Source: an uncultured Candidatus Saccharibacteria bacterium (GTDB lineage Bacteria; Patescibacteriota; WWE3; UBA101185; UBA10185). From it: DNA of 64,000 nucleotides. The stretch is taken from positions 66,252 through 130,251 of the forward strand of contig CAYLMU010000001.1 in assembly GCA_964385105.1 (NCBI GenBank), in the 5' to 3' direction. The position numbers and the translations under genes were made by a program. This document shows positions 1-64,000 of the stretch, in pieces. Within the stretch, counting starts at the first letter, position 1. Every line of letters starts with the position of its first letter. The notes beneath the pieces were generated by a model, which ran no database searches, was not told the DNA's origin, and saw only the letters and a list, made by a program, of their open reading frames with translations.

Positions 1-858
1 ATCATCAGATTCTACACCCTCGCTTAAAGATGCACTAAAATCTCCGGATTTAGCTTGTAAAATAGCCTGTTGCTTAGAGCTTAAATCGGCAATTACTTTT
101 TCGAGTTCTGCTAAGTCCTCTCCAAGCTCACCTTCAGCCTCAGCCAAAACATTCAAATCTCCTTCTACAATACTTTTTTCACTTTCAAGTTGTGTTATTG
201 CAGCAATTAGTTGTGACTGGGCATCTTCAAGTTCTTTTTTTAGGTCTTCAGCTTCTTTTTTATCGCGCTCATAAGCATCAATTTCTGTATTTAATACTCC
301 AATTAAGCGCAAAGCCTCACGGTTAAAAGCTTTTCCGTACATATATGTTAATGTAGCCTGCTGAAATCCGTTTGCTTCATCTGTACCTGTACCGCCAGAC
401 GGAGAAGCGAAGAAAAGCTCAAGATCGCTTATAAAGCTTCTTTTTGAATAGGTTCTTATAACTTTGTTTCTAAAAGATAATTTTTCATCAAGTTCGCCAT
501 TTTTTTCAACTAAAGCATTTTTAATTTCTTCAAGCGCTTTATTCATTGAATCAATCTCAGCCTGTATGCCGTTAAGTTCGGCTTGGGTCACACTTAATGA
601 AGAAAGTAGATTGTTAATTTTTCCGGTTACACTGTTTTTTTGTGACCTAATGTCTGAAAGTTTTTTGCTAGTGGATTCATATTTTTGCTGATTTTTACCA
701 ATCTGCTCTTCGTAACATTTAGCTTTATCGTCAAGGTCCGATATATCTTTGCATGGGTCATCGGCATAAGCACTGTGTGTTTTTGCCAGTAAAAGAATTG
801 CTGTTAGAACAAGTGTAAGTGGTATGAGTGTTGGCAGGTGGGTTTGAGGGTTTTTCAC
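1..858 (-). CDS. Partial CDS (5' part in window; C-terminus lies beyond window start). Secreted coiled-coil protein, PcsB/EnvC-like N-terminal region.
   Basis: Minus-strand frame is open from ~858 (GTG) to position 1 with no stop. The N-terminus VKNPQTHLPTLIPLTLVLTAILLLAKTHSAYA looks like a signal peptide, followed by ~250 aa of heptad-like charged coiled coil. The ORF track omits it because it is not closed within the window. Confidence 0.5.
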   Translation of the reverse strand, partial: MKNPQTHLPTLIPLTLVLTAILLLAKTHSAYADDPCKDISDLDDKAKCYEEQIGKNQQKYESTSKKLSDIRSQKNSVTGKINNLLSSLSVTQAELNGIQAEIDSMNKALEEIKNALVEKNGELDEKLSFRNKVIRTYSKRSFISDLELFFASPSGGTGTDEANGFQQATLTYMYGKAFNREALRLIGVLNTEIDAYERDKKEAEDLKKELEDAQSQLIAAITQLESEKSIVEGDLNVLAEAEGELGEDLAELEKVIADLSSKQQAILQAKSGDFSASLSEGVESDD

Positions 859-881
859 ATAGGTATTATAACAAACTGTAT

Positions 882-990
882 TTCTAAAGTTATGGATGGT
901 AAAGAAGGTTTAACTTCTGCTATAATTGGTGTAGTTTTTGTGTTACTATCTATTTGAATTCTACGTGTAGTAATAGCAAATTTAAGCAAT
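882..990 (+). pseudogene. Remnant 3' fragment of a VirB2-like pilin gene: a diverged duplicate of 1852-1960.
   Basis: The first 50 bp are identical to 1852-1901 at an offset of exactly 970 bp; the remaining ~60 bp are ~63% identical. In the pilin frame it reads SKVMDGKEGLTSAIIGVVFVLLSI then a stop; there is no start codon. Confidence 0.4.
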
Positions 991-994
991 CATT

Positions 995-1963
995 ATGATA
1001 AAGAAAAAAATTACCATATTTTTTATTTCAGCATTTATACTTACACTTGCTCATAAAAATTATGCTTTAGGAGCAGCAGCATTAAATATTAATCCAACAT
1101 CATGTAACAGTGATACCGGTGTAAAGTTTACCTGGCATGCATCAGGGAGCATTTTGAACCAGATTTATTTAGCGTGGGACTTTTGTGTTCCTACTATACA
1201 GGGAGGTACTTTATCAAACGGATGTGATAGCAAAGACGCTAGAAAAATTGGTGACGGAGATTTTTCAGTTGCTGATTCAGATGAGTATGCTGCCCAATGT
1301 GGAAATCAGGTTACACAATGTACAGGGTCAATAGATGGACCTAATTCAGGAATCGATGACGGACAGGATGTTTATTTAACTGTTACATACAATCTCGTTG
1401 ACGGTGGTAAGTATTATACAGACACACTACACTCACATTGTGAATTTACTACTAACACCGCATGCGTTGATGTAGGAGAACCGTGTGGAATGAACGTAAC
1501 ATGTTGCGGTGAATTTTTAGTATGCGATTATCGACAAGATAATACTTGTGAAGTTATTACAAACGTTTTAGCAGGAGAAGCAGGTGACCCCTGCGGGCCA
1601 GACCGTGCACCTTGTGAATCTGGTTCATGTGTTGAAGGTGTATGCCAAGGCACTGACCCCGATAAAGATCGTGATACTGATAAAAAATTTGATCCCACAT
1701 TATGGAGACAAGATTATGACGGTAAGATTGTTGACTTTGAAACCCTCCTTCAAACTATATATGGCTTATTACTTCCTATTGGCATTGGGCTCATTGCCAT
1801 ACCCCTTATTATCATCAACGGATACAAAATTATGACTAGCCAAGGTGATCCTTCTAAAGTTATGGATGGTAAAGAAGGTTTAACTTCTGCTATAATTGGT
1901 TTGCTATTTATTTTATTATCTATTTGGATAATTAGAATAGTAATTGCAAACTTCTTGCAATAG
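995..1963 (+). CDS. Pilin-fusion protein: signal peptide, a ~230-aa Cys-rich (about 19 Cys) extracellular domain, and a C-terminal VirB2/TrbC-like two-helix pilin module.
   Basis: N-terminus MIKKKITIFFISAFILTLAHKNYALG looks like a signal peptide. Cys-rich motifs include CGMNVTCCGEFLVCDY and PCGPDRAPCESGSCVEGVC. The C-terminus has two hydrophobic helices split by the loop SQGDPSKVMDGKEG, as in the downstream pilin paralogs. Confidence 0.6.
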   Translation: MIKKKITIFFISAFILTLAHKNYALGAAALNINPTSCNSDTGVKFTWHASGSILNQIYLAWDFCVPTIQGGTLSNGCDSKDARKIGDGDFSVADSDEYAAQCGNQVTQCTGSIDGPNSGIDDGQDVYLTVTYNLVDGGKYYTDTLHSHCEFTTNTACVDVGEPCGMNVTCCGEFLVCDYRQDNTCEVITNVLAGEAGDPCGPDRAPCESGSCVEGVCQGTDPDKDRDTDKKFDPTLWRQDYDGKIVDFETLLQTIYGLLLPIGIGLIAIPLIIINGYKIMTSQGDPSKVMDGKEGLTSAIIGLLFILLSIWIIRIVIANFLQ

Positions 1964-1985
1964 TTTATTTATTTAGGAGCAAATA

Positions 1986-2366
1986 ATGCTTAAAAGAGTA
2001 CATGCCCAAGTACCAACAGACATTCAAGACCCGTTGGCCGGACGTTACACCTCGCTTGCTCAAATATTTGGACTTATTACAAATATAGTTATTGGTGTAG
2101 GTGTAGCTTTAACAGTAATATTTTTGATTTTAGCAGGTATACAATACATCACCGCCAAAGGTGATACCAAAGCTGCTGATGCTGCAAGGTCGTCATTAAC
2201 AAATGCTATTATAGGTTTTGTTATTGTTATTGGTGCTATAACTATTAAAATTATTGTACAAAACTTATTAAATGCAGATAACGTAAGTATAGATGGCGTA
2301 ACACCAGGTTCGGGAGGAGGAAGTGGTGCACCACCAATACCACCACCACCAATGCCCAAGCCTTAA
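1986..2366 (+). CDS. VirB2/TrbC-like pilin paralog 1, with a Gly/Pro-rich C-terminal tail (GSGGGSGAPPIPPPPMPKP).
   Basis: RBS AGGAG lies upstream. It has two TM helices separated by a charged loop (KGDTKAADAARSS). The core is near-identical to 2416-2772. Confidence 0.6.
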   Translation: MLKRVHAQVPTDIQDPLAGRYTSLAQIFGLITNIVIGVGVALTVIFLILAGIQYITAKGDTKAADAARSSLTNAIIGFVIVIGAITIKIIVQNLLNADNVSIDGVTPGSGGGSGAPPIPPPPMPKP

Positions 2367-2415
2367 TTTAGGTATACAAATTAGTTTATTAAAGTAAAGG
2401 AGGTGTAATCAAAAA

Positions 2416-2772
2416 ATGTTAAAACTTATAAAACAAGCACATGCCCAAACACAAGGACAAGTACAAACATCTGTTACAGACCCATTAGGAACTAGATTTG
2501 GAAGTGGTACCACATTAGCAAACATATTTGGACTTATAATTAACATAGTTATTGGTGTAGGTGTAGCTTTAACAGTAATATTTTTGATTTTGGCAGGTAT
2601 TCAATATATTACAGCACGAGGTGATACCAAAGCTGCTGATGCTGCAAGGTCGTCATTAACAAATGCTGTAATTGGATTTATTATAGTTCTGGGCGCATTG
2701 ACAATCAGGTTTATTGTACAGAACTTATTAAATGCAGATAACGTAAATATTGAGCAGGTAACAGACTTCTAG
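2416..2772 (+). CDS. VirB2/TrbC-like pilin paralog 2.
   Basis: Strong RBS AAAGGAGG at 2394-2401. About 145 bp (2524-2667) are ~88% identical to 2064-2207, with two perfect 47-50 bp blocks. Confidence 0.6.
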   Translation: MLKLIKQAHAQTQGQVQTSVTDPLGTRFGSGTTLANIFGLIINIVIGVGVALTVIFLILAGIQYITARGDTKAADAARSSLTNAVIGFIIVLGALTIRFIVQNLLNADNVNIEQVTDF

Positions 2773-2804
2773 TAAAGTGCTGCAACGAAAAGAGCGTAAT
2801 TATT

Positions 2805-3125
2805 ATGGATTATATTAACAATTTAAGTAGTAGCCAGGATCCCAGTAGTGGAATGACTGCTTCAACAATGGGAGAATTAATGGGAGTTGTTTTAAACATT
2901 CTCATGGGTTCTGCTATTGCTATAAGCGTCATATCCACTGGGATTGCCGGTATAAAATATATAACAAGCAAAAGCGACCCCAAGGCAAGGGACAGCGCAA
3001 AAAATGCTTTAACGTATGCAGTTATTGCTTCTATTCTCGCCATTGGGGCTTTTGCCGTGAAATTAGCAGTATTAAGTGCTTTCGGAGCCAACGGTGTAAT
3101 TACTAATGGAGTTCCCAATTTTTGA
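2805..3125 (+). CDS. VirB2/TrbC-like pilin paralog 3 (diverged).
   Basis: Same architecture: helix, KSDPKARDSAKNALTYAVI loop, helix. Confidence 0.5.
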   Translation: MDYINNLSSSQDPSSGMTASTMGELMGVVLNILMGSAIAISVISTGIAGIKYITSKSDPKARDSAKNALTYAVIASILAIGAFAVKLAVLSAFGANGVITNGVPNF

Positions 3126-3582
3126 TATACTTAAAAAAAGCTTTATTGCAATTTTATTTGCAACCGTGGTAATCAGTATACAAAACCCGGCTTATGCACA
3201 ATCAGCAGATTGTGTTGGGTATGATCCTAATGACGTAGCATCATTAGCACAAATTGTTTGCCCTGCTGCAAGGTTAGTTAACATTTTATTATACTTTGCT
3301 GGAGCTGTATTTGTTGCAATGATATTTGTAGGTTCTATTAAATATGCAATGTCGCTTGGTGATCCAAAAGGTGCAATAGGTGCAAATCAAACATTAACCT
3401 ACGCTGTAATCGGGCTTATAGCAGTATTGGGAGTATTTTCTATCCTTAATATTATCGCACATCTTTTAGGCCTTACAAATATAGAAAGTTTGAATGTTTT
3501 CAAAACTATTCAAACTAGAATATGTGATTTTCTCATTAGTAATGGTGTCGTAGAGGACGGTGCTAAGATTGCCGGTTGTTAA
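3106..3582 (+). CDS. VirB2/TrbC-like pilin paralog 4, with signal peptide and a longer C-terminal extension.
   Basis: Signal-like N-terminus ending AYAQ; the pilin core is LGDPKGAIGANQTLTYAVIGL flanked by hydrophobic helices. It overlaps the previous gene by 20 nt. Confidence 0.5.
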   Translation: MEFPIFDILKKSFIAILFATVVISIQNPAYAQSADCVGYDPNDVASLAQIVCPAARLVNILLYFAGAVFVAMIFVGSIKYAMSLGDPKGAIGANQTLTYAVIGLIAVLGVFSILNIIAHLLGLTNIESLNVFKTIQTRICDFLISNGVVEDGAKIAGC

Positions 3583-3583
3583 A

Positions 3584-4060
3584 TCAATACGGAACAGGCT
3601 CGTTAGAAATATCTGGGGGCGTGTTGAGATACACATAGTTGATTGTTTCGTTTAGATAATTTCCGTTTACACTTCTTAGAGCAGTTATTTTTAATGTATA
3701 TTCCTGATGATCTTCCCATCCCATGCCTCTTGGAACAAACTTCACTATGTTTGGGTTACTTTCATCGTTTACTATGGAAAATTCCATGTTTGGTTCTATT
3801 GTATATCTAATGGAATTGGATATTATCGGTTCAGAAAATTCAAACCACAAAATTTCATAATCACTCAAAGACTGTGAGCTTCGTTCTGGTGGTGTAATCG
3901 CAATCAAACTTAATTCGGACTCTTTCACAGTATAAGGAGTTTCAATGTCATTATACCTATTAAAATCAATAAAATACGCAATAAATACTAATATTAAGAT
4001 TATAAGCACTATTAAATAGCTTTTGTTGCCTTTAATGAATATGATAAGTTTTTTTGTCAT
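3584..4060 (-). CDS. Bitopic membrane protein: N-terminal TM anchor plus a ~120-aa beta-rich ectodomain. A speculative T4SS assembly factor (VirB8-like role).
   Basis: N-terminal hydrophobic segment YLIVLIILILVFIAYFI. The functional call rests on context only. Confidence 0.4.
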   Translation of the reverse strand: MTKKLIIFIKGNKSYLIVLIILILVFIAYFIDFNRYNDIETPYTVKESELSLIAITPPERSSQSLSDYEILWFEFSEPIISNSIRYTIEPNMEFSIVNDESNPNIVKFVPRGMGWEDHQEYTLKITALRSVNGNYLNETINYVYLNTPPDISNEPVPY

Positions 4061-4093
4061 ACGCTTTATTTTAAAGTATACCCCTTTTACATA

Positions 4094-7000
4094 TTATTTA
4101 CATATGTAATCTTCCGGTCTCGCAGGAATAAAATCACCAGGCCCATTAGGTAGAGCCATTTCGAAGTGAACATGTGTGTTATTTCCCCAATCATATAATT
4201 CAGCTGCAGCATCTCCCGGTTTTTTTTCTCCGGTGTAAACAGTTCCTACATGCAATAAAACTAAGATTACTTGTGGATTTCCACGCACGTCAAGTCCCGT
4301 TACAGTAGTAACATTTCCCACATTGCTTGCCCGGGGAGAGGAGACTTGCCAAGTGGTAATACCAGTCATTTCAGGCAAAAAAATCGTGCCACACCCTAGA
4401 GGATGTACATCTTCAGCATACCCATAATATTCGGATTCAGGTGGTGTATTCAAACACTTATTATTTGGTGCCTCGGTGGCAATAGGACTCTTCGGATATG
4501 GCGAAACATATGCAGGTATCGGAAAGCATTGGCCTAAAGAACCGGGTATAGTACTCCAATAAAGATTTGACCCGTGCCTACTAGCTTGTTCCTCATTATT
4601 AATGTAAGATCTTTGCCAAACAGTATAACCTTCTGCAAAGACACACCCGTTAAGACTCTTAACATCTACACTGTGGAATCCACAACGTCTATATTCGCCA
4701 CCACCTTCACTTCTTATGTCACCACCACCAACACCACCACCAATTCCAGCAATAGGATTCCTTTGGGGAATTGCCGTTGTAAAAGCTCCGCCCAACAATA
4801 ATATTAATAAAATAAGACACCCCACAGGTATCCCAACACCGTAAAGCAACGTTTTTGTCATGTAATCATAAGTTTTATCCCATGATTCAATCAGTTGACT
4901 AAAATCACCTTTGAAAAACGCTTTGAACGTTCCTTGTGCGGTATCCATAGTCTTAATCAACACTACATACATTACTTTTCTTACTATTGGTACTAAAAAT
5001 TCAACCAGCGGAGAAGCCACCCCGGCAGTTGCTCCTTCCGCTATTGAAGCTAACAAACGTGCAGTAACCCGGGAAATACCGTCCACAACTCTGTTTGCCA
5101 CAATGCTTTTAATATTAGAAGCAGAACTAACGAGTCGGCCTGCTCGTGTTGTGGTAAACCAATGCTGAAGGTTATTAAGTTTTTCATTAATCTTTTCAAG
5201 GATACCTACGTATCGACGCGAAGGTTTCAATGCACCCCTGTTGTCGACTTTGGTATAAAAAATTCTTTTAATAAAACCCGCCATAATTCCGGGGTCGGCA
5301 ATATCAGCAGCACTAAAACCAAATTTACCGTGATTTTTTGACATCCAATCTTTGAATTTCTGCAAGTTAAAATAAATGGCATCAAATTCGGCTCTCTTAA
5401 ACGGTAAAGTGCCATATCTAGCCGTTAAACTGGCATATAAGGCGTCTAATCCTGCGGTATCACCAATACTCACTCCAGCATGAAGTAATTCTTCGAATGC
5501 TCTAATATCCAACTTTCCGGTGGATAAAGCACTTCCAATGTCTTCAATGATTTTAAAGTGTGAGCCAGCAGTAACATTTCTTAATGCAAAATTTCTTCCT
5601 CCTGCTTCAAAATTTACGTTAAATTTATGCTCAAGCGGTTTAAGTAAAAGAGATCCTAATCCGCCGGCCGTACTTCCCGTGAGTTTAAATCCCCAAAAAA
5701 ATGCGATTCCATTGTCGTCTGCGTAATCTTTGTTTACAACAAAACCTAACCGATGTACTCGGGTCAAAAATTTATTTGACCAATAGGCAGGTGTTAAAAC
5801 TTCAATCCTGTTTTTAAATCTGGGCCACAAATAGGTACTTAATAAGCGCTTTCCTTCAAAAGCTCGTAAAAGCTCCTCTGCAGCAGCATAATCTCTTTCC
5901 TGCTCCAATCTTCTAAAAATAGTTCTTAGTTTTATAATATTATCTGTACCTGTAAAAGCGTCGTTTTCCTCGTTTCGTATATCACGCTCCATATCTCGTA
6001 AAAGTCTTCTATTAACACTCCTGCTAAAAGGATCCCCACCAGCAAGACCTCCTCTGCCAAATATATTTCCTCTACTGCCCACATTTACTATGCTGTTTCT
6101 TGCTTCCGCTATATTTTTAGTTAGTTCGGCTCTAAGAACCAATGACGGTTGCGCTGTTCCCAATCCATCAACCTTTCTTGCAATATCTGCGACATCGCTA
6201 CCGACAGCAACAAATTTATTTAAATCTTCCAAGTAAACTTTGAATGGGTTTATGACTGAGCGTCCTAATCTACGCTGTATAGCTAAACCTTCTGGTGTGT
6301 TATTAAGTTGTTGTAAGAAAGTTTCTGCCTCTCCAATTTTTGCCCTTATAACATTTAAATCAGCTGTGTTTGGGGCATCTTTTATATTTCCCGTGAGTAA
6401 AAATGTATCAAGTTTTTCTTGGAGCGAAGTTTTTTTACCGCCGCTTACTAAGCCTTCATAATCTACAGCCTTTTGTAAAGATGAAATCTTCTCATGAAGC
6501 TCATTTTTTAGTAAAAACATTTGAGCTTCAGGAGTATACGAGGCAGGCGTGACATTTTTTTCTAAATCAGCTTTAAGAGCCTTTGCTGCCGAAGATATAA
6601 CTGCATCATACTTATTTTCCCGTAGAATAACGTTTCGTGAATTTACTTGAAATGATAATATACTATGTTTTAACTTCCTGTATTCACCAATGTCGGGATG
6701 ATCCAAACTTAAGGGGTTGGCAGCAGCATGTACCGCACCGGCAGCTCCAGATCCGTCTAATCTTTGAGCCAACGAGGTTGTTGCCTCATGTTGCAAAGCA
6801 ACATCAATCTCATCAAACTTTTCCTGAAGCCTGCGAATTGGTCTCAGTCTGGACTTATTTCTTGCAGTCCTGTAGATATCAACATCACTCAATACATTTT
6901 CCCACAACTGCTCCCTATTTAAAGTGTCAAAATCGTCCCAGTCGGCTATTGCTTTAAACCAATCCTTTACTGTTTTTTTAAATTGCTCTCCCGGGTCACT

Positions 7001-7330
7001 TAACCAGTCGTTAGGATTTAAGCTAATTGAAATACCAACGGCACCGGGCAAGTCTTCCATAGCCTCGGGTCCGTACAGTTCTAGGGCTTCCGGACTGACT
7101 TCCTTAGTTGGTTTAATTTGAGCCTTTAGTGAACTTTCAAAATCTTTTTTAATTCTTTCAATAAACCATGCCGGAATATCTGTATCTTTTTCGAATGTAT
7201 TAAAAAATTTGCCAAAATCCAATAAATCCAAATCAGGGTTACCTGTAAAACGCCGGCCTCCTGAAGGTCTTTTATATAAAGGTCTGTCTCCTGGGTAATA
7301 CCCGAGATAAAACGGATTTGAACTTGCCAT
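4094..7330 (-). CDS. Large (1078-aa) protein: a ~800-aa N-terminal domain with no signal peptide, a single TM, a Gly-rich linker, and a C-terminal papain-fold cysteine peptidase (CHAP / NlpC-P60 superfamily) cell-wall hydrolase domain.
   Basis: TM segment VGIPVGCLILLILLLGGAFTTAIP. Candidate catalytic Cys lies in GQCFPIP or LGCGTIF, and the His in the VILVLLHVGTVYTG motif. Gram-positive T4SSs carry CHAP/NlpC hydrolases (PrgK/TcpG/TraG-like). Confidence 0.55.
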   Translation of the reverse strand: MASSNPFYLGYYPGDRPLYKRPSGGRRFTGNPDLDLLDFGKFFNTFEKDTDIPAWFIERIKKDFESSLKAQIKPTKEVSPEALELYGPEAMEDLPGAVGISISLNPNDWLSDPGEQFKKTVKDWFKAIADWDDFDTLNREQLWENVLSDVDIYRTARNKSRLRPIRRLQEKFDEIDVALQHEATTSLAQRLDGSGAAGAVHAAANPLSLDHPDIGEYRKLKHSILSFQVNSRNVILRENKYDAVISSAAKALKADLEKNVTPASYTPEAQMFLLKNELHEKISSLQKAVDYEGLVSGGKKTSLQEKLDTFLLTGNIKDAPNTADLNVIRAKIGEAETFLQQLNNTPEGLAIQRRLGRSVINPFKVYLEDLNKFVAVGSDVADIARKVDGLGTAQPSLVLRAELTKNIAEARNSIVNVGSRGNIFGRGGLAGGDPFSRSVNRRLLRDMERDIRNEENDAFTGTDNIIKLRTIFRRLEQERDYAAAEELLRAFEGKRLLSTYLWPRFKNRIEVLTPAYWSNKFLTRVHRLGFVVNKDYADDNGIAFFWGFKLTGSTAGGLGSLLLKPLEHKFNVNFEAGGRNFALRNVTAGSHFKIIEDIGSALSTGKLDIRAFEELLHAGVSIGDTAGLDALYASLTARYGTLPFKRAEFDAIYFNLQKFKDWMSKNHGKFGFSAADIADPGIMAGFIKRIFYTKVDNRGALKPSRRYVGILEKINEKLNNLQHWFTTTRAGRLVSSASNIKSIVANRVVDGISRVTARLLASIAEGATAGVASPLVEFLVPIVRKVMYVVLIKTMDTAQGTFKAFFKGDFSQLIESWDKTYDYMTKTLLYGVGIPVGCLILLILLLGGAFTTAIPQRNPIAGIGGGVGGGDIRSEGGGEYRRCGFHSVDVKSLNGCVFAEGYTVWQRSYINNEEQASRHGSNLYWSTIPGSLGQCFPIPAYVSPYPKSPIATEAPNNKCLNTPPESEYYGYAEDVHPLGCGTIFLPEMTGITTWQVSSPRASNVGNVTTVTGLDVRGNPQVILVLLHVGTVYTGEKKPGDAAAELYDWGNNTHVHFEMALPNGPGDFIPARPEDYICK

Positions 7331-7393
7331 AGAATAATTCTATAATGAAAGGGCTTTTACTGAAAGAGTAGTCGTGATAAAATTCTTTTAAAC

Positions 7394-8818
7394 ATGCTCG
7401 GTAAAACATTTATCAAAGTCGGAATAACATTTACTTTTTCTTTATTATTAATAATATTGGCAACATCTAAAACTTATGCTCAAGATTCAGTATGTACCCC
7501 AAGTGAGGGTTTATACACAAGAATCGTCCAGGCACTTGATAACCTGGACATTAGAAGAACAACGGTTAACTTTTTAGTCTCGGCTGTGACAGATGTTCCA
7601 CTTCAAGCTGCCGCCAACGGAACACAGGATGACATTTTTCACTGTATGGGTTATATAGCAACTATGAACGCTGGAGGTAATCAGGGAGGAAGCACCGGTG
7701 CTGATGTATTGGCAAAATTGGGTTTATCTACTGATGGCTGTACCCCTGATGAGGATTACTGTGAAGCTTTGTTTAATACTTATGAGGATGTAAGGATACA
7801 ATCCGGAGCCAACCCGGCTTCCGTGGCCTTTTATAATAAACGGGCAAATAGTCGTGTGTCAGGCAGCCTTGTGGGACTTGTAAATATGGCTGAAAATGCT
7901 ACTTATCAGCCGGTTCCAGTGAACCTTGCTTTTTATTTTAACAAAGAAGCACAAAAGTTACCTTTTGTGGGCACAGCGTTTGCACAAACTGCAGGAGACT
8001 TTACAGGGCCGTTTTTAAACTTAACATACGATCTCTGGAAAATATTTAGAGATGTAGCATACGGAGTTATGGCAGTAATCATGATTATAGTGGGCATCAT
8101 GATTATGACAAGAAAAAAGTTGAACCCTCAAACAGCGGTAACTATGCAGTACGCTCTTCCCCGAATAATAATAGCTTTAGTTTTAATAACTTTTAGCTAC
8201 GTAATAGGAGCCACCATTGCTAGTACAGCCTGGGTTCTAAAATTTAGCGCAGATAAAATTATTATACAACTCTTTATAGATTCTCAGGCTCAAAGTACAC
8301 AACACGTAAGCTTCATGTATGCAGCCGGCTTTATGGTGACTTTAGTTATTGGGGTTATTATGATGTTTACAAGCGGTGTGGGAGTAGTGTATGCGGCACT
8401 TTTCATTGTTGGATTTATATTAACTTTAATAACTTTCCTTATCGTATTTCTTAAAATGTTGATGCTGTATTTACGCATGTTAATTAATATAATTGCGGCG
8501 CCTCTAACGTTCACCATGGCAGCGCTCCCCGGTAAAGATGATATGATGATGAACTGGTTTAAACAGATGCTTGTATATACTTTATCAATTTTTGGAATGA
8601 CCGCTGTCATATCAATTACAAGAATTGTAAGTGCTGTTATGCTGTTAAATATAGCGGATAATGGTGGTAACACTATATTTGACGGTGGAAGGGGAGCAGG
8701 AGCTTTCTTAGTCTTTGGCCCGATATTACTTTTCATTATTCTAATATACGGATTGAATACTGCCAGAAAATTACCAAACAAAATCGAAGCCGCCATCATG
8801 GGTCCCAAAAAGCGCTAA
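7394..8818 (+). CDS. VirB6/TrbL-like polytopic membrane protein: signal peptide, a ~200-aa extracytoplasmic domain, and 5-6 TM helices.
   Basis: Signal peptide ending TYAQ, then multiple long hydrophobic helices in the C-terminal half. Assignment rests on T4SS context and topology. Confidence 0.45.
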   Translation: MLGKTFIKVGITFTFSLLLIILATSKTYAQDSVCTPSEGLYTRIVQALDNLDIRRTTVNFLVSAVTDVPLQAAANGTQDDIFHCMGYIATMNAGGNQGGSTGADVLAKLGLSTDGCTPDEDYCEALFNTYEDVRIQSGANPASVAFYNKRANSRVSGSLVGLVNMAENATYQPVPVNLAFYFNKEAQKLPFVGTAFAQTAGDFTGPFLNLTYDLWKIFRDVAYGVMAVIMIIVGIMIMTRKKLNPQTAVTMQYALPRIIIALVLITFSYVIGATIASTAWVLKFSADKIIIQLFIDSQAQSTQHVSFMYAAGFMVTLVIGVIMMFTSGVGVVYAALFIVGFILTLITFLIVFLKMLMLYLRMLINIIAAPLTFTMAALPGKDDMMMNWFKQMLVYTLSIFGMTAVISITRIVSAVMLLNIADNGGNTIFDGGRGAGAFLVFGPILLFIILIYGLNTARKLPNKIEAAIMGPKKR

Positions 8819-8887
8819 ACAAGCATCCGCAGTATAAACACATAACATAATTGCCTAATAAGCAAATACCCCGTAAAATAAGACCAA

Positions 8888-10621
8888 ATGCCCATTAACG
8901 ATGTACAAAAAACCAATAAACAACACGCTGTACCTCAAAACATAATGGATGTTGAATTCAAAATAATAGGGGATCTTACTATGCGGCAGTTTTTTTACCT
9001 TTTGGTTTTTTTTGGATTTGCATATTCTATTTTTACTTTGTATAACGGTTTTCTTAAATGGCCATTAATTTTATTTTTAGTATGTGCAGGGTTGGCATTT
9101 GCCTTTTTGCCAATAGAGGAGAGAAGTCTAGATCAATGGGTTGTTAATTCATTTAGGGCCATTTATAAAGACACACAATACGTATGGCGTAAAACCCCTG
9201 AAATACCTCCGGCATTTTCGTTTGAAAATATGAGTGTTGTTAAACAAGAATTAATTACTTTAACACCTACATCAAGTAGAAGAAAGCTTGAAGAATTTTT
9301 AGAAGCTCAAACAGATAAAACCGTTATCGACCCTTTGGACATTCCGGAAGTTTCTTATATAAAAATGGTTAGACAGGGGTTTAAAAATGCCGCGCCGGTA
9401 ATAGAAGTGGAAGGTGAGGTTGAACCAACATTTCCGGCATATGATGAGTCTGCCAAAAATCAGGCACAATCTTCAGAAGAACCAACACAAAACGTTCCTG
9501 TGCAAGAAGTGCCACTACAAACCCCGTCAACATCTACACCTGCACCTATACAACCGGAACCTGCTAAACAATCCATATCCACTGACACACCAAAACAAGA
9601 TCAGCCACAACAAAAACCCACAAAACCTCCTGAAGAGAAAAAGCACCATCACCCATCAATAAAACTTCCAAAACTTCCTCATGTACCACGTCCGCTATTG
9701 CCAAAACATGTAGATGAACCTATTGAGGTATCAAAAGGGCCATTCCTTGCACCGATTACGCCCGATCAGCACTCAGGCCGAAAATTCACAAGTTTATTAC
9801 CAAAACAAGGGGAAATTATCTTGCCAATCAGAGGAGAAACGGTAATACAAACTACGGAAGAGGCGGAAATTGAAGAAGATATTGAAGAAAAAGCAGAACA
9901 ATTAAGAAAACTTTTATCTCATATACGACAAACCGAAAATATTCCTGAAACCACAAGAATTGAAAGCCAAATTGAAGAGAAATCTATAGACATAAAACCA
10001 GATGAAAAAGAAGCAATACAGCCCGAAGTTCAAGACACACTCGAGCAATTAAAAAGAGACAATGAAAGATTAAAAAAAGAAATTGAACAGTTAAAACGCG
10101 AAATAACCAAACCTCAAACATCAACCGAAAGGTCTGAGAAAATTACAACGTTAAAGCGTCTTGAACACGAACAGCATGAAAAAGAAGAGGCATATTCTTT
10201 GATTAAAAATAAACTTTCAAACATCCAGGAAAAAATATTTGTAAAACGTCAACCTGAATCTGAAAATATAAGTAATGAAAATGACGTACAGGAATGGAGT
10301 ACGCCTTCTAATGCAGTTGAACCTACATATGCTAAAATGAAACCCTTAAACGAAACACCGAATTTATTATCGGGTGTAGTTGTTGACCCGGCAGATAAAA
10401 GACTTGAGGGAATAATTTTAATAGTTAAAAATAACAAAGACGAGCCGGTTAGAGCTTTAAAAACAAATCAAACCGGACAATTTAGCATAAGCACACCGTT
10501 AGCTAATGGAGTTTATACTGTTGAAACAGATAAATCGAAACGAACTAACTATACCTTTGATATAATTAAAATCGTTACAAAAGGAGAGGTAATCCCTCCT
10601 ATAGAAATAAAAGGAAAATAA
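8888..10621 (+). CDS. PrgI/VirB3-like two-TM N-terminal domain fused to a Pro/Gln-rich linker, a coiled coil and a C-terminal beta-sandwich (carboxypeptidase-regulatory-like) domain.
   Basis: The N-terminal motif IIGDLTMRQFFYLLVFFGFAYSI, followed by a second TM, resembles the PrgI family. Also present: a low-complexity PTKPPEEKKHHHPSIKLPKLP region, a coiled coil LEQLKRDNERLKKEIEQLKREI, and a C-terminal GVVVDPADKRLEGIILIV beta domain. Confidence 0.45.
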   Translation: MPINDVQKTNKQHAVPQNIMDVEFKIIGDLTMRQFFYLLVFFGFAYSIFTLYNGFLKWPLILFLVCAGLAFAFLPIEERSLDQWVVNSFRAIYKDTQYVWRKTPEIPPAFSFENMSVVKQELITLTPTSSRRKLEEFLEAQTDKTVIDPLDIPEVSYIKMVRQGFKNAAPVIEVEGEVEPTFPAYDESAKNQAQSSEEPTQNVPVQEVPLQTPSTSTPAPIQPEPAKQSISTDTPKQDQPQQKPTKPPEEKKHHHPSIKLPKLPHVPRPLLPKHVDEPIEVSKGPFLAPITPDQHSGRKFTSLLPKQGEIILPIRGETVIQTTEEAEIEEDIEEKAEQLRKLLSHIRQTENIPETTRIESQIEEKSIDIKPDEKEAIQPEVQDTLEQLKRDNERLKKEIEQLKREITKPQTSTERSEKITTLKRLEHEQHEKEEAYSLIKNKLSNIQEKIFVKRQPESENISNENDVQEWSTPSNAVEPTYAKMKPLNETPNLLSGVVVDPADKRLEGIILIVKNNKDEPVRALKTNQTGQFSISTPLANGVYTVETDKSKRTNYTFDIIKIVTKGEVIPPIEIKGK

Positions 10622-10622
10622 C

Positions 10623-11321
10623 ATGCCCATGATTAAAGCTACTACACAACAACATCTCGATATTGAAGACATTAAAGACAACATGGTTATTTTAAAAAAC
10701 GGGGCTGTTAGTGTAGTTCTTGAAACAACAGCCGTTAACTTTGACCTGTTATCCGAAATTGAACAAGACGCTATGATTGCAGCATTTTCTATGTTGTTAA
10801 ACTCAATATCGTTTCCAATTCAGGTTGTTGTGAGATCAAAAAGACTTGATATAACAAAATATCTTGAAAAAGTGCATAGGGTAGAGCAAAAAATAACCGA
10901 CCCGCTTCTTAAAATCCAGGCTCAATATTACCGCAAATTCGTACAGGAAGTTATTGAAAAAAATGATGTATTAGATAAAAAATTTTATGTGGTTATAAGC
11001 TATGGAGGCTCAGGTACGGTACAAACAGGCAAAAACCCGTTTGACTGGGTTTTGGTTTTGTTTGGTCTGCACAACCGTCGCACAAATGTAGACGTGGAAA
11101 GTGTTTTGCAAAAAGCACGTACAGATTTGGGGCCAAAAATTGACCACGTTTCTGCGGAATTTAACAGACTTGGAGTAAAAACCCGACAATTGAGCACACA
11201 AGAGTTGGTTGAATTATACTTTGATATATACAACCCAACAACGCTACACGGCCAAAGAATAAGAACAAGTGTAAGTGATTATAAAACAGCAATAGTAAAT
11301 CCTGCTATAGTTGAGGAATAA
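10623..11321 (+). CDS. VirB4 N-terminal-domain-like protein (232 aa): either a separate ORF or the split 5' part of VirB4.
   Basis: The motif HLDIEDIKDNMVILKNGAVSVVLETTAVNFDLLSEIEQDAMIAAFSMLLNSISFPIQVVVRS resembles the extreme N-terminus of Gram-positive VirB4 proteins. Its stop lies 2 nt before the next ATG, in the -1 frame. Confidence 0.45.
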   Translation: MPMIKATTQQHLDIEDIKDNMVILKNGAVSVVLETTAVNFDLLSEIEQDAMIAAFSMLLNSISFPIQVVVRSKRLDITKYLEKVHRVEQKITDPLLKIQAQYYRKFVQEVIEKNDVLDKKFYVVISYGGSGTVQTGKNPFDWVLVLFGLHNRRTNVDVESVLQKARTDLGPKIDHVSAEFNRLGVKTRQLSTQELVELYFDIYNPTTLHGQRIRTSVSDYKTAIVNPAIVEE

Positions 11322-11323
11322 AT

Positions 11324-13312
11324 ATGAAAATACCTGCAGTAACTTTATTTAAAAAAAAGCATAAAGAACAACCTGATACTCAAGCACAAGCACAAGTCAC
11401 AGAACCTGCAAATCAAAAAAAGCCTGCTGAAGTTTTGGCTGAAGGAATGATTAACGTAAAAGACATTATTGCGCCGCCGGCAATTGAAGTTGATTTTAAT
11501 TTTTTAAGGATAGGCAATACTTATTACAGAACTTTGTTTGTATCAGGTTATCCAAGGTTTGTGGGCGCCAACTGGTTATCGCCTGTGATTAACTTTGACC
11601 ACTCTCTTGATCTTTCAATGTTTTATTATCCTGTTGAATCAAAAGGAATTCTTGATGACTTAAGAAGAAAAATTACCGAAATGGAAGCTACAAGCATGTC
11701 TAATAGAGAAAAGGGTAAAATTAGCGACCCTACAGTAGAAATTGCATTAGGGGATGCTAAAGCTTTGCAGGAACAATTGGTAAAAGGTGTTGAGAAATTC
11801 TTTCAGTTTTCTTTTTATATCACTATACCCGCCGACTCGCTTGATGAACTTGAAAAAGTAACTAAGAAGCTTGAAGCCACACTCGGCTCACTTTTGTTAA
11901 TTTCAAAAACATCTACATTACAAATGGAAGACGCTTTTCAATCAACAATTCCCGCTGCCATGGATAAAATGCTTATCACAAGAAACATGGATACTACCAG
12001 TTTAGCTACAACATTTCCATTCACATCATCCGACCTTACATCAGACGAAGGAATAATGTACGGAATAAACAGGCACAATGGGTCATTAATTGTTTTTGAC
12101 AGGTTTTCGCTTGAAAATGCAAATAGTGTAGTATTTGCTAAATCCGGTGCCGGTAAATCATACATGATAAAACTTGAAGCATTGCGATTGATGGTATTTG
12201 GAGCAGAGATACTAATTATCGACCCCGAAGAGGAATACAGAGCATTGTGTGATGCTGTAGGGGGTAATTATATTAGCTTCGCAGCAAACTCCCCATCAAA
12301 AATAAATCCTTTTGACCTATCGGGAATTGCAACTGAAGGTGAAAACGAATTGGGTCAAAAACTTTTATCTTTACACACACTATTTAAGCTAATGTTGGGC
12401 GATCTTAATCCAACAGAAGAAGCGTTACTTGACCGTGCTTTAATGGAAACTTACAGAATAAAAGGTATAACAACCGATCCTGATACACAACGTTCAAAAG
12501 AGCCTCCAATTATGGAAGATTTATATAAAGTGCTGTTAGGAGCTGAAGAACCCGAAGCAAGAAGTATGGCTGAAAGACTTGAAAAATACATTAAAGGTTC
12601 GTTAACAGGTATATTTGACAATCAGTCCACAGTTAACCTCGGCAGTAGAATGACGGTATTTTCAACACGTAATCTGGAAGATATATTAAAACCCATTGCC
12701 TACTACATAATTCTTGATTTTGTGTGGACAAGAATTAAAAAGGATTTAAAAAAGCGTATATTAATTGTTGAAGAAGCATGGTCTTTGCTTCAAGACGAGG
12801 ACAGTGCAAGATTTTTATATGGTGTAGCAAAAAGAGCTAGAAAATACTATTTAGGTCTTACAACCATTACCCAGGACGTCCAGGACTTTCTAAGTTCTGA
12901 TTTTGGGAAAGCTATTGTTACAAACTCATCCATACAAATTTTATTAAAACAGCATCCGGCCTCAATTGACCAAATAGCCGAAACATTTTACCTATCTGAA
13001 GGAGAAAGAAGACTTTTACTATCTGCAGATAAAGGTGAAGGATTATTTTTTGCAGGTTCAAATCACGTTTCAGTTAAAGTAAAGGCTTCTGACGCTGAAC
13101 ATAAATTAATAACTACAAACCCGCAGGAAATTCTTGAAATGAGAAATGAACAGATTAATAAAGCTTCTGTTGATTTGCAAAAACCTGTTTACAAACCGTT
13201 TGAGCGCTTTGAGAGTAGCAAATATGATGAAATCGAAACACCACAGCAAAACCCGCAAACAAACAATGAACCAAACACTTTTCCTCAAAATCCCGAAGAA
13301 CAGTTAGCTTAG
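11324..13312 (+). CDS. virB4: VirB4/TraE-family T4SS ATPase.
   Basis: Walker A FAKSGAGKSY, a Walker B / DEAW-like motif ILIVEEAWSLL, and an N-terminal VirB4 signature IAPPAIEVDFNFLRIGNTYYRTLFVSGYPRFVGANWLSP. Confidence 0.75.
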   Translation: MKIPAVTLFKKKHKEQPDTQAQAQVTEPANQKKPAEVLAEGMINVKDIIAPPAIEVDFNFLRIGNTYYRTLFVSGYPRFVGANWLSPVINFDHSLDLSMFYYPVESKGILDDLRRKITEMEATSMSNREKGKISDPTVEIALGDAKALQEQLVKGVEKFFQFSFYITIPADSLDELEKVTKKLEATLGSLLLISKTSTLQMEDAFQSTIPAAMDKMLITRNMDTTSLATTFPFTSSDLTSDEGIMYGINRHNGSLIVFDRFSLENANSVVFAKSGAGKSYMIKLEALRLMVFGAEILIIDPEEEYRALCDAVGGNYISFAANSPSKINPFDLSGIATEGENELGQKLLSLHTLFKLMLGDLNPTEEALLDRALMETYRIKGITTDPDTQRSKEPPIMEDLYKVLLGAEEPEARSMAERLEKYIKGSLTGIFDNQSTVNLGSRMTVFSTRNLEDILKPIAYYIILDFVWTRIKKDLKKRILIVEEAWSLLQDEDSARFLYGVAKRARKYYLGLTTITQDVQDFLSSDFGKAIVTNSSIQILLKQHPASIDQIAETFYLSEGERRLLLSADKGEGLFFAGSNHVSVKVKASDAEHKLITTNPQEILEMRNEQINKASVDLQKPVYKPFERFESSKYDEIETPQQNPQTNNEPNTFPQNPEEQLA

Positions 13313-14433
13313 TTATTAATATGCATGGGAGCCATAACATGCAAGAATACAGTGTTTTCAGCCGGTTTTATTAAACATGGAGTAACATTGTCGTTGGCAT
13401 GAAAAATCAGCTTCTCAAATTTATTGTTTGATAGAAAATCAAGCAAAAATCTAGCGTTAAACATAATTTCCAGCTCCTTTTCCATCTCGCCTAAAACTTC
13501 TGCAGAAAATTCGGTGTGATTTTCACCTGTTTCTTGAGCCGAAGATGTTACCCTTATATAACCCTCAGGGCTAATAATTAATTTTAAAGTATTATTTTCA
13601 TCCTTTTTTGAAAAAACGTGAGTGAGTTTAACAGCCTCAAATAAGTCCTGAGACATAAATGCTGCCTGCACACTTGTTTGGGATGGAATTATACGTTTGT
13701 AATCAGGATACATTCCATCAATAACCCTTGTAGCTATAACCGTATCTTCACATTCAAAAATACACAAATTTTCATTCTCATTAAGATATACTTTTATATT
13801 TTCTCCACAACTGCTAAAAATCCGGGCTGTTTCAAGTAGTGTTTTTGCCGGGAGAATCAACGAGAAACTTTCGGCTTGGGATTCAATATTTAAAATTCGT
13901 TCGCTTAGCCTAAATCCGTCGGAAGCGGCAATATATAAATTACCTTCATTGTAATTTAAGTAAATTCCTGTAAATATAGGCCTTGAACTGTCGTTTGAAA
14001 CGGCAAAGCCAACCTGAGACACAGCTTCTGCAAACTCTTTTGGTGAAATTTCAAATAACGGGTTTGACGTTGTTACTTCAGGCAAAGTAGGGTAATCAAC
14101 CGAATTTATGCCGTTTATTTTAGATTTTGTCTTTCCGGCGGTAATATGCACAATATCGTTTTCCATACTGATTACAACCTGATCGCTTGATAAATTTGAT
14201 ATAAATTCGGAAAGAATCCTTGCAGGTACAGTCACAGAACCTTCTTCTTCAATAGAAGCTCCTACAAATGATGTTATGGTGGTATCAAGGTCGGTACCGG
14301 CAATTTGCAGACGTCCGTCTTTTGAAACTATAAGCACGTTAGACAACACAGGCATCGAGTGCTTAATCGGCACAGCTTTAGATACAATACCGAGACTTTT
14401 AACTAAGTTTTCTTTTAGGCAAGTAAATTTCAT
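13309..14433 (-). CDS. dnaN: DNA polymerase III beta sliding clamp.
   Basis: Colinear similarity to E. coli DnaN along its length (MKFT..., the TDL motif, FPDY-like region). Its stop codon overlaps the virB4 stop. Confidence 0.9.
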   Translation of the reverse strand: MKFTCLKENLVKSLGIVSKAVPIKHSMPVLSNVLIVSKDGRLQIAGTDLDTTITSFVGASIEEEGSVTVPARILSEFISNLSSDQVVISMENDIVHITAGKTKSKINGINSVDYPTLPEVTTSNPLFEISPKEFAEAVSQVGFAVSNDSSRPIFTGIYLNYNEGNLYIAASDGFRLSERILNIESQAESFSLILPAKTLLETARIFSSCGENIKVYLNENENLCIFECEDTVIATRVIDGMYPDYKRIIPSQTSVQAAFMSQDLFEAVKLTHVFSKKDENNTLKLIISPEGYIRVTSSAQETGENHTEFSAEVLGEMEKELEIMFNARFLLDFLSNNKFEKLIFHANDNVTPCLIKPAENTVFLHVMAPMHINN

Positions 14434-14442
14434 AAATATATT

Positions 14443-14895
14443 TTAATCAGTTGGCTTTAAAACTATATGTCTGTCAAAACCCTCGCCGATACTAAAGGTT
14501 TCAATATCATCATAGCCGCTTATAAACTCATGAATGTGTTTTCTCTCATATGCAGTCATTGGAGGTAAATGTACTTCTTCTTTAAAAAAACGTGCTCTGT
14601 CAATATAGCTTTTTGCCATTAATTCAAGCTTTTCTTCTTTTGCATCAACATAATTATTTATATCAACGGTAATATTTTTCCACTCACCAAATTTTCTATG
14701 CACAGCTAAACTTAAAAAATGCTGTAGACCACTTAATGAAGTACCGCGATAACCGATTAAAAAACTTAAGTCATCACCTTTAATGTCAATGTTTATAGCA
14801 TCACCATCCGCACTTACCTCAAATGTAGGCTCAATTTTTAAATGCGAAAAAACTTCTTTTAAGGTGTTTTTTATAAATTCGTTAATTTCCTGCAT
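14443..14895 (-). CDS. khpB: Jag/KhpB RNA-binding protein (KH + R3H domains).
   Basis: R3H-like C-terminus and the conserved position downstream of yidC. Confidence 0.75.
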   Translation of the reverse strand: MQEINEFIKNTLKEVFSHLKIEPTFEVSADGDAINIDIKGDDLSFLIGYRGTSLSGLQHFLSLAVHRKFGEWKNITVDINNYVDAKEEKLELMAKSYIDRARFFKEEVHLPPMTAYERKHIHEFISGYDDIETFSIGEGFDRHIVLKPTD

Positions 14896-15643
14896 TTTGC
14901 TTTTTTGTTCTTTTTCCTAAAACTAAATATGTTTGGGCAAGTGAAAAGACTGTTGTAGTTAAGAAATATAATACAGCCCCTGCCGGCAGTGAAATACTTA
15001 TAATTACAGATATTACTGGCATTACATATAACATCTGCTCCTGCATATTATACGCAATATCATCCGTTTTGTCAGGAGTTTGCTCGGCTATTTTTTCGGC
15101 TTTTTTAGTAAACCCTAATGACATTTTAGAAGTAAAAAACTGAAGTATTCCAACTGACAAAGCCAAAATATAAGGAAACCCTTCCGGTTTGGTAAGATCA
15201 AACCATAAAAATTCCGTATTAATTGTACTTGTGGTGAATTTAACAAAATCAAAGTAAAGTTCATGGTTCAATGACATCATGTCTTCTGTTCTGGAAATTA
15301 TAGATATTGCATTGTACAAAGCATAAATCACAATAAACATGGGTATTTGTGTTAAACATCCTGCAGCAGGATTTAGGCCATGTTCTTTAAAAAGTTCCAT
15401 TTGTGCTTCCGCCTGCTTTTTTTTGTTATTTTTGTATTTTTCTTTGATTTTATCTATTTGAGGTTGTAATTCACGCTGCTTTTTCATTTGCCTCATAGAT
15501 GGTACGAGTGTGGGTATTAGAATTACTCTAACTATAATTGTTAATAAAATAATGGCTATACCTAAATTTCCGGTTAATTGGTATAAACCGGCCAAAGTAT
15601 TTAATATTGGTTCAACTAAAATTGTGTGTAAAAATCCGCTCAT
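14882..15643 (-). CDS. yidC: Membrane protein insertase YidC (short Gram-positive/Oxa1-like form).
   Basis: Multi-TM protein with the conserved YidC core, sitting in the canonical rnpA-yidD-yidC-jag operon. Confidence 0.85.
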   Translation of the reverse strand: MSGFLHTILVEPILNTLAGLYQLTGNLGIAIILLTIIVRVILIPTLVPSMRQMKKQRELQPQIDKIKEKYKNNKKKQAEAQMELFKEHGLNPAAGCLTQIPMFIVIYALYNAISIISRTEDMMSLNHELYFDFVKFTTSTINTEFLWFDLTKPEGFPYILALSVGILQFFTSKMSLGFTKKAEKIAEQTPDKTDDIAYNMQEQMLYVMPVISVIISISLPAGAVLYFLTTTVFSLAQTYLVLGKRTKKQNAGN

Positions 15644-15645
15644 AA

Positions 15646-15861
15646 TTATTTAACAGGGTCGTAACCGCCCTTACTAAAGGGGTTGCATCTTATAACTCTC
15701 CAAACACCCATTAAACCACCTTTAAAAATACCATATTTTTCTACAGCTTCATAAGTGTAGCGAGAACAGCTTGGCTCAAAACGGCATAATTTAATTCCGT
15801 ATCTACCTGGAGAAAGGTAAGTTTTGTAAAACCTTAGTAAAGTCAGAATTAAGCTCTTCAT
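15646..15861 (-). CDS. yidD: Membrane protein insertion efficiency factor YidD.
   Basis: YLSPGRYGIKLCRFEPSCSRYTYEAVEKYG matches the YidD signature. Confidence 0.85.
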   Translation of the reverse strand: MKSLILTLLRFYKTYLSPGRYGIKLCRFEPSCSRYTYEAVEKYGIFKGGLMGVWRVIRCNPFSKGGYDPVK

Positions 15862-16162
15862 AACTTTTTCCTAAAACTTTATACTTTGGATACAATACTA
15901 TCCAATAACCATTTTCTATTTTATCAAGATTATTTCTTATTATTTCTCTAAACAATCTTTTTATTCTGTTTCTTTTAGCCGAAGATTTATGTATACGATT
16001 TGAAACTACAATACCAAATTTAGACGGACCCTCATAATTATAGGGCTTTATATAATTTATAAAAAAAAGGTCTCCGGAAGACGAGGTTTTATGTTTTTCA
16101 GATAAATACTTAACTTTTCTGAACTCATAATTTGACCTCAAGCGATTATCACTGGGTAACAT
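15803..16162 (-). CDS. rnpA: RNase P protein component.
   Basis: Basic ~119-aa protein between rpmH and yidD; the operon position is conserved. Confidence 0.8.
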   Translation of the reverse strand: MLPSDNRLRSNYEFRKVKYLSEKHKTSSSGDLFFINYIKPYNYEGPSKFGIVVSNRIHKSSAKRNRIKRLFREIIRNNLDKIENGYWIVLYPKYKVLGKSYEELNSDFTKVLQNLPFSR

Positions 16163-16171
16163 GCTATAAAG

Positions 16172-16324
16172 TTACTTCTTTTTTAGAAGAACAACAAGTT
16201 TTTTTCTACCTTTTGCACGTCGATTTTTAAGAACACGTTTTCCGCCGGGCGAGGCCATGCGTTTTAAAAATCCGTGTTTTTTTACTCTTTTTCTTTTTTT
16301 TGGTTGCCAAGTTCTTTTAGGCAT
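16172..16324 (-). CDS. rpmH: 50S ribosomal protein L34. True start is the internal ATG; the track ORF is 14 codons too long.
   Basis: [45 protein letters not shown] is a canonical L34 sequence. Confidence 0.9.
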
Positions 16325-16402
16325 AACAACAGGCATATTAAAGCAATTAAGGTAATTAGTCAACAAAAGAAAGCGTAGTTCTAACCATAATTGCTTTATT
16401 TA

Positions 16403-16411
16403 TGTGGATAA
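16403..16411. promoter_or_regulatory. Perfect DnaA box (TGTGGATAA) in the rpmH-dnaA intergenic region, overlapping the spurious upstream ATG of the dnaA ORF.
   Basis: Exact 9-mer match to the reverse-complement DnaA box consensus. Confidence 0.6.
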
Positions 16412-16431
16412 CATTTATAGACTTATACACA

Positions 16432-17835
16432 ATGACACAGGTTTTACTAGACGAAAAAAAACTTTGGAAAGCAGTACTGGCAGAAATGGAAGTTAACTTT
16501 TCGGGTACTAACTATAATGTCTGGCTTTCAAACACACGGGCACAAAATTTAACTGAAAACACATTAGACGTGGTTTGTCCTAATTCATTTGCCCGGGAGC
16601 GGGTAGAAAAGCTGTTCAGACCTTTTTTAGAAGAAAGTGTCAGTAAAATTACAAGAAGAAAAATAGATTTGGTGTTTAAGGTAGGTTCCGTAGAAACTGA
16701 CAACTTACAAAATAAATCCAAAACAAAAAATGATGAAACTCCTTTATTTAAAAAAATTGAAAGCAATGAACAAAATATAGTACCCGCCTCAGACTTTGGG
16801 CTTAACATAACATACACTTTTGAAAATTATTTAATGGGAAACACTAATAGACTGGCCTATGCTATAGCATCATCAATAGCAGATAACCCCGGAAAATTAC
16901 ATAATCCGTTTTTTTTGTATGCAGGTGTTGGGCTTGGAAAAACTCACCTTATACAGGCAATAGGCAACAAAGTATTAAAAGACAAACCGGGATTAAAAAT
17001 TCTTTACTGTACTGGCGAGCAATTTACAAATGAATTAATTGAAGCTCTTCAAAAAGGTAAATCAAAAGGTAAATATAGTTCAGACCAATTTAGAAAAAAA
17101 TATCGAAGCGCCGATGTATTAATAATTGATGATATTCAGTTTATTGCAGGCAAAGAAGCGACTCAAGAAGAATTTTTTCACACATTCAACGATTTATACA
17201 TGAATCAAAAGCAAATAGTCTTAGCTTCAGACCGAAACCCCGAAGAATTTAAAAACATAGAAGAACGACTCACATCAAGATTTAAAAGCGGAATAATGGC
17301 CGACATACAATCTCCTGATTACGAATTACGAACAGCCATATTAAGACACAAAAGAGATAAAAATAAAGATAACATACAAAACGAAGTACTTGATTTTATA
17401 GCAGAAAATATAACAACCAACATTAGAGAATTAGAAGGAGCGTATAACCAGGTGTTAACTTATTCAAAAGCAACCGGAGAAATTCTTAATGTGGCAACGG
17501 CAAAAACAGCATTAGGAAATATAGTACAAGATAAAAGATCAAAACCTGTAAATTTAAATACAATATTAAAAGCAGTGTGCAACTATTATTCAATCACACA
17601 GACTGAGATAAAAGGCAAGAGAAGAAATAAAGAAGTGGTTATTCCAAGGCAAATAGCTATGTTTTTAATTTATGATCTTACTGAAACACCGTATTTAAGT
17701 ATAGGAGAATTTTTGGGAGGCCGGGATCATACCACTATAATGCACGGGGTATCTAAAATCGAAACTGAAATGAAAAATGACACAAAAATGAAACAGGATG
17801 TGTTAAATATTAAACAGTTTATATATCAAAACTAA
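16432..17835 (+). CDS. dnaA: Chromosomal replication initiator DnaA (start corrected to the MTQVLLDEKKLW... ATG).
   Basis: N-terminus aligns with DnaA domain I, followed by an AAA+ Walker A GVGLGKTHL and a C-terminal DNA-binding domain. Confidence 0.9.
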   Translation: MTQVLLDEKKLWKAVLAEMEVNFSGTNYNVWLSNTRAQNLTENTLDVVCPNSFARERVEKLFRPFLEESVSKITRRKIDLVFKVGSVETDNLQNKSKTKNDETPLFKKIESNEQNIVPASDFGLNITYTFENYLMGNTNRLAYAIASSIADNPGKLHNPFFLYAGVGLGKTHLIQAIGNKVLKDKPGLKILYCTGEQFTNELIEALQKGKSKGKYSSDQFRKKYRSADVLIIDDIQFIAGKEATQEEFFHTFNDLYMNQKQIVLASDRNPEEFKNIEERLTSRFKSGIMADIQSPDYELRTAILRHKRDKNKDNIQNEVLDFIAENITTNIRELEGAYNQVLTYSKATGEILNVATAKTALGNIVQDKRSKPVNLNTILKAVCNYYSITQTEIKGKRRNKEVVIPRQIAMFLIYDLTETPYLSIGEFLGGRDHTTIMHGVSKIETEMKNDTKMKQDVLNIKQFIYQN

Positions 17836-18257
17836 ATTATCCACAAAAGAACAATAAATATAATGTAAAAGTCTATTATTAATTTTAAATACACCTTTTT
17901 TCAATAAACAATAAAAGTGGATAAAAAGTTGTTAAACATAGGATAAGTACACCAGCAAAAAGAACAACTAGCACGAAGCTGAAAAAAGGTATGGAAAAGT
18001 GCTTAGGTAATCCACCAAGTTATCCACATAAATGAATACTTTATCAACATAAAAATTCATGCTTAAACCAACATCAAAAGCACTTCAATAACTAAGTAAA
18101 ACTGTCAATAAGATATTTGCAACATTTACACACAACACAACACCTAAAAACAAAGCAATAGCAGCAAAATATCACATATACTACTTATACACATGTTCTA
18201 CTATAACTACTTCTTTTTTTATAAATAAATAATACTGATGCTAGAATTGGATAACTT
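17836..18257. promoter_or_regulatory. Putative oriC: AT-rich 420-bp non-coding stretch with clustered DnaA boxes.
   Basis: Perfect TTATCCACA at 17837-17845 and 18020-18028. One-mismatch box aGTGGATAA at 17926-17934. TAATCCACC at 18008-18016. A very AT-rich putative unwinding stretch at 17846-17925. Confidence 0.65.
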
Positions 18258-19412
18258 ATGATTTTTTATTTTTCACTGTATTTTTCTAAATTAACAAATA
18301 TCTTAATTAGATTTTTAAAAAAAGGTGCCGGGCATACATTACCGGGTCATGTTTTTTTAAAGTTTAATCCTGAATTTTTAAGTTCAAAGAGAGTTCATTT
18401 TTCAAAAGGAATCATTTTAATTTCCGGAACTAATGGTAAAACTACAACATCCAAAATTGTTACACATTTACTTAAGTCACAAGGATTGAGAGTTTTGAAT
18501 AATGAGACAGGTGCCAATTTAGTAAACGGTATTACCTCATCTATTTTGTTAAATATGAACTGGAGAGGGAAGTTGCAGGCAAATGTTGCAGTACTTGAGG
18601 TGGATGAGTTTGCCGTGCCTTTGTTTTTAAATAAAATCACCCCCGACGTGGTTTTGTTGTTAAATCTTTCGCGTGACCAACTTGACAGGTTTGGCGAGAC
18701 GGATATTATTTTGGATAAGTGGATAAAAGCGCTCTCAAACCTTAATATTTCAACCAAACTTATATTAGACAGCACCGAAGAAAGTTTTAAAAAGCTTGAA
18801 GATGCTTTTCAAGGTACAACATTTTATTTTAACGATGATGTTGAAAATTTAAATCACACATCATTAAAAGGAATGTTTAATGCAAAAAATGTAAATGCTT
18901 CATTACAGGTATGTGAGGTTTTAGGTTATAAAAAAGACGATTTATTAAGCGATCTTGGAAATTTTGAATCTGCATATGGTAGAGGAGAAGTGGTTACTTA
19001 CAAAGGAAAAGAATTTCACATATTTTTAGCAAAAAATCCGGCGAGTTTTAATCATAATATTGATTTACTGAGTAGTTTTGACCCAAACAATACAGCACTT
19101 TTATTTGTACTTAATGATAATATCCCCGACGGACGTGATGTATCGTGGATTTATGACATAGACACTGCATCTTTAAGTCATTTTGTACCTGATTATTCAC
19201 ACATTTATATTTCAGGCACCAGATATCTTGATATGGCTATTAGATTGAGATATGCAAATGTACCCATTAACGAGTCACGTTGCGCTAAAGAAATTGAAAA
19301 AATCCTTAAACAGGTGGTTGAAAATAAAAAAATTAAGCATGTTTTGTTATTCCCTAATTACTCGGCAATGCTTGAGTCGCGTAAAATATTAACAGGAAAG
19401 GCTATTTTGTAA
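18258..19412 (+). CDS. murT: Lipid II isoglutaminyl synthase subunit MurT (Mur-ligase-like).
   Basis: Strong colinear similarity to S. aureus MurT (ISGTNGKTTTS... NLSRDQLDRFGE). Confidence 0.85.
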   Translation: MIFYFSLYFSKLTNILIRFLKKGAGHTLPGHVFLKFNPEFLSSKRVHFSKGIILISGTNGKTTTSKIVTHLLKSQGLRVLNNETGANLVNGITSSILLNMNWRGKLQANVAVLEVDEFAVPLFLNKITPDVVLLLNLSRDQLDRFGETDIILDKWIKALSNLNISTKLILDSTEESFKKLEDAFQGTTFYFNDDVENLNHTSLKGMFNAKNVNASLQVCEVLGYKKDDLLSDLGNFESAYGRGEVVTYKGKEFHIFLAKNPASFNHNIDLLSSFDPNNTALLFVLNDNIPDGRDVSWIYDIDTASLSHFVPDYSHIYISGTRYLDMAIRLRYANVPINESRCAKEIEKILKQVVENKKIKHVLLFPNYSAMLESRKILTGKAIL

Positions 19413-20179
19413 TGAAACTCACAATCGGTTATTTTTATCCGGATCATCTTAATTTATACGGTGATAATGGAAATGTGGAAATTCTTTTACAACGGGCAAG
19501 ATGGCGTGGAATTGACACAGCTTTATATAAAATTAAGTTGGGAACAGTTTTAAATAATGAAATCATGAGCCATATCAATCTGATTTTTATGGGGGGAGGG
19601 CCTGACTCTCAACAAAAAAGTGTTTACGAAGACCTATTGCATAACAAAGGTGTTTATTTAAGAGAATATATTGAAAATGACGGTGTGGGTTTATTTATAT
19701 GCGGGTCGTATCAATTACTCGGGAAATATTATCAGGCCGCAGACGGCTCAAAACTTGAAGGCTTAGGTATATTTGACCTCTATACTCAGCATTTCGGTAA
19801 CCACAAACCACGTTGCATAGGAAATGTTGTAAGCGAACTAAACACTACGTTTAGGCATGACCCTGTGTTCAACCATTTGAATAAAATAGGTACCGGTTTG
19901 GTAGGTTTTGAAAATCATGGTGGGAGAACTTATTTAGGTGAAAGTGCGATACCTCTTGCAAAAATTATTCGAGGTTATGGCAATAACGGCGAAACTGAAG
20001 ACGAGGGAATTACTTACAAAAACTCAATAGGAACATATTTGCATGGCCCGATATTATCTAAAAACCCGCATTTAGCCGATTATCTTATTGCCACTGCAAT
20101 AAATAAAGACGAATTAGCTGAATTGGATGATAATTTAATTAAAAAAGCTCATTATGCAGCAAAAGAGCTTCCGCAATGA
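19412..20179 (+). CDS. gatD: Lipid II isoglutaminyl synthase glutaminase subunit GatD.
   Basis: Colinear similarity to S. aureus GatD (LNLYGDNGN ... GFENHGGRTY ... GTYLHGPIL). Confidence 0.85.
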   Translation: MKLTIGYFYPDHLNLYGDNGNVEILLQRARWRGIDTALYKIKLGTVLNNEIMSHINLIFMGGGPDSQQKSVYEDLLHNKGVYLREYIENDGVGLFICGSYQLLGKYYQAADGSKLEGLGIFDLYTQHFGNHKPRCIGNVVSELNTTFRHDPVFNHLNKIGTGLVGFENHGGRTYLGESAIPLAKIIRGYGNNGETEDEGITYKNSIGTYLHGPILSKNPHLADYLIATAINKDELAELDDNLIKKAHYAAKELPQ

Positions 20180-21438
20180 TTATAAATTTGGATAAAAAGC
20201 TTTTTTATATTTTAATTTTTTTACTTCCTGCTAATTTAGGCTATCACTTTGTGAGATCATGGTCTTATGTTGACGGTATTTTGATTGATTATTTAATACC
20301 CACCATATTTGTTCAGGATATTCTAGTTTTTTTGATACTTCTCATTTGGTTATTTCGAACCTTAATTAACCCACCACCCATTCACGACACTTCAGGATGG
20401 ATTTTTCGATGGTTATTCTTATTTTTATTTTGTGTCTTTATATCCATATTTATTTCGTATAACGTTTATGCTTCAATTTATGCTTTTTTGAGATTAATAC
20501 TTTATGCTTTGTTTTCAATTTATGTTTTGCATGCATTTGACTTTAATTTGGAATGGGAAAAAATGCTCAAAATTTTAGCTTTTAGCGTATTTTTTGTTTC
20601 AATTCTTGGGTTAATACAGTGGTTCAAACAAGGGGCTGTTTTTAATAATTATATTTTTTTCGGTGAACAACCTTATAATTCTTTAACTAACGGTATATCG
20701 AGGGAACACTTATTTAACAAGGTTTTTATTCCAGTTTACGGTACTTTCAGGCATCCTAATATTTTCGCCGGATTTTTGTGTGTAACCTTACTATGGTTTT
20801 ATATTCAATTTAGGCATTTGCATGCTTATAAAGCATTACTTGCTCTAGGAATTACTGTTTTATTTCTTACTTTTAGTTACATTGCTATATTTACGTTTTT
20901 AACAAGCATAATCTTTTATCATGCAATTAAAAAATACGGGTCAAAAATTTACAAATATTTATTTGTTTTTTTGTTGGTTTTTGCTTTAAGTTCAATCGCT
21001 TTACCCTATATAACAGATCGCTATTTTTCAAATTTTCCTTCTTTTTACAGAAGGGTTTATTTGCTTGAAAATTCACTTCAATATTTGAAACTGGGCTATT
21101 ATTTCGGCACGGGGATTAACACCAGTACAGAGTATGCTTTTGATAATGTGCAGTATTTTGGTGAAATGAAGTATTTGCAACCTGTACATAATGTTTTTGT
21201 ATTAATCTTAGTTGAGTCCGGAGTTTTTGCTTTGATATTTTTTATATTATTTATTATCTTTATATTTTTTGGTTTACATAATAGAAGTGATGATAAGACT
21301 ATATTGTTTCTATTAACCTTCTTTCAAATAATTTTACTTAGTTTGTTTGACCACTATTTGTACACAATACATCAAACATTTTTACTTTTTTGGTTGACTG
21401 TAGGATTTTACTTTGCGTATAATAAATCACTGCTATGA
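20176..21438 (+). CDS. Polytopic membrane protein, tentatively O-antigen ligase/Wzy-like polymerase.
   Basis: About 10-12 TM helices, aromatic-rich. The functional call is weak. Confidence 0.35.
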   Translation: MIINLDKKLFYILIFLLPANLGYHFVRSWSYVDGILIDYLIPTIFVQDILVFLILLIWLFRTLINPPPIHDTSGWIFRWLFLFLFCVFISIFISYNVYASIYAFLRLILYALFSIYVLHAFDFNLEWEKMLKILAFSVFFVSILGLIQWFKQGAVFNNYIFFGEQPYNSLTNGISREHLFNKVFIPVYGTFRHPNIFAGFLCVTLLWFYIQFRHLHAYKALLALGITVLFLTFSYIAIFTFLTSIIFYHAIKKYGSKIYKYLFVFLLVFALSSIALPYITDRYFSNFPSFYRRVYLLENSLQYLKLGYYFGTGINTSTEYAFDNVQYFGEMKYLQPVHNVFVLILVESGVFALIFFILFIIFIFFGLHNRSDDKTILFLLTFFQIILLSLFDHYLYTIHQTFLLFWLTVGFYFAYNKSLL

Positions 21439-22736
21439 ATAGTAAAATTAAAACACTTGCCCTTCTTTTAATAATTCCTTTTGTATTAACAGCTTGTACT
21501 CTTCAGGAAACATTACAAAAATTGCCGATTATAGGTGAGCGGTTTGGCGCAAATGCAGGGCCGGTTACTATGAACGCGTGGGGACTATGGGAAAATGCCG
21601 ATGTAATTAACGAACTGATTTCAAATTATACTCAAGCTAACCCCGATGTAACGATTGTTTACGAAGATAGATCTGTTATGGACCCCCTTGAATACAAAGA
21701 AAGAATTTACACCCGATTTCAGGAAGAAAGTACTGACATAGATTTTGCACTTGTTCATAACAGCTGGGTACCTTCTTTAGTACCGTTTCTTGAGCCGGCA
21801 CCTGCAAGTTTAATAAATGCACAAACTTATGAGCAGAAATATTATCCTTCGGCTATAGCATCAGGTGTGTTTAACGGACAAGTTTATGCAATTCCTGCCT
21901 ATTATGACGGCTTAGTGCTTGTATATAATAAATCCCATTTTGATGAAATCGGTCAATCCACACCTCCTACGGCATGGGAAGAATTTAGAAGACTTGCACT
22001 TGAATTAACTATAAGAACTGATGATGGTGCAGGTTTGCTTAGAGGAGGTGCTGCCATAGGTACCGCCGATAACGTAACCCATTTTTCAGATATTTTGGGT
22101 TTAATGTGGTCACAAGCAGGTGTGGAGATACCATCTGAAATAGCCACAGTACCTGCAGCTGACGCACTAACTTATTACACTAATTTTGTACGTGAAGATG
22201 GAGTATGGAGTTCAAACATGCCTAAAGATACCGAAGCTTTTGTTCAAGGTAGAGCATCCATGGTTTTTGTTCCATCATGGCAATTATTAGACATAATTGA
22301 AAATATACCCAATATTGACGATGTTGGCGTAGCCCCCGTGCCACAAGCACTGCTCGAATCTCCGGCTTCATGGGGAAGTTTTTGGATGTATGTGGTTCCT
22401 AAAAACACAGCTAAGTCTGCAGCAGCATGGCAGTATCTCACTTATTTGTCACAGGAAGAAACGGAGTTGTTCTATTTTAACCAGGCATCCCAGGTAAGAT
22501 TATTCGGTGCGCCGTTTGCCAATAAAAATCTGGCCACTGATATGAATAACCCGTTTTTAAGACCGATACTGTCAACAGCACCTTATTCATTCAGTGCAGA
22601 AATAACAGCACGCTCGGGTAATAGACGACAAGTTGATGCTTTAAGAAATGCGGTTAATGCAGTGCTTTCTAACAGAGGAACTTCTTCAAATTCAGAAAGT
22701 GCTTTAACCACGGCTTTATCTGAAATAGGACAATAA
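21435..22736 (+). CDS. ABC transporter extracellular solute-binding lipoprotein (sugar-type SBP).
   Basis: Lipobox LTAC and a size and composition typical of the SBP_bac_1 family. Confidence 0.5.
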   Translation: MNSKIKTLALLLIIPFVLTACTLQETLQKLPIIGERFGANAGPVTMNAWGLWENADVINELISNYTQANPDVTIVYEDRSVMDPLEYKERIYTRFQEESTDIDFALVHNSWVPSLVPFLEPAPASLINAQTYEQKYYPSAIASGVFNGQVYAIPAYYDGLVLVYNKSHFDEIGQSTPPTAWEEFRRLALELTIRTDDGAGLLRGGAAIGTADNVTHFSDILGLMWSQAGVEIPSEIATVPAADALTYYTNFVREDGVWSSNMPKDTEAFVQGRASMVFVPSWQLLDIIENIPNIDDVGVAPVPQALLESPASWGSFWMYVVPKNTAKSAAAWQYLTYLSQEETELFYFNQASQVRLFGAPFANKNLATDMNNPFLRPILSTAPYSFSAEITARSGNRRQVDALRNAVNAVLSNRGTSSNSESALTTALSEIGQ

Positions 22737-22740
22737 AAAA

Positions 22741-23202
22741 TTATTCAATCTTGAGAATTGTGTAAGTAACTTTTCCAATAGGTGCATCTACATCAATTTT
22801 ATCACCTACTTTTTTACCCAATAATGATGCACCAAGAGGTGACTCGTGTGATATTTTCTTTTCTATAGGATTAGCTTCAAGAGCACCCACTATATGAAAT
22901 TCTTCTTCATCTCCCTCAATGTGTACAACAACTTTTGAACCGACATAAACTTCACCATTACCGTTAGAATCAGAAACAATTTCCGAGTGTTTTATTATAT
23001 CTTCAAGTTCCTTTATCTTACCTTCAATCACAGCCTGCTCATGTTTTGCTGCATCATACTCTGCATTTTCAGAGATATCCCCAAGGTCTCTTGCAAGTTT
23101 GATCCTTTTTGCAATTTCCGGAACTTTAACATCTCTTAGCTCCGACAACTCGGCTTTTAATTTGTTCAACCCATCTTTAGTTATATATAATTTATCTTTC
23201 AT
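22741..23202 (-). CDS. greA: Transcription elongation factor GreA.
   Basis: N-terminal coiled coil plus a C-terminal FKBP-like domain; colinear with GreA. Confidence 0.9.
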   Translation of the reverse strand: MKDKLYITKDGLNKLKAELSELRDVKVPEIAKRIKLARDLGDISENAEYDAAKHEQAVIEGKIKELEDIIKHSEIVSDSNGNGEVYVGSKVVVHIEGDEEEFHIVGALEANPIEKKISHESPLGASLLGKKVGDKIDVDAPIGKVTYTILKIE

Positions 23203-23216
23203 ATTTCTTTCTTTAA

Positions 23217-23264
23217 GCTAAAATAAAAAATAAAAGACCTCCAAAAATATGTGTAAGGTCTTTT
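23217..23264 (-). terminator. Intrinsic-terminator-like hairpin in the greA 5' leader (a possible attenuator, as in the E. coli greA/GraL arrangement).
   Basis: Perfect 9-bp stem AAAAGACCT (23232-23240) / AGGTCTTTT (23256-23264) with a 15-nt loop. On the minus strand it is followed by ATTTTTTATTTTAG, ~15 nt upstream of the greA ATG. Confidence 0.4.
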
Positions 23265-23362
23265 AGCTTTTACAATCCTAGCACTTTGATTGTTTCTTGT
23301 CAAAGTTGCTGTAAACCCCTATACTAATTGATAATTAGCGAAATTTATGATTTTAGCTGCCC

Positions 23363-26300
23363 ATGCCTGATCAAAGTGTTATCAAAAAAACATCCCTTTC
23401 ACCTACTGTGTTAATTGTTGGAGGAGCAGGGTTCATAGGATCTCATTTATCTGAAACTTTACTTGCAAACAATGCACGTGTGGTTGTTATTGACAATTTC
23501 AGTACAGGTAAAGATATTTATGTAAACTCTCTTCTTAATAACCCTAAATTTGCTTTATATAACGCTGATATAAATGTTGCATTACCAAAAGAACTTGAAA
23601 GTGTTGATTATGTTTTTCATTTGGCAGGGCTTGAAACTTATTTATTTGATAAGGAATTTATTAATTTAGATTCTTTGCTCACAAATGCATTGGGTACAAA
23701 AAATATTTTGGATTTTACACACAAGTCAAATGCAAAATTTTTACTCGCTTCATCAGTTGATGTTTATAAAGGTTTAATTTCACCAATTGATTTAGATCAT
23801 TATTTTGGCCCAACAAATGAGGAAGAAAAAAAATATTCACTTACCGAAGCAAAAAGATACGCTGAAGCACTAGTTTGGGAATATTACAAAAAATATTCTC
23901 TTGATGTACGAATTGCTCGATTCCCTGAAGTTTATGGTCCCCGAATGAATTTAGCTGCTTCGGGAAATTTAGGGTCGTTATTACATAATTTAATGGAAAA
24001 TAAGGATTTAGTAGTATACGGGGACGGTGTTGATAAAGAGTATTATTTATATATTTCGGATGCGATTAATGGTTTGGTAAAAGCTTTATTCACCGAACAC
24101 ACCGAAGGGAAAATTTTTACTTTTGCACCAAAAACACCACATACCGTGCTTGAAGTAACGTATGTCATAAAAAGCCTTGCCGATGCTGAGCCCCGAGTAG
24201 TATTTAAGACAAAAACCAAAGGCATTAAACCACTTGGGCCTAAAGAGCATGACACAACAACTCTTAAAGATATTCAGTGGGAAGCAAAGGTTGAGCTTAA
24301 AAGCGGATTAGTTAAAACTTTGGAATGGTTTGGTTATAAACCTAATGAGCATTCGTTTAAACCAAGCAAATTAATTGAACAAAAAAGCAATGAAAAAGTT
24401 CAAAGTTTGCACGAGCCTAATATTGAGACTGTAACCTCAATTATAGCCCAAGAAGAAGAAAAAGCTCCTGTTAGAGTGATTCCAAGCCCGGAACCGGAGG
24501 TAAAAGTAAGAAAAAATAATTTTAAACTTCCAAAAATAAAGCTACCTTCAACATCTTTGCCTAAATTTAAAAAAACAAAAATTTTCATATCTAATACTTC
24601 AATTAATGAAAGTAAACCAAAACAAATGCTTGGAAAATTTACTTTAGCATCAGTGTTTTTGTTTTCACTGGCAGTGTTAATTTTTATTGTGGTACCGTTT
24701 ATTCAAACATATGTACATACGCAAAAAGGTATAAAAAGTTTAAAGAACGTAGAAGCGTCTCTTGTGCGGCTTGAGTCCTCAGAAGCACAAAAACTTTCAA
24801 ATGAAGCATACCGTGAGTTCTACAAGGCTCAAAAATCGTTTAAAAGCTTAGGGTGGTTGTTTAAAGTTGCAGGAAAAGAAACAATGTTTCACGATTTACA
24901 ACGGGTGTTGAGTTCGGCAGGATACTCTTCAAAATCTGTGTATTACTTATCTAAAGGGTCAAAACCTTTTATACTTTTTTGGGATACAGTAAAGCCAAAC
25001 TCACAAGTTCCTTTTGATGAACAGGCTTTTGCTTCTGCCAAAAGTGATTTTTTGAGTGCCAAAGAAAACCTTAAATTTGCCGAGGCAGACTTATCTCAGG
25101 TAAATGTCGCAAATTTACCCAGTGAAGTAAAAGAATATAAAGAAATAGTTACTTATTTGTCATCCCAGATTGATGTATTAACAAGTCTTTCTGAAGGTCT
25201 GCCCGACCTCGTAGGCATGGATCGGGAAAAAACTTACATAGTTTTATTTCAGAATTCAAATGAAATTAGACCCACAGGAGGATTTATAGGGTCGTACGCC
25301 ACATTAAAGTTAAAAGAAGGTCGTATCTCTGATTTAATTATTGATGATATTTATAATCCTGATGGCCAAATTGATTTGCGCGGCATTGAAGTGGAATCTC
25401 CGGCTCCAATAAAAACCTTTTTAGAGGAAGATTTTATGCACATAAGAAATGCCAACTGGAATCCGGATTTTCCCACAAGTGCACGTACTATAGAAGACTT
25501 ATTTTATAGAGTGAACGGACAGCGCGTCGACGGGGTAATAGCTATAGACCTGTACTTTATAGAAAATATTCTAAAAATAACAGGGCCTGTTTATTTAACT
25601 GCATATAATGAAGAAATAACGGCCGAAAACTTGTATGAAAGAGCACAATTTCACAGCGAATTTAATTATGAGGACGGTTCAGATCAAAAAAGGTCATTTT
25701 TAACCGTATTGGGCGGTAAAGTGCTTGAAAAACTGTTTTCACTTGAAAATGAGCAGGTATACAAATTGGCTTTAGAAACACAAAATTCTTTGAATGAAAA
25801 ACATTTACTGGTTTATGTGCCAAATAACGATATAAACGTATTTTTGGACGAAAAGGGTTGGAATGGAAAAATAATGGCTCCGGAAGAGAGTGATTATTTA
25901 TATGTGGTTAATGCCAATTTAGGTGGAACAAAAGCCAATTACTATGTAAAACAAAGTATGGAGTATCAGATTGTTTCGGCAACCAGAGACGGATTGCTAA
26001 GAGCTGAATTGACTTTAAATTACGACCATACTGGTGAAGATAGCACATGGCCAGGAGGTCCTTATACAGATTATGTACGAGTACTAACGCCAAAAGGAAC
26101 AAAAATTACAAGTGCCAAAATAACATTTAGTGACGGTACAGAGGAGGATATTTTTTCTGAAGTATTAGAAGAAGAAGGAAATGTATTTAAATCGTATGCT
26201 ATGGGATTTGTTTTACAGCCCAAGCAACAAGCTGTAGTAAAACTGGGATATGACCTTCCAGAGAGTATGCTTTTAACCAAAGACAAGCAGGATTATAAGT

Positions 26301-26473
26301 TGTATTGGCAAAAGCAACCAGGAACCAACAATGATAATGTTAAATTTAAATTCAACGCACCGTTTGGTATTAGGGTTGTAGATACTGTTCCGCAAATGCA
26401 GCTAGGAGAAAATTCGGCTGAATTAAACACTACATTTAATCGGGATTTACTAATTGACTTAAATATGGAATAA
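23363..26473 (+). CDS. Fusion protein: N-terminal NAD-dependent epimerase/dehydratase (UDP-glucuronate-decarboxylase-like, ~330 aa), a TM segment, and a large C-terminal DUF4012-like extracytoplasmic domain.
   Basis: Rossmann motif VLIVGGAGFIGSHL. Internal TM FTLASVFLFSLAVLIFIVVPFI. The C-terminal region carries the IRPTGGFIGSYA motif. Confidence 0.55.
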   Translation: MPDQSVIKKTSLSPTVLIVGGAGFIGSHLSETLLANNARVVVIDNFSTGKDIYVNSLLNNPKFALYNADINVALPKELESVDYVFHLAGLETYLFDKEFINLDSLLTNALGTKNILDFTHKSNAKFLLASSVDVYKGLISPIDLDHYFGPTNEEEKKYSLTEAKRYAEALVWEYYKKYSLDVRIARFPEVYGPRMNLAASGNLGSLLHNLMENKDLVVYGDGVDKEYYLYISDAINGLVKALFTEHTEGKIFTFAPKTPHTVLEVTYVIKSLADAEPRVVFKTKTKGIKPLGPKEHDTTTLKDIQWEAKVELKSGLVKTLEWFGYKPNEHSFKPSKLIEQKSNEKVQSLHEPNIETVTSIIAQEEEKAPVRVIPSPEPEVKVRKNNFKLPKIKLPSTSLPKFKKTKIFISNTSINESKPKQMLGKFTLASVFLFSLAVLIFIVVPFIQTYVHTQKGIKSLKNVEASLVRLESSEAQKLSNEAYREFYKAQKSFKSLGWLFKVAGKETMFHDLQRVLSSAGYSSKSVYYLSKGSKPFILFWDTVKPNSQVPFDEQAFASAKSDFLSAKENLKFAEADLSQVNVANLPSEVKEYKEIVTYLSSQIDVLTSLSEGLPDLVGMDREKTYIVLFQNSNEIRPTGGFIGSYATLKLKEGRISDLIIDDIYNPDGQIDLRGIEVESPAPIKTFLEEDFMHIRNANWNPDFPTSARTIEDLFYRVNGQRVDGVIAIDLYFIENILKITGPVYLTAYNEEITAENLYERAQFHSEFNYEDGSDQKRSFLTVLGGKVLEKLFSLENEQVYKLALETQNSLNEKHLLVYVPNNDINVFLDEKGWNGKIMAPEESDYLYVVNANLGGTKANYYVKQSMEYQIVSATRDGLLRAELTLNYDHTGEDSTWPGGPYTDYVRVLTPKGTKITSAKITFSDGTEEDIFSEVLEEEGNVFKSYAMGFVLQPKQQAVVKLGYDLPESMLLTKDKQDYKLYWQKQPGTNNDNVKFKFNAPFGIRVVDTVPQMQLGENSAELNTTFNRDLLIDLNME

Positions 26474-26503
26474 ATTTATTTACTTGCATAAGAGAGGCTT
26501 AGA

Positions 26504-26531
26504 TTGTAGAATCTTTGTGCTTAGGTATAAT
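26504..26531 (+). promoter_or_regulatory. Sigma70-like promoter TTGTAG-16-TATAAT whose -10 ends 7 nt before the 26539 ATG, implying a leaderless transcript.
   Basis: Sequence match only. Confidence 0.3.
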
Positions 26532-26538
26532 AAGCTAA

Positions 26539-26883
26539 ATGATATTAAGCACTAATCTTAAAATTCATCTGTCCAAAGCTTTCTGTCCCAAGTGCGGAAG
26601 CAGTTTGGATACTGCAAAGCTTGTGCCGCTAACTGAAATGCCTCTTGGTGTTTTGGCACATGCAGTATGCATAAAATGTAAGTCTGAAAATATGGTAAGA
26701 ATTACGTCTATGGGGGCAGGGGTTATGCCTTTAGTTTCTGATTTACAAGGCACTGAGGTTAAAAAGTTTGTTAATACCGGTAATGTATCATTTGGAGAAA
26801 TTATTGAGCTTCACAAAAAGCTTTCAAAAGAATCAATATGCAACTTATTGCGGAACAAAGAACAACGTTCGGAAAAAATTTAA
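26539..26883 (+). CDS. Hypothetical small protein with a zinc-ribbon-like CxxC...CxxC motif.
   Basis: CPKCGSS ... CIKCKS. Confidence 0.4.
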   Translation: MILSTNLKIHLSKAFCPKCGSSLDTAKLVPLTEMPLGVLAHAVCIKCKSENMVRITSMGAGVMPLVSDLQGTEVKKFVNTGNVSFGEIIELHKKLSKESICNLLRNKEQRSEKI

Positions 26884-27509
26884 ATAAATTAAGAAATGCA
26901 CATAAAATTCCTGGTGTAATATTTGGAAAAAATGTTGACTCTACGCCGGTTTCGGTAGATAGAAATGCTTTTATTAAAACTTTTAGACAATCAGGTGAAA
27001 CAAGTTTGGTTGACTTAAAACTTGGAAGCGATATAAGTAAAGTTTTAATAAAAGAGGTGCAATTTCATCCCGTTACATCAGAGGTGTTGCATGTAAATTT
27101 TCACAAAGTAAACCTTAAAGAAAAAATTGAAGCCAATATACCGGTAGAAATGATTGGTGATGAAACAAATGCGCTGGTAAAAAGCGGAGAAGCTGTGCCT
27201 TTGCTTATATTAAACGAAATTACAATAGAAGCATTGCCAACAGATTTGCTTGATAAATTTACAATCGATATTTCAGGATTAAAAGAAGTTGGTGACAGTA
27301 TTACAATAGCCGATCTCAAATACGATAAAAGCAAAATAGAATTAGTGGATTATGAGGAGACTGATATTATTGCTAAACTAGACTATCCGATGACCGAAGA
27401 AGAAGATGAAGGGGAGATCTCTGAAGAAGATGCTATTGCTGCAATCGAGGCCTCAGAAGAGTCCAAAGAAGATGAAGATGAAGGCACTGAAGACGATACT
27501 CAACAATGA
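26838..27509 (+). CDS. rplY: 50S ribosomal protein L25 / general stress protein Ctc, with an acidic C-terminal tail.
   Basis: Colinear with the L25/Ctc N- and C-domains; acidic C-terminal tail. Confidence 0.8.
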   Translation: MQLIAEQRTTFGKNLNKLRNAHKIPGVIFGKNVDSTPVSVDRNAFIKTFRQSGETSLVDLKLGSDISKVLIKEVQFHPVTSEVLHVNFHKVNLKEKIEANIPVEMIGDETNALVKSGEAVPLLILNEITIEALPTDLLDKFTIDISGLKEVGDSITIADLKYDKSKIELVDYEETDIIAKLDYPMTEEEDEGEISEEDAIAAIEASEESKEDEDEGTEDDTQQ

Positions 27510-27518
27510 CATCGTAAT

Positions 27519-28430
27519 TTGACCTTTCAACAAGATTATTATATATATAAAATACTCATGAGAAAACTCATAATAACTATTCTACCCGTTGTAGTGTTAT
27601 CAATTTTATTTAGTACAAAAGTTACTTTTAAGATTTCTTTTGCTGAGGAAACCTTACAAAATATAAAGTCAAACCAATCAAATGGATTGGACGAAGAACT
27701 TACTCAACAATTAAAGGATAAATATGCTGAAATGGTTAAAGTCTGTGAATCCACGGACGACAATGAAGCGTGTAATGAAGCGCTTAAAGAAACATTGCAA
27801 GGTTTAAAATCTTTGGCATTGGAGCGCATGGAAGGCTCATATAAAAGAACCGAAAATATGGTCGAACGTCTGAAAGCTACACGTGTTTTATCTGAAAAAG
27901 AGCAGATACTTGTCGATGAAACTCTTAATAATCACACCAATTTGGTAAATTACTATACTAATAAAATTGAAAATGCAAAAACACTTGAAGAACTTAATCA
28001 CATTTACCAAGAAAAAATAAATAACAATGATTTAAGAACTGAAATTCGTGAGTTAAATGTACGAAGAACGAATGTAGGATATTTAAACATTGAAATTTTT
28101 ATAAATCGATTAAATGATTTTATAATTCGGGTTGAATCCGAAACAGCGGCAGCAAAAGATTGGGGACATAATACATCAGATGTTGAAAAAAATATAACGT
28201 TAGCTAAAGAAAAGATTTTATTGGCACAAGATATTTTTAATCAGAATTTTAGTGCCTTGGAAGCAGAAATTAATCAAAAGAAATTTACCGATGTTGAAGA
28301 TTCAATAACCCAATTATTGAAAGCAAAAGATTTATTGATAGAGGCAAAAAATGACCTCCAAAAGGCAACTGAGGAATTAAATTCTTTGTATAGAGTATCA
28401 GCTTGGGAAACTCAAGAAAATGCAGAGTAA
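27519..28430 (+). CDS. Hypothetical signal-anchored coiled-coil protein.
   Basis: N-terminal hydrophobic segment, then a long charged coiled coil. Confidence 0.45.
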   Translation: MTFQQDYYIYKILMRKLIITILPVVVLSILFSTKVTFKISFAEETLQNIKSNQSNGLDEELTQQLKDKYAEMVKVCESTDDNEACNEALKETLQGLKSLALERMEGSYKRTENMVERLKATRVLSEKEQILVDETLNNHTNLVNYYTNKIENAKTLEELNHIYQEKINNNDLRTEIRELNVRRTNVGYLNIEIFINRLNDFIIRVESETAAAKDWGHNTSDVEKNITLAKEKILLAQDIFNQNFSALEAEINQKKFTDVEDSITQLLKAKDLLIEAKNDLQKATEELNSLYRVSAWETQENAE

Positions 28431-28692
28431 TCCCGAGCAGGTTGAAATAAATAAAAAAGTAAAAAATACAGGCATATTAATGCTGGTAGCTATGCTTTTT
28501 GTTGTTTTTGCTTGGGTGTTTTTTGTTCTGTCAGCTCCTGAAAAAGCTCAACAAATGATTTCAAAAGATTCTTCTATTTTTACAAACAGTAGGGTAAGCG
28601 AATTAGGAGATGAAATTAATGTCATTGGTGAGGAGTTAATAATATTTGAAGAAGATTTAAATTACGATTTAAATGCAGACTTTAGTTTTTAG
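28420..28692 (+). CDS. Hypothetical small single-TM protein.
   Basis: One TM helix; overlaps the upstream gene. Confidence 0.35.
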   Translation: MQSNPEQVEINKKVKNTGILMLVAMLFVVFAWVFFVLSAPEKAQQMISKDSSIFTNSRVSELGDEINVIGEELIIFEEDLNYDLNADFSF

Positions 28693-28703
28693 TTTATTTA
28701 AAT

Positions 28704-30143
28704 TTAAACCCTTTGAAACAGATTTTCTCCTTTTTTGATATTTTCTTGTGTTAAGCTTGTTTGCAGTTTTAGGCAAACCTCAGGCAGAAAAGGTTCAAGC
28801 AGTAATGAAATTTTGTATAGTTCGTTTAGCTCAAACTCGAGTATATCTTTTAATTTAGCTTCATCTTTTATTGCCCAAGGCTCGTTTTCGTTAATATGTT
28901 TGTCCAGGTCGGTCAGCAGTTTCCAAATATTTTCAAGCACGGTATCGATTTTAAACTCATTTATGGGCTCAAAAATCTCATCATCCCAAATATCGGAATT
29001 GTTTTGATTTATATCAAATGATGAGCCTGATTTTTCAGCGAGTGCCGTTAATCGGGCTGCGGTATTTCCTAGTCCATTGGCCAGGTCTGCATTGTAGCGT
29101 TCGTCAAGCGTGTTCCATGTTATGTCGGTATCATTTTTGTAAGGAAGATTTTTTAATATTAAGTATCGTGCGCCGTCTGAGCTGTACCTTTTTGATAATT
29201 CACCTGGTGTAATAACATTTCCCAATGATTTGCTTATTTTTTGACCGGATATATTTAAATAACTGTGTACAAAAGCATTTTCAAATAAATCATATTCAGC
29301 AGATAGCAAAAATGCAGGCCAAATTACGGTGTGAAACCAATTTATATCTTTACCCAGCAAATGTACTGCCGATGTCCACAAGTGTTGCTTATTATTAATC
29401 TCAAGCGATGATAAATAATTTATTAACGCTTCAACCCATACATAAATAGTTTGGTCAGCATCCCCAGGAAACTCGATTCCCCAGGATACTTTTTCTTTTG
29501 GCCTTGAAATACTGAGGTCATTAATTTCGTTATCAAGACGTGCTAGCATTTCTTGTTTTTTTTGAGCTGGTGTTATTTTAATAGTGTCGCTTTGAATTAA
29601 ATTTTTTATTTGAGGGGCATATTTAGAGAGCCTGAAAAAATAATTTTCTTCTTCTATTTCTATAACCTGGTCGGGTCGGTGTAAGGGGCATAAACCTTCA
29701 TCGTTTAAATCAGATAGTGTTAAGAATTTTTCACAACCGGTACAATATTTTCCTTTGTATGTATGTTTATAGACATCGCCTTTGTTTACCATTTTGCTAA
29801 TGAATTGTTTAGCAAACTCTTTGTGACCCGGATGTGTTGTTCGTACGAAATAGTCATAACTTATATTCGTTTCATCAAAAGCCTGTTTCCATTCAATTGC
29901 CCGTTGGTCAACATACTTTTGCAAATCAGTGATGTTTTCTTTTGCTGCGGATTGTTCAACTGTTGTTCCATGCTCATCAAGCCCTGTTGTTAAAAAAACA
30001 TTTTCATTTCCAAGCTTTTTTCTGTAGTAGCGAGCAAGTGCATCAGCTATTGTGGTTGTTAAAAAATGCCCGACGTGGGGTGAACCGTTTGCATAGTAAA
30101 TTGGTGTGGTTATGTAAAATGTATCTCGGTTTTTGTGTGTCAT
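28704..30143 (-). CDS. metG: Methionyl-tRNA synthetase (short form).
   Basis: HIGH-type motif SPHVGH and KMSKS-type motif KISKS. Confidence 0.9.
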   Translation of the reverse strand: MTHKNRDTFYITTPIYYANGSPHVGHFLTTTIADALARYYRKKLGNENVFLTTGLDEHGTTVEQSAAKENITDLQKYVDQRAIEWKQAFDETNISYDYFVRTTHPGHKEFAKQFISKMVNKGDVYKHTYKGKYCTGCEKFLTLSDLNDEGLCPLHRPDQVIEIEEENYFFRLSKYAPQIKNLIQSDTIKITPAQKKQEMLARLDNEINDLSISRPKEKVSWGIEFPGDADQTIYVWVEALINYLSSLEINNKQHLWTSAVHLLGKDINWFHTVIWPAFLLSAEYDLFENAFVHSYLNISGQKISKSLGNVITPGELSKRYSSDGARYLILKNLPYKNDTDITWNTLDERYNADLANGLGNTAARLTALAEKSGSSFDINQNNSDIWDDEIFEPINEFKIDTVLENIWKLLTDLDKHINENEPWAIKDEAKLKDILEFELNELYKISLLLEPFLPEVCLKLQTSLTQENIKKGENLFQRV

Positions 30144-30149
30144 GATGCC

Positions 30150-30491
30150 TTATTTTAGCACAAACGCTTTAATTATAAGCAAAACGAGGGTTATGCATCC
30201 AAAGATTAGGCTTTTTTTTAGTGAATGTCTGTAAAGTGTTTTGGCCTCTTCGTTTGATGCAGGTTTTTTACGTTTAAATAGAAAAATTGACAATGTTAAT
30301 GAAAAAGCAAGTGAAGCTAATAGTAAACCCGTTAAAATTGTTAAATTCCCGGTCGGCGGGTTATTTGCCATAAACAAAAATAAACTAATCCAACTAACAA
30401 AAGTGAAAAAGTACATTGTGTAGAGAAATTTAGGATTTGTTTTTGAAGGGTGAGTTGTAACAACAGCCATAGATGAAATAAATAGTAGCAT
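30150..30491 (-). CDS. Hypothetical membrane protein. A shorter internal start is chosen to avoid the rmuC overlap; the track ORF runs to 30629.
   Basis: 3-4 TM helices. Confidence 0.35.
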   Translation of the reverse strand: MLLFISSMAVVTTHPSKTNPKFLYTMYFFTFVSWISLFLFMANNPPTGNLTILTGLLLASLAFSLTLSIFLFKRKKPASNEEAKTLYRHSLKKSLIFGCITLVLLIIKAFVLK

Positions 30492-30510
30492 AGATTTTTT
30501 AAAAAATGGG

Positions 30511-31605
30511 GTGTCTGTTAAAATATATAGGCATATGGTTTCTACACAATTTCTCATTGTTTTTGTTTTACTTGTTATTGGCGTGGCAGGGGCTATTGTG
30601 TATGTACTTTCTTCCCAGATAAAAAGCATAAAAGAAGAATTAAATAAAGATAATGATCAGGTTTTGGTTGAGTGGTTAAAAGAAATGAAAGGTTCTGTTG
30701 AAAAAAACTCCGAAACGTTGGAGAGACAGTTAAATGATCAGAGAAGTGCTCTTAATGAACAGCTCAAGGGGCAGCGTGATGCAATGAATCAGCAAACTAA
30801 GCTTATTTGGGAAAGACTGGATAAAGCTTCGGAGGTTATTCAAGGAGTACAGCAACATTTGGGAGGAATCCAGGAATTTGGAAAAGATATGAAAGATTTA
30901 AGTAACGTGCTAAAGTCGCCAAAATTAAGAGGTGGTTTAGGCGAACAACTTTTGTATGAAATATTGGCAAATGCCTTACCTGCACATCTGTTTAAAACTC
31001 AATTTAAATTTAGAGACGGAAGTATGTGTGACGCAATAATTTTTACTGACCGGGGAAGTATTCCTATTGATTCTAAGTTTCCAATGGAAAATTTTAAATT
31101 AATGCTTACACTTGAGAGCCCTGAAGACAGAGACCGTGCTAAAAGAGTTTTTGTGCGGGATGTTAAAAAAAGAATTGATGAAATATCAAAATATATTTTG
31201 CCCGAAGAAGGAACTGCTGATTTTGCCGTAATGTATATTCCTTCTGAGAATGTTTATTATGAGTTATTGGTTAATACATCTGAAATCGAAGATTATGCCA
31301 GACAGAAATGTGTGTTTTTAACGTCACCCAACACATTAAGTTATCAGGTTAGAAGCATTTTAGTGGCTTTTCAGCAGCAGGAACTTCAAAAACACGCAGG
31401 AGAGATTTTAAAAGCTTTGTCGGGAATTAAGGTAGAAGCAGAAAAATTTGACGCCGAACTAAATGTGCTTGATGGTCATATTGATAGAACTGCAAAATCT
31501 TTTGCAAATGTTAGAAATAAGTATTCACGGTTGTTTACTAAAATCGATTCGGTTGAGCAGTTGAGTGAGGGCGATGCTATACAAAAACCACTATTGGATG
31601 AATAA
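30511..31605 (+). CDS. rmuC: DNA recombination protein RmuC.
   Basis: N-terminal TM, coiled coil and a C-terminal RmuC nuclease-like domain (GGLGEQLLYEIL...). Confidence 0.75.
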   Translation: MSVKIYRHMVSTQFLIVFVLLVIGVAGAIVYVLSSQIKSIKEELNKDNDQVLVEWLKEMKGSVEKNSETLERQLNDQRSALNEQLKGQRDAMNQQTKLIWERLDKASEVIQGVQQHLGGIQEFGKDMKDLSNVLKSPKLRGGLGEQLLYEILANALPAHLFKTQFKFRDGSMCDAIIFTDRGSIPIDSKFPMENFKLMLTLESPEDRDRAKRVFVRDVKKRIDEISKYILPEEGTADFAVMYIPSENVYYELLVNTSEIEDYARQKCVFLTSPNTLSYQVRSILVAFQQQELQKHAGEILKALSGIKVEAEKFDAELNVLDGHIDRTAKSFANVRNKYSRLFTKIDSVEQLSEGDAIQKPLLDE

Positions 31606-31633
31606 TAATTTTCTTAAGCTATAATAGCCACAT

Positions 31634-34483
31634 ATGTCTAAAACCAGAATAAAATTAAACGCTGACCAACAGCATGCAGTTGAACATAAATTTGGCCCTT
31701 TGTTGGTTGTGGCTGGTGCAGGTACCGGAAAAACTCGCGTTATTACAGAAAGAATTAAGCACTTAATTAACACTGAAAATTTAAGTCCAAAAGAAATACT
31801 TGCGCTTACTTTTACAGATAAAGCCTCTCACGAAATGGTTGCCAGATTGGATGAATCTATGCCTCTTGGGTATGAAGAACCTTGGATTCTTACTTTTCAC
31901 TCTTTTGCAGATAGAGTTTTACGCTCCGAAGGCCTTGAAATCGGGCTTGACCCTTCATATAAAATAATGTCTTATCCTGAACAATGGTTGTTGATTAGAA
32001 AAAATTTATTTAAATTTGAATTAGATTACTTTTTACCTCTTGGGAATCCGACAAAGTTTATATCATCCATTATAAAGTTTATTTCAAGATTACAGGATGA
32101 GAATATTACCGTAAGTGACCTTGAAATATTTGCACAAAATTTTAAAGGCGATGACGATGAAAAACAGCGGTGGAGTGAACTTGCAGCTTTTTACAAAAAA
32201 TATGAAGCTCTGAAAATTGAAAAATCAAAAATGGATTTTGGAGATTTAATTGTATGGATAATAAAGCTATTTAACGAACGACCCAATATTTTAAAAAAAT
32301 ATCAAACCCAGTTTAAGCATGTACTAGTAGATGAATTTCAGGATACAAACTATGCCCAATACGAGCTAGTAAAAATACTTTGCCCTGAAAATGGTATGGA
32401 AAACAGAAGCTTACTTGTGGTGGGGGATGACTCTCAATCTATTTATAAATTTAGAGGGGCTGCCGTTTCAAATATTTTGGAATTTATGCATGATTTTCCA
32501 AAGGCGCAAATGTTTACTTTGTTGAACAATTACCGAAGTACACAACATATTCTTGATCCGGCATATAAGCTAATACAAAATAATAATCCCGACACTTTAG
32601 AAAGTAAGCTTGGAATCTCAAAAGAGCTAAAGAGCCACGTTAAAGAAGATGGCATGGCTGAAATATACAAAATGGCAAATTTAGAAGATGAGGTTGACTT
32701 TACGTTGGATAAAATCATTGAAATTCTGGGACGGGAGCCTTCTTATAACTACAAGGATATTGCAATTTTAGCCAGGGCAAATAGTCATTTAGAACCTTTT
32801 GTTATGGGATTAAGGAGACGAGGTTTGCCTTATCAATTAGTTGGTAACCGTGGCTTGTATGACAGGGATGAGATTAGGGATGCCTTAGCTTTATTAAAAG
32901 TGGTGGTTAATCCGAATGATTCAATAAGCTTGTACAGGGTACTAAATATTGAGACTTTAAATATTGATACTGAAGTGATTTCTAAAATTCTCTCCACGGC
33001 AAAATACAAAAAGCTTGATTTATGGACTGTAATGAAAGAATTGGGTGATGAGAATACAGACTTTTTATGTGAGAAAATTCATGAATTTCAAGCAAAAATA
33101 ACTGATGAAACGCCAACAAACTTTGTTTATCAAATAATAAATGCAATTAAATATTTAGACCGGTTTTTGAAAGAGGAAACTATTGAAAATAAGCTTGCAC
33201 TTAACAATTTAAATTTATTTTTAGATCGAATTAAGAGGTTTGAGGTTGAATATCGCGCTGACAACAACGAAACACCTACATTGGTAGATTTGCTTGAGTA
33301 CTTGGAACTAATGATTGAAGCCGGTGAAAATCCTGCTCAGGCAGAAATAGAGGATGTGGAGACCATTAAGCTGTTGACGGTACATTCGAGCAAAGGTTTG
33401 GAGTTTGGAGCTGTTTTTATGGTTAATTTGGTATCGGGTAGGTTTCCTACAAACAATAGAACAGATGCAATAGAAATTCCCGACGACCTGGTTAAAGAAA
33501 TACTTCCGTCGGGTGATGCACATATTCAGGAAGAAAGAAGGCTTTTTTATGTAGGTATGACCAGAGCAAAAAAATATCTTTATTTAATGAGCAGCAAAAA
33601 TTATGGCGGAAAGCGAGACAAAAGTATAAGCGGATATGTATCTGAAACAGGGTTGAAAATAAATGAAATTGCAGAACTTGACAAAGCTCAAAAACAGGAA
33701 AGCTTATTTGGTGTAAATTCAACATATCGAAGTCCTAAAATACAAAAGGTGCAAAACTTTTTACCCACCTCAATGAGTTTTTCACGTTTATCCGTGTACC
33801 AAACATGTCCGCTAAAGTATAAATACATGTATATACTAAACATACCGACGCCTCCGAATCATGCATTAAGCTTTGGAATAACAATTCATGACACTTTGCG
33901 AGAATTTCACACAAAGCTTTTATTTGGTGATATGACTTTAGAGGAACTTTATGAAATTTATAAAAAAAACTGGCAGCCACTTGGATACCTAGACAACGAG
34001 CATCAACATGCACGCTTTGAAAGCGGCAAGGCTCTATTACAAAAATATTATGAAAAAAATAAGGGTATAACCGTAAGGCCTCTTGAGCTTGAAAAAAGCT
34101 TCACACTACAACTTGGCGGAGTAAAATTTTTTGGTCGAATAGACAGAATAGACCCCTGTGAAGATGGTGGAGTTGAAATTATTGACTACAAAACAGGCGG
34201 AGTGAAAACTCAAAAACAGGTCGATTCTGATGAACAGGTTGCACTCTATGCAATAGCGGCAAAAGAAGCGCTTGGATTAAATCCCACAAAGCTTACATAC
34301 AATTTTATTGAAGGTGATGAAATAGTTACAACATTAAGAACCGAAGAACAGCTTGAAGCAACCAAACAGCAAGTTAAAGAAACTGTTGAGCAGATTAGAA
34401 AAGGTAATTTTGAACATAAACCGGGAATGCATTGTACGTGGTGTGATTATAAGGATATTTGTCCTTATGCGTGGACGGGGTAA
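31634..34483 (+). CDS. UvrD/PcrA-family SF1 helicase fused to a C-terminal PD-(D/E)XK nuclease with a Cas4 / AddB-like 4-Cys Fe-S motif.
   Basis: Walker A AGAGTGKTRV plus UvrD helicase motifs. The C-terminal first Cys lies in YQTCPLKY, followed by DRIDPCEDGGVEIIDYKTG and a terminal CTWCDYKDICP. Confidence 0.75.
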   Translation: MSKTRIKLNADQQHAVEHKFGPLLVVAGAGTGKTRVITERIKHLINTENLSPKEILALTFTDKASHEMVARLDESMPLGYEEPWILTFHSFADRVLRSEGLEIGLDPSYKIMSYPEQWLLIRKNLFKFELDYFLPLGNPTKFISSIIKFISRLQDENITVSDLEIFAQNFKGDDDEKQRWSELAAFYKKYEALKIEKSKMDFGDLIVWIIKLFNERPNILKKYQTQFKHVLVDEFQDTNYAQYELVKILCPENGMENRSLLVVGDDSQSIYKFRGAAVSNILEFMHDFPKAQMFTLLNNYRSTQHILDPAYKLIQNNNPDTLESKLGISKELKSHVKEDGMAEIYKMANLEDEVDFTLDKIIEILGREPSYNYKDIAILARANSHLEPFVMGLRRRGLPYQLVGNRGLYDRDEIRDALALLKVVVNPNDSISLYRVLNIETLNIDTEVISKILSTAKYKKLDLWTVMKELGDENTDFLCEKIHEFQAKITDETPTNFVYQIINAIKYLDRFLKEETIENKLALNNLNLFLDRIKRFEVEYRADNNETPTLVDLLEYLELMIEAGENPAQAEIEDVETIKLLTVHSSKGLEFGAVFMVNLVSGRFPTNNRTDAIEIPDDLVKEILPSGDAHIQEERRLFYVGMTRAKKYLYLMSSKNYGGKRDKSISGYVSETGLKINEIAELDKAQKQESLFGVNSTYRSPKIQKVQNFLPTSMSFSRLSVYQTCPLKYKYMYILNIPTPPNHALSFGITIHDTLREFHTKLLFGDMTLEELYEIYKKNWQPLGYLDNEHQHARFESGKALLQKYYEKNKGITVRPLELEKSFTLQLGGVKFFGRIDRIDPCEDGGVEIIDYKTGGVKTQKQVDSDEQVALYAIAAKEALGLNPTKLTYNFIEGDEIVTTLRTEEQLEATKQQVKETVEQIRKGNFEHKPGMHCTWCDYKDICPYAWTG

Positions 34484-34497
34484 TTGTTATAACAATC

Positions 34498-35415
34498 TTA
34501 AAACCCTAAAGGAAAAAACTTATTCATCACACTCAAAACCGGATTAAACACTTTTATACAAGACTCAGGAAATTCTAGTGTATTCCCGCCGAATTTTGAT
34601 TTAAACTCAGTAAATCCTTGCCACTTTTTTGTAAAAGGAACCCTTTTGTCATAAATACCTTCGAGGTCAAGTAATAAAAATCCTTGTTGTTTAAAATACA
34701 AAATTGCTTCCCAAAATAATAAATATCCGCTTTTAGAACCGCCTGCAGCATTTGAAAATCTTGTTGTTCCTCCGTGCAAATACCATACACTCTTTTTGTG
34801 GCAAACATAAAATCCTCCGCTTAAATTTTCTAAATTTTTGTTTTGAGCCAGCAAAATGTAACAATCGTCACCGAAAATACGTGCTTTTGACAAAAGATCT
34901 TCATAGCTATAGGGGGTAAAATTTTTTTGTTGCGCTGAGTTTTTGTATAAGTTATAAAATTTTTCAACAATTTTTGCTGATGGGTTTTGATGAGCATAAA
35001 CCGCGACACCTTCACGTTTGGCTCGGTTGACTCCATATTTTCCGCTTGTAGATAACGCGTTCCACTGCAATTTTTCGTCTTGTTCAAGCTCGATAATCAA
35101 AGTTTTCGTAGGAGATAAAGGGTTTTTGCTTTTTTGGTAACCGCTGTTTTGTAAAAGACTTGCACTTTGCTGGTCTTGTGGTTCTATTGTTATAACCAGA
35201 CACTTATTATCTTTACAAATTTTTTCAAATTCTAAAATGTCACTTTGACGTAAAGTTTGCGGACGTTGTACTTTTGCTACGCTAAACCCAAATTTTTTGT
35301 AAATGTTTAATGTTATCCCATTTTGGGTAGTATAAGATTTCCATCCGTTTGTATTTAAGTACTTTGCCCATTTTTCGGATTGTCTAAAGTCTTCTTGTAC
35401 CAGCGTTTCCTGCAT
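34498..35415 (-). CDS. FemAB-family peptidoglycan interpeptide-bridge aminoacyltransferase.
   Basis: FemAB/FemX-like C-terminal motifs (GGTTRFSNAAGGSKSGYLLFWEAILYFKQQG). Confidence 0.6.
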   Translation of the reverse strand: MQETLVQEDFRQSEKWAKYLNTNGWKSYTTQNGITLNIYKKFGFSVAKVQRPQTLRQSDILEFEKICKDNKCLVITIEPQDQQSASLLQNSGYQKSKNPLSPTKTLIIELEQDEKLQWNALSTSGKYGVNRAKREGVAVYAHQNPSAKIVEKFYNLYKNSAQQKNFTPYSYEDLLSKARIFGDDCYILLAQNKNLENLSGGFYVCHKKSVWYLHGGTTRFSNAAGGSKSGYLLFWEAILYFKQQGFLLLDLEGIYDKRVPFTKKWQGFTEFKSKFGGNTLEFPESCIKVFNPVLSVMNKFFPLGF

Positions 35416-36356
35416 TATCTTATAGCTTTCAAAAAGCGCATAACTTTAGGGTATGTTGTATTAAATAAGTTATAAACTGTAGGGTTTAATATGTAGTCAT
35501 AAGAATCCATGTATTCAATGTGTGTGCCTCCAAACCTTAATTTAAAATTGGTGAATCCCCATTCGGGGTCTGTTTGGTCTGTAGGGTCGGCACATGCACC
35601 CCACATATCAAATTTTGTGCATCCGTATGCTTTACCTAATTTTATTGCTTCCCATCCGATTAAATTACTCGCAAAAAGGTTTCTGTTTTCGTTACTCGAG
35701 CCGCCGTAAGGATAATAAAGCGTGTTTTGATGAGTAAATAGCATCCACGAGGCCAAAGGCTTGTTCTGATACTCAGCAATTAGAAGATGAGCAATTTGTT
35801 TTGGGTAAAACATTTCCCAAATCTTTTTATAGTATTCTTTAGGATGGTTTAAAAACTTCTGTCTTTTTCCGGTTTCTTCTAAAAGTTCATAAAATATTTC
35901 AAAATCTTTATGTATTTGGCCTTTGCGTACTTTAACACCTTCTTTTTCGGATTTTCTTGCATTATACCTGTGCTTTGTATGCATGCCCATTAACAATGCT
36001 TCTTCAGGTTTTGATATATCTAAAATAATATTGTATTTAGTGAAAGTATTTTTTGGCGATGGCTTTACATTTTCTTGGGAACGAAATATTTTGACTGCTT
36101 CTTCTGCTTGTGGAGAATCTTTTTGTACATAAGGCACATCAAAATTTATTGTAAAACAGTTGTTTAGTTTTAAAGAGTTGGTCAATTCTCCCCATTGAAT
36201 TTCAAAAGGGTTTACCTTAGGGCAATAAGCGTAATAAAAGTTCGTAAACGGTAATTTGTGTTTTGTGTATTGTACGTTACCAACCCTAATAGCAGGTGTA
36301 CCGAATTCTGACTTAAAATCGCCCCATTCCGGCGATTGTACAAGGTGCTGAGTCAT
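35415..36356 (-). CDS. FemAB-family aminoacyltransferase, a tandem paralog.
   Basis: NLIGWEAIKLGKAYGCTKFDMWG ... FKLRFGG resembles the FemA region WEMINYALNHGIDRYNFYG ... KFKKG. Confidence 0.6.
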   Translation of the reverse strand: MTQHLVQSPEWGDFKSEFGTPAIRVGNVQYTKHKLPFTNFYYAYCPKVNPFEIQWGELTNSLKLNNCFTINFDVPYVQKDSPQAEEAVKIFRSQENVKPSPKNTFTKYNIILDISKPEEALLMGMHTKHRYNARKSEKEGVKVRKGQIHKDFEIFYELLEETGKRQKFLNHPKEYYKKIWEMFYPKQIAHLLIAEYQNKPLASWMLFTHQNTLYYPYGGSSNENRNLFASNLIGWEAIKLGKAYGCTKFDMWGACADPTDQTDPEWGFTNFKLRFGGTHIEYMDSYDYILNPTVYNLFNTTYPKVMRFLKAIR

Positions 36357-36467
36357 GTGCTTAGTATATCACTTTAGTGTATAATACTTTACATACCCAT
36401 GACGGGGGTATAAATAGGAGATTGTCCGGAATTAACGCGCCGGGCAGTAGGGCCTGGACAAATATTA

Positions 36468-37274
36468 ATGCTTGGACAGGCCTTATCTAACTGTAAACCT
36501 GACATGAACGATGAATCACCAAACAAACAGGATAAAATAATTACTACTTTTTTTGCAGCAGTTGCACTTGGTTTGGTTGTAGCTTTTGCATTGTATATAA
36601 AAAATGTTAACTCAGATGTTGAAGATGATTTATTGTTTACACAAGAAACTGACAGCTTTTTAACCGGAAAGGGTAGCGGTGATGTTAAACTTGAAGATAG
36701 TATAGTAGATGATTCGGCGCAGCCGCAAGTTCCACCAAAGGAGGAAACAATGACGAAAAAAACTTATTCCAGTACACCCGAGATGAACATAAATCAGAAT
36801 ATGGATTACAAAGCGATATTAGCCACAAATAAAGGGGAAATTACCTTAGACTTATTTGAAGAAGAATCCCCTGTAACTGTTAATAATTTCGTATTTTTGG
36901 CCAATGAAGGATTTTATGATGGAATAATATTTCACAGGGTTATTAAAGACTTTATGATTCAAGGTGGTGATCCCCAAGGCACAGGAAGAGGAGGCCCCGG
37001 GTATAGTTTTGCCGATGAAATTAACGATAAAAAAATTGTTCAAGGTTCGCTGGCTATGGCAAATGCCGGTCCAAATACAAACGGATCGCAGTTTTTTATA
37101 GTAACTGCAGATGCAACCCCTTGGCTTGATGGTAAACATACAAACTTTGGTCAAGTTACTGAAGGGCTTGATGTAGTAATGGCAATACAAAGCGTACAAA
37201 CAGGCCCAATGGATAAACCTATTGAAGTTGTTGTTATTGAATCAGTGAGAATTATTGAAGAACCAAAGTCTTAA
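36468..37274 (+). CDS. Membrane-anchored cyclophilin-type peptidyl-prolyl cis-trans isomerase (true start probably at 36504).
   Basis: Cyclophilin core FHRVIKDFMIQGGDP ... NTNGSQFFIV. Confidence 0.85.
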   Translation: MLGQALSNCKPDMNDESPNKQDKIITTFFAAVALGLVVAFALYIKNVNSDVEDDLLFTQETDSFLTGKGSGDVKLEDSIVDDSAQPQVPPKEETMTKKTYSSTPEMNINQNMDYKAILATNKGEITLDLFEEESPVTVNNFVFLANEGFYDGIIFHRVIKDFMIQGGDPQGTGRGGPGYSFADEINDKKIVQGSLAMANAGPNTNGSQFFIVTADATPWLDGKHTNFGQVTEGLDVVMAIQSVQTGPMDKPIEVVVIESVRIIEEPKS

Positions 37275-38028
37275 ACATTTTTTGCCATTCGTGAAGCGAG
37301 ACTTCTTGAGGGCGCATTGAAGGATTAATACCTGCTTTTTGCAAGTCTTCATTTTTAAATTGTTTATTGAGCATTTTTCTTGGTGATGCAAAGCCTTTTC
37401 TTAAAAATCCCGAGTACTTTTTTCTTTGTTCCGGTTTATGCAAAAATTCAGGCAAATTATTACGAAGAGTCATTTTTACTATTCCTCCATTTACTGGGGG
37501 TTCAGGTTCAAAGCTTGAACTTTTTACGATTCTCACAAACTCAATATTATAAAAAGTTTGTAAAAAAACTGACATAAAGTTTGAATCAGGTGCTTGTGCT
37601 GTTATTTTTTCAGCAACTTCTTTTTGCAGCAACAAAGAACAGTTATCTGCTAACGGTTCAAGTTTTAGTATTTCAAGTAATAAAGGCTTTGTTATATAAA
37701 ATGGCAGTGAAGCTATAATTTTGTAGCTGTTTTTTGTTTTAAACTTTGGTAACCAATCTAACACGTTATAATAAATAATCTCTAAATTCCCGTGATGGGA
37801 AAAGTGCTCATTTAAATACTCAACCATTCTAGGATCGGTTTCAACTGCGTAAACTTTACCTGAGTTATGTAATTTCTCCAGAATGATTTGTGTTACAGCA
37901 CCTAATCCTGGTCCAATTTCAATAACTGTATCGCCCGGATGAATACCTGATGAAGCAACTAAATCAGCAATTGCCTCACTATCTATTAAAAAATTCTGCC
38001 CGAGCTCTTTTTTTGGTTCTATAGCCAT
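37252..38028 (-). CDS. rsmA: 16S rRNA (adenine1518/1519-N6)-dimethyltransferase.
   Basis: KELGQNFLID ... IEIGPGLGAVT SAM-binding motif. Confidence 0.9.
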   Translation of the reverse strand: MAIEPKKELGQNFLIDSEAIADLVASSGIHPGDTVIEIGPGLGAVTQIILEKLHNSGKVYAVETDPRMVEYLNEHFSHHGNLEIIYYNVLDWLPKFKTKNSYKIIASLPFYITKPLLLEILKLEPLADNCSLLLQKEVAEKITAQAPDSNFMSVFLQTFYNIEFVRIVKSSSFEPEPPVNGGIVKMTLRNNLPEFLHKPEQRKKYSGFLRKGFASPRKMLNKQFKNEDLQKAGINPSMRPQEVSLHEWQKMFKTLVLQ

Positions 38029-38049
38029 AGTTAGTAGTATACTGCATAA

Positions 38050-38535
38050 GTGAAAAATATATACATTGCACTTGAAGACCTAAGAAGTTTATATAACATT
38101 GGAGCTATATTTAGAACATGCAGTTTTTTTGGATTTTACAATGTTATTTTAGTTGGCTATAGCGGAAAAACTGCTAATGAGCATGGTGAGCCAATATTGC
38201 ATCCAAATATACTTAAAACGTCTTTAGGAGCAGAAAAAGACCTTAATATTCAATTTATACCTGATTCAACAGGTCTATTAAGCTATGCACAAAAAAATAA
38301 TCTGCAAATTGTTGCGGTTGAGCAGACTGAAAGGAGTGAACCGTTGCATGAATGGAAGCCTGAAGATAATGCAATTATAGTTTTTGGAAACGAGGTAACC
38401 GGCGTGTCAGAAGAACTGCTTGATAAATCAAATAAAATTGTTGAGGTTTACCGCGCGGGAAAACATAATTCTCTTAATGTGACAACGGTGTGTGGTGTTG
38501 TTTTGTATCAGATTATAAATAAAAAGCTGCAATAA
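38050..38535 (+). CDS. SpoU/TrmH-class RNA 2'-O-methyltransferase.
   Basis: SPOUT motifs (NIGAIFRT, IVFGNEVTGVS, NVTTVCGVVLY). Confidence 0.8.
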   Translation: MKNIYIALEDLRSLYNIGAIFRTCSFFGFYNVILVGYSGKTANEHGEPILHPNILKTSLGAEKDLNIQFIPDSTGLLSYAQKNNLQIVAVEQTERSEPLHEWKPEDNAIIVFGNEVTGVSEELLDKSNKIVEVYRAGKHNSLNVTTVCGVVLYQIINKKLQ

Positions 38536-38623
38536 ACCACAATCTTGGAAAAGATGCAAAATGACATGGTTTCATTATATAGGAAAAAATTACTATAAAA
38601 GTATATTATAATAAGCATATCTT

Positions 38624-38697
38624 GCCGGGGTAGTTTAATTTTAAAACCACTCAATTGTTTTGAGAAAATGTAGGTGAAAGCCCTACCCCCGGCTCCA
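38624..38697 (+). ncRNA. tRNA-like cloverleaf (tRNA(UGU)-like) with genome-encoded CCA but non-canonical D and T loops.
   Basis: - Perfect 7-bp acceptor stem GCCGGGG / CCCCGGC, then T + CCA
- U8 and A14 present
- 4-bp D stem GTTT / AAAC
- 4-bp anticodon stem with a 7-nt loop ATTGTTT (U33-UGU)
- 5-bp T stem GTAGG / CCTAC
- D loop lacks GG, and the T loop is TGAAAGC instead of TTCRANY
- TATAAT at 38607-38612 lies just upstream
GC-rich stems stand out against the AT-rich surroundings. Confidence 0.3.
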
Positions 38698-38707
38698 AAT
38701 TTTAAAT

Positions 38708-39751
38708 ATGCAAAAAGAGGTAAACGATTATTTACACACACTTTTAAAAGAATTTAAGCCATATCTGCTTACTGAAGAAGACCAGAAAAAAACCGCGCGT
38801 GACAAAGCAGAATTTTTAACCGAAAAGCTCGCTTTGAGCAAATACCGCAAGAGAAAATTAGCTTCAACAACCCGCCAAGCCATATACAACAAAGTAAACA
38901 TGAGTATAGAACAAAACAGGCCATTACATTTTGTTATTCCTTTTGGAGGTTACAAACATTTTTGGAACCCTTCACACCCCGAGCCTGACTGGGCAGAACT
39001 GTTTAATTTTAGATATTTAACCGAATATGTCTCACCGGTGTTAGCAATACACGAACCCGGCGTAATCATTGAGTATGTATCAGAAGATATGATTATGACA
39101 AGAATGGATAATTACCCTCGTGATGTACTAGAAACATATGCGCGTGTTTTTAAAGAGCTTATAAACTGGTATAACAAGCAAACTCCAAACAATTTGGATT
39201 TTAGATATTTTAGGGTTGGCGATAGATGTGACAAAGAAAAAATAATACAAATTGTAGAGGGACTGCTTCCCGAAAGGCGGGCAATGTTTGATAAACTCTC
39301 ACAAAATGAAAAAGATAGGGAGCTTCATAGAAGCAAAAGGTCATTTTATTGGGACGGTGAGTTTGATTTTACACATTTAGATGATGAAGAAAAGTACAAT
39401 AAAATAGTGGAGTCACGTTTGATTGAACTTGCTTATTACGAAACCGAAGGGCTGCCGGAATTTCTGGGTGACTATCTAAGTAACGATGAACATATTTGTA
39501 TACTTTTTTCATTCGGCACCACTCCCGACAATGATGAATTTCAAGGTTTAACACTTGGATCAACGTACGGATCGCTCGTAGATCATTGGATTGGGAGAGG
39601 GGTTTTAGAAAAAAGAGAAAGTCAGTTCTTTCCGCGTATTGTTTCGAAACAGCAGTATGAGGATGCTAAAGAAAATATTATTGAGGTGATTATAGAAGAG
39701 CTACTTCCCTTTAAGAATTATAAGTTTATTGATGTAGTGGATAAGAGATGA
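38708..39751 (+). CDS. Hypothetical cytoplasmic protein (347 aa).
   Basis: Long ORF with coding-like composition; no recognisable domain. Confidence 0.5.
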   Translation: MQKEVNDYLHTLLKEFKPYLLTEEDQKKTARDKAEFLTEKLALSKYRKRKLASTTRQAIYNKVNMSIEQNRPLHFVIPFGGYKHFWNPSHPEPDWAELFNFRYLTEYVSPVLAIHEPGVIIEYVSEDMIMTRMDNYPRDVLETYARVFKELINWYNKQTPNNLDFRYFRVGDRCDKEKIIQIVEGLLPERRAMFDKLSQNEKDRELHRSKRSFYWDGEFDFTHLDDEEKYNKIVESRLIELAYYETEGLPEFLGDYLSNDEHICILFSFGTTPDNDEFQGLTLGSTYGSLVDHWIGRGVLEKRESQFFPRIVSKQQYEDAKENIIEVIIEELLPFKNYKFIDVVDKR

Positions 39752-39786
39752 GGGTCCGGCTAAATTAAAAACGAAGCCGGACCCTC
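39750..39786. terminator. Putative bidirectional terminator hairpin between convergent genes.
   Basis: Perfect 11-bp GC-rich stem GAGGGTCCGGC / GCCGGACCCTC with a 15-nt loop. Confidence 0.4.
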
Positions 39787-39807
39787 TGATTGGCAGGATT
39801 ATTCGGG

Positions 39808-40296
39808 TTACGCTGGGAACGCTGAATTTAGCCAAACCATAGCATAGGCTCGGGCATGAGAAAGACCCATACCTTTGATTTTGTCCAGTGACCTTAATAC
39901 AGCATCAATTTGGTTAGTTGAAGGTATCCCTTCGAACCAGCCCGAGGCGGACGCGCCGTAGATGCGGATCCAAGTGTTTGGATTCTTTATATTCGGGAAG
40001 TAGTGGCAAAGGATAGATACCACACAACCGGCTAAGAGATCCAGTGTTTTCTTCGATGGCGCCTCTTCTACTGCAATTATTTCTATCGCAACAGTAGAAC
40101 TATCTGCAGGCACCATACGTTCATTTATTTCGATGAACTGAAATACCTCATACTCAACCCGTAGCATTTGGAATTGCACGTCCATCGAACCCACTAATAG
40201 ACGTGTTACCTGTGCTATATCCTGCAGCATTGTTCGCATTTTTTCGCGATCAGTTTTCCGAACATCCCTGGAAATATAAACTGTCACACTCGCCAT
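39808..40296 (-). CDS. Hypothetical protein with GC content (~45%) above its neighbours (~33%).
   Basis: Long ORF with a compositional anomaly; no recognised domain. Confidence 0.45.
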   Translation of the reverse strand: MASVTVYISRDVRKTDREKMRTMLQDIAQVTRLLVGSMDVQFQMLRVEYEVFQFIEINERMVPADSSTVAIEIIAVEEAPSKKTLDLLAGCVVSILCHYFPNIKNPNTWIRIYGASASGWFEGIPSTNQIDAVLRSLDKIKGMGLSHARAYAMVWLNSAFPA

Positions 40297-40383
40297 CGTA
40301 AAAATCTCCTTTTTGTGGCGTGGATAAGCAAAATCAATTGTCGAGATTATACTATAGGCTCAAATACTTGTAAAGTTTTGTTG

Positions 40384-41088
40384 TTACAGGTTCCAAACTT
40401 GACTCACCTTATTAACAACATTGTCACTTGATAATCCATCAATGTAAATTAAGGGTGCAGAGTGCTTTTTTGTCTCGTCAATAAACCAACTGTTGTACAG
40501 CTCAGTCCAAATCGCTTCTTTTTCTTTATAAATGTCAGGATAGGGATTTTCGTTGTCCCACAAACCGTTTTCGTAAATTCTTTTAGTTAAAATAGTGTTA
40601 TTTTTTGCAGCTAAAAATACGCTCTTTGTTTGGAATTTCTTTCCTATCTCATTTGCAAACTCTGGTGTCACCCCTATACCTTCGACAATAAGATTTTCCC
40701 AGTCATAAAATTTTTCAGCTATAGCCCAAATACCTCTTTCAGCAATTTTATTCTGCTGTTTTTCTAGTTCAAACACTCGCGAAGGGTCGGTATATTTTGC
40801 ATAAAACTCTTCAATTTCCATACCCTCGTCATAATATAGATCTTGAGAAATCCCTGCGGGTCGAAGTTCTTTTAAAAGACCCCTAACATCATCCATGGAT
40901 ATAAATATATGATTTTGTTGTATTGCTAATGTTTTAGCGATTGACGATTTTCCTGCTCTCGGAGGACCACCGATTAAATAAAGGTTTTTAATCATACGAA
41001 AATTGTAGCATTTGTTAAAATAAACATGTGCAAAACCCCGAACCAGCAGCTTTAACCCATATAGCGCTAGGAATAGTCGCCAACGCAA
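40384..41088 (-). CDS. P-loop NTPase/kinase-family protein (true start likely the MIKNLYLIGG ATG at ~40995).
   Basis: Walker A GGPPRAGKSS near the N-terminus, then a DD motif (ISMDDVRG). Confidence 0.55.
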   Translation of the reverse strand: MRWRLFLALYGLKLLVRGFAHVYFNKCYNFRMIKNLYLIGGPPRAGKSSIAKTLAIQQNHIFISMDDVRGLLKELRPAGISQDLYYDEGMEIEEFYAKYTDPSRVFELEKQQNKIAERGIWAIAEKFYDWENLIVEGIGVTPEFANEIGKKFQTKSVFLAAKNNTILTKRIYENGLWDNENPYPDIYKEKEAIWTELYNSWFIDETKKHSAPLIYIDGLSSDNVVNKVSQVWNL

Positions 41089-41180
41089 ACAGCGAAGTGT
41101 TAATTATTCGGCGCAAAAAGACTGAAAAAGGTTCTGACAACGTAATTCTTAGCTGGGCATTTCCTATTCTTACCAACTAA
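41028..41180 (+). pseudogene. Possible NUDIX-hydrolase gene remnant, cut off just before the Nudix box.
   Basis: A 50-codon frame reads HIALGIVANANSEVLIIRRKKTEKGSDNVILSWAFP, resembling the NUDIX N-terminal strands (vavgii.n..gevLL.rR ... WeFPGG). It ends at a stop overlapping the pcrA 3' end. Confidence 0.25.
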
Positions 41181-43125
41181 AATTCCTTCTACGTTGATCC
41201 ATCTCATCCAAAAAATTGTTTATAGTTTCACTATCTGAGAAAAAGTTATTTTTTGTATGACCTTCTTGAGTCACTAAATCCTGGGGAATTTCTTTTATAA
41301 ATCTGCTTGGCATGTTGCTTTCTGTCCTACCAAAATAAAGTCTTTTACTTGCAAGTGTTATTACAAGTCTTTCCATAGCGCGCGTAACCGCTACATAGCA
41401 TAACCTACGTTCTTCTTCCAGTTCGGGAAGTTCCATTAAAGACCTTGAATGAGGAAACAAACCTTCTTCCATACCGATTAAAAATACAACCGGAAATTCA
41501 AGCCCTTTGCTTGCATGAATTGTCATTAAAGTTACAGCGTTTAGGTCTGTATTATTGGGTTTGTCGGTACTTTCAATTAACGCAACATTTTCTAAAAATT
41601 CTTCAAGGTCAATAAAAGTCGACGCCACCGACCGCAGCTCTTTAATGTTTTCTATTCTTTCAAGATTTTCTTCCGAACCGTCGTTTAGCCATTGCAAATA
41701 ACCTGTGTCACGCAAAACTTCGTCCATTAATTCAACTGTTGATAATGTTTCTTTTTGCTCCATCCACTTTAAAACCGGCAATTTTGCCTTAAATTCAATT
41801 TCAGCTACATTCCAACCGCCGTTTTTTATATCTTCTTTGGATTTTTGGCCAATTCCTCTGGGAGGAACATTTATAATTCGATCCCATGACACTGAATCTT
41901 TAGGGTTATGTATCACTCTCAAATACGCAATTATGTCTTTAACTTCTTTTCGTGAATAAAACCTAAAACCCCCAATAATTTTGTATGGAATGTTGTTTTT
42001 AATTAAATGTTCCTCAATGTTTCTTGACTGAGCGTTAGTTCTGTACAAAACAGCTATATCACTAAATGTTCTGCCTTGGGAAATTTCGCCAAAAATTTTT
42101 CCAACAATGTATTCTGCCTCTTCATGTTCGTTGTTTCCTGTATATACCTTTATTTTTTCGTTACTTTCTTTTTCAGTCCAAAGGTCAAGTTTAATGTGCG
42201 TTGAATTGTTTTTTATTATATTTTTTGCCGCGTCTAAAATTACTTGGGTTGAGCGGTAATTTCTTTCTAGGTTATAAAGTTCGGCTTCAGGGTAATCACG
42301 CTGAAAATTTAAAATATTTCGGTAATCTGCACCTCTAAAGCTATAAATCGCTTGTGACATGTCACCTACCACAAATAAGTTTTTGTATTTTTGAGCAAGC
42401 ACTTTTGTAAGCACATATTGAGCTTTGTTGGTGTCCTGGTATTCATCCACCATAATATATTTAAAAATGTCCTGGTATTTTTCTAAAACTTCCGGGTTTG
42501 TGTCAAAAAGCCTCACAGTTTCAACTAAAATATCATCAAAGTCTAAGGCGTCGTTAGCACGAAGTCTTTTTTGATATTCAGGATATATTTTTGCAACTGT
42601 TCTTTGAAAATATCCGTGTGCATAACTGCTATATTCGTCAGGATCAATAAGTTCTGATTTAGCATTTGATATTGTAGCTAAAACAGCATTCGGAGTGGTT
42701 TGTTTTGTATTAATTCCAAAGTCTTTTTCAATTGCCTTAATTAGTGAAAGCTGATCGTCTGAGTCATAAATTACAAATGTTGCAGGTATTCCAATTAAAT
42801 AGCCATCTTTTCGCAAAACTCTTGAACAAATTGAATGAAATGTACCACTCCAGGGAAGTTTTTTAATATTTAAATCTGTTGTGCTTAATATTCTTTCGAC
42901 TCTTTCTTTAATTTCTTGTGAAGCTTTGTTTGTGAAGGTTACGCATAAAATATTTGTCTCCGGCACTTGGTGCTCGAGTATTAAATGTGCCACACGGTGT
43001 GTGAGAACACGTGTTTTTCCGCTTCCCGGACCTGCTACTACAAGCGCAGGGCCGTCTTTATGTTGCACAGCCGGTATTTGTTGATCGTTGAGACCTAAAA
43101 GTGTTTGTGGTTTTTCTTCGGGCAC
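41170..43125 (-). CDS. pcrA: ATP-dependent DNA helicase of the UvrD/PcrA/Rep family.
   Basis: Walker A AGPGSGKTRVL and the full SF1 motif set. Confidence 0.85.
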   Translation of the reverse strand: MPEEKPQTLLGLNDQQIPAVQHKDGPALVVAGPGSGKTRVLTHRVAHLILEHQVPETNILCVTFTNKASQEIKERVERILSTTDLNIKKLPWSGTFHSICSRVLRKDGYLIGIPATFVIYDSDDQLSLIKAIEKDFGINTKQTTPNAVLATISNAKSELIDPDEYSSYAHGYFQRTVAKIYPEYQKRLRANDALDFDDILVETVRLFDTNPEVLEKYQDIFKYIMVDEYQDTNKAQYVLTKVLAQKYKNLFVVGDMSQAIYSFRGADYRNILNFQRDYPEAELYNLERNYRSTQVILDAAKNIIKNNSTHIKLDLWTEKESNEKIKVYTGNNEHEEAEYIVGKIFGEISQGRTFSDIAVLYRTNAQSRNIEEHLIKNNIPYKIIGGFRFYSRKEVKDIIAYLRVIHNPKDSVSWDRIINVPPRGIGQKSKEDIKNGGWNVAEIEFKAKLPVLKWMEQKETLSTVELMDEVLRDTGYLQWLNDGSEENLERIENIKELRSVASTFIDLEEFLENVALIESTDKPNNTDLNAVTLMTIHASKGLEFPVVFLIGMEEGLFPHSRSLMELPELEEERRLCYVAVTRAMERLVITLASKRLYFGRTESNMPSRFIKEIPQDLVTQEGHTKNNFFSDSETINNFLDEMDQRRRNFSW

Positions 43126-43157
43126 GGTGTAATGATAGCATACTGTATTATTAAGAT

Positions 43158-44792
43158 ATGATAAATTCTTTAACCACTGAACCTCTATCAGCTGATACAG
43201 AGGGGCCTACTCTCGAAAATACTCCAACAAAAGAAACTACAAGTGAACCTGTCCTGGAAATAGGTACAGACCTAAGTTTGGATAAAATTAATTTAACTGA
43301 GGGATCGTCTTTAGAGTTACCATTTTTAATTGAACTATATGAAAAAGATGTTCTAGAGATTACCTCCTTGCAAACTACAATGTTACAAATGGTAGCAGAT
43401 GGGAAAGATTTTGATGCGATTCTTGATAAATTAACAGAGATGGCCGTTGAATTGAATATTACAAATGAATTGTATTTTTTGCTCAACAAACAAACAGAAG
43501 AATTTGTTGAACGCAGAGAAAGAATTAAAGATGTCACACAAAACGGAAATTTACCACCATCTGAAGTTTTTGAGAGGGTTTTTGGAATACCTGCTACCGG
43601 AGAAGTTCAAATGAGGATTAGCCCTTTTACACTTTATTTTAACTGCTTGTATGAAAGCGATTTTGCTAAACTTTATTCTGGTATGTATTTGGACAAAAGT
43701 AGAGCGGAAGGCGCACAATTAAAAGATGTGGTACATATTGCAGGCTGTTTGCTTGGGGATGTAAGAGATCCTCAGCTCACGTGGGCAGTAAGTTTACAAA
43801 ACGGAACTAGAACCATGAAGGAGATTTCTGAGGATACTTTTTTGCATGAACAGGAACATGCAATAAATAAAATTATAATGGAACCTAATTTACGAAATAA
43901 TATTTATTTTATTCTCTTGAGAAATGCAAATGAGGAAGGAGATGAGTTAAAAATTGTAAGATTACTAAACCAATATCTCAGGTATGAGAGAAGTAAATAT
44001 GAAGCATTGGCGGCGGATGAGATTTTGGCACGATTTAAAGAAGGTAGATCGAGAATTTCTACTTATAACACTTTAACGCGATTGAGAGAGAACGGTGGGT
44101 TTTATGATTTTTTTTCCAATCAAGAAGAAAGCTTTAGAGAACAAGGCAAACTTGATACCAAGCATGTTTTAATTAGTGAAATTGGTGCATCCAGAAGCGA
44201 TCTTATAGATGATTCTATTAAAAGAGTAATGGTTGAAGATTATAGAAAGCTTTTACTACAGGGTTGTAATTCCTATGTAAGGTTGTTGGGTAGGGGTTTT
44301 ACTAAAGATGAAGTACAGACGATACTAAGAATGGTTCCATTAAGGCAATGGGAAAAAGTTTCCAACAGATTAGCAGAATATACTGCGCCAAGTTATGAAA
44401 ATTTTTATTTATTGGCAGGGTCACAAGTTCTTACATATACACAAGAGGGCAATTTAGTTACCGGTGATCTTGAAGGTCTCGATGAGTTAACAGGAGAACC
44501 AAATATTCGCATTATTAATCAGCAAAAGGAAGAAGAAATTTTACATGGAACATTTGAGGATTTACGCTTATTGAATTTTCCTTATAAAACAGCTAAAGAA
44601 TGGTACTCAGTATGGGTATTATCGGGTGGAAGAAAGCTTAAAGATTTTGAAAGTTTTATTTCATCAGACGATGAAGTTATACCTGCGGTTTTAGCTTGGA
44701 ATTTGCTTAAAAGAGCAAATGGAGGATTGCCAGATAAAAACGTATCAAGAGTTTTCAGAGCGTATAGAATGTTAGCAAGAAAGACATATTAA
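43158..44792 (+). CDS. Hypothetical 544-aa soluble protein with a single HExxH motif.
   Basis: No TM or signal peptide. FLHEQEHAINKI occurs ~25 aa before NEEGDE. Confidence 0.45.
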   Translation: MINSLTTEPLSADTEGPTLENTPTKETTSEPVLEIGTDLSLDKINLTEGSSLELPFLIELYEKDVLEITSLQTTMLQMVADGKDFDAILDKLTEMAVELNITNELYFLLNKQTEEFVERRERIKDVTQNGNLPPSEVFERVFGIPATGEVQMRISPFTLYFNCLYESDFAKLYSGMYLDKSRAEGAQLKDVVHIAGCLLGDVRDPQLTWAVSLQNGTRTMKEISEDTFLHEQEHAINKIIMEPNLRNNIYFILLRNANEEGDELKIVRLLNQYLRYERSKYEALAADEILARFKEGRSRISTYNTLTRLRENGGFYDFFSNQEESFREQGKLDTKHVLISEIGASRSDLIDDSIKRVMVEDYRKLLLQGCNSYVRLLGRGFTKDEVQTILRMVPLRQWEKVSNRLAEYTAPSYENFYLLAGSQVLTYTQEGNLVTGDLEGLDELTGEPNIRIINQQKEEEILHGTFEDLRLLNFPYKTAKEWYSVWVLSGGRKLKDFESFISSDDEVIPAVLAWNLLKRANGGLPDKNVSRVFRAYRMLARKTY

Positions 44793-44794
44793 TT

Positions 44795-45304
44795 ATGCTC
44801 ATACCCTACTCACACATGAAGAAAATAAACAGAAAACTTATTGTTGTATTAGTAATAGTTAGTATTATAGGTATAGCTATGGGCTTAAATTTACACCTTG
44901 ACAAATCCCCGAATCCAAAATCTACAGCTTCGGTGACTATAAATAACGCCAGAGTTTTTGTTGAGGTAGCACAAACACCCGCTGAAAAACAAAAAGGCTT
45001 AATGTTTAGAGAATATATGGCTGAAGACGAGGGAATGTTATTTATACTTGATTCAACGGGCATATATTCATTCTGGATGAAAAATACTTTAATTCCACTT
45101 GATTTGATTTGGTTTGACGAAAATTGGCGTATTGTTGATATAAAGCAAAATGTCCCCCCATGTACTGTTCCAACAGACCAAAGATGCCCAAGTTATACAC
45201 CAAAGTTACCAGTAAGATATACTTTAGAAGTAAATGGAGGGTGGGTTGAAAAGAATAATGTGTCTATAGGAGATTATGCTCAATATCAACCCCAAGTGTA
45301 CTAA
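44795..45304 (+). CDS. DUF192 (COG1430)-family protein, signal-anchored.
   Basis: GLMFRE...MLFI...IPLDLIWFDENWRIVDI pattern. Confidence 0.65.
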   Translation: MLIPYSHMKKINRKLIVVLVIVSIIGIAMGLNLHLDKSPNPKSTASVTINNARVFVEVAQTPAEKQKGLMFREYMAEDEGMLFILDSTGIYSFWMKNTLIPLDLIWFDENWRIVDIKQNVPPCTVPTDQRCPSYTPKLPVRYTLEVNGGWVEKNNVSIGDYAQYQPQVY

Positions 45305-46262
45305 ATCCATGATCCAGCATTAAAATCATATCGCTTCTTCTATCATTACTTCCTAAAACAACTCCTACAAGCTCTACCCCGTCATTTTCAGCATAAGATA
45401 CCAGGCAAAGACCTGCTGCTCCGGTATAACCGGTTTTCAAACCTAAAACCCCTGGATAAGTGTTTAATAAGTTAGTTTGATTATACAGTTGTTTTGTTGC
45501 ATGTTTACCCGGTTCTTCTAAAGTTTTTTCTAAAGTTTTGGCAATTTCTCTAAAATCAGGGTCTTTTAGTGCGTAGCGCGTTAGTTTTACAAGTTCATAT
45601 GCTGTGCTGTAAGTGTCGTTATCTAATCCGCTTGGGTCTGCAAAGTATGTATTTTCAAGACCCAGCTCTTTTGCTTTTAAATTCATCCAATATACAAATG
45701 TTTCTGTGTCTCCGGCTACTGCTTCAGAAATTGCATAAGCCGCGTCATTGCCCGAATTTAAAATTAGCCCGTACAACAACTCTTCAAGTGTATACTCTTC
45801 ACCTTCCAAAAGTCCCATAGAGTTTTCACCTATACTTGCAGCGTTTTTACTAATTACCACTTTTTGGTCTAGGTCAGCATGTTCCAAGGCTATGATTGCT
45901 GTCATTACTTTTGTGATACTGGCAATTTTTCTTTTTTCGTGTGCATTTTTTTCAAACACAACTTTTCCCGAATCAAGTTCAACTACAATGCCGGACTTGC
46001 CATTAACAATCGGTTGATTTGATGTATTTATTGTGTCTGTAGTTTGCCAGGAAATTTCAGGATCGTAAGATTTTTTTAATGTAGCAAAGTAATTTTGTCT
46101 GTCAGGAAGTTCTTTTTCGCTAACAAAACCGCTAATAACAAGGGTTTCAGAAGAGTGTGCGGAGCTAACTACCAGTGTTGCACTGATAATGACTATACTC
46201 GCCAAAATTATTAGGTAGCTTTTTTTGAGTACATTTCTCATGGGCAAGTGATATGTTATCAT
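45264..46262 (-). CDS. Serine-type D-Ala-D-Ala carboxypeptidase (PBP5/DacA-like, S11).
   Basis: SxxK (ASITKVMT), SGN (LNSGNDAA) and KTG (LKTGYTG) motifs. Confidence 0.85.
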   Translation of the reverse strand: MITYHLPMRNVLKKSYLIILASIVIISATLVVSSAHSSETLVISGFVSEKELPDRQNYFATLKKSYDPEISWQTTDTINTSNQPIVNGKSGIVVELDSGKVVFEKNAHEKRKIASITKVMTAIIALEHADLDQKVVISKNAASIGENSMGLLEGEEYTLEELLYGLILNSGNDAAYAISEAVAGDTETFVYWMNLKAKELGLENTYFADPSGLDNDTYSTAYELVKLTRYALKDPDFREIAKTLEKTLEEPGKHATKQLYNQTNLLNTYPGVLGLKTGYTGAAGLCLVSYAENDGVELVGVVLGSNDRRSDMILMLDHGFSTLGVDIEHNLL

Positions 46263-46302
46263 ATTTTTAGTAGAAATGCTTTTTTAGAATCAGGAGGTAT
46301 TT

Positions 46303-46569
46303 ATGATTACACTTATAGATTTTCACGCTGACTGGTGTGGTCCTTGTAAAATGATGGAGCCTATTTTTGCTGAGATTAAAGATGATTATGAAGGAAAAGT
46401 GGAATTCAAAAAGGTCGATGTTGAACAGGAAGGCGAATTAGCAGCAAGATTTAATGTATTGGCTATTCCAACCTTTATTATTTTGGATGAGCAGGGAGCC
46501 GAGAAATCCCGAAAGCGGGGTGCAGTGTCAAAAGAAGTTCTTAAAGAATGGATTAATAAAAATTTATGA
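46303..46569 (+). CDS. trxA: Thioredoxin.
   Basis: WCGPC active site. Confidence 0.9.
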   Translation: MITLIDFHADWCGPCKMMEPIFAEIKDDYEGKVEFKKVDVEQEGELAARFNVLAIPTFIILDEQGAEKSRKRGAVSKEVLKEWINKNL

Positions 46570-47657
46570 CAACACACAAAACCCGATTAGCAATAAATGG
46601 TTTCGGAAGAATCGGAAGATCTTCATTTAAGATAGCTTTTGAAAGAGATGATTGTGAAATTACAGCTATAAATGACCTTGCAAATCCGAGAGTTCTGGCG
46701 CATTTATTAAAATATGATACGGTTTATGGTACATACCCCCACGACGTGGCTGTTATTGAAGATGGCAAGAAAATAGAAATAAGTGCCTTTAGGGGAGAAA
46801 AGGATTTTTTTACAAAAACAGGCAAAGAAAACTATATTTTAATTGATAATACTTACAAAATCCGCGTACTTTCCGAAAAAGAGCCACAAAAGTTACCATG
46901 GAAAGAAAATGACATTGATGTTGTTCTTGAATGTACCGGAAGATTTGTAGAAAACGATGCAGCTGTAGCACACGTGGATGCGGGTGCAAAAAAAGTTGTA
47001 GTTTCGGCGCCGACTAAAGGTGGAGAAACAAAAACATACTTGCTTGGCGTAAATCACGACAAATATGCAGACGAAAAAGTTATATCTAATGCTTCATGTA
47101 CAACAAATTGTATATCTCCTGTAGTTTCAGTTATTCATAATAGATTTAAAATAATAAAATCAGCGCTAACCACAATTCATGCTGTAACGGCAGGTCAAAA
47201 TTTAGTTGACGGTGCGCCAAATCCGCAAAAACCAGATCTTAGACGAGCCCGAGCAGGTGCATGGAATATGGTTCCAACTACAACGGGAGCTACTAAAGCT
47301 ACAACACAAGCAATTCCTGAGCTTGAAGGAAAATTTGACGGTTTGGCAATACGCGTTCCAATAATGACCGGGTCGGTATCTGACCTCACATTTTTAGTCG
47401 AAAAAAAGACGACCAAAGAAGAAGTAAATGCAGCATTTGAAGACGCAGCAGCTAACCCTTTTTATAAAGATGTTTTGGCAGCAACTTATGAGCCAATTGT
47501 TTCGTCGGATATTATAGGAAGCCCCTATTCATGTATTGTTGATTTAAATATGACAAGTGTTATTGACGGAGATTTTGTTAAGGTGTTAGCATGGTATGAT
47601 AATGAATGGGGTTATAGTAATAGACTGGTAGAAATGGCACTTTTGGCCTCACAATAA
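46566..47657 (+). CDS. gap: Glyceraldehyde-3-phosphate dehydrogenase.
   Basis: NGFGRIGR NAD motif and the SNASCTTNC active site. Confidence 0.9.
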   Translation: MTTHKTRLAINGFGRIGRSSFKIAFERDDCEITAINDLANPRVLAHLLKYDTVYGTYPHDVAVIEDGKKIEISAFRGEKDFFTKTGKENYILIDNTYKIRVLSEKEPQKLPWKENDIDVVLECTGRFVENDAAVAHVDAGAKKVVVSAPTKGGETKTYLLGVNHDKYADEKVISNASCTTNCISPVVSVIHNRFKIIKSALTTIHAVTAGQNLVDGAPNPQKPDLRRARAGAWNMVPTTTGATKATTQAIPELEGKFDGLAIRVPIMTGSVSDLTFLVEKKTTKEEVNAAFEDAAANPFYKDVLAATYEPIVSSDIIGSPYSCIVDLNMTSVIDGDFVKVLAWYDNEWGYSNRLVEMALLASQ

Positions 47658-47703
47658 GTTTCAAACTAAATTTTAAAAGTAGTAAATTGTTTAGGAGAAT
47701 TTC

Positions 47704-48075
47704 ATGTTAGATGAAACAATAAAGAAGCGATTAAAAATAATTCAGGACTTGCAGGATGAGCTGGCTGCATTACAGGAACAGTACCAGGATGCACTTGAAA
47801 GTGATATGGCATATGTAAAAAACCAGGAAAGACTTGAAGAACTTAAAGAAGAAGCTAAAGAAAAAAGAGAAGCAATACAACAAAAAGTTACACAAAATTC
47901 AAGTTATAGTGCACTAAAAGAAGAAATAAACGAAAAAAAGCAGGATATTAAAGAAAATAAAGAAGTATTGTCTCAGGAATTAGTAGCTTACTACAAAGAA
48001 ACGGGAATTTCTGAAGTAGAAGATTCAGACGGTAATTTGAAAAAAATGAAATTTTCAGTGAAATTGGTGAGTTAA
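47704..48075 (+). CDS. Hypothetical coiled-coil protein.
   Basis: Charged heptad-rich ORF. Confidence 0.4.
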   Translation: MLDETIKKRLKIIQDLQDELAALQEQYQDALESDMAYVKNQERLEELKEEAKEKREAIQQKVTQNSSYSALKEEINEKKQDIKENKEVLSQELVAYYKETGISEVEDSDGNLKKMKFSVKLVS

Positions 48076-49493
48076 CGCCTCATATATATTTCATAATCGC
48101 CAAAGTCTTCTTGTGCTTCTATTTTAACAAACTCTTCCGTCATAACATTTGGGTCTGCCGAAACATAAAAGGCGTTTTGTGGACTATTCGGTAATACAGG
48201 CTCATCAATTAATGGCCACCAAACAAAAGTTTCCATAGGATTTTGAGGATCTTGGAGTTTTACATTTTTGTTATGAATTCCAAAATAATGCTTAGCTACA
48301 ACATAATCTAAAGGTGATACAAACACTATTTCAGAAGGTTCGCTTCCAAACTCTTTTGCTAGTGATTTCATTCCGGTGTAATAAGGATGGGGTACCAGAT
48401 TTAATATTAAAACCACATACAGACCTATAATTATAGCCGATATTTCAAAACTAAAGAGTTTTTTTAATAGCATCCCAGCTGTTAACATGAAAAATATTGC
48501 CGCCGGAAATAAATACCGTTCTACATACAAACTTTCGCCCTTGAATAACCCATAAAATATTAGCAACCCTTGAGGCACTAAAAATGAAATGACAAGATAT
48601 ACCAGTTTTATAAAGGTTTCACGGTCGGACTTATATGTATTGTATGCAGTGTAAATTAAACCAATGCCAAAGGCTACAACTAGAATACCGCCCCACACAT
48701 ACTCATTAAAAATAAAATCTATATCATTAAGTGCATCTGCTCCGGGAAGCCTGACTTTAATTCCGAAAAGATAGGCAATTAAGCTTCTGGGAATATTTAT
48801 AATACTACTTGGACGCATCCAGCCGCTATTAAGGCCTACTTCAGATTGTTGTACCATTTCTTTTAACTGGTAAACAATTAAAACAATGAGTGGAATAAAC
48901 CATACAAAATCCCTTTTTACTTTCTTTAAGTTATTTTTATTAATAAGTGTATAAACAAGTAAAAAAGCCCCGATAAAGCCAATTGACATATAATGTGTAA
49001 AAAGCATTACAACCATTCCCAGCACAAACGCGATTGTTTTATGTTTAATCAAAAAATAAAAGGTAAGAATGGTAACAAATCCAAATAGACTGTAGGCTCT
49101 GGCTTCAATGGAATATCCGGTAAAAAACGGGCTTATAGCTATTAAAATAGCAGAAAGTAGCCCACTTTCTTTGTTAAACAAGGTTTTGCCCACCAAGTAA
49201 GCTACATAAATAGTGCCTATGCCGGTAAGAGTGGGAAGTAATCTTAAGGCAAAGTCGTCACTTCCAAAGAGCATTGTCCAGACTCGTGAAAGATAATAAT
49301 ATAACGGCGGAGTTGCATCTTTAGCTACAACCTCAACAAATTCATTAAAAGGCAATTTCATTAGTACTCCGGTAAAAGCCTCGTCAAACCACAAATCGTC
49401 TCTAGCAATATCTTTTAATCTAAATCCGACTCCCACTGCAAGAATAATCAAAATATCAGCCTCTTTTTTTATAAGCGTTATAAGCTTTTGCAT
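48072..49493 (-). CDS. GT-C glycosyltransferase, family 39 / ArnT / PMT-like (polyprenyl-phosphate-sugar dependent).
   Basis: N-terminal DE motif region (LWFDEAF) and a ~12-TM topology typical of ArnT/PMT_2. Confidence 0.6.
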   Translation of the reverse strand: MQKLITLIKKEADILIILAVGVGFRLKDIARDDLWFDEAFTGVLMKLPFNEFVEVVAKDATPPLYYYLSRVWTMLFGSDDFALRLLPTLTGIGTIYVAYLVGKTLFNKESGLLSAILIAISPFFTGYSIEARAYSLFGFVTILTFYFLIKHKTIAFVLGMVVMLFTHYMSIGFIGAFLLVYTLINKNNLKKVKRDFVWFIPLIVLIVYQLKEMVQQSEVGLNSGWMRPSSIINIPRSLIAYLFGIKVRLPGADALNDIDFIFNEYVWGGILVVAFGIGLIYTAYNTYKSDRETFIKLVYLVISFLVPQGLLIFYGLFKGESLYVERYLFPAAIFFMLTAGMLLKKLFSFEISAIIIGLYVVLILNLVPHPYYTGMKSLAKEFGSEPSEIVFVSPLDYVVAKHYFGIHNKNVKLQDPQNPMETFVWWPLIDEPVLPNSPQNAFYVSADPNVMTEEFVKIEAQEDFGDYEIYMRR

Positions 49494-49625
49494 AATAATA
49501 GTTTATCAGATATACTGTGCCCTGTTATGCCAAAAACAATGCAGAAGCGTTTTGCTACAAAGCGCAGGACAAAAAGGGGAAACCTTAAGAAAAGAAAAAG
49601 AGTAACTACATAATGTGTGGTGCTT

Positions 49626-50336
49626 TTAGTTACCTCCAAACCTTCTATTTCTATTTTTATACTCTTCAATAGCTTGTTCAAGTTCATTAGGCCCGAAGTC
49701 GGGAAAATAAATTTCAGGGAAATAATATTCTGCGTATGTGCTTTGCCAAGGCATAAATCCGCTTAATCTTTGCTCACCCGATGTTCTAATTATAAAGTCC
49801 GGGTCGGGGATACCCGCTGTGTCTAAATTGTTTGTTATATTTTCTTCAGTGATTTCAAGGTTTTGTTCTTTGAGCTTTTGCATCATTCTTATAAGTTCAT
49901 TTTGACCGCCATAGTCCAGACCGATTATTGTTGTGAATTCAGTGAAATCTTTAGTATCTTCTTCCATAGTTCTTAAAATTTCAAGAATATCTTCGGGAAG
50001 TCGGTCTTTACGCCCGATGTGCAAAAACCTATAACCTTTCTTTAATGCATAATCATGTTGTTTTTTAAAAAAATCTTTTAGTAAACCAAACAAAAAATTG
50101 TTTTCTTCAGCCGGTCTACTTAACCAGTTTTCTGTAGAAAGTGCCCAACCTGTGAGGTATTTAATACCCATCTCGTGAGCCTTTTCAATTAAAGACTCAG
50201 TGTTTTCCACACCACGCTTATGCCCCATTGAAGCGGGTAAGTTTTTTGATTTTGCCCATCTCCTATTGCCGTCAGGAATTATGCAAATATGAGTGGGAAC
50301 AGTTGTTGTATTATTTTCGATGGGTTTAGAAGGCAT
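49626..50336 (-). CDS. uppS: Undecaprenyl-diphosphate synthase (cis-prenyltransferase).
   Basis: HICIIPDGNRRWA ... conserved UPPS motifs. Confidence 0.9.
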   Translation of the reverse strand: MPSKPIENNTTTVPTHICIIPDGNRRWAKSKNLPASMGHKRGVENTESLIEKAHEMGIKYLTGWALSTENWLSRPAEENNFLFGLLKDFFKKQHDYALKKGYRFLHIGRKDRLPEDILEILRTMEEDTKDFTEFTTIIGLDYGGQNELIRMMQKLKEQNLEITEENITNNLDTAGIPDPDFIIRTSGEQRLSGFMPWQSTYAEYYFPEIYFPDFGPNELEQAIEEYKNRNRRFGGN

Positions 50337-50384
50337 ACTTTAGCTTGACCATTATACCAAATTTAACTTTAATAATGCTATTAT

Positions 50385-51503
50385 ATGCTTTATATGTCAT
50401 TGTTGTCATCCGTAAGTGCAAAAAAAGCTAAAACTACTCTTAAAGAGTTTCAAGTCAAATTACAACCTGTAATAGATAGATACTTTGATGAGCATATAAG
50501 TAGTTTTACTTCAAATTATGGCAGTCATTCCGTAGACGCGGTCCATATTTTAAAAGAATTTATGACGCGTGGCGCCAAAAGGTTGAGGGGTTCATTTGTT
50601 TATCACACATACAAAATGTGTGACGGAGAAGACGAAGCATCTGTATTGCAAGTTGCATTGGCAGTAGAGCTTATTCATGCTTATTTGCTGATTGAAGATG
50701 ATTTTATGGACTTGTCACAATTACGCAGAGGAGACTTAACCGCTCACGAAATTTTCACTAAACAATACATAGACCAAAAATTTAACCGCCAGGATGCTAA
50801 GCACTTTGGAGATTCTATTGCAGTAACAACCGGCCTGGTGGGTTCGCATATGGCAATGCAGATTATTCTTGAATTAAATGTTTCTGATTCATTAAAAGTG
50901 AAATTACTAAATAATTTAAACAAAAAAATTGAGATAACAGGTTATGGCCAAATTGCCGATGTTTATAATTCCGTAAAAGCTGGGGTAAGCGAAGAAGAAG
51001 TACTTAACATGCTTAATTGGAAGACAGGAGTTTATACATACGAAAATCCTTTGCATTTGGGAGCAATTTTGGCAGGCGCTTCAGATGCTGAGCTTGAACA
51101 CTTAACCAGGTTTGCGATTCCTGCAGGTATAGCCTTTCAAATACAAGATGATATTTTAGGAATCTTTGGTGATGTTAACGAAATGGGTAAATCTAACATG
51201 GACGACATTAAAGAAGGTAAATATACTTTATTAATTCATAAAGCATTAGAAAGGGGCAATAGTGAAGAAAAAGAATTTATTTTAAATGTTCTTGGAAAAA
51301 GAGATTTGACAATTGAAGAACACGCTAAAGTACAGCAAATTATAGTTAATACAGGCTCACTCGAGTATACAAGAAATCTGGCCAAAAAATATGTTTATGA
51401 GGCGAAAGAGGCGCTGTTAAGAAACAAAAATGAAAAATGGATTGATGAGAATTTTAATTATCTTATTGGGATAGCCGATTACATGATAGAGCGTTCGGTT
51501 TAA
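50385..51503 (+). CDS. trans-Polyprenyl diphosphate synthase (IspA / GGPPS family).
   Basis: First DDxxD motif (LLIEDDFMD) and second motif (FQIQDDILG). Confidence 0.8.
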   Translation: MLYMSLLSSVSAKKAKTTLKEFQVKLQPVIDRYFDEHISSFTSNYGSHSVDAVHILKEFMTRGAKRLRGSFVYHTYKMCDGEDEASVLQVALAVELIHAYLLIEDDFMDLSQLRRGDLTAHEIFTKQYIDQKFNRQDAKHFGDSIAVTTGLVGSHMAMQIILELNVSDSLKVKLLNNLNKKIEITGYGQIADVYNSVKAGVSEEEVLNMLNWKTGVYTYENPLHLGAILAGASDAELEHLTRFAIPAGIAFQIQDDILGIFGDVNEMGKSNMDDIKEGKYTLLIHKALERGNSEEKEFILNVLGKRDLTIEEHAKVQQIIVNTGSLEYTRNLAKKYVYEAKEALLRNKNEKWIDENFNYLIGIADYMIERSV

Positions 51504-51506
51504 AAC

Positions 51507-52136
51507 ATGGATTACCAAGAATTTATTGAAATTATTAAAAAATATAAGCAAAATATAGTTCTTGCCGGTTTATTGGGCGGGTTGCTTGGAGGTATTAGTT
51601 TTTTTGTACTTCCACCTAGATACAATGCAGTAGGTTCTTTATTTGTAACCCGATCAGTTGAAAGCATTGGAAGTGCAGATGACGGAAATGTATTTTTATA
51701 TGAAGGTTTTTATGCATCACAAAATTCACAAGCTTATACAACGAGCCTAATTGGAATTCTTCAAAGCCGGGATTTGCATAGCTTGGTACTAAAGGATCTT
51801 AATTTAGAAATCACAAACAAAAACCTGAGTACAATAAAAAGGTCAATAAGAGTTTCAAAACAGGCACCACAAGTAATAAGACTGCAAACTAAGGGTAATA
51901 CGCCGGTTTCAGCTGAAGGCCTATGGAATTCTTTAACCGGACATCTTGAGGACTTTAACGAAAAAGTAGGACGGGAAGGAGATCCCAATTTAAGCATTAT
52001 TCGGGTGGCCGAAAACCCGATTATTTCAGAAAGTTACAGAAATATTTATTTAAATTTTGCAATTGGTGCCGGTATAGGAGTACTATTTTTAACGTTTTGG
52101 TATGTTCTTAAGCATATACTCAGTATTAAAAAATAA
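51507..52136 (+). CDS. Wzz/PCP-like chain-length-determinant-type protein (TM-domain-TM).
   Basis: N-terminal TM plus LPPRYNA, a Wzz-like motif; C-terminal TM. Confidence 0.4.
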   Translation: MDYQEFIEIIKKYKQNIVLAGLLGGLLGGISFFVLPPRYNAVGSLFVTRSVESIGSADDGNVFLYEGFYASQNSQAYTTSLIGILQSRDLHSLVLKDLNLEITNKNLSTIKRSIRVSKQAPQVIRLQTKGNTPVSAEGLWNSLTGHLEDFNEKVGREGDPNLSIIRVAENPIISESYRNIYLNFAIGAGIGVLFLTFWYVLKHILSIKK

Positions 52137-53559
52137 ACTTAGTTTATATTTGTTCTTGTTAGGTGTTTTTGTGTTGTTTGCACCACCTGTAGATCACGAT
52201 TTTGGATGGCACTTTAAATACGGAGAATACTTTTTAACGCAAGGCCACTTATTACGGGAAAACATATTTTCATATACACTGCCTGATTATGAGTGGGCCA
52301 ATTCTTATTGGCTTTCACAAATAATTATGGCTTTTCCTGTAGTGCTGTTTGGAGATGAATGGGGAACTGCTATTTTGAGTTTGGTATTCAGCATTACAGC
52401 ATCCTTATTTTATGTTTACTTAATAGACAAAACTGTTTCTAACAAGCCGGGTAAAGTAATAGGTCTGATTCTGACTTTTATATCCATTAGAATGTTCATT
52501 CTCACTGTTAGGCCATTATTTTTTAGTACTCTTTTGTTTTCATTGCTCATTTATATATTAACTTTTCAAAAAAAACATATTATGTATATTCCCGTTATAT
52601 TTATACTCTGGGTAAATCTACATGCTGACTGGATGCTTGGACTTTTTGTTCTGGCAGCTTATGCTTTTTATAATTTACTTGAAACTAAGCGTTTAGACTT
52701 TAAGATTATTTTAATCGGAATTTTTAGTGGCTTAGCTACGTTTATAAATGCATACGGCTGGAATTTGCACAAAACCTTACAAAACGAAAGAAGTGCATTG
52801 TCTTTTACCACGATTGCCGAATTTTTACCCGCCGATTTTGATACGTGGAACTTTAGTTTATATGTATGTATGATTGCTATAACTTTTATTTCAGCTCACA
52901 GGCTAATAAAAAGATTAGGCATTTGGTATTTTTTTGTCACGGTGTTTTTTATTGCCTTGTCTATACGATTTACTTATTTTTATCGTCATATGATGCTGAT
53001 GGGAGTTTTTCCAATATCATTATATTTTGGTGAATTTGCGGAGGATTTGTGGAAATTATTTAGACCACCTGAACAACTTAAAATTCTAAAAACACTCAAG
53101 CTGGTAGGTGGAGCTTTATTATTATTTTCGTTTATATTTTTTGCAAAAGAGCTTTATCTAACATTAGACAGTCGAAGATGGGCAGTAAAACACAAGTTCC
53201 CACACGACGCGGTTATGTATGTAAAACAAAATCCGCTCGAGGGAAAAATGTTTAATGATTACAATATAGGAGGATATTTAATATGGAAGCTACCGGAGTA
53301 CAAAACTTACATTGATGGAAGGATGCCGGCCTGGAGCCACAATGGCACGTTTCCCTATGGGGAATATAGTAATTTGTTTAAAGGTATAAAATCTGAAGTA
53401 ATAGAAGTTGATATGCTTTTGGGTTTTTTTGATGAGAAAGGTATAGCATGGGCTCTTATGTCACAAGAACGTACAGCTGTCACTGAAATGATGGTTAAAT
53501 CAGGTAAATGGGAAATAGTATACAAAGATGAAATTTCTGTAATTATCAAAAAACTTTAA
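52102..53559 (+). CDS. Polytopic membrane protein, a putative glycan polymerase / GT-C-like.
   Basis: About 12 TM helices plus a C-terminal soluble domain; the functional call is tentative. Confidence 0.4.
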   Translation: MFLSIYSVLKNKLSLYLFLLGVFVLFAPPVDHDFGWHFKYGEYFLTQGHLLRENIFSYTLPDYEWANSYWLSQIIMAFPVVLFGDEWGTAILSLVFSITASLFYVYLIDKTVSNKPGKVIGLILTFISIRMFILTVRPLFFSTLLFSLLIYILTFQKKHIMYIPVIFILWVNLHADWMLGLFVLAAYAFYNLLETKRLDFKIILIGIFSGLATFINAYGWNLHKTLQNERSALSFTTIAEFLPADFDTWNFSLYVCMIAITFISAHRLIKRLGIWYFFVTVFFIALSIRFTYFYRHMMLMGVFPISLYFGEFAEDLWKLFRPPEQLKILKTLKLVGGALLLFSFIFFAKELYLTLDSRRWAVKHKFPHDAVMYVKQNPLEGKMFNDYNIGGYLIWKLPEYKTYIDGRMPAWSHNGTFPYGEYSNLFKGIKSEVIEVDMLLGFFDEKGIAWALMSQERTAVTEMMVKSGKWEIVYKDEISVIIKKL

Positions 53560-53648
53560 AAAAGTTTTGAATTAGGCTAAATTCGCTTAAATAGTTTTGC
53601 ATACCCGAAGTTTTTATACTCACTTTTATCGATCTTTCGTGTGGACAT

Positions 53649-54959
53649 GTGCAGGAGATTGTGGTTTCACCATTTTTAGGGCATGGAAGTATTTTATCAA
53701 CTGCTGTTATAATTGGTTCAATGGACTTACATTTTAAGGATACTGCTCAAGTTCCAGACAAAGATTTTAAAATCTATAGTGGCATTTTAGCTGATTATGC
53801 TAAGCATTTAAAAAAAACATCAGAATTTTCTGAATATGTTTTTGACGAAAGTTCAATTAATTTACCTTTTGATGAAGACATCCTTAAGCTTGTTTTAAAT
53901 ACTAAACGTAAATATACAAACAAAAAACTCAAATATATTATTGATATAGGTATAGGGGGCTCAAATTTAGGTACCAAAGCAGTTTACGATGCTGTTTTTG
54001 GTTATTACGACATAGTAACACCCGGCAGACACCCGAAAATGCTTTTTGTTGATACAAATGATTCCAGGTACATAAAACAAATAAGCCGGTTTTTGACCAG
54101 CATTAAGTCAAAAGATGAGGTTTTGTTGAATATCGTAAGTAAATCAGGAACGACGCTTGAAACAATTGTAAACATGCAAGAAATTTTACGCAAAGCGCCC
54201 GCCCTAAAAGAAAGAACAATTATAACAACAGCATATGAATCTGATTTATGGCTCAATGCCAGAAAAGAAAATATAACTTGTCTTCCCATACCGCAAAAAG
54301 TAGGGGGGAGGTATTCGGTATTTTCACCTGTAGGTTTGTTTCCTTTAGCTTGTGCCGGGGTTAATATTATTGAGTTGTTAAAAGGTGCCATGAGCGTTGT
54401 TGGTGAAAATGTGTCGGTTTCAACAACAAAAAACATTGCCATGCAGTCTGCAGTGGTACAATACACAAACTATAAAAAAGGTCGCAGCACGCATGTTAAT
54501 TTCTTTTTTCATCCTGAGCTTGAGTCACTTGGTAAATGGTATAGTCAACTTCTTGCCGAAAGCATCGGAAAAGAAGGTGTGGGAATAACCCCGCTTGTAG
54601 CTTTGGGTTCAACAGATTTGCATTCTCTTGGACAATTGTTTATTGGAGGTCCGCGTGATAAATTTTTTACCTTTGTGTATTCAAAAGACAAAAGTGAAAA
54701 TATTGGTGTATTGCATGATTTTCCTTCGCCTGAACAAGCCTTAAGTGCAATACTTCAAGGAGTGAAGCAAGTATACAAAAAAGAAGAACTTCCGTTTATG
54801 GAAATAACTTTAGATGCGGTAAACGAACATGCGCTTGGAGCTTTTATGCAATATAAAATGATTGAAGTTATGTTTTTAGGTAAACTTTTTGGCGTAAATG
54901 CTTTTAATCAGCCTGACGTTGAGTTATACAAAAAAGAAACTAAAAAGATATTAATGTAA
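53649..54959 (+). CDS. pgi: Glucose-6-phosphate isomerase.
   Basis: DIGIGGSNLG and GGRYSVFSPVGLFPLA motifs. Confidence 0.85.
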   Translation: MQEIVVSPFLGHGSILSTAVIIGSMDLHFKDTAQVPDKDFKIYSGILADYAKHLKKTSEFSEYVFDESSINLPFDEDILKLVLNTKRKYTNKKLKYIIDIGIGGSNLGTKAVYDAVFGYYDIVTPGRHPKMLFVDTNDSRYIKQISRFLTSIKSKDEVLLNIVSKSGTTLETIVNMQEILRKAPALKERTIITTAYESDLWLNARKENITCLPIPQKVGGRYSVFSPVGLFPLACAGVNIIELLKGAMSVVGENVSVSTTKNIAMQSAVVQYTNYKKGRSTHVNFFFHPELESLGKWYSQLLAESIGKEGVGITPLVALGSTDLHSLGQLFIGGPRDKFFTFVYSKDKSENIGVLHDFPSPEQALSAILQGVKQVYKKEELPFMEITLDAVNEHALGAFMQYKMIEVMFLGKLFGVNAFNQPDVELYKKETKKILM

Positions 54960-54968
54960 AATCTAAAT

Positions 54969-56567
54969 GTGTACTTACTTATTACTACTTTATTAAAAAA
55001 GCACAAAATTCTTTTGTACTCACTAAGTTTAACCACTTTTTTAGGACTAATCTTGCGGTTATATCACATAAATTTTGGGCTCCCTCATAGCTTTCATGCC
55101 GATGAACCGGAATTTGCCGAATTGGCAATAAAATATACTTATAACCTTAAAAGCATAATGCGTACCAAAAGTTACTACGAGTTAATTCCTGTTTCTTATG
55201 TTTATGGAACTGTACCTACTTATATACTTACGGTTGTTACTATGGTTTTCAGCAAATCAGCAAATCTGTTAGGGATAGGATTTGATAAAACTATTTTATA
55301 TGTAGCTATGCGGGTTTTTCAAGCAATATTTACCATGCTTATACCAATTGCCACCACGGGAATTTATTTTTTGTTATTTTCTCATGAGAGAAGTTCAACT
55401 TCTCAAAAGAAGCTAGGGCTGCTATTCGCATTCTTTTTTGCTGCTCTAAACTGGAAGCTAATTGTTCTTGCTCATTATATAAATGCAGATATCTTTCTCA
55501 CCGTATTTTTGAGTTTGTCATACTTGTTTTTAATTTATTACTATTTTCAAGGGCCAAATAAAAAAATCACTATAGTATTGGGAGTATTATTAGGAATGGC
55601 TTTTGGCACTAAGGTCACAGCAATTTTGAGCCTACCCCTTTATTTACTCTTATATATCTCAAAAAAAGACTTTTACGGATTAGCAGTGCTTCTTTTTATA
55701 ATATTTGGAACTTTTGTTATAACAAATCCCTTTTCCTGGGCCTTCGCAAACGACTTTGCATTTAGAACAATTACCTTGTCTGTCAAAGAAAATGGTCTTG
55801 TTTTTGATTCTGTAGATTTTGGGTATTTTAAATATATTTACTCACTAAATTATCTTGTTACTCCTGCATTGTTTGTAGGGTTATTGTTGGGAGTTGTACT
55901 CATTTTTAAAAAAGGGTCTGATACAACATTGCATTTTGCAACTGTAGGAATAGTAGCTGCTTATTTATTATTTTATTCACTAAGTACACGACGTGTTGAT
56001 CGATGGTTATTGCCCATTCTTCCTCTTGTGTTTGTTTATGCGTCCTACGGAATTATTAGTTTGCAAAAATATTTGAATAAATATGTTTATTATGTAGCTT
56101 TGGTTGCAGTTGTGGTAATTTATTTATATTTTCCATACTTACTAATATGGCAGTTTAACCGGCATACACCAAAATCTGAAGCATATGTATGGGCACAAAA
56201 TAATTTACCTAAATTAAGCACAAAACTTGTGTTATCAAAAGAGGGGCTTGACCCAATGAATAAGTTAGACAGCGTTAAAGTAATGAATTTTGAGTCCTAT
56301 GAGTCTGAAGGAGCCCAATACTCTTTACCAGAAAACCCGCTTGTATATGATTACGTAATTATTTCTTCACGGCCTTTGAAATATGCCAAAAATGAAGAAA
56401 TTGCAAAAAAATACCCATTTTATCACCAGGCTTGGGTAAATTTTGAGAACACAATTAACAACCCCTCACAATTCATACTAATAAAGGAATTTTCGCTACC
56501 CAAGCCTGATTTAATAGAACTATCTGATGTTTTAATTTATGAGCGTATTACTCAAGATAGTCTCTGA
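54969..56567 (+). CDS. Second GT-C family-39 / ArnT-like glycosyltransferase.
   Basis: HADEPEF ... multi-TM ArnT-like architecture. Confidence 0.55.
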
Positions 56568-57786
56568 GTCTTTTGCTTCTTGACGGGTGTCTTAATTTTC
56601 GCAAAGCTTTAGCCTCAATTTGCCTAATTCTCTCTCGGGTTACGCCAAACTCTTTGCCTACTTCTTCGAGTGTTCTGGTTCTGCCGTCTCTAAGACCAAA
56701 GCGCAATTCCAACACTTTTTGTTCGCGGGGATTCAATGTACCAAGTACATCACCAATGTGTCCCTTTAACAACTCTGCACTGGCAGATTCAAATGGAGAT
56801 TGAATATTTGTGTCTTCAATAAATTCTTTAAGAGTACTGTCATCTTCACGTCCGACGGTTTTTTCAAGAGATGTGGTGTTTTGCATAATTTTTTTAATTT
56901 CTTTTGCTTTTTCAATATCTATATCCATTCTCTTTGCAACCTCACGTGCTTTTGCCGGACGTTCTTTTTCCTGCTCAATCTCTCTTGCAACTTTTCGGTA
57001 CTTGTTTATTGTTTCAATCATGTGTACCGGAATTCTAATTGTTCTTGCCTGGTCAGCTATAGCCCTTGTTATTGCTTGTCTAATCCACCATGTAGCATAT
57101 GTAGAAAATTTAAAACCTCGTCTCCAGTCAAATTTATCTACAGCTTTCATTAGACCCATGTTACCTTCTTGAATAAGGTCTAAAAACGACAAACCTCTGC
57201 CCATATACCTTTTGGCAATAGAAACAACAAGCCTTAAATTAGATTTGGTTAATCTTTCTTCTGCTGCTTGCATTTCTTTTATTGTGAATTTCTTTGAGTT
57301 TGCCTTTATTTCATCAATATATTTTGTTTCAACACCCATTTCTTCGGCGATTTCTTCAGGCTTTGGTTCTCTTCCCAAATCTTCTTTTAGCGATTTTTTT
57401 ACTCGAGTGTATCTTAAAGCTTCAGCTTTTTGTGCCAAGTCTATTTCTTCGGCTGCAGTTAATAAATCCGACTTGCCGATTTCTTTTAAATACATTCTTA
57501 CAGGGTCTATTGAGCGTGTTTTATCAAGTTGAATTTTTGATAAATCAACCTTTTCTTCAGCAAGTCTTTGTGCTTCTTTTTCAAGCTCCACGTCATACAC
57601 ATCCACACCTGCTTCCAAAAGTTTTTCATACAAAGTATCCAACTCATCAATATTTTCTTCAGCATCAGGAAAAAACTCCATTACTTCGGCTTGAGTTAAA
57701 TACCCTCTTTTTTTACCTTGAGTAATCAGTTTTTGCAGATTTTTCTCTCTAGATGTTTCTTTTTTTGAATTATCTTTTTTTGCCAT
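56548..57786 (-). CDS. rpoD: RNA polymerase sigma-70 factor RpoD.
   Basis: Regions 2-4 conserved ([18 protein letters not shown] ... TLEEVG). Confidence 0.9.
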
Positions 57787-57801
57787 AGTTCCTTTTAAAA
57801 T

Positions 57802-59586
57802 TTATAACTCGTACTGTTTTTTTAATTTAGATAACCGTAGAACTTCTTCGGTTAATTTTTGAATCTCGTCGGAATTATTTATAAGTTCCGCTTTTTTTAA
57901 TCTTTCTTTAATTTCTATAAGTTCTCGACCTACCGTTTCAGATTTCAAGCGTTTGAATGTTTGGTTAACTTCTTTGTCAATAAGCTTAGAATCCTCGTGT
58001 AAATCGCCCAGGTCAGTCATATAAATTTCCCGGGATTTTTCTTGTAAACTTTCATTTAGCTTACTAATAAAGTATTCTATATCAATTTGGCGTTTTCTAC
58101 CAATTACATACTCTTTGAACTCTGAGAATATACCTAAATTTTGTTCATTAGTAAAGTCATTTCTTCCTAGTTTATACAATATGTTTTGAGCTAATTCAAG
58201 TTCACTGTTGAATAATAATGCCAACATGTAATCTTCTGTAGATATTTTTATAGAATTGGCATTTATTTGTACGGTTGCTTTGAATGCTTTCTCTATTTCT
58301 TTGTTTGCCAATTTAGTATGAGATTCCTTAATAATTGTTAAAATCGTCTCTTCAGATATTTCTATTACTTCAGACAATTTTTTAACATAGTGGTCAAGGA
58401 TTACTTTACTTTGGATTTTTGCATATTTTGGTGCCAGCTCTTCAATAAAGCGCTTTTTTCCTATAGCTGTTTTTATATCATGTTTTTGCATTGCCAGTGA
58501 AAAATAAAAATCGTAAATAGGAACTGCATCTTTAACCACTTTTTTTGCTCTAGAAAGATCTGATTTAATCAGCTCATCAAGGTCTTTGAACTTTTCCGGA
58601 AGCATAACAACTTTCATATTAAAATCTTCTTTTTCGGCCAAATCAATCGACCTGTCTATGGCTGCCTGACCTGCCGAATCGGAGTCAAAACAAAATGATA
58701 TGTCTGATGTGAACCTTTTTAAAATTTTAAGTTGATTTTGCGTTAATGCAGTTCCGGATGTAGCAATAGCGTTTTTTATACCTGCCTGATGCGCGCTTAT
58801 TACATCCATTTGACCTTCAACAAATAGTGCTCCTTTTGATTTAATTTCGACTTTAGATTGCTCTAAGCCGTAAATATATGAATTTTTGTGAAATACAAAT
58901 GTTTCTTGCGTGTTTAAATATTTAGGCTCTTGCCCGTAAACCGACCTTCCGGTGAATCCAACCACTTTTTCGTGAGTTGATACGAACGGAAACATTATCC
59001 GCCCTCTAAATTTATCTAAATATCCATCACCTGACCTTTTTTTTATTACAACGCCGGCCATTTCAAGATCCTGTGGTTTATAGCCTTTTTTTGTTAAATA
59101 TTGGTATAGCAAATCCCATTCTTGAGGGGCAAATCCCAACCTAAACTCACCTATTGTTTTTTTTGACAATCCACGTTTTTTTTCCAAATACTCAAGACCC
59201 GGTTTTCCGCTTGAGTGATTTAATAGTAAGTGAGAATAAAATTTTGTAGCAACTTCATTGATTTCAAAAATAAGTGCTTTTTTCTCTGAATTTGGGTCAA
59301 AGGCAGCTTTTTCAAGTTTTATTCCTGCTTTGTCGGCAAGTTGTTCAAGTGCTTTTACAAATTCGATTCCCTCTATTTCTTGAATAAAACTGAATATATC
59401 CCCTGATTTGCCGCAACCGAAACATTTATACATTTGCAACTCGGGCGAAACCATAAATGAAGGCGTGTCTTCAGAATGAAACGGGCAATTAGCCTTGTAA
59501 TTTTTCCCTGCTTTTTTAAGCTCGACATAACTGCCGATTATATCGGTTATATTTAAAGTTTGCTTAATTTGATTAATTTGATCCAT
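57802..59586 (-). CDS. dnaG: DNA primase.
   Basis: Zinc-binding CPFHSEDTPSF...CFGCG and a TOPRIM domain. Confidence 0.9.
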   Translation of the reverse strand: MDQINQIKQTLNITDIIGSYVELKKAGKNYKANCPFHSEDTPSFMVSPELQMYKCFGCGKSGDIFSFIQEIEGIEFVKALEQLADKAGIKLEKAAFDPNSEKKALIFEINEVATKFYSHLLLNHSSGKPGLEYLEKKRGLSKKTIGEFRLGFAPQEWDLLYQYLTKKGYKPQDLEMAGVVIKKRSGDGYLDKFRGRIMFPFVSTHEKVVGFTGRSVYGQEPKYLNTQETFVFHKNSYIYGLEQSKVEIKSKGALFVEGQMDVISAHQAGIKNAIATSGTALTQNQLKILKRFTSDISFCFDSDSAGQAAIDRSIDLAEKEDFNMKVVMLPEKFKDLDELIKSDLSRAKKVVKDAVPIYDFYFSLAMQKHDIKTAIGKKRFIEELAPKYAKIQSKVILDHYVKKLSEVIEISEETILTIIKESHTKLANKEIEKAFKATVQINANSIKISTEDYMLALLFNSELELAQNILYKLGRNDFTNEQNLGIFSEFKEYVIGRKRQIDIEYFISKLNESLQEKSREIYMTDLGDLHEDSKLIDKEVNQTFKRLKSETVGRELIEIKERLKKAELINNSDEIQKLTEEVLRLSKLKKQYEL

Positions 59587-59708
59587 TTAAATCATTATGG
59601 GGTAATTGTGGGTTATTATACAAGATTGTGACAATTTTGCACAAATATAAAACCTATAGTATAATTCCCTGAGAGACATTGACATACAGATATGTATAAA
59701 GGAGAGGT

Positions 59709-60209
59709 GTGGTGAAAGATAGAGCTTTTGTTTTTTATTTTGTTTTCTATTGCGGGTGTTTGTTTGCAATTGCAATCGTGACCTATAGCCATCTGACTAG
59801 ACATGAAGTCATAACAGGTAAAAATCTGAGGTTTGAAACAAGTAGCGAAGAACACTTTACAATTGATGCAGAATCTGTAGTTATAGAAGGTGGTTCACCA
59901 ATGCCTTTTATACTCAAAAACGTTGAAACACTCCAAGTGATTTCTAGTACACCCGGAGTACGGCAGATTGGTAACCCTGCAAAAGACGTACATGTTTTAT
60001 CACCCGTAGAAGTTTCTGGAGGTATGTGGGTTTTTGAGTCGGGCGGTAATTATGTTGAATTACGGGTAGTTGATTCAAGCAGCACGACCATCACCATAGA
60101 AAGCACGAGGATAACAAAAGGTTTGGCTTATATAGCTACAATTATAAGTGTTTTCTTTGTTGGCGGCGTATTATTCATTATAATGGGAACGTTTCTGGTT
60201 GAGTATTAG
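59709..60209 (+). CDS. Hypothetical protein with N- and C-terminal TM helices.
   Basis: ORF with a plausible membrane topology. Confidence 0.35.
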   Translation: MVKDRAFVFYFVFYCGCLFAIAIVTYSHLTRHEVITGKNLRFETSSEEHFTIDAESVVIEGGSPMPFILKNVETLQVISSTPGVRQIGNPAKDVHVLSPVEVSGGMWVFESGGNYVELRVVDSSSTTITIESTRITKGLAYIATIISVFFVGGVLFIIMGTFLVEY

Positions 60210-60646
60210 GGATGTTTTTGTTCCTCAATCATTATTGTCGGTGGTTGAGGAACTCTTTTTATTTAATTATTCTAGTCTTAATCCTAAGCTTTTGATTTAC
60301 TTCGAGCTACACTTTCAGGAAGTGTTTCTTTCATTACTACTAAATTGGCATAACTGGTTTCAATTTTGTTCAATTTTTTCTGTGAACATGCTTATAGGTC
60401 GTACCCAGATTTTGCTCATGTCGTTATTTCTATAAGCAAGTAAACCTTCATTGCTGTGTTTTAGTAAAGTTTGTTGTATTTGTTTTTGGTTGTAACATTA
60501 TACAGTTCTTGTGGCGATGTCTTTAAAGTCGATTCCATTGAATGTTCCTGATTTAGTGCCGTTTGAAAATTTATTATGCAGAGTAATCAATAAACCTAAA
60601 AAAACAGAAATGGTAATAATTATATATAGTTAAATTTCGGTTCACT

Positions 60647-61621
60647 TTAAAACTGTGGTGTGAGTGCACCTCTATGAAGGTAAAATTCTACAAACAAAAA
60701 TAACAAGTATACTAATAGTAAAATAAATCCTTCGAGGCGTGATATTGAATTTTTGGTTCGTGCAAAGTAATAAAACATTATCAAGCCGCCAACTAAAAAC
60801 AACAAGCTTACTAAATAACTATTAGTTAAATATACAGGTTCACCGTAAACTAAAGTTAATGCACCAAGAAAAAAAGTATTGAAAGAAGCTGAACCCACAT
60901 AGTCCCCAAACGCTACTTGATTACTTTTCATAAATGCCGATCTTAAAACAAATGAAAGCTCGGGAATGTTTGTACCTATACTAATAACAAGTAAACTGAT
61001 TAAAAATGGTGAAACTTCCAATAATTCCGAAAAATAAAGTGTTTGTTCAACCACAAATTTGCTGGCAATAAAAATAACTGCTAACCCAAATAATATTCTT
61101 AACAATTCCATTCCTACTTTTGTACCTGAATTGGCATTCATTGATTTGATTTTTTCGTACAAACCGCGACGTGTTTGAATTGATATAAGTAAAAAAGCAA
61201 AAAGTACAAGTGTAATAATGGCATCAGTACGGCCAATTTTCCCATCCATTGCTAATATAACTGGAAGCGCTATAACAACAAGTGATGCCGGCAGATTATA
61301 ACCTTGTAGCTCGGGAGATATTTTGATTTTATTTCCGGTTATGGCTAATAGTGGAATAATAAGCATAAAAATAACAATAGATGCGCCGATGAGGTTTCCC
61401 ACATAAATTTCGGGATCATTTTCTATTATGGAGTTAACACCAACCGAAAACTCGCTAATTGAAGTAAAAAGCCCAAGAACAATAAAAGAAATTGCAAATG
61501 AAGACACTTTCAATAGTTTTGAAAGTCTTTCAATTGAGCCAATAGCCAAACCTGAGCCAATCCAGATTCCGCTAAATGATAGTGTGTATATTAAAAGGTG
61601 GGGCAGAATGTTATTAGGCAT
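60647..61621 (-). CDS. Ca2+:cation antiporter (CaCA / YrbG-like).
   Basis: Two alpha-repeat motifs (GNLIGASIV and GTNIPELS). Confidence 0.75.
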   Translation of the reverse strand: MPNNILPHLLIYTLSFSGIWIGSGLAIGSIERLSKLLKVSSFAISFIVLGLFTSISEFSVGVNSIIENDPEIYVGNLIGASIVIFMLIIPLLAITGNKIKISPELQGYNLPASLVVIALPVILAMDGKIGRTDAIITLVLFAFLLISIQTRRGLYEKIKSMNANSGTKVGMELLRILFGLAVIFIASKFVVEQTLYFSELLEVSPFLISLLVISIGTNIPELSFVLRSAFMKSNQVAFGDYVGSASFNTFFLGALTLVYGEPVYLTNSYLVSLLFLVGGLIMFYYFARTKNSISRLEGFILLLVYLLFLFVEFYLHRGALTPQF

Positions 61622-61670
61622 GGTTTATATAGTATCAATTTATTGTGAGGAAGTCATTTGCAGGTTTTTA

Positions 61671-61760
61671 ATGGCGGAAGGAGGGGGATTCGAACCCCCG
61701 AGGCGCTTGCGCGCCGCGTCGCTTTCCAGGCGAGCCGATTAGTCCACTCTCGCATCCTTC
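61671..61760 (-). tRNA. tRNA-Ser (anticodon GGA), class II with long variable arm, CCA encoded.
   Basis: The reverse complement folds as GGAAGGA ... CTGGAAA anticodon loop ... GGGGGTTCGAATCCCCC TCCTTCC G CCA, with a perfect acceptor stem and a canonical T arm. Confidence 0.85.
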
Positions 61761-61812
61761 CAAGGTTATGGCAGCTTACATTTTAACATTTGCATGATTA
61801 GATTAAATAGAA

Positions 61813-61843
61813 ACCCTGCATGTAATTTTTGTTAGCATGCAGG
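61813..61843 (-). terminator. Hairpin terminator downstream of the 61865-62407 gene.
   Basis: 9-bp stem CCCTGCATG / CATGCAGGG with a 13-nt loop. Confidence 0.4.
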
Positions 61844-61864
61844 GCTTATAACTTACTTGCTTTA

Positions 61865-62407
61865 TCACATTTTCATGAACCTTCTAAATAAACGAGGTAG
61901 TTCAGGTTGAACAAGTTCTATGGGCTCTTTGCCTTGCAGTACCCGTTGAGCTTGTATTTCTTCCTGAAACCGTAGAGCAATGTCTATGTTTGTAGTCCAG
62001 AGATTTGGTTGCACATACCAAACAGGAATGCTTTGAATTCCCTTTTTGGCTTTTACCGGGAATTTAAGAGCAATCCCGTATCCGGGTATATCAAACGATC
62101 GAATCCTTTCGACGGTTGGTTTTAAGGGGTGGTCTGACATCTCTATATAGTTAGGTATAACATATATTCTGTACCACTCCCCATATGACGTAAAATCTAA
62201 GGCCTCACCAACATTTGGAGTCAAAAACAAAAATACAGGGACGCTCCTTTCTATAACGCCTCCCAAATACAGATGTTTGGCTCTTTCAAAAACTTGACGT
62301 TTAGCATGCCATAATAACTGCGAAATTACTCTTATGCACGTTTTTCGCTCTTCATTACGTGCTCCACGTATACTAATTACCTCGTATCTTAATTCACCGC
62401 TAAGCAT
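61865..62407 (-). CDS. Hypothetical protein (180 aa).
   Basis: ORF only. Confidence 0.45.
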   Translation of the reverse strand: MLSGELRYEVISIRGARNEERKTCIRVISQLLWHAKRQVFERAKHLYLGGVIERSVPVFLFLTPNVGEALDFTSYGEWYRIYVIPNYIEMSDHPLKPTVERIRSFDIPGYGIALKFPVKAKKGIQSIPVWYVQPNLWTTNIDIALRFQEEIQAQRVLQGKEPIELVQPELPRLFRRFMKM

Positions 62408-62463
62408 CTCTAACTCCTTTTATCAGTAAATGTGAAAATTAAAAGCTATTAAGGGTTTAGAAT

Positions 62464-62769
62464 TTATTCCTTCTTTTTGTCGAGAAGTTTGTCGAGTTTT
62501 AAACCCTTAAACACGTAGTACACAACAATTGCTATAACCACAAAATCCAACAAACTACTTAAAAAGTTGCCATATAGCACTTCGCTTCCTGCAATTGTGA
62601 ATTTTAGCTCTTTAAGATTTTCAGGCTTGCCCAAAAAGATTCCCACCACGGGGTTTACAATATCGCTTACTAATGAACGTGCTACAGTAGATGCCGCACC
62701 TCCAAGCATAAAACCTATTGCAAGACCCATAACGCCTTGTTCGCGAATGAAATCTATGAAGCCTTTCAT
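62464..62769 (-). CDS. mscL: Large-conductance mechanosensitive channel.
   Basis: ~100 aa with two TM helices and an MscL-like N-terminus (FIDFIREQGVMGLAIGFMLGGAA). Confidence 0.75.
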   Translation of the reverse strand: MKGFIDFIREQGVMGLAIGFMLGGAASTVARSLVSDIVNPVVGIFLGKPENLKELKFTIAGSEVLYGNFLSSLLDFVVIAIVVYYVFKGLKLDKLLDKKKE

Positions 62770-62917
62770 GTTGTTATTAAATACTATTTGTTGCTGGTTG
62801 GCAAATGTTTGATTAAGAGTGTGGAGTGAAATTATTCATCCATGTATCAAATGAGTATTTTATAAAAAGAATCCCCCTCAGAAATTTAATATCTTCGGGG
62901 GTTGTTAGGATAACAAC

Positions 62918-63409
62918 TTAAGGGTGTGGTGGAACAACAACAAACGGTTTTGATCCAACTTTCACACCTGAGTATGTTAATGCCAGCGAATGTCTGCATG
63001 TATATGCTTTATATGCATACAATGGCTGTTCAGTAGTATCATCACAGGTGATTGTACCCAATTGTTCTCCTGGTTTTAATTTGGAGAGTTCACCTGACCA
63101 TACCCAGCCGTCATCCACTCGAACCAAGGTGTTGCTTGACCAGGAAATATTTAGTGCGCCGCTCTCACAGTAGGGAAGTTCTTCCCATACACCTTCGAGA
63201 GACGGTGTAAACTCCCATACCTTGAATCCACTTCCGGCTGCATCAAAGCCCCAGCAGGTAACTTCCGCTTCGGGTTCGACTTCAGGGAATTCAATAATTA
63301 TAACCTGTCGTTCCGGGGTTGGCTGTACCTCGGAGGTCGGTTGAATACCACATGCCGATAAAATGGCACAAGTAAAAGCAATCAATACTAAAAATCTAAG
63401 CTGTTTCAT
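62918..63409 (-). CDS. Hypothetical lipoprotein.
   Basis: Lipobox LSACG. Confidence 0.5.
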   Translation of the reverse strand: MKQLRFLVLIAFTCAILSACGIQPTSEVQPTPERQVIIIEFPEVEPEAEVTCWGFDAAGSGFKVWEFTPSLEGVWEELPYCESGALNISWSSNTLVRVDDGWVWSGELSKLKPGEQLGTITCDDTTEQPLYAYKAYTCRHSLALTYSGVKVGSKPFVVVPPHP

Positions 63410-63606
63410 CTAAATAGTCTCCTTGTGTTGTGGGTAATTTCTGGCGTTATTATACTATAGGGTATATATTAAGTCAATTCTTACACGCTTCTTTTTCATT
63501 TGTATTGAGCTTATTTGTGTGATCTCACTTACTGGTGGGCGACTGTGTACGAAGTTAGACATTATTTTATCACCTAGATTAGGTTAATATATGTTGCTTT
63601 AACAGT

Positions 63607-63635
63607 TTGACATTAAACCTATAGTAGGTTATAGT
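63607..63635 (+). promoter_or_regulatory. Near-consensus sigma70 promoter TTGACA-17-TATAGT upstream of the GC-rich gene.
   Basis: Perfect -35 hexamer, 17-nt spacer, 5/6 -10 hexamer; RBS AGGAG lies 8 nt before the ATG at 63678. Confidence 0.5.
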
Positions 63636-63677
63636 TGGGAAAGCTTTAATCAACCATCCCAAATTAGGAGAAAAAAT

Positions 63678-63947
63678 ATGTTTACTCTCGGAATTACCCT
63701 GCTCGTGGTTGGTGCCGTTATCGGCGTGGGCGCTTTCATCTTCGCTGCTGTAAATATGGGGCGTGCCTTCAAAGACCCGTTCAGCATGCTCGATATGGAT
63801 GAAACCTCCGGCAAGAAGAAAAGCGGATTCGCCGGCTTTTTCGGGGGTCATGTCGGCGCGATGATCGCCATGTCTATGGGCGGTCTGGTGTCCTTCGTTG
63901 GCATTGTCCTCATTATCGTTTGGGTGGCGCAGAAGTTCATCGGCTAA
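63678..63947 (+). CDS. Small two-TM membrane protein encoded by a GC-rich (~55%) segment.
   Basis: Good RBS, two hydrophobic helices. GC content is markedly above the rest of the window and stays high to the window end. Confidence 0.5.
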   Translation: MFTLGITLLVVGAVIGVGAFIFAAVNMGRAFKDPFSMLDMDETSGKKKSGFAGFFGGHVGAMIAMSMGGLVSFVGIVLIIVWVAQKFIG

Positions 63948-64000
63948 CACACTCCCGCCCCGTACGACCAAAGGCCTTAGTGATAAGTGTTCAAACACTC

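What the first reader, a model, noticed from the sequence alone, without database searches (positions are those of the whole stretch)
8888..10621. PrgI/VirB3-like membrane anchor fused to a cell-wall-spanning linker and beta-sandwich domain
The N-terminal ~90 aa match the PrgI-family motif (GDLTMRQFFYLL plus a second TM). They are followed by ~350 aa of Pro/Gln-rich low-complexity sequence and coiled coil, then a C-terminal carboxypeptidase-regulatory-like beta domain. Such a fusion could stand in for the missing VirB9/VirB10-like periplasm- or wall-spanning components.
Basis: partly seen in the sequence, partly recalled or inferred. Interest (0 to 1): 0.55.

Follow-up and report, generated by a model that had tools for sequence, protein, structure and literature searches.

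The report
VirB3/PrgI anchor with cytoplasmic tail module

Summary
ORF 8888-10621 (+) encodes an intact 577-aa protein. It has a PrgI/VirB3 hit above Pfam's threshold (aa 15-91), a two-helix membrane hairpin, a Pro/Glu/Lys/Gln-rich disordered spacer, a coiled coil and a C-terminal CnaB/transthyretin-like beta-sandwich.

It is not a frameshift artefact. More than 750 protein clusters from WWE3 and Microgenomatia share PrgI plus the beta-sandwich. The order PrgI-fusion, TrsD, VirB4, then dnaN is kept in about 75 of 82 loci.

The "wall-spanning VirB9/VirB10 stand-in" reading is not supported:
- There are only two TM helices, so the tail lies on the same side as the ultra-conserved N-tail. In VirB3 that side is the cytoplasm, where VirB3 wraps the VirB4 N-domain.
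- In a sister lineage the same module is a separate 859-1035-aa gene between a short prgI and trsD/virB4, with no TM segment or signal peptide.
- Microgenomatia forms have linkers of only about 35-90 aa.
- The module evolves as slowly as dnaN, whereas the components predicted to be extracytoplasmic (VirB6-like, 1078-aa protein) are far more divergent.

Best reading: a cytoplasmic accessory of the TrsD/VirB4 complex. Its exact role (clamp or substrate adaptor) is inferred, not shown. The system itself is published; the module is not described in the papers I could search. This is a new variant of a known kind, of moderate interest.

The parts
8888..8986 (+). N-tail (aa 1-33), motif HAVPQNIMDVEFKIIGDLTMR. 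It is the most conserved segment of the protein and the presumed contact with TrsD/VirB4.
   Evidence: Median 77% identity across 82 loci. Many invariant columns in A1. Part of the PF12666 match.
8987..9115 (+). Two-helix transmembrane hairpin (aa 34-52 and 59-76) with a 6-residue loop carrying one conserved K/R.
   Evidence: The hydropathy scan finds no TM-like segment in the tail; the only late hits lie in the beta-sandwich. AF2 helices 32-51 and 57-73 have pLDDT >95.
8930..9160 (+). PrgI family (PF12666) match, aa 15-91.
   Evidence: E=5.7e-10, 40 bits against a 27-bit cut-off.
9116..9397 (+). Conserved helical juxtamembrane region (aa 77-170), including ERxLDxW and TLxPTSSRRKLEE.
   Evidence: Median 53% identity. 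AF2 helices 80-97, 115-125, 129-142 and 154-166. Retained in the short 198-199-aa PrgI genes of the split lineage.
9398..9751 (+). Disordered Pro/Glu/Lys/Gln-rich spacer (aa 171-288), variable in length and sequence.
   Evidence: Composition. pLDDT <50. Detectable in only 17 of 82 loci, at about 30% identity. The linker is about 35-90 aa in Microgenomatia forms and far longer in the largest fused forms (890-1074 aa in total).
9752..9937 (+). Conserved linear motif PITPDxHSGRKF..LLP..GE.ILPIRGE plus an amphipathic helix (aa 289-350).
   Evidence: Invariant G297, R298, L312, P313, L339, L342. Median 58% identity. The motif has low pLDDT while helix 323-349 is confident. A degenerate G-x-V-x-[LI]-S-I-R-G-E motif is kept in most of the stand-alone proteins.
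9938..10312 (+). E/K-rich helical or coiled-coil segment (aa 351-475).
   Evidence: AF2 helices 378-407 and 412-453, pLDDT 88-94. Weak HALZ and SMC-type matches. About 28% identity across relatives. Absent from short Microgenomatia forms.
10313..10621 (+). C-terminal beta-sandwich (aa 476-577) with signature PVRALKTNxxGQF, plus the stop codon.
   Evidence: PF13620 at 27 bits. AF2 pLDDT 91.9, pTM 0.82. Foldseek CnaB/transthyretin-like hits. Invariant N492, G496, K514, R522, K525, G530, F532, Y543.
10623..11321 (+). TrsD/TraC-like protein (homologue of the VirB4 N-terminal domain). It starts 1 nt after the stop codon of the PrgI gene.
   Evidence: NCBIfam TrsD at 1e-6 and VirB4_plasma N-region at 5e-11. 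Follows the PrgI gene in 76 of 82 loci.
11324..13312 (+). VirB4 ATPase (CD1110 family).
   Evidence: NCBIfam NF045971, 377 bits against a 325-bit cut-off. Pfam P-loop_TraG at 7e-32.
7394..8818 (+). Polytopic membrane protein in the VirB6/PrgH position, immediately upstream.
   Evidence: An N-terminal hydrophobic segment plus 5-6 TM stretches. No HMM hit. Upstream neighbour in 22 loci. The prgH-prgI-prgJ order is known from pCF10 (PMC12857230).
995..3582 (+). Array of five VirB2-like T4SS pilin paralogues.
   Evidence: PF18895 hits: three above the 26.6-bit cut-off, one just below at 25.8 bits, and one weak at 17.4 bits.

Best explanation
The gene encodes the VirB3/PrgI subunit of the chromosomal, origin-adjacent type IV secretion system typical of Patescibacteria.

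Shown:
- The N-tail, two-helix hairpin and juxtamembrane helices are a PrgI family domain.
- The gene sits in the canonical place: VirB6-like, PrgI, TrsD (VirB4 N-domain homologue), VirB4.
- The 400-aa tail is a conserved evolutionary fusion. Its universal element is a CnaB/transthyretin-like beta-sandwich with the signature PVRALKTNxxGQF.
- In WWE3 the sandwich is preceded by a length-variable disordered spacer, a near-invariant PIRGE motif and a coiled coil.

Inferred with good support:
- The whole tail is cytoplasmic. A two-TM hairpin puts it on the side of the N-tail, which in VirB3 binds the cytoplasmic VirB4 N-domain.
- Where the same module is a separate gene, it has no export signal.

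Inferred with weak support:
- Six copies of the tail hang beside the TrsD/VirB4 hexamer.
- The coiled coil pairs or bundles neighbouring copies.
- The PIRGE motif and the basic conserved face of the beta-sandwich dock on a conserved cytoplasmic partner. The partner is most likely the TrsD/VirB4 ATPase itself (a clamp or stator) or a substrate (an adaptor).
- In this way the tail would cover part of the role of the cytoplasmic components VirB11, VirD4 and the VirB8 tails. I found no homologue of these in the genes I scanned in this locus (995-15643) or in the ten ORFs I scanned between 16.4 and 34.5 kb.
For: Identity:
- PF12666 above threshold.
- TrsD and VirB4 lie immediately downstream, with gaps of 1-2 nt.
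- This order plus dnaN, khpB and yidC is kept in 74-76 of 82 loci.
- dnaA is at 16402-17835, matching the published Patescibacteria T4SS (PMC12102498).

Real fusion:
- 340 or more clusters and 415 or more clusters carry PF12666 plus PF13620.
- 110 species representatives encode a relative.

Topology:
- Only two hydrophobic helices are present in all 75 aligned members.
- K+R counts are 2.0 and 2.0-4.8 in the flanks against 1.0 in the loop.
- VirB3 wraps the VirB4 N-domain, and both VirB3 ends are described as cytoplasmic.

Split genes:
- P0228 and P0231-P0235 (859-1035 aa, 33-51% identical to each other) carry the coiled coil and beta-sandwich (133 bits to the module profile). Most also carry the degenerate RGE motif.
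- They have no PrgI domain and no hydrophobic stretch: maximum 19-residue hydropathy is 1.36 or less, against 2.32 for the window's TM.
- At most 2-4 codons are open upstream of their ATG.
- They lie between a 198-199-aa prgI and trsD/virB4, with GGAGG..TAATG junctions and no Ns.

Short forms: linkers of 35-90 aa in Microgenomatia.

Evolutionary rate:
- Motif 58% and C-domain 48% identity, similar to dnaN at 47%.
- VirB6-like is 30% identical and found in only 22 loci.
- The 1078-aa neighbour is 23% identical.
- Pilins are detectable in only 10 loci.
Against: - No experiment or dedicated topology predictor was available. The charge bias is modest, and the flanks are net acidic while the loop is net +1.
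- The closest solved folds are mostly extracellular Gram-positive pilin and adhesin domains. Cytoplasmic examples also score: 4v4c_B, HIU hydrolases.
- A Pro-rich spacer plus coiled coil plus beta domain does resemble TonB and VirB10.
- A signal-less stand-alone protein could in principle be exported by the T4SS itself.
- No partner was identified. AF2 gives low confidence for the motif, and no multimer prediction could be run.
Confidence: 0.7

Rival explanations
1. The hairpin is inverted (N-out, C-out). The Pro-rich spacer and coiled coil cross the peptidoglycan, and the beta-sandwich sits at or beyond the wall. It would act as a VirB9/VirB10-like envelope-spanning scaffold or adhesin for the pilus.
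For: - CnaB-type fold with best matches to wall-anchored pilins and adhesins.
- A Pro-rich spacer of variable length.
- The loop has a conserved K/R followed by a hydrophobic helix, like a signal anchor.
- No VirB8, VirB9 or VirB10 homologue was seen in the locus.
Against: - It requires an inverted VirB3 topology and export of the most conserved, K/R-containing N-tail.
- It contradicts the VirB3 structure and topology.
- The stand-alone homologues have no signal peptide or TM segment.
- The short 273-345-aa forms have linkers of only 35-90 aa.
- The module is conserved like cytoplasmic proteins, unlike the VirB6-like protein and the 1078-aa neighbour in the same loci.
Confidence: 0.12
2. The tail, or the free-standing protein in the split lineage, is itself a cargo or tip component. 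It would be threaded unfolded from the cytoplasm through the T4SS channel and fold outside, so it would need no Sec signal.
For: - The stand-alone proteins have no signal yet carry a fold typical of surface proteins.
- A long disordered spacer would be compatible with threading.
- The substrates of the Patescibacteria T4SS are unknown (PMC10633639).
Against: - In the window the module is covalently joined to a membrane hairpin, and no cleavage site is evident.
- The short-linker forms could not reach through a channel.
- High conservation is atypical for exposed or secreted proteins of these episymbionts.
- There is no precedent for this in T4SS.
Confidence: 0.06
3. The ORF is an artefact: a sequencing frameshift or misassembly has joined a short prgI to a separate downstream gene.
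For: In one lineage the two parts really are separate genes. Some database entries are split by scaffold gaps.
Against: - The window ORF is uninterrupted.
- The fused form occurs in more than 100 species with divergent spacers.
- An identical protein is on a 468-kb contig in two sources.
Confidence: 0.01

Closest known systems
PrgI (pCF10) / TrwM-VirB3 (R388) / TrsC (pGO1): the VirB3 family, Pfam PF12666
   Same: N-terminal motif ending in LTxRQ before TM1. A two-TM hairpin. A helix after TM2. The gene lies between the VirB6-like gene and VirB4, and here it is followed by a TrsD homologue, the component that marks the pGO1 subclass. Expected 1:1 binding to the VirB4 N-domain.
   Different: Canonical members are 10-15 kDa with short cytoplasmic ends (PMC12857230). 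This protein is 577 aa, with a roughly 400-aa conserved tail beyond the juxtamembrane region.
PrgI family protein SEML1_0010 of Ca. Southlakia epibionticum (Saccharibacteria)
   Same: The same Patescibacteria T4SS. The gene is next to TrsD-like and VirB4 genes. It is also longer than canonical VirB3 (300 aa) and is essential for epibiotic growth (Wang 2023 supplementary tables).
   Different: The table lists only helical matches after the PrgI domain and no beta-sandwich.
Natural VirB3-VirB4 fusions (for example CagE and Campylobacter plasmids)
   Same: The C-terminus of VirB3 is used as the attachment point for a cytoplasmic domain, which shows that this end faces the cytoplasm.
   Different: The fused partner there is the ATPase. 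Here VirB4 and TrsD stay separate and the partner is a spacer, coiled coil and beta-sandwich module. The Patescibacteria survey found no VirB3-VirB4 fusions.
VirB10 / TonB
   Same: A similar linear layout: membrane anchor, Pro-rich region, helical segment, C-terminal beta domain.
   Different: VirB10 and TonB have one TM helix with the C-terminus outside, and a different C-terminal fold. Here there are two TM helices, no TrbI or TonB HMM signal, and signal-less stand-alone homologues.
CnaB / transthyretin-like (CarboxypepD_reg, PF13620) domains
   Same: A seven-strand beta-sandwich. Foldseek gives E of about 1e-4 and TM-score of about 0.65-0.7 to CnaB2, the EbpB and BcpA pilin domains and the carboxypeptidase D TTL domain.
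   Different: Sequence identity is 14-24%. The protein's own signature, PVRALKTNxxGQF, is distinct. The predicted location is cytoplasmic, and isopeptide-forming residues were not examined.
Membrane-anchored stator or clamp subunits of hexameric ATPases (F-ATPase b subunit, FliH/SctL). Functional analogy only, from general knowledge.
   Same: A membrane or basal-body anchor plus a coiled coil plus a terminal domain that holds a hexameric ATPase.
   Different: No homology. The analogy was not tested here.

Membership tests
PrgI / VirB3 family (PF12666) | Profile match above the curated cut-off | tested here: met
   40 bits against 27, E=5.7e-10, aa 15-91.
PrgI / VirB3 family (PF12666) | Two transmembrane helices forming a hairpin | tested here: met
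   Hydropathy across 75 members. AF2 helices 32-51 and 57-73, pLDDT >95.
PrgI / VirB3 family (PF12666) | Gene adjacent to virB4, downstream of a VirB6-like gene | tested here: met
   The order is VirB6-like, PrgI, TrsD, VirB4. It is kept in 74-76 of 82 loci.
PrgI / VirB3 family (PF12666) | Small size (10-15 kDa) with short cytoplasmic ends | tested here: not met
   577 aa, with a roughly 400-aa tail beyond the juxtamembrane region. This is a size difference, not loss of the domain.
PrgI / VirB3 family (PF12666) | Both termini cytoplasmic, with binding to the VirB4 N-domain | not testable with these tools
   Supported indirectly by charge bias, signal-less split homologues and the literature. 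No multimer prediction or experiment was possible.
CarboxypepD_reg (PF13620) / CnaB-transthyretin-like fold | Profile match above the curated cut-off | tested here: inconclusive
   The window protein scores 27 bits against 32.3. The homologues P0210 and P0212 score 38.1 and 34.2 bits.
CarboxypepD_reg (PF13620) / CnaB-transthyretin-like fold | Seven-strand beta-sandwich of this topology | tested here: met
   AF2 pLDDT 91.9. Foldseek probability 1.0 and TM of about 0.65-0.70 to CnaB2, pilin and TTL domains.
VirB10 / TrbI (and TonB-like envelope spanners) | Single N-terminal TM helix with the C-terminal part outside the membrane | tested here: not met
   Two TM helices. Stand-alone homologues have no TM segment or signal peptide.
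VirB10 / TrbI (and TonB-like envelope spanners) | C-terminal TrbI/VirB10 beta-barrel domain | tested here: not met
   No such hit at E<=1 in Pfam or at E<=0.1 in NCBIfam. The fold search returns CnaB/TTL instead.
VirB8 / PrgL | NTF2-like extracytoplasmic domain after a single TM helix | tested here: not met
   No HMM hit. The AF2 model shows no NTF2-like domain.
Patescibacteria-clade T4SS (Quinonero-Coronel 2025) | VirB4 with TrsD, PrgI/VirB3, VirB6 and a VirB2-like pilin array, with no relaxase nearby, often next to the replication origin | tested here: met
   for the window, with the published description. No relaxase or T4CP hit appeared among the 24 window ORFs scanned.

The most novel reading that the evidence does not exclude
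The module (beta-sandwich, with or without the PIRGE motif and coiled coil) is fused to VirB3 in WWE3 and Microgenomatia and free-standing in a sister lineage. It could be a previously unrecognised core cytoplasmic subunit of the Patescibacteria T4SS. It would do the job of the coupling protein and VirB11, which were not found in this locus, by docking substrates or clamping the TrsD/VirB4 ATPase. That would give a concrete handle on how this essential, relaxase-less T4SS selects what it moves.
Probability: 0.3. Interest if true: 0.65.

Novelty: new variant of a known kind. Interest (0 to 1): 0.45.

Why it matters
The Patescibacteria T4SS is essential for epibiotic growth in the one system tested. 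It lacks recognisable coupling and relaxase proteins, and what it transports is unknown (PMC10633639, PMC12102498).

This work points to a conserved cytoplasmic module attached to its VirB3 subunit. The module is widespread: more than 750 clusters across two classes. It is confirmed as a functional partner by gene fusion and fission. It is a specific, testable candidate for ATPase regulation or substrate recruitment.

The work also corrects a tempting misreading. The module resembles TonB/VirB10 and surface pilin domains, yet the evidence places it inside the cell.

Tried and rejected
1. Frameshift or misassembly of the window ORF. Rejected: the ORF is intact and the architecture is conserved.
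2. VirB9, VirB10, TonB or VirB8 membership. No HMM or fold support.
3. Apparent split genes P0229 (L086) and P0208 (L087). The splits coincide with runs of N and are scaffold-gap artefacts. P0214 (L088) and P0223 (L089) are contig-end fragments. P0221 (L085) is ambiguous, because the second frame is open upstream on a 2-kb contig. None of these was used as evidence.
4. Fold search with the full-length model, hoping to match VirB3 structures. It returned only the beta-sandwich hits.
5. Pfam at relaxed thresholds on the VirB6-like protein and the 1078-aa neighbour. Nothing was found, and the M23-like 'HVHFE' string seen by eye is unsupported.
6. Literature search for the PF12666 plus PF13620 architecture or a PrgI extension. 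Nothing was found. The 2026 CPR pilus preprint concerns an unrelated Pam pilus.
7. Cluster look-up for source names of P0001, P0233 and P0234. No names are recorded.
Full report
**1. What is there**

The window holds an uninterrupted ORF at 8888-10621 on the + strand, 577 aa long. Pfam places a PrgI family domain at aa 15-91 (40 bits, cut-off 27). It places a sub-threshold CarboxypepD_reg match at aa 494-557 (27 bits, cut-off 32.3).

An alignment of 75 homologues (A1) and an AlphaFold2 model built on it divide the protein into seven parts:
- A nearly invariant N-tail (aa 1-33).
- A two-helix membrane hairpin (aa 34-52 and 59-76, pLDDT >95).
- A conserved helical juxtamembrane region (aa 77-170).
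- A disordered spacer (aa 171-288) with P 19%, E 11%, K 9% and Q 9%.
- A near-invariant motif, PITPDxHSGRKF..LLP..GE.ILPIRGE, followed by a helix (aa 289-350).
- E/K-rich long helices (aa 351-475).
- A beta-sandwich (aa 476-577).

Modelled alone, the sandwich reaches pLDDT 91.9. It matches CnaB2, Gram-positive pilin and adhesin domains, the transthyretin-like domain of carboxypeptidase D and HIU hydrolases.

One refinement is needed: the middle is not uniform low complexity but contains two conserved blocks.

**2. Context**

- Upstream lie five VirB2-like pilin genes (PF18895; three above the cut-off, two below).
- Next come two unannotatable genes on the minus strand and a polytopic membrane protein in the VirB6 position.
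- Downstream, separated by 1-2 nt, are a TrsD/TraC-like protein (a homologue of the VirB4 N-domain) and a CD1110-type VirB4.
- After these come dnaN, khpB and yidC on the minus strand, a 119-aa ORF in the rnpA position, and dnaA.

This is the Patescibacteria-clade T4SS described by Quinonero-Coronel et al. 2025 (PMC12102498). The same system is essential in Ca. Southlakia epibionticum (PMC10633639). The order PrgI-fusion, TrsD, VirB4, then dnaN is kept in 74-76 of 82 fetched loci.

**3. The fusion is real and common**

- 340 or more 90%-identity clusters, mostly WWE3, share the full architecture.
- 110 GTDB species representatives encode a relative.
- A search seeded with a Microgenomatia member finds a further 415 or more clusters. 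Most carry PF12666 plus PF13620, and they include Gottesmanbacteria and Shapirobacteria.
- A profile of the C-terminal module finds 214 50%-identity representatives at E<=1e-30.
- Distant members (27-37% identity) keep the layout.
- The short Microgenomatia forms (273-345 aa) have no coiled coil or PIRGE motif. Only 35-90 aa separate the juxtamembrane region from the sandwich.

The universal elements are therefore PrgI plus the beta-sandwich with its PVRAL(K/R)TNxxGQF signature. The long spacer and coiled coil are a WWE3-type elaboration. The frameshift artefact named as a refuter is excluded.

**4. Where is the tail?**

This decides the interpretation. Four lines of evidence agree on the cytoplasm.

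(a) Number of TM helices.
- All members have exactly two TM helices joined by a 6-residue loop, with no further hydrophobic segment. N- and C-terminal parts are therefore on the same side of the membrane.
- VirB3 proteins have both ends in the cytoplasm and wrap the cytoplasmic VirB4 N-domain. Natural VirB3-VirB4 fusions exist (PMC9259494, PMC12624023, PMC12857230).
- The N-tail here is the most conserved part of the protein, at 77% median identity. That is similar to TrsD (67%) and VirB4 (72%), as expected for a contact with these proteins.
- K+R counts favour the flanks (2.0 and 2.0-4.8) over the loop (1.0). This bias is only modest.

(b) Gene fission.
- In a sister lineage the module is a separate gene. 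P0228 and P0231-P0235 (859-1035 aa, 33-51% identical to each other) carry the coiled coil and the beta-sandwich (133 bits to the module profile). Most also carry a degenerate G-x-V-x-[LI]-S-I-R-G-E motif.
- They have no PrgI domain.
- In L083/L084, L091 and L090 this gene follows a short prgI and precedes trsD and virB4. The prgI is 198-199 aa in L083/L084 and L091; in L090 it is cut off by the contig end.
- The junctions are GGAGG..TAATG (a 1-nt overlap) or a 9-nt spacer, and contain no Ns.
- L083 and L091 are divergent genomes: their PrgI proteins are 64% identical.
- These proteins have no hydrophobic stretch. The maximum 19-residue hydropathy is 1.36 or less, and it lies inside the sandwich.
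- At most 2-4 codons are open upstream of the ATG, so no signal peptide is hidden.
- A soluble, signal-less protein is cytoplasmic by default.

(c) Linker length. The 35-90-aa linkers of the short forms cannot span a wall.

(d) Evolutionary rate.
- The motif (58%) and the sandwich (48%) evolve like dnaN (47%).
- The VirB6-like protein is 30% identical and found in only 22 loci.
- The 1078-aa neighbour is 23% identical.
- The pilins are detectable in only 10 loci.

Against this stands mainly the fold, whose best solved relatives are extracellular, although cytoplasmic examples also score (4v4c_B, HIU hydrolases). The TonB/VirB10-like layout also points the other way. I put the cytoplasmic location at about 0.8 and the wall-spanning model at about 0.12.

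**5. How it probably works**

Shown: it is the VirB3-type anchor of the TrsD/VirB4 ATPase module of this T4SS.

Inferred:
- One tail per VirB3 (six per machine in R388) hangs into the cytoplasm.
- The coiled coil associates neighbouring tails.
- The PIRGE motif is disordered in the monomer model yet nearly invariant, which is typical of a docking motif.
- This motif and the conserved basic face of the sandwich (K514, R522, K525, N527) bind a conserved cytoplasmic partner.

The candidates are the TrsD/VirB4 barrel (a clamp or stator role) or substrates (an adaptor role). Either is plausible. I found no VirB11, VirD4 or VirB8 homologue in the locus. The published surveys report that coupling proteins and relaxases are mostly absent from these systems. 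The short-linker forms argue that the partner sits close to the membrane. None of this could be tested without multimer prediction or experiments.

**6. Comparison with what is known**

- Membership in the PrgI/VirB3 family is met on profile, hairpin and gene position. It fails only on size.
- It is not a VirB10, TonB, VirB9 or VirB8 relative.
- The S. epibionticum PrgI is also extended, at 300 aa with a helical tail. Elongated VirB3 may therefore be general in Patescibacteria, but homology of the tails was not tested.
- The papers I could search do not mention the tail or the PF12666 plus PF13620 architecture. Automatic annotation already labels such proteins 'PrgI family' or 'carboxypeptidase regulatory-like domain-containing'.

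**7. Verdict**

This is a new variant of a known kind, namely a VirB3 subunit carrying a conserved, probably cytoplasmic module that exists fused or free.

Interest is moderate (0.45). The system is known and the function of the module is inferred. Even so, the fusion and fission evidence nominates a new conserved T4SS component in an essential and poorly understood machine.

Noticed in passing
L083:5402-9108, L091:4405-7955, L090:1-3258: In a sister Patescibacteria lineage the tail module is a separate 984-1035-aa gene. It lies between a short prgI (198-199 aa in L083 and L091; cut off by the contig end in L090) and trsD/virB4, with SD-plus-TAATG coupling in L083 and L091. These proteins also share a conserved central block (..DWR.ALNNL.NSH..ALKYLK.K.DWLE..) that is absent from the window protein.
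   Followed up: partly
window 4094-7330 (-): A 1078-aa protein with no Pfam or NCBIfam hit. It has no N-terminal hydrophobic segment, two hydrophobic stretches at aa 774-857, and a Cys-rich C-terminus with an 'HVHFE' string. By eye this resembles the HxH motif of M23 peptidases, but no HMM supports it. Proteins of about 1000-1170 aa lie on the opposite strand in the same place in L083 and L091, and homologues are found in 13 loci.
   Followed up: partly
window 7394-8818 (+): The gene in the VirB6/PrgH position has an N-terminal signal-like segment, a hydrophilic region of about 190 aa and 5-6 TM stretches, but no HMM hit at E<=5. It is only about 30% identical in 22 of 82 related loci. In other loci, such as L001, a polysaccharide-synthesis gene sits upstream of prgI instead.
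   Followed up: partly
window 995-3582 (+): Five tandem VirB2-like pilin paralogues (PF18895). The first is 322 aa, with the pilin domain only at its C-terminus (aa 249-313), so it has a long N-terminal extension. Such arrays are described for Patescibacteria in PMC12102498.
   Followed up: no
window 10623-13312 (+): VirB4 is encoded in two pieces: a TrsD/TraC-like N-domain homologue (232 aa) and a 662-aa ATPase with a low-complexity acidic and polar C-terminal tail. VirB4 length varies in relatives (604-845 aa in L090, L083 and L001).
   Followed up: no
window 13309-20179: The T4SS operon abuts dnaN, khpB, yidC, a 119-aa ORF in the rnpA position, and dnaA, which is the replication-origin region. 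MurT/GatD (peptidoglycan amidation) follow at 18258-20179, consistent with a monoderm wall.
   Followed up: no
L003-L082 record titles: Many GTDB representative assemblies carrying this WWE3-type protein are titled 'uncultured Candidatus Saccharibacteria', and one (L080) is titled 'uncultured Gammaproteobacteria'. These are probably labelling problems in the records, not true taxonomic spread.
   Followed up: no
L078:6974-8545: One fused homologue (523 aa) lacks the conserved juxtamembrane TSSRRKLEE block and the PIRGE motif. It goes straight from the hairpin into a roughly 330-aa K/E-rich coiled coil before the beta-sandwich. The middle of the tail is therefore replaceable while the two ends are not.
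   Followed up: no

Follow-up and report, generated by a model that had tools for sequence, protein, structure and literature searches.

Between a SpoU-family methyltransferase gene (PF00588, 38050-38535) and an open reading frame of 347 amino acids lies an intergenic region (38536-38707) with a tRNA-like sequence, which raises the question of whether this is a tRNA gene and, if so, what such a tRNA would be for. The window analysed here, to which all positions refer, is the whole 64,000-nucleotide stretch of DNA from an uncultured Candidatus Saccharibacteria bacterium. A first-pass annotation had described a cloverleaf at this place and proposed scoring it with ARAGORN and RF00005. ARAGORN called a tRNA-Thr(tgt) of 74 nt at 38624-38697 on the plus strand (71 nt plus the encoded CCA), and in a 500-nt search RF00005 matched it full-length over model positions 1-71 (44.7 bits, E 2.3e-8), above the gathering score of 29 bits. 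A gathering-mode scan of the whole window with RF00005 missed both this tRNA and a canonical tRNA-Ser (61672-61761), a filter effect; both reached 44 bits by RF00005 in 500-nt searches. Our custom family covariance model, R1, scored the window tRNA at 92.4 bits, and the minimum free energy fold of its strand was the cloverleaf, at -24 kcal/mol (z = -3.2 relative to shuffles).

Read along the plus strand, the gene begins with GCCGGGG (38624-38630), which pairs with CCCCGGC (38687-38693) as a 7-bp acceptor stem, and continues through UA, the D arm (GUUU-AAUUUUA-AAAC, 38633-38647), C, the anticodon arm (ACUCA-AUUGUUU-UGAGA, 38649-38665), AAAU and the T arm (GUAGG-UGAAAGC-CCUAC, 38670-38686) to the discriminator U (38694) and CCA (38695-38697). 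The anticodon UGU (38656-38658), called by ARAGORN and RF00005 alike, stands in the loop A32 U33 U34 G35 U36 U37 U38 (38654-38660). All the standard elements listed in the first-pass annotation could be read in the sequence: the 7-bp acceptor stem, U8, A14, U33, UGU, the discriminator U and the encoded CCA. The two losses that it reported were also confirmed. The D loop AAUUUUA has no G and hence neither G18 nor G19, and the T loop UGAAAGC (38675-38681) is without T-psi-C; the conserved set of elbow nucleotides (G18, G19, T54, psi55, C56 and A58) is not present in this tRNA. One elbow pair is still there, formed as U-A by U19 of the D loop (38641) and A56 of the T loop (38677). The anticodon stem had been described as perfectly paired, which it is not: in the standard register A27 and A43 are mismatched, A32 and U38 are able to pair, and the stem favoured by ViennaRNA is a shifted one of 5 bp (28-32/38-42) that closes a 5-nt loop. 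Position 37, an additional anomaly that had gone unremarked, is U rather than a purine, so that t6A is impossible there. The T stem includes the pairs G49-C65, U50-A64 and A51-U63.

Compared with a canonical bacterial tRNA-Thr(UGU), the window tRNA shares the 7/4/5/5 cloverleaf, U8, A14, A21, G53-C61, G1-C72, C2-G71, the anticodon, a 4-nt variable region, CCA and a score above the RF00005 cut-off. It differs from the canonical form in the missing G18, in U19:A56 for G19:C56, in its T loop, in U37, in the A27/A43 mismatch and pairable A32-U38, and in the D stem GUUU/AAAC. The window element is a real but structurally odd tRNA gene, of the Thr type by its anticodon and ThrRS identity elements.

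Relatives of this tRNA were sought by two routes. Scanning homologues of the downstream protein, one genome per species, gave 45 loci, a few of them with a tRNA-Thr(tgt) that ARAGORN placed right beside the gene. A covariance model built on five of these tRNAs then detected the family tRNA immediately before the homologue in 10 loci, of which ARAGORN had recognised only half. For the tRNA-first route, metagenomes were scanned with a DNA pattern that proved too loose: of 120 hits, 11 were true family members and most were due to chance. Three further loci (L166, L169 and L170) contributed two more distinct sequences, and the family now numbers 21. ARAGORN detected 9 of the 23 family loci and missed 14.

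The covariation check in relatives that the first-pass annotation had proposed was performed on 19 distinct aligned sequences. Stem cells were paired in 97% of cases, and 12 of the 21 pairs had changed on both sides. None of 500 shuffles reached this level of pairing, and registers that were slid along the alignment gave only 35-57%; by this measure the family cloverleaf is far beyond chance. The tertiary pair 19:56 was G-C in 15 of the aligned sequences; the window has U-A there, and L129 has A-U. Because both sides were swapped, the elbow pair is kept by compensation, remodelled and not lost. It had been claimed that the losses in the D and T loops covary. A coupled change does exist at the compensated 19:56 pair; G18 and the 54:58 pair of the T loop, on the other hand, are simply not conserved across the family. 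The alignment identifies the window tRNA as a member of a conserved, old and structurally deviant tRNA lineage in Patescibacteria (Microgenomatia and Saccharimonadia), a bacterial tRNA lineage that keeps its elbow through a swapped 19:56 despite losing G18, the T-loop motif, purine 37 and even U33. An unusual isoacceptor, one of the options initially offered, is an apt description: the tRNA is genuine and non-canonical, its CCA is encoded, and it has a -10 box to itself.

A decaying pseudogene, a chance fold or the remnant of an attachment site could explain several non-canonical positions and the failure of ARAGORN at 14 of 23 loci. Across 19-21 lineages every variable stem, and a tertiary pair as well, shows compensation; this and a conserved promoter and spacing speak against decay or chance, and the covariation effectively refutes this explanation, to which we assign next to no probability. 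A recombination or attachment site had also been considered in the first-pass annotation. The 64-kb window did not contain the tRNA 3' end a second time, no integrase domain turned up among the neighbouring proteins scanned against Pfam, and viral contigs had no homologue of the 347-aa protein; on these three counts an attachment site or mobile element is not supported.

Conservation within the family was uneven. G1-C72, C2-G71, C3-G70, G7-C66, U73, C74, U8 and A9 were invariant, as were A14, A21, A32, U34-G35-U36 and G53-C61, and the D stem GUUU/AAAC was nearly so; the anticodon was unchanged in 21 of 21 distinct sequences. The identity set of bacterial ThrRS consists of G1-C72, C2-G71, G35 and U36. 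All four elements were invariant in the 19 aligned sequences and in L166 and L169, and with this set intact the tRNA is predicted from its sequence to accept threonine. Position 37 was A in 14 of the 21 sequences, U in 5 (the window among them) and C in 2, and position 33 was A in L169 and L170, which are two independent assemblies; a variant with both A33 and U37 is carried by the 914-kb contig ERZ27252312 k141_4378270. The 27:43 pair was mismatched in 11 of the 19 aligned members, and the T loops, 6-7 nt long, were variable in sequence. In the alignment, then, the positions that matter mainly for decoding (purine 37, U33, 27:43, G18 and 54:58) are not conserved. Canonical tRNAs from the same genomes or loci had normal GG and TTCRANT loops and scored 57-75 bits, against 40-53 for the family, and the RF00005 score of the odd tRNA lay 15-30 bits below those of neighbouring tRNAs. 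Such relaxation would either be striking for a tRNA that decodes a major codon, or be the signature of a non-ribosomal role.

According to the first of these alternatives, the tRNA is an ordinary housekeeping tRNA, the only tRNA-Thr(UGU) of its genome and its ACA decoder, with an elbow and an anticodon loop that have drifted. The adjacency to the downstream gene would then concern expression only: this leaderless gene would use the promoter of the tRNA and be released when the tRNA is processed. We regard this as a real possibility, though well below an even chance. ACA was the commonest Thr codon (440 of 990), and it encodes invariant Thr residues in GAPDH and UvrD and so means Thr; being common and read as Thr, it must be decoded by some UGU tRNA. 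No other UGU tRNA was seen in the sequences examined, which for this genome comprise 64 kb. The intact ThrRS identity elements, the compensated 19:56 pair and an Rfam score above the cut-off likewise agree with a decoder. Reassignment of ACA was a separate candidate, ruled out by ACA at the invariant Thr of the ASCTT motif of GAPDH and the GSGKT motif of UvrD. Decoding tRNAs hardly vary at positions 33 and 37, and U37 cannot carry t6A. A pyrimidine at 37 in 7 of 21 members, and A33 in L169 and L170, therefore count against a housekeeping decoder, as does a deviance confined to this isoacceptor, with canonical neighbouring tRNAs.

Affinity for EF-Tu was predicted with the additive T-stem model of Schrader and Uhlenbeck (additive values from Table 2 of PMC3239215, used together with its Table 4), with a reference value back-calculated from the S. 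aureus tRNAGly entry of the same paper. The prediction was about -9.4 kcal/mol for the window tRNA and -9.4 to -9.7 kcal/mol for the family, compared with a mean of -9.8 kcal/mol for the bacterial Thr(UGU) class and an outlier threshold of 1.3 kcal/mol (PMC3239215). Weak binding of EF-Tu, as proposed in the first-pass annotation, is not supported: the predicted value is within 1.3 kcal/mol of the class mean and is no outlier. A prediction so close to the class mean also counts in favour of a housekeeping decoder.

The same annotation had tied weak EF-Tu binding to a donor role, in which the tRNA passes threonine to the nearby FemAB peptidoglycan transferases. Two FemAB genes are located on the minus strand at 34498-36356, 2.3-4.1 kb upstream of the tRNA. 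The precedent is found in Staphylococcus, where non-proteinogenic tRNAGly species (NP1-3) are dedicated to FmhB, FemA and FemB; these tRNAs keep their synthetase identity elements and have degenerate D and T loops with UGN for UUC in the T loop (PMC7826273). The UGA in the window T loop resembles their UGC and UGU, and the pairs U50-A64 and A51-U63 are common to both (PMC7826273). The UGA is peculiar to the window, however, most relatives having UUC or CUC. The FemAB genes are on the opposite strand with three unrelated genes between, and the predicted EF-Tu affinity is no outlier for Thr(UGU). Among about 56 related loci, FemAB and UvrD genes recurred in just two, those closest to the window by synteny, L073 and L166 (in L166, FemAB is about 6 kb away); absence of FemAB elsewhere was judged on loci that each covered about +/-4 kb. 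The window, L073 and L166 are thus the only loci with FemAB close to the tRNA, and we consider the FemAB donor reading highly improbable. SpoU, KsgA and cyclophilin occurred in no other locus examined, and linkage to FemAB, SpoU or KsgA was rejected as a feature that is not kept beyond close syntenic relatives. What survives is the broader idea that a non-ribosomal enzyme has a tRNA of its own, which is viable with the downstream gene, not FemAB, as partner.

The tRNA and the downstream gene are closely spaced and appear to share a promoter. A -10 box (TATAAT, plus strand, 38607-38612), which had been noticed initially, precedes the tRNA 5' end by 11 nt; for want of a matching -35 hexamer, it was not among the calls of the hexamer scan. 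Most related loci have a TATAAT or TAAAAT box 9-12 nt before the tRNA, and L016 has no clear one. From the CCA to the start codon there is an A/U-rich spacer of 10 nt (aattttaaat, plus strand, 38698-38707), in which no Shine-Dalgarno motif was found, nor any terminator between tRNA and gene. In relatives the ATG follows the discriminator U73 by 3-13 nt. Homologues without the tRNA have a -10 box 6-12 nt before the start codon, so close to the ATG that these genes are predicted to be leaderless. The window genome is largely free of Shine-Dalgarno sequences (only about 9 of 50 genes have a similar motif), and several window genes have their ATG no more than about 12-17 nt from a -10-like box. 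With a -10 box before the tRNA and no Shine-Dalgarno motif after it, excision of the tRNA should leave a near-leaderless mRNA.

We propose that tRNA and gene are co-transcribed from the single -10 box, and that RNase P and 3' processing (by RNase Z, or by trimming to the encoded CCA) would release the tRNA. The same 3' cut would yield a near-leaderless mRNA for the enzyme, with a 5' end predicted at C74 or directly behind the CCA, and since one cut would release both, tRNA and enzyme would be made together. By its conserved layout, promoter-tRNA-ORF is a conserved two-gene unit, and it would offer a clear case, in bacteria, of a leaderless mRNA that apparently arises when a tRNA is excised. 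It recalls the tRNA punctuation of mitochondria and their type II tRNAs in two respects: the interaction between D loop and T loop is weakened, and excision of the tRNA would set the 5' end of an adjacent leaderless mRNA. Unlike mitochondria, this is a bacterial genome of the free-living type in which all other tRNAs seen are canonical, and the arrangement concerns this one tRNA-gene junction only.

The short distance from discriminator to ATG (3-13 nt), the lack of a Shine-Dalgarno motif and the relaxed conservation of U33, position 37 and the T loop would also suit a tRNA-shaped cis element that is not aminoacylated, acting as RNase P/RNase Z punctuation or as a regulatory signal such as a ThrRS-binding operator. 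In one locus (L024) the slot is filled by a different tRNA, tRNA-Cys, which would suit a cis element too. A processing signal alone would not need the strict conservation of UGU, of positions 1-3:70-72, of U73 and of C74/CCA, and family members without the gene beside them exist (L058, L095 and L129). We hold a purely cis-acting element to be improbable.

The partner gene (38708-39751, plus strand) encodes a protein of 347 aa with 195 homologues, almost all unnamed, from CPR/Patescibacteria and DPANN; the one-genome-per-species scan added homologues from reduced-genome Bacilli. It is a small protein family, a set of 1.84 billion proteins containing 452 clusters of it at 50% identity, and its members are always annotated as hypothetical. 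Pfam and NCBIfam gave no match for the window protein, and none to synthetases (Pfam at E <= 0.01). The gathering cut-off of PF05141 (DIT1_PvcA, 26.4) was not reached, some homologues scoring 19-24 bits. An AlphaFold (AF2) model of the window protein had a pLDDT of 91. Searched against the PDB with Foldseek, it matched PvcA/IsnA best (E 2e-9, TM 0.57-0.66 to 9dhm, 9dh4 and 3e59), followed by TyrRS, TrpRS and cyclodipeptide synthases (E 4e-3 to 1e-1), the TyrRS and TrpRS matches having E about 4e-3 to 2e-2 and TM about 0.3. A profile search against PDB sequences agreed weakly with the PvcA-like assignment (E 0.04). As modelled, the fold of the window protein is the same as that of PvcA/IsnA, a Rossmann fold like that of class-I aminoacyl-tRNA synthetases.

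With PvcA/IsnA/Dit1 (PF05141) and the cyclodipeptide synthases the protein shares a two-domain Rossmann-type fold (TM about 0.6 to PvcA/IsnA), and its motif after strand 1, FGGYKHFW... PDWAE, aligns with FPTKSPN...PDMAE of PvcA. In the longer form FGGYKHFW(N)xSxPxxDWAE this motif was invariant across the homologues from CPR, archaea and Bacilli. It differs from PvcA/IsnA in its low identity (13-16%) and lack of a Pfam match, in an extra basic helical segment at the N-terminus, in being a stand-alone gene without a PvcB-like partner, and in its confinement to CPR, DPANN and reduced Bacilli. The N-terminal segment, which is flexible and of lower confidence in the model, contains a conserved basic cluster, RKKFRRxK. 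PvcA and IsnA act on free amino acids, and cyclodipeptide synthases use aminoacyl-tRNA. HIGH-like (P78-x-G-x3-H84-x2-N87) and KMSKS-like (R208-S-x-R-S212) motifs can be read in the protein; these are putative readings on which we do not rely, and the KMSKS-like motif is not conserved outside the CPR clade.

In 20 of the 23 loci that have the family tRNA, it lies immediately 5' of a gene of the 347-aa family, the three loci without the gene beside it being L058, L095 and L129. The tRNA-first route, which did not start from the protein, found the downstream homologue in 8 of 11 loci, and the linkage was seen again in L166, L169 and L170. When all open reading frames of 57 loci were clustered, a gene of the 347-aa family was the sole conserved neighbour of the tRNA, and no conserved protein neighbours of the 347-aa gene were found. 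Flanking genes at other loci were unrelated, e.g. PPDK, ClpB and peroxiredoxin. In a neighbour-joining tree the tRNA-linked genes formed one clade (Microgenomatia and Saccharimonadia); on this tree, the tRNA was lost secondarily in Roizmanbacteria (L001, L004 and L008) and in L003. Roizmanbacteria CP066689.1 has the gene with no tRNA beside it. Because the linked genes are one clade, the adjacency could go back to a single ancient event and have been kept for the tRNA promoter only, and this monophyly fits a housekeeping decoder.

Outside the tRNA-linked clade, the gene, as far as its neighbourhoods indicate, still keeps translation-related company. In a Micrarchaeota genome (L022) the archaeal homologue is followed directly by a tRNA-Thr(UGU), with L021 as a weaker case, and ThrRS occurs within about 2 kb of the homologue in L010, L021 and L042. 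AspRS is near it in L003, L035, L036 and L044. A canonical tRNA-Cys with CCA occupies the same slot 4 nt upstream of the homologue in L024, and tRNA-Tyr and tRNA-Ala lie upstream of it in L033 and L043. These last three loci suggest that a tRNA as such, and not Thr identity, may be what matters; together with the leaderless homologues that have no tRNA, they favour adjacency for expression, as the housekeeping reading has it. That reading nevertheless leaves two things unexplained, the aaRS/CDPS-like fold of the conserved partner and the recurrence of ThrRS and tRNA-Thr beside distant archaeal homologues.

Two known systems offer a comparison for a tRNA with a dedicated user. Like the staphylococcal NP tRNAGly, the window tRNA keeps its synthetase identity, has degenerate loops and has A-U pairs at 50:64 and 51:63. 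It differs from them in amino acid and phylum, in an EF-Tu prediction that is normal for its class, and in its candidate partner, which is PvcA-like and encoded 10 nt downstream, not a Fem transferase. By analogy, the NP tRNAGly are a plausible model for a tRNA specialised to a non-ribosomal enzyme. The pylT-pylS pair also has a tRNA without G18G19 and T-psi-C directly upstream of a gene with a synthetase-type fold. Here, unlike in pylT-pylS, the codon that is read is a sense codon whose meaning is still Thr, the tRNA has a normal 8-9 linker and a variable region of 4 nt, and the partner has no demonstrable HIGH or KMSKS motif, resembles synthetases in fold only and is closest to isonitrile synthases.

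The reading that we favour over a drifted housekeeping decoder, while giving it somewhat less than an even chance, is that the Thr-charged tRNA is functionally tied to the downstream enzyme with its PvcA/CDPS/class-I-aaRS fold. ThrRS would charge the tRNA with threonine, and the tRNA would serve as a dedicated Thr-tRNA substrate or donor for this enzyme and not merely as a decoder of ACA. Several observations suggest this tie. Decoding positions are relaxed while the ThrRS determinants are invariant, only this isoacceptor deviates among canonical neighbouring tRNAs, and tRNA-Thr and ThrRS recur beside distant archaeal homologues. The structural model likewise hints at it, in that the sole conserved neighbour shares its fold with enzymes that handle aminoacyl-tRNA, and so may the basic RKKFRRxK cluster in the N-terminal segment of the enzyme. 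The staphylococcal precedent would supply the evolutionary logic: a broad enzyme family uses ordinary aminoacyl-tRNA, and one lineage evolves a dedicated isoacceptor.

Other observations count against a tie to the enzyme. This tRNA may itself be the ACA reader of the genome, and the normal predicted EF-Tu affinity and the preserved elbow pair fit a translational tRNA. The closest solved relatives of the enzyme, PvcA and IsnA, act on free amino acids, and the domain-fusion search returned a single family member fused to a short-chain dehydrogenase and nothing else. A wider proposal can be advanced only tentatively, as a real possibility that we place well below an even chance: the PvcA-like family of CPR, DPANN and reduced Bacilli would be an unrecognised enzyme family that depends on aminoacyl-tRNA (using Thr-tRNA) or acts on tRNA, and one large clade of Patescibacteria would in addition have evolved a dedicated, co-transcribed and non-decoding tRNA-Thr(UGU).

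In the literature that we could search, neither this tRNA family nor its module with the enzyme gene was described, and there was nothing relevant on oddities of CPR tRNA-Thr, on PF05141 in CPR or on tRNA-dependent enzymes of Patescibacteria. The tRNA and the enzyme gene probably form an undescribed working unit in many CPR/Patescibacteria. If the tRNA is indeed dedicated to the enzyme, non-proteinogenic tRNAs would gain a second natural class next to the staphylococcal tRNAGly, and this class would be the first that is genetically fused to its user. The tRNA would also give a first clue to the function of a hypothetical enzyme that is very conserved and shared by three reduced-genome groups. 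Gene callers extend the downstream open reading frame into the tRNA. Taken together with the family loci that ARAGORN misses (14 of 23), this means that many CPR genomes are likely to seem devoid of a tRNA-Thr(UGU) or to carry mis-started genes.

A scan of the full window (1-64000) against Rfam in gathering mode returned no matches. When short pieces were searched instead, two tRNAs were recovered, the odd Thr-type tRNA(UGU) at window 38624-38697 and a second at 61672-61761, both with scores of about 44 bits against a cut-off of 29. Because both genes score this well in short pieces, the empty full-window result is an artefact of the speed filter.

Some of the related loci from other genomes and metagenomes (L-numbers), found through the PvcA-like protein or the odd tRNA, have synthetase genes nearby. 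In three lineages that are not related to one another (L010 5819-7567, L021 517-2208, and L042 6371-8065), a threonyl-tRNA synthetase gene is located no more than about 2 kb from the PvcA-like gene; both bacterial and archaeal types of this synthetase are represented. Aspartyl-tRNA synthetase genes were found close to the PvcA-like gene in L003, L035, L036, and L044. At L058 a member of the odd-tRNA family is not accompanied by a PvcA-like gene, and a 497-aa class-II synthetase that groups with threonyl-tRNA synthetases is encoded approximately 2.5 kb away (5481-6974); no editing-domain match was obtained for this protein.

Several homologues of the PvcA-like protein are flanked by other tRNAs. 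At L024 the homologue's ATG follows 4 nt after a canonical tRNA-Cys(GCA) whose CCA is genomically encoded (3916-3990), an architecture matching the tRNA-gene module, in which the odd tRNA lies directly 5' of the PvcA-like gene, although the tRNA itself differs. In Micrarchaeota the homologue is directly followed by a tRNA-Thr(UGU) (L022 1610-1678 and L021 5011-5084). These downstream tRNAs carry GG in the D loop and have an unusual T arm, with either CUCAAUG or a 5-nt loop. The copy at L021 is a weak one, scoring 25 bits. At L017 (3682-3803) an archaeal tRNA(CAU) with an intron precedes the homologue by about 200 nt.

In a member of the odd-tRNA family at L169 and L170 (9923-9994 in both), A33 replaces the near-universal U33, together with U37 and a 6-nt T loop. 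The sequence of this tRNA is the same in the two independent assemblies, and the homologue P0073 is encoded directly downstream of it. At L166 the public gene call for homologue P0006 (364 aa, 10001-11095) begins within the tRNA at 9958-10031. Since the tRNA is unannotated, the N-termini of several homologues of 355-365 aa may likewise be spuriously extended. A single family member, P0142 (593 aa), combines an N-terminal short-chain dehydrogenase domain with the PvcA-like domain, which may be a hint of small-molecule chemistry or a fusion created by gene calling. A tmRNA gene (82.8 bits), truncated at the locus edge, was seen at L011 1-357; the tRNA-gene module lies 3.5 kb downstream of it.

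Among all window ORFs of at least 150 aa, a Shine-Dalgarno-like motif precedes only about 9 of 50 genes, and several have a TAnAAT box about 12-17 nt or less from the ATG. Judged from sequence, initiation in this genome appears largely leaderless or Shine-Dalgarno-independent. Elsewhere in the window, dnaN and dnaA, of the replication-origin region, adjoin a type-IV-secretion-like gene block with T4SS pilin, PrgI, and TraG P-loop genes (13309-17835 and 995-13312). Peptidoglycan-related genes, encoding a MurT-like ligase, two FemAB paralogues, and a D-Ala-D-Ala carboxypeptidase, are dispersed across the window (18258-19412, 34498-36356, and 45264-46262).
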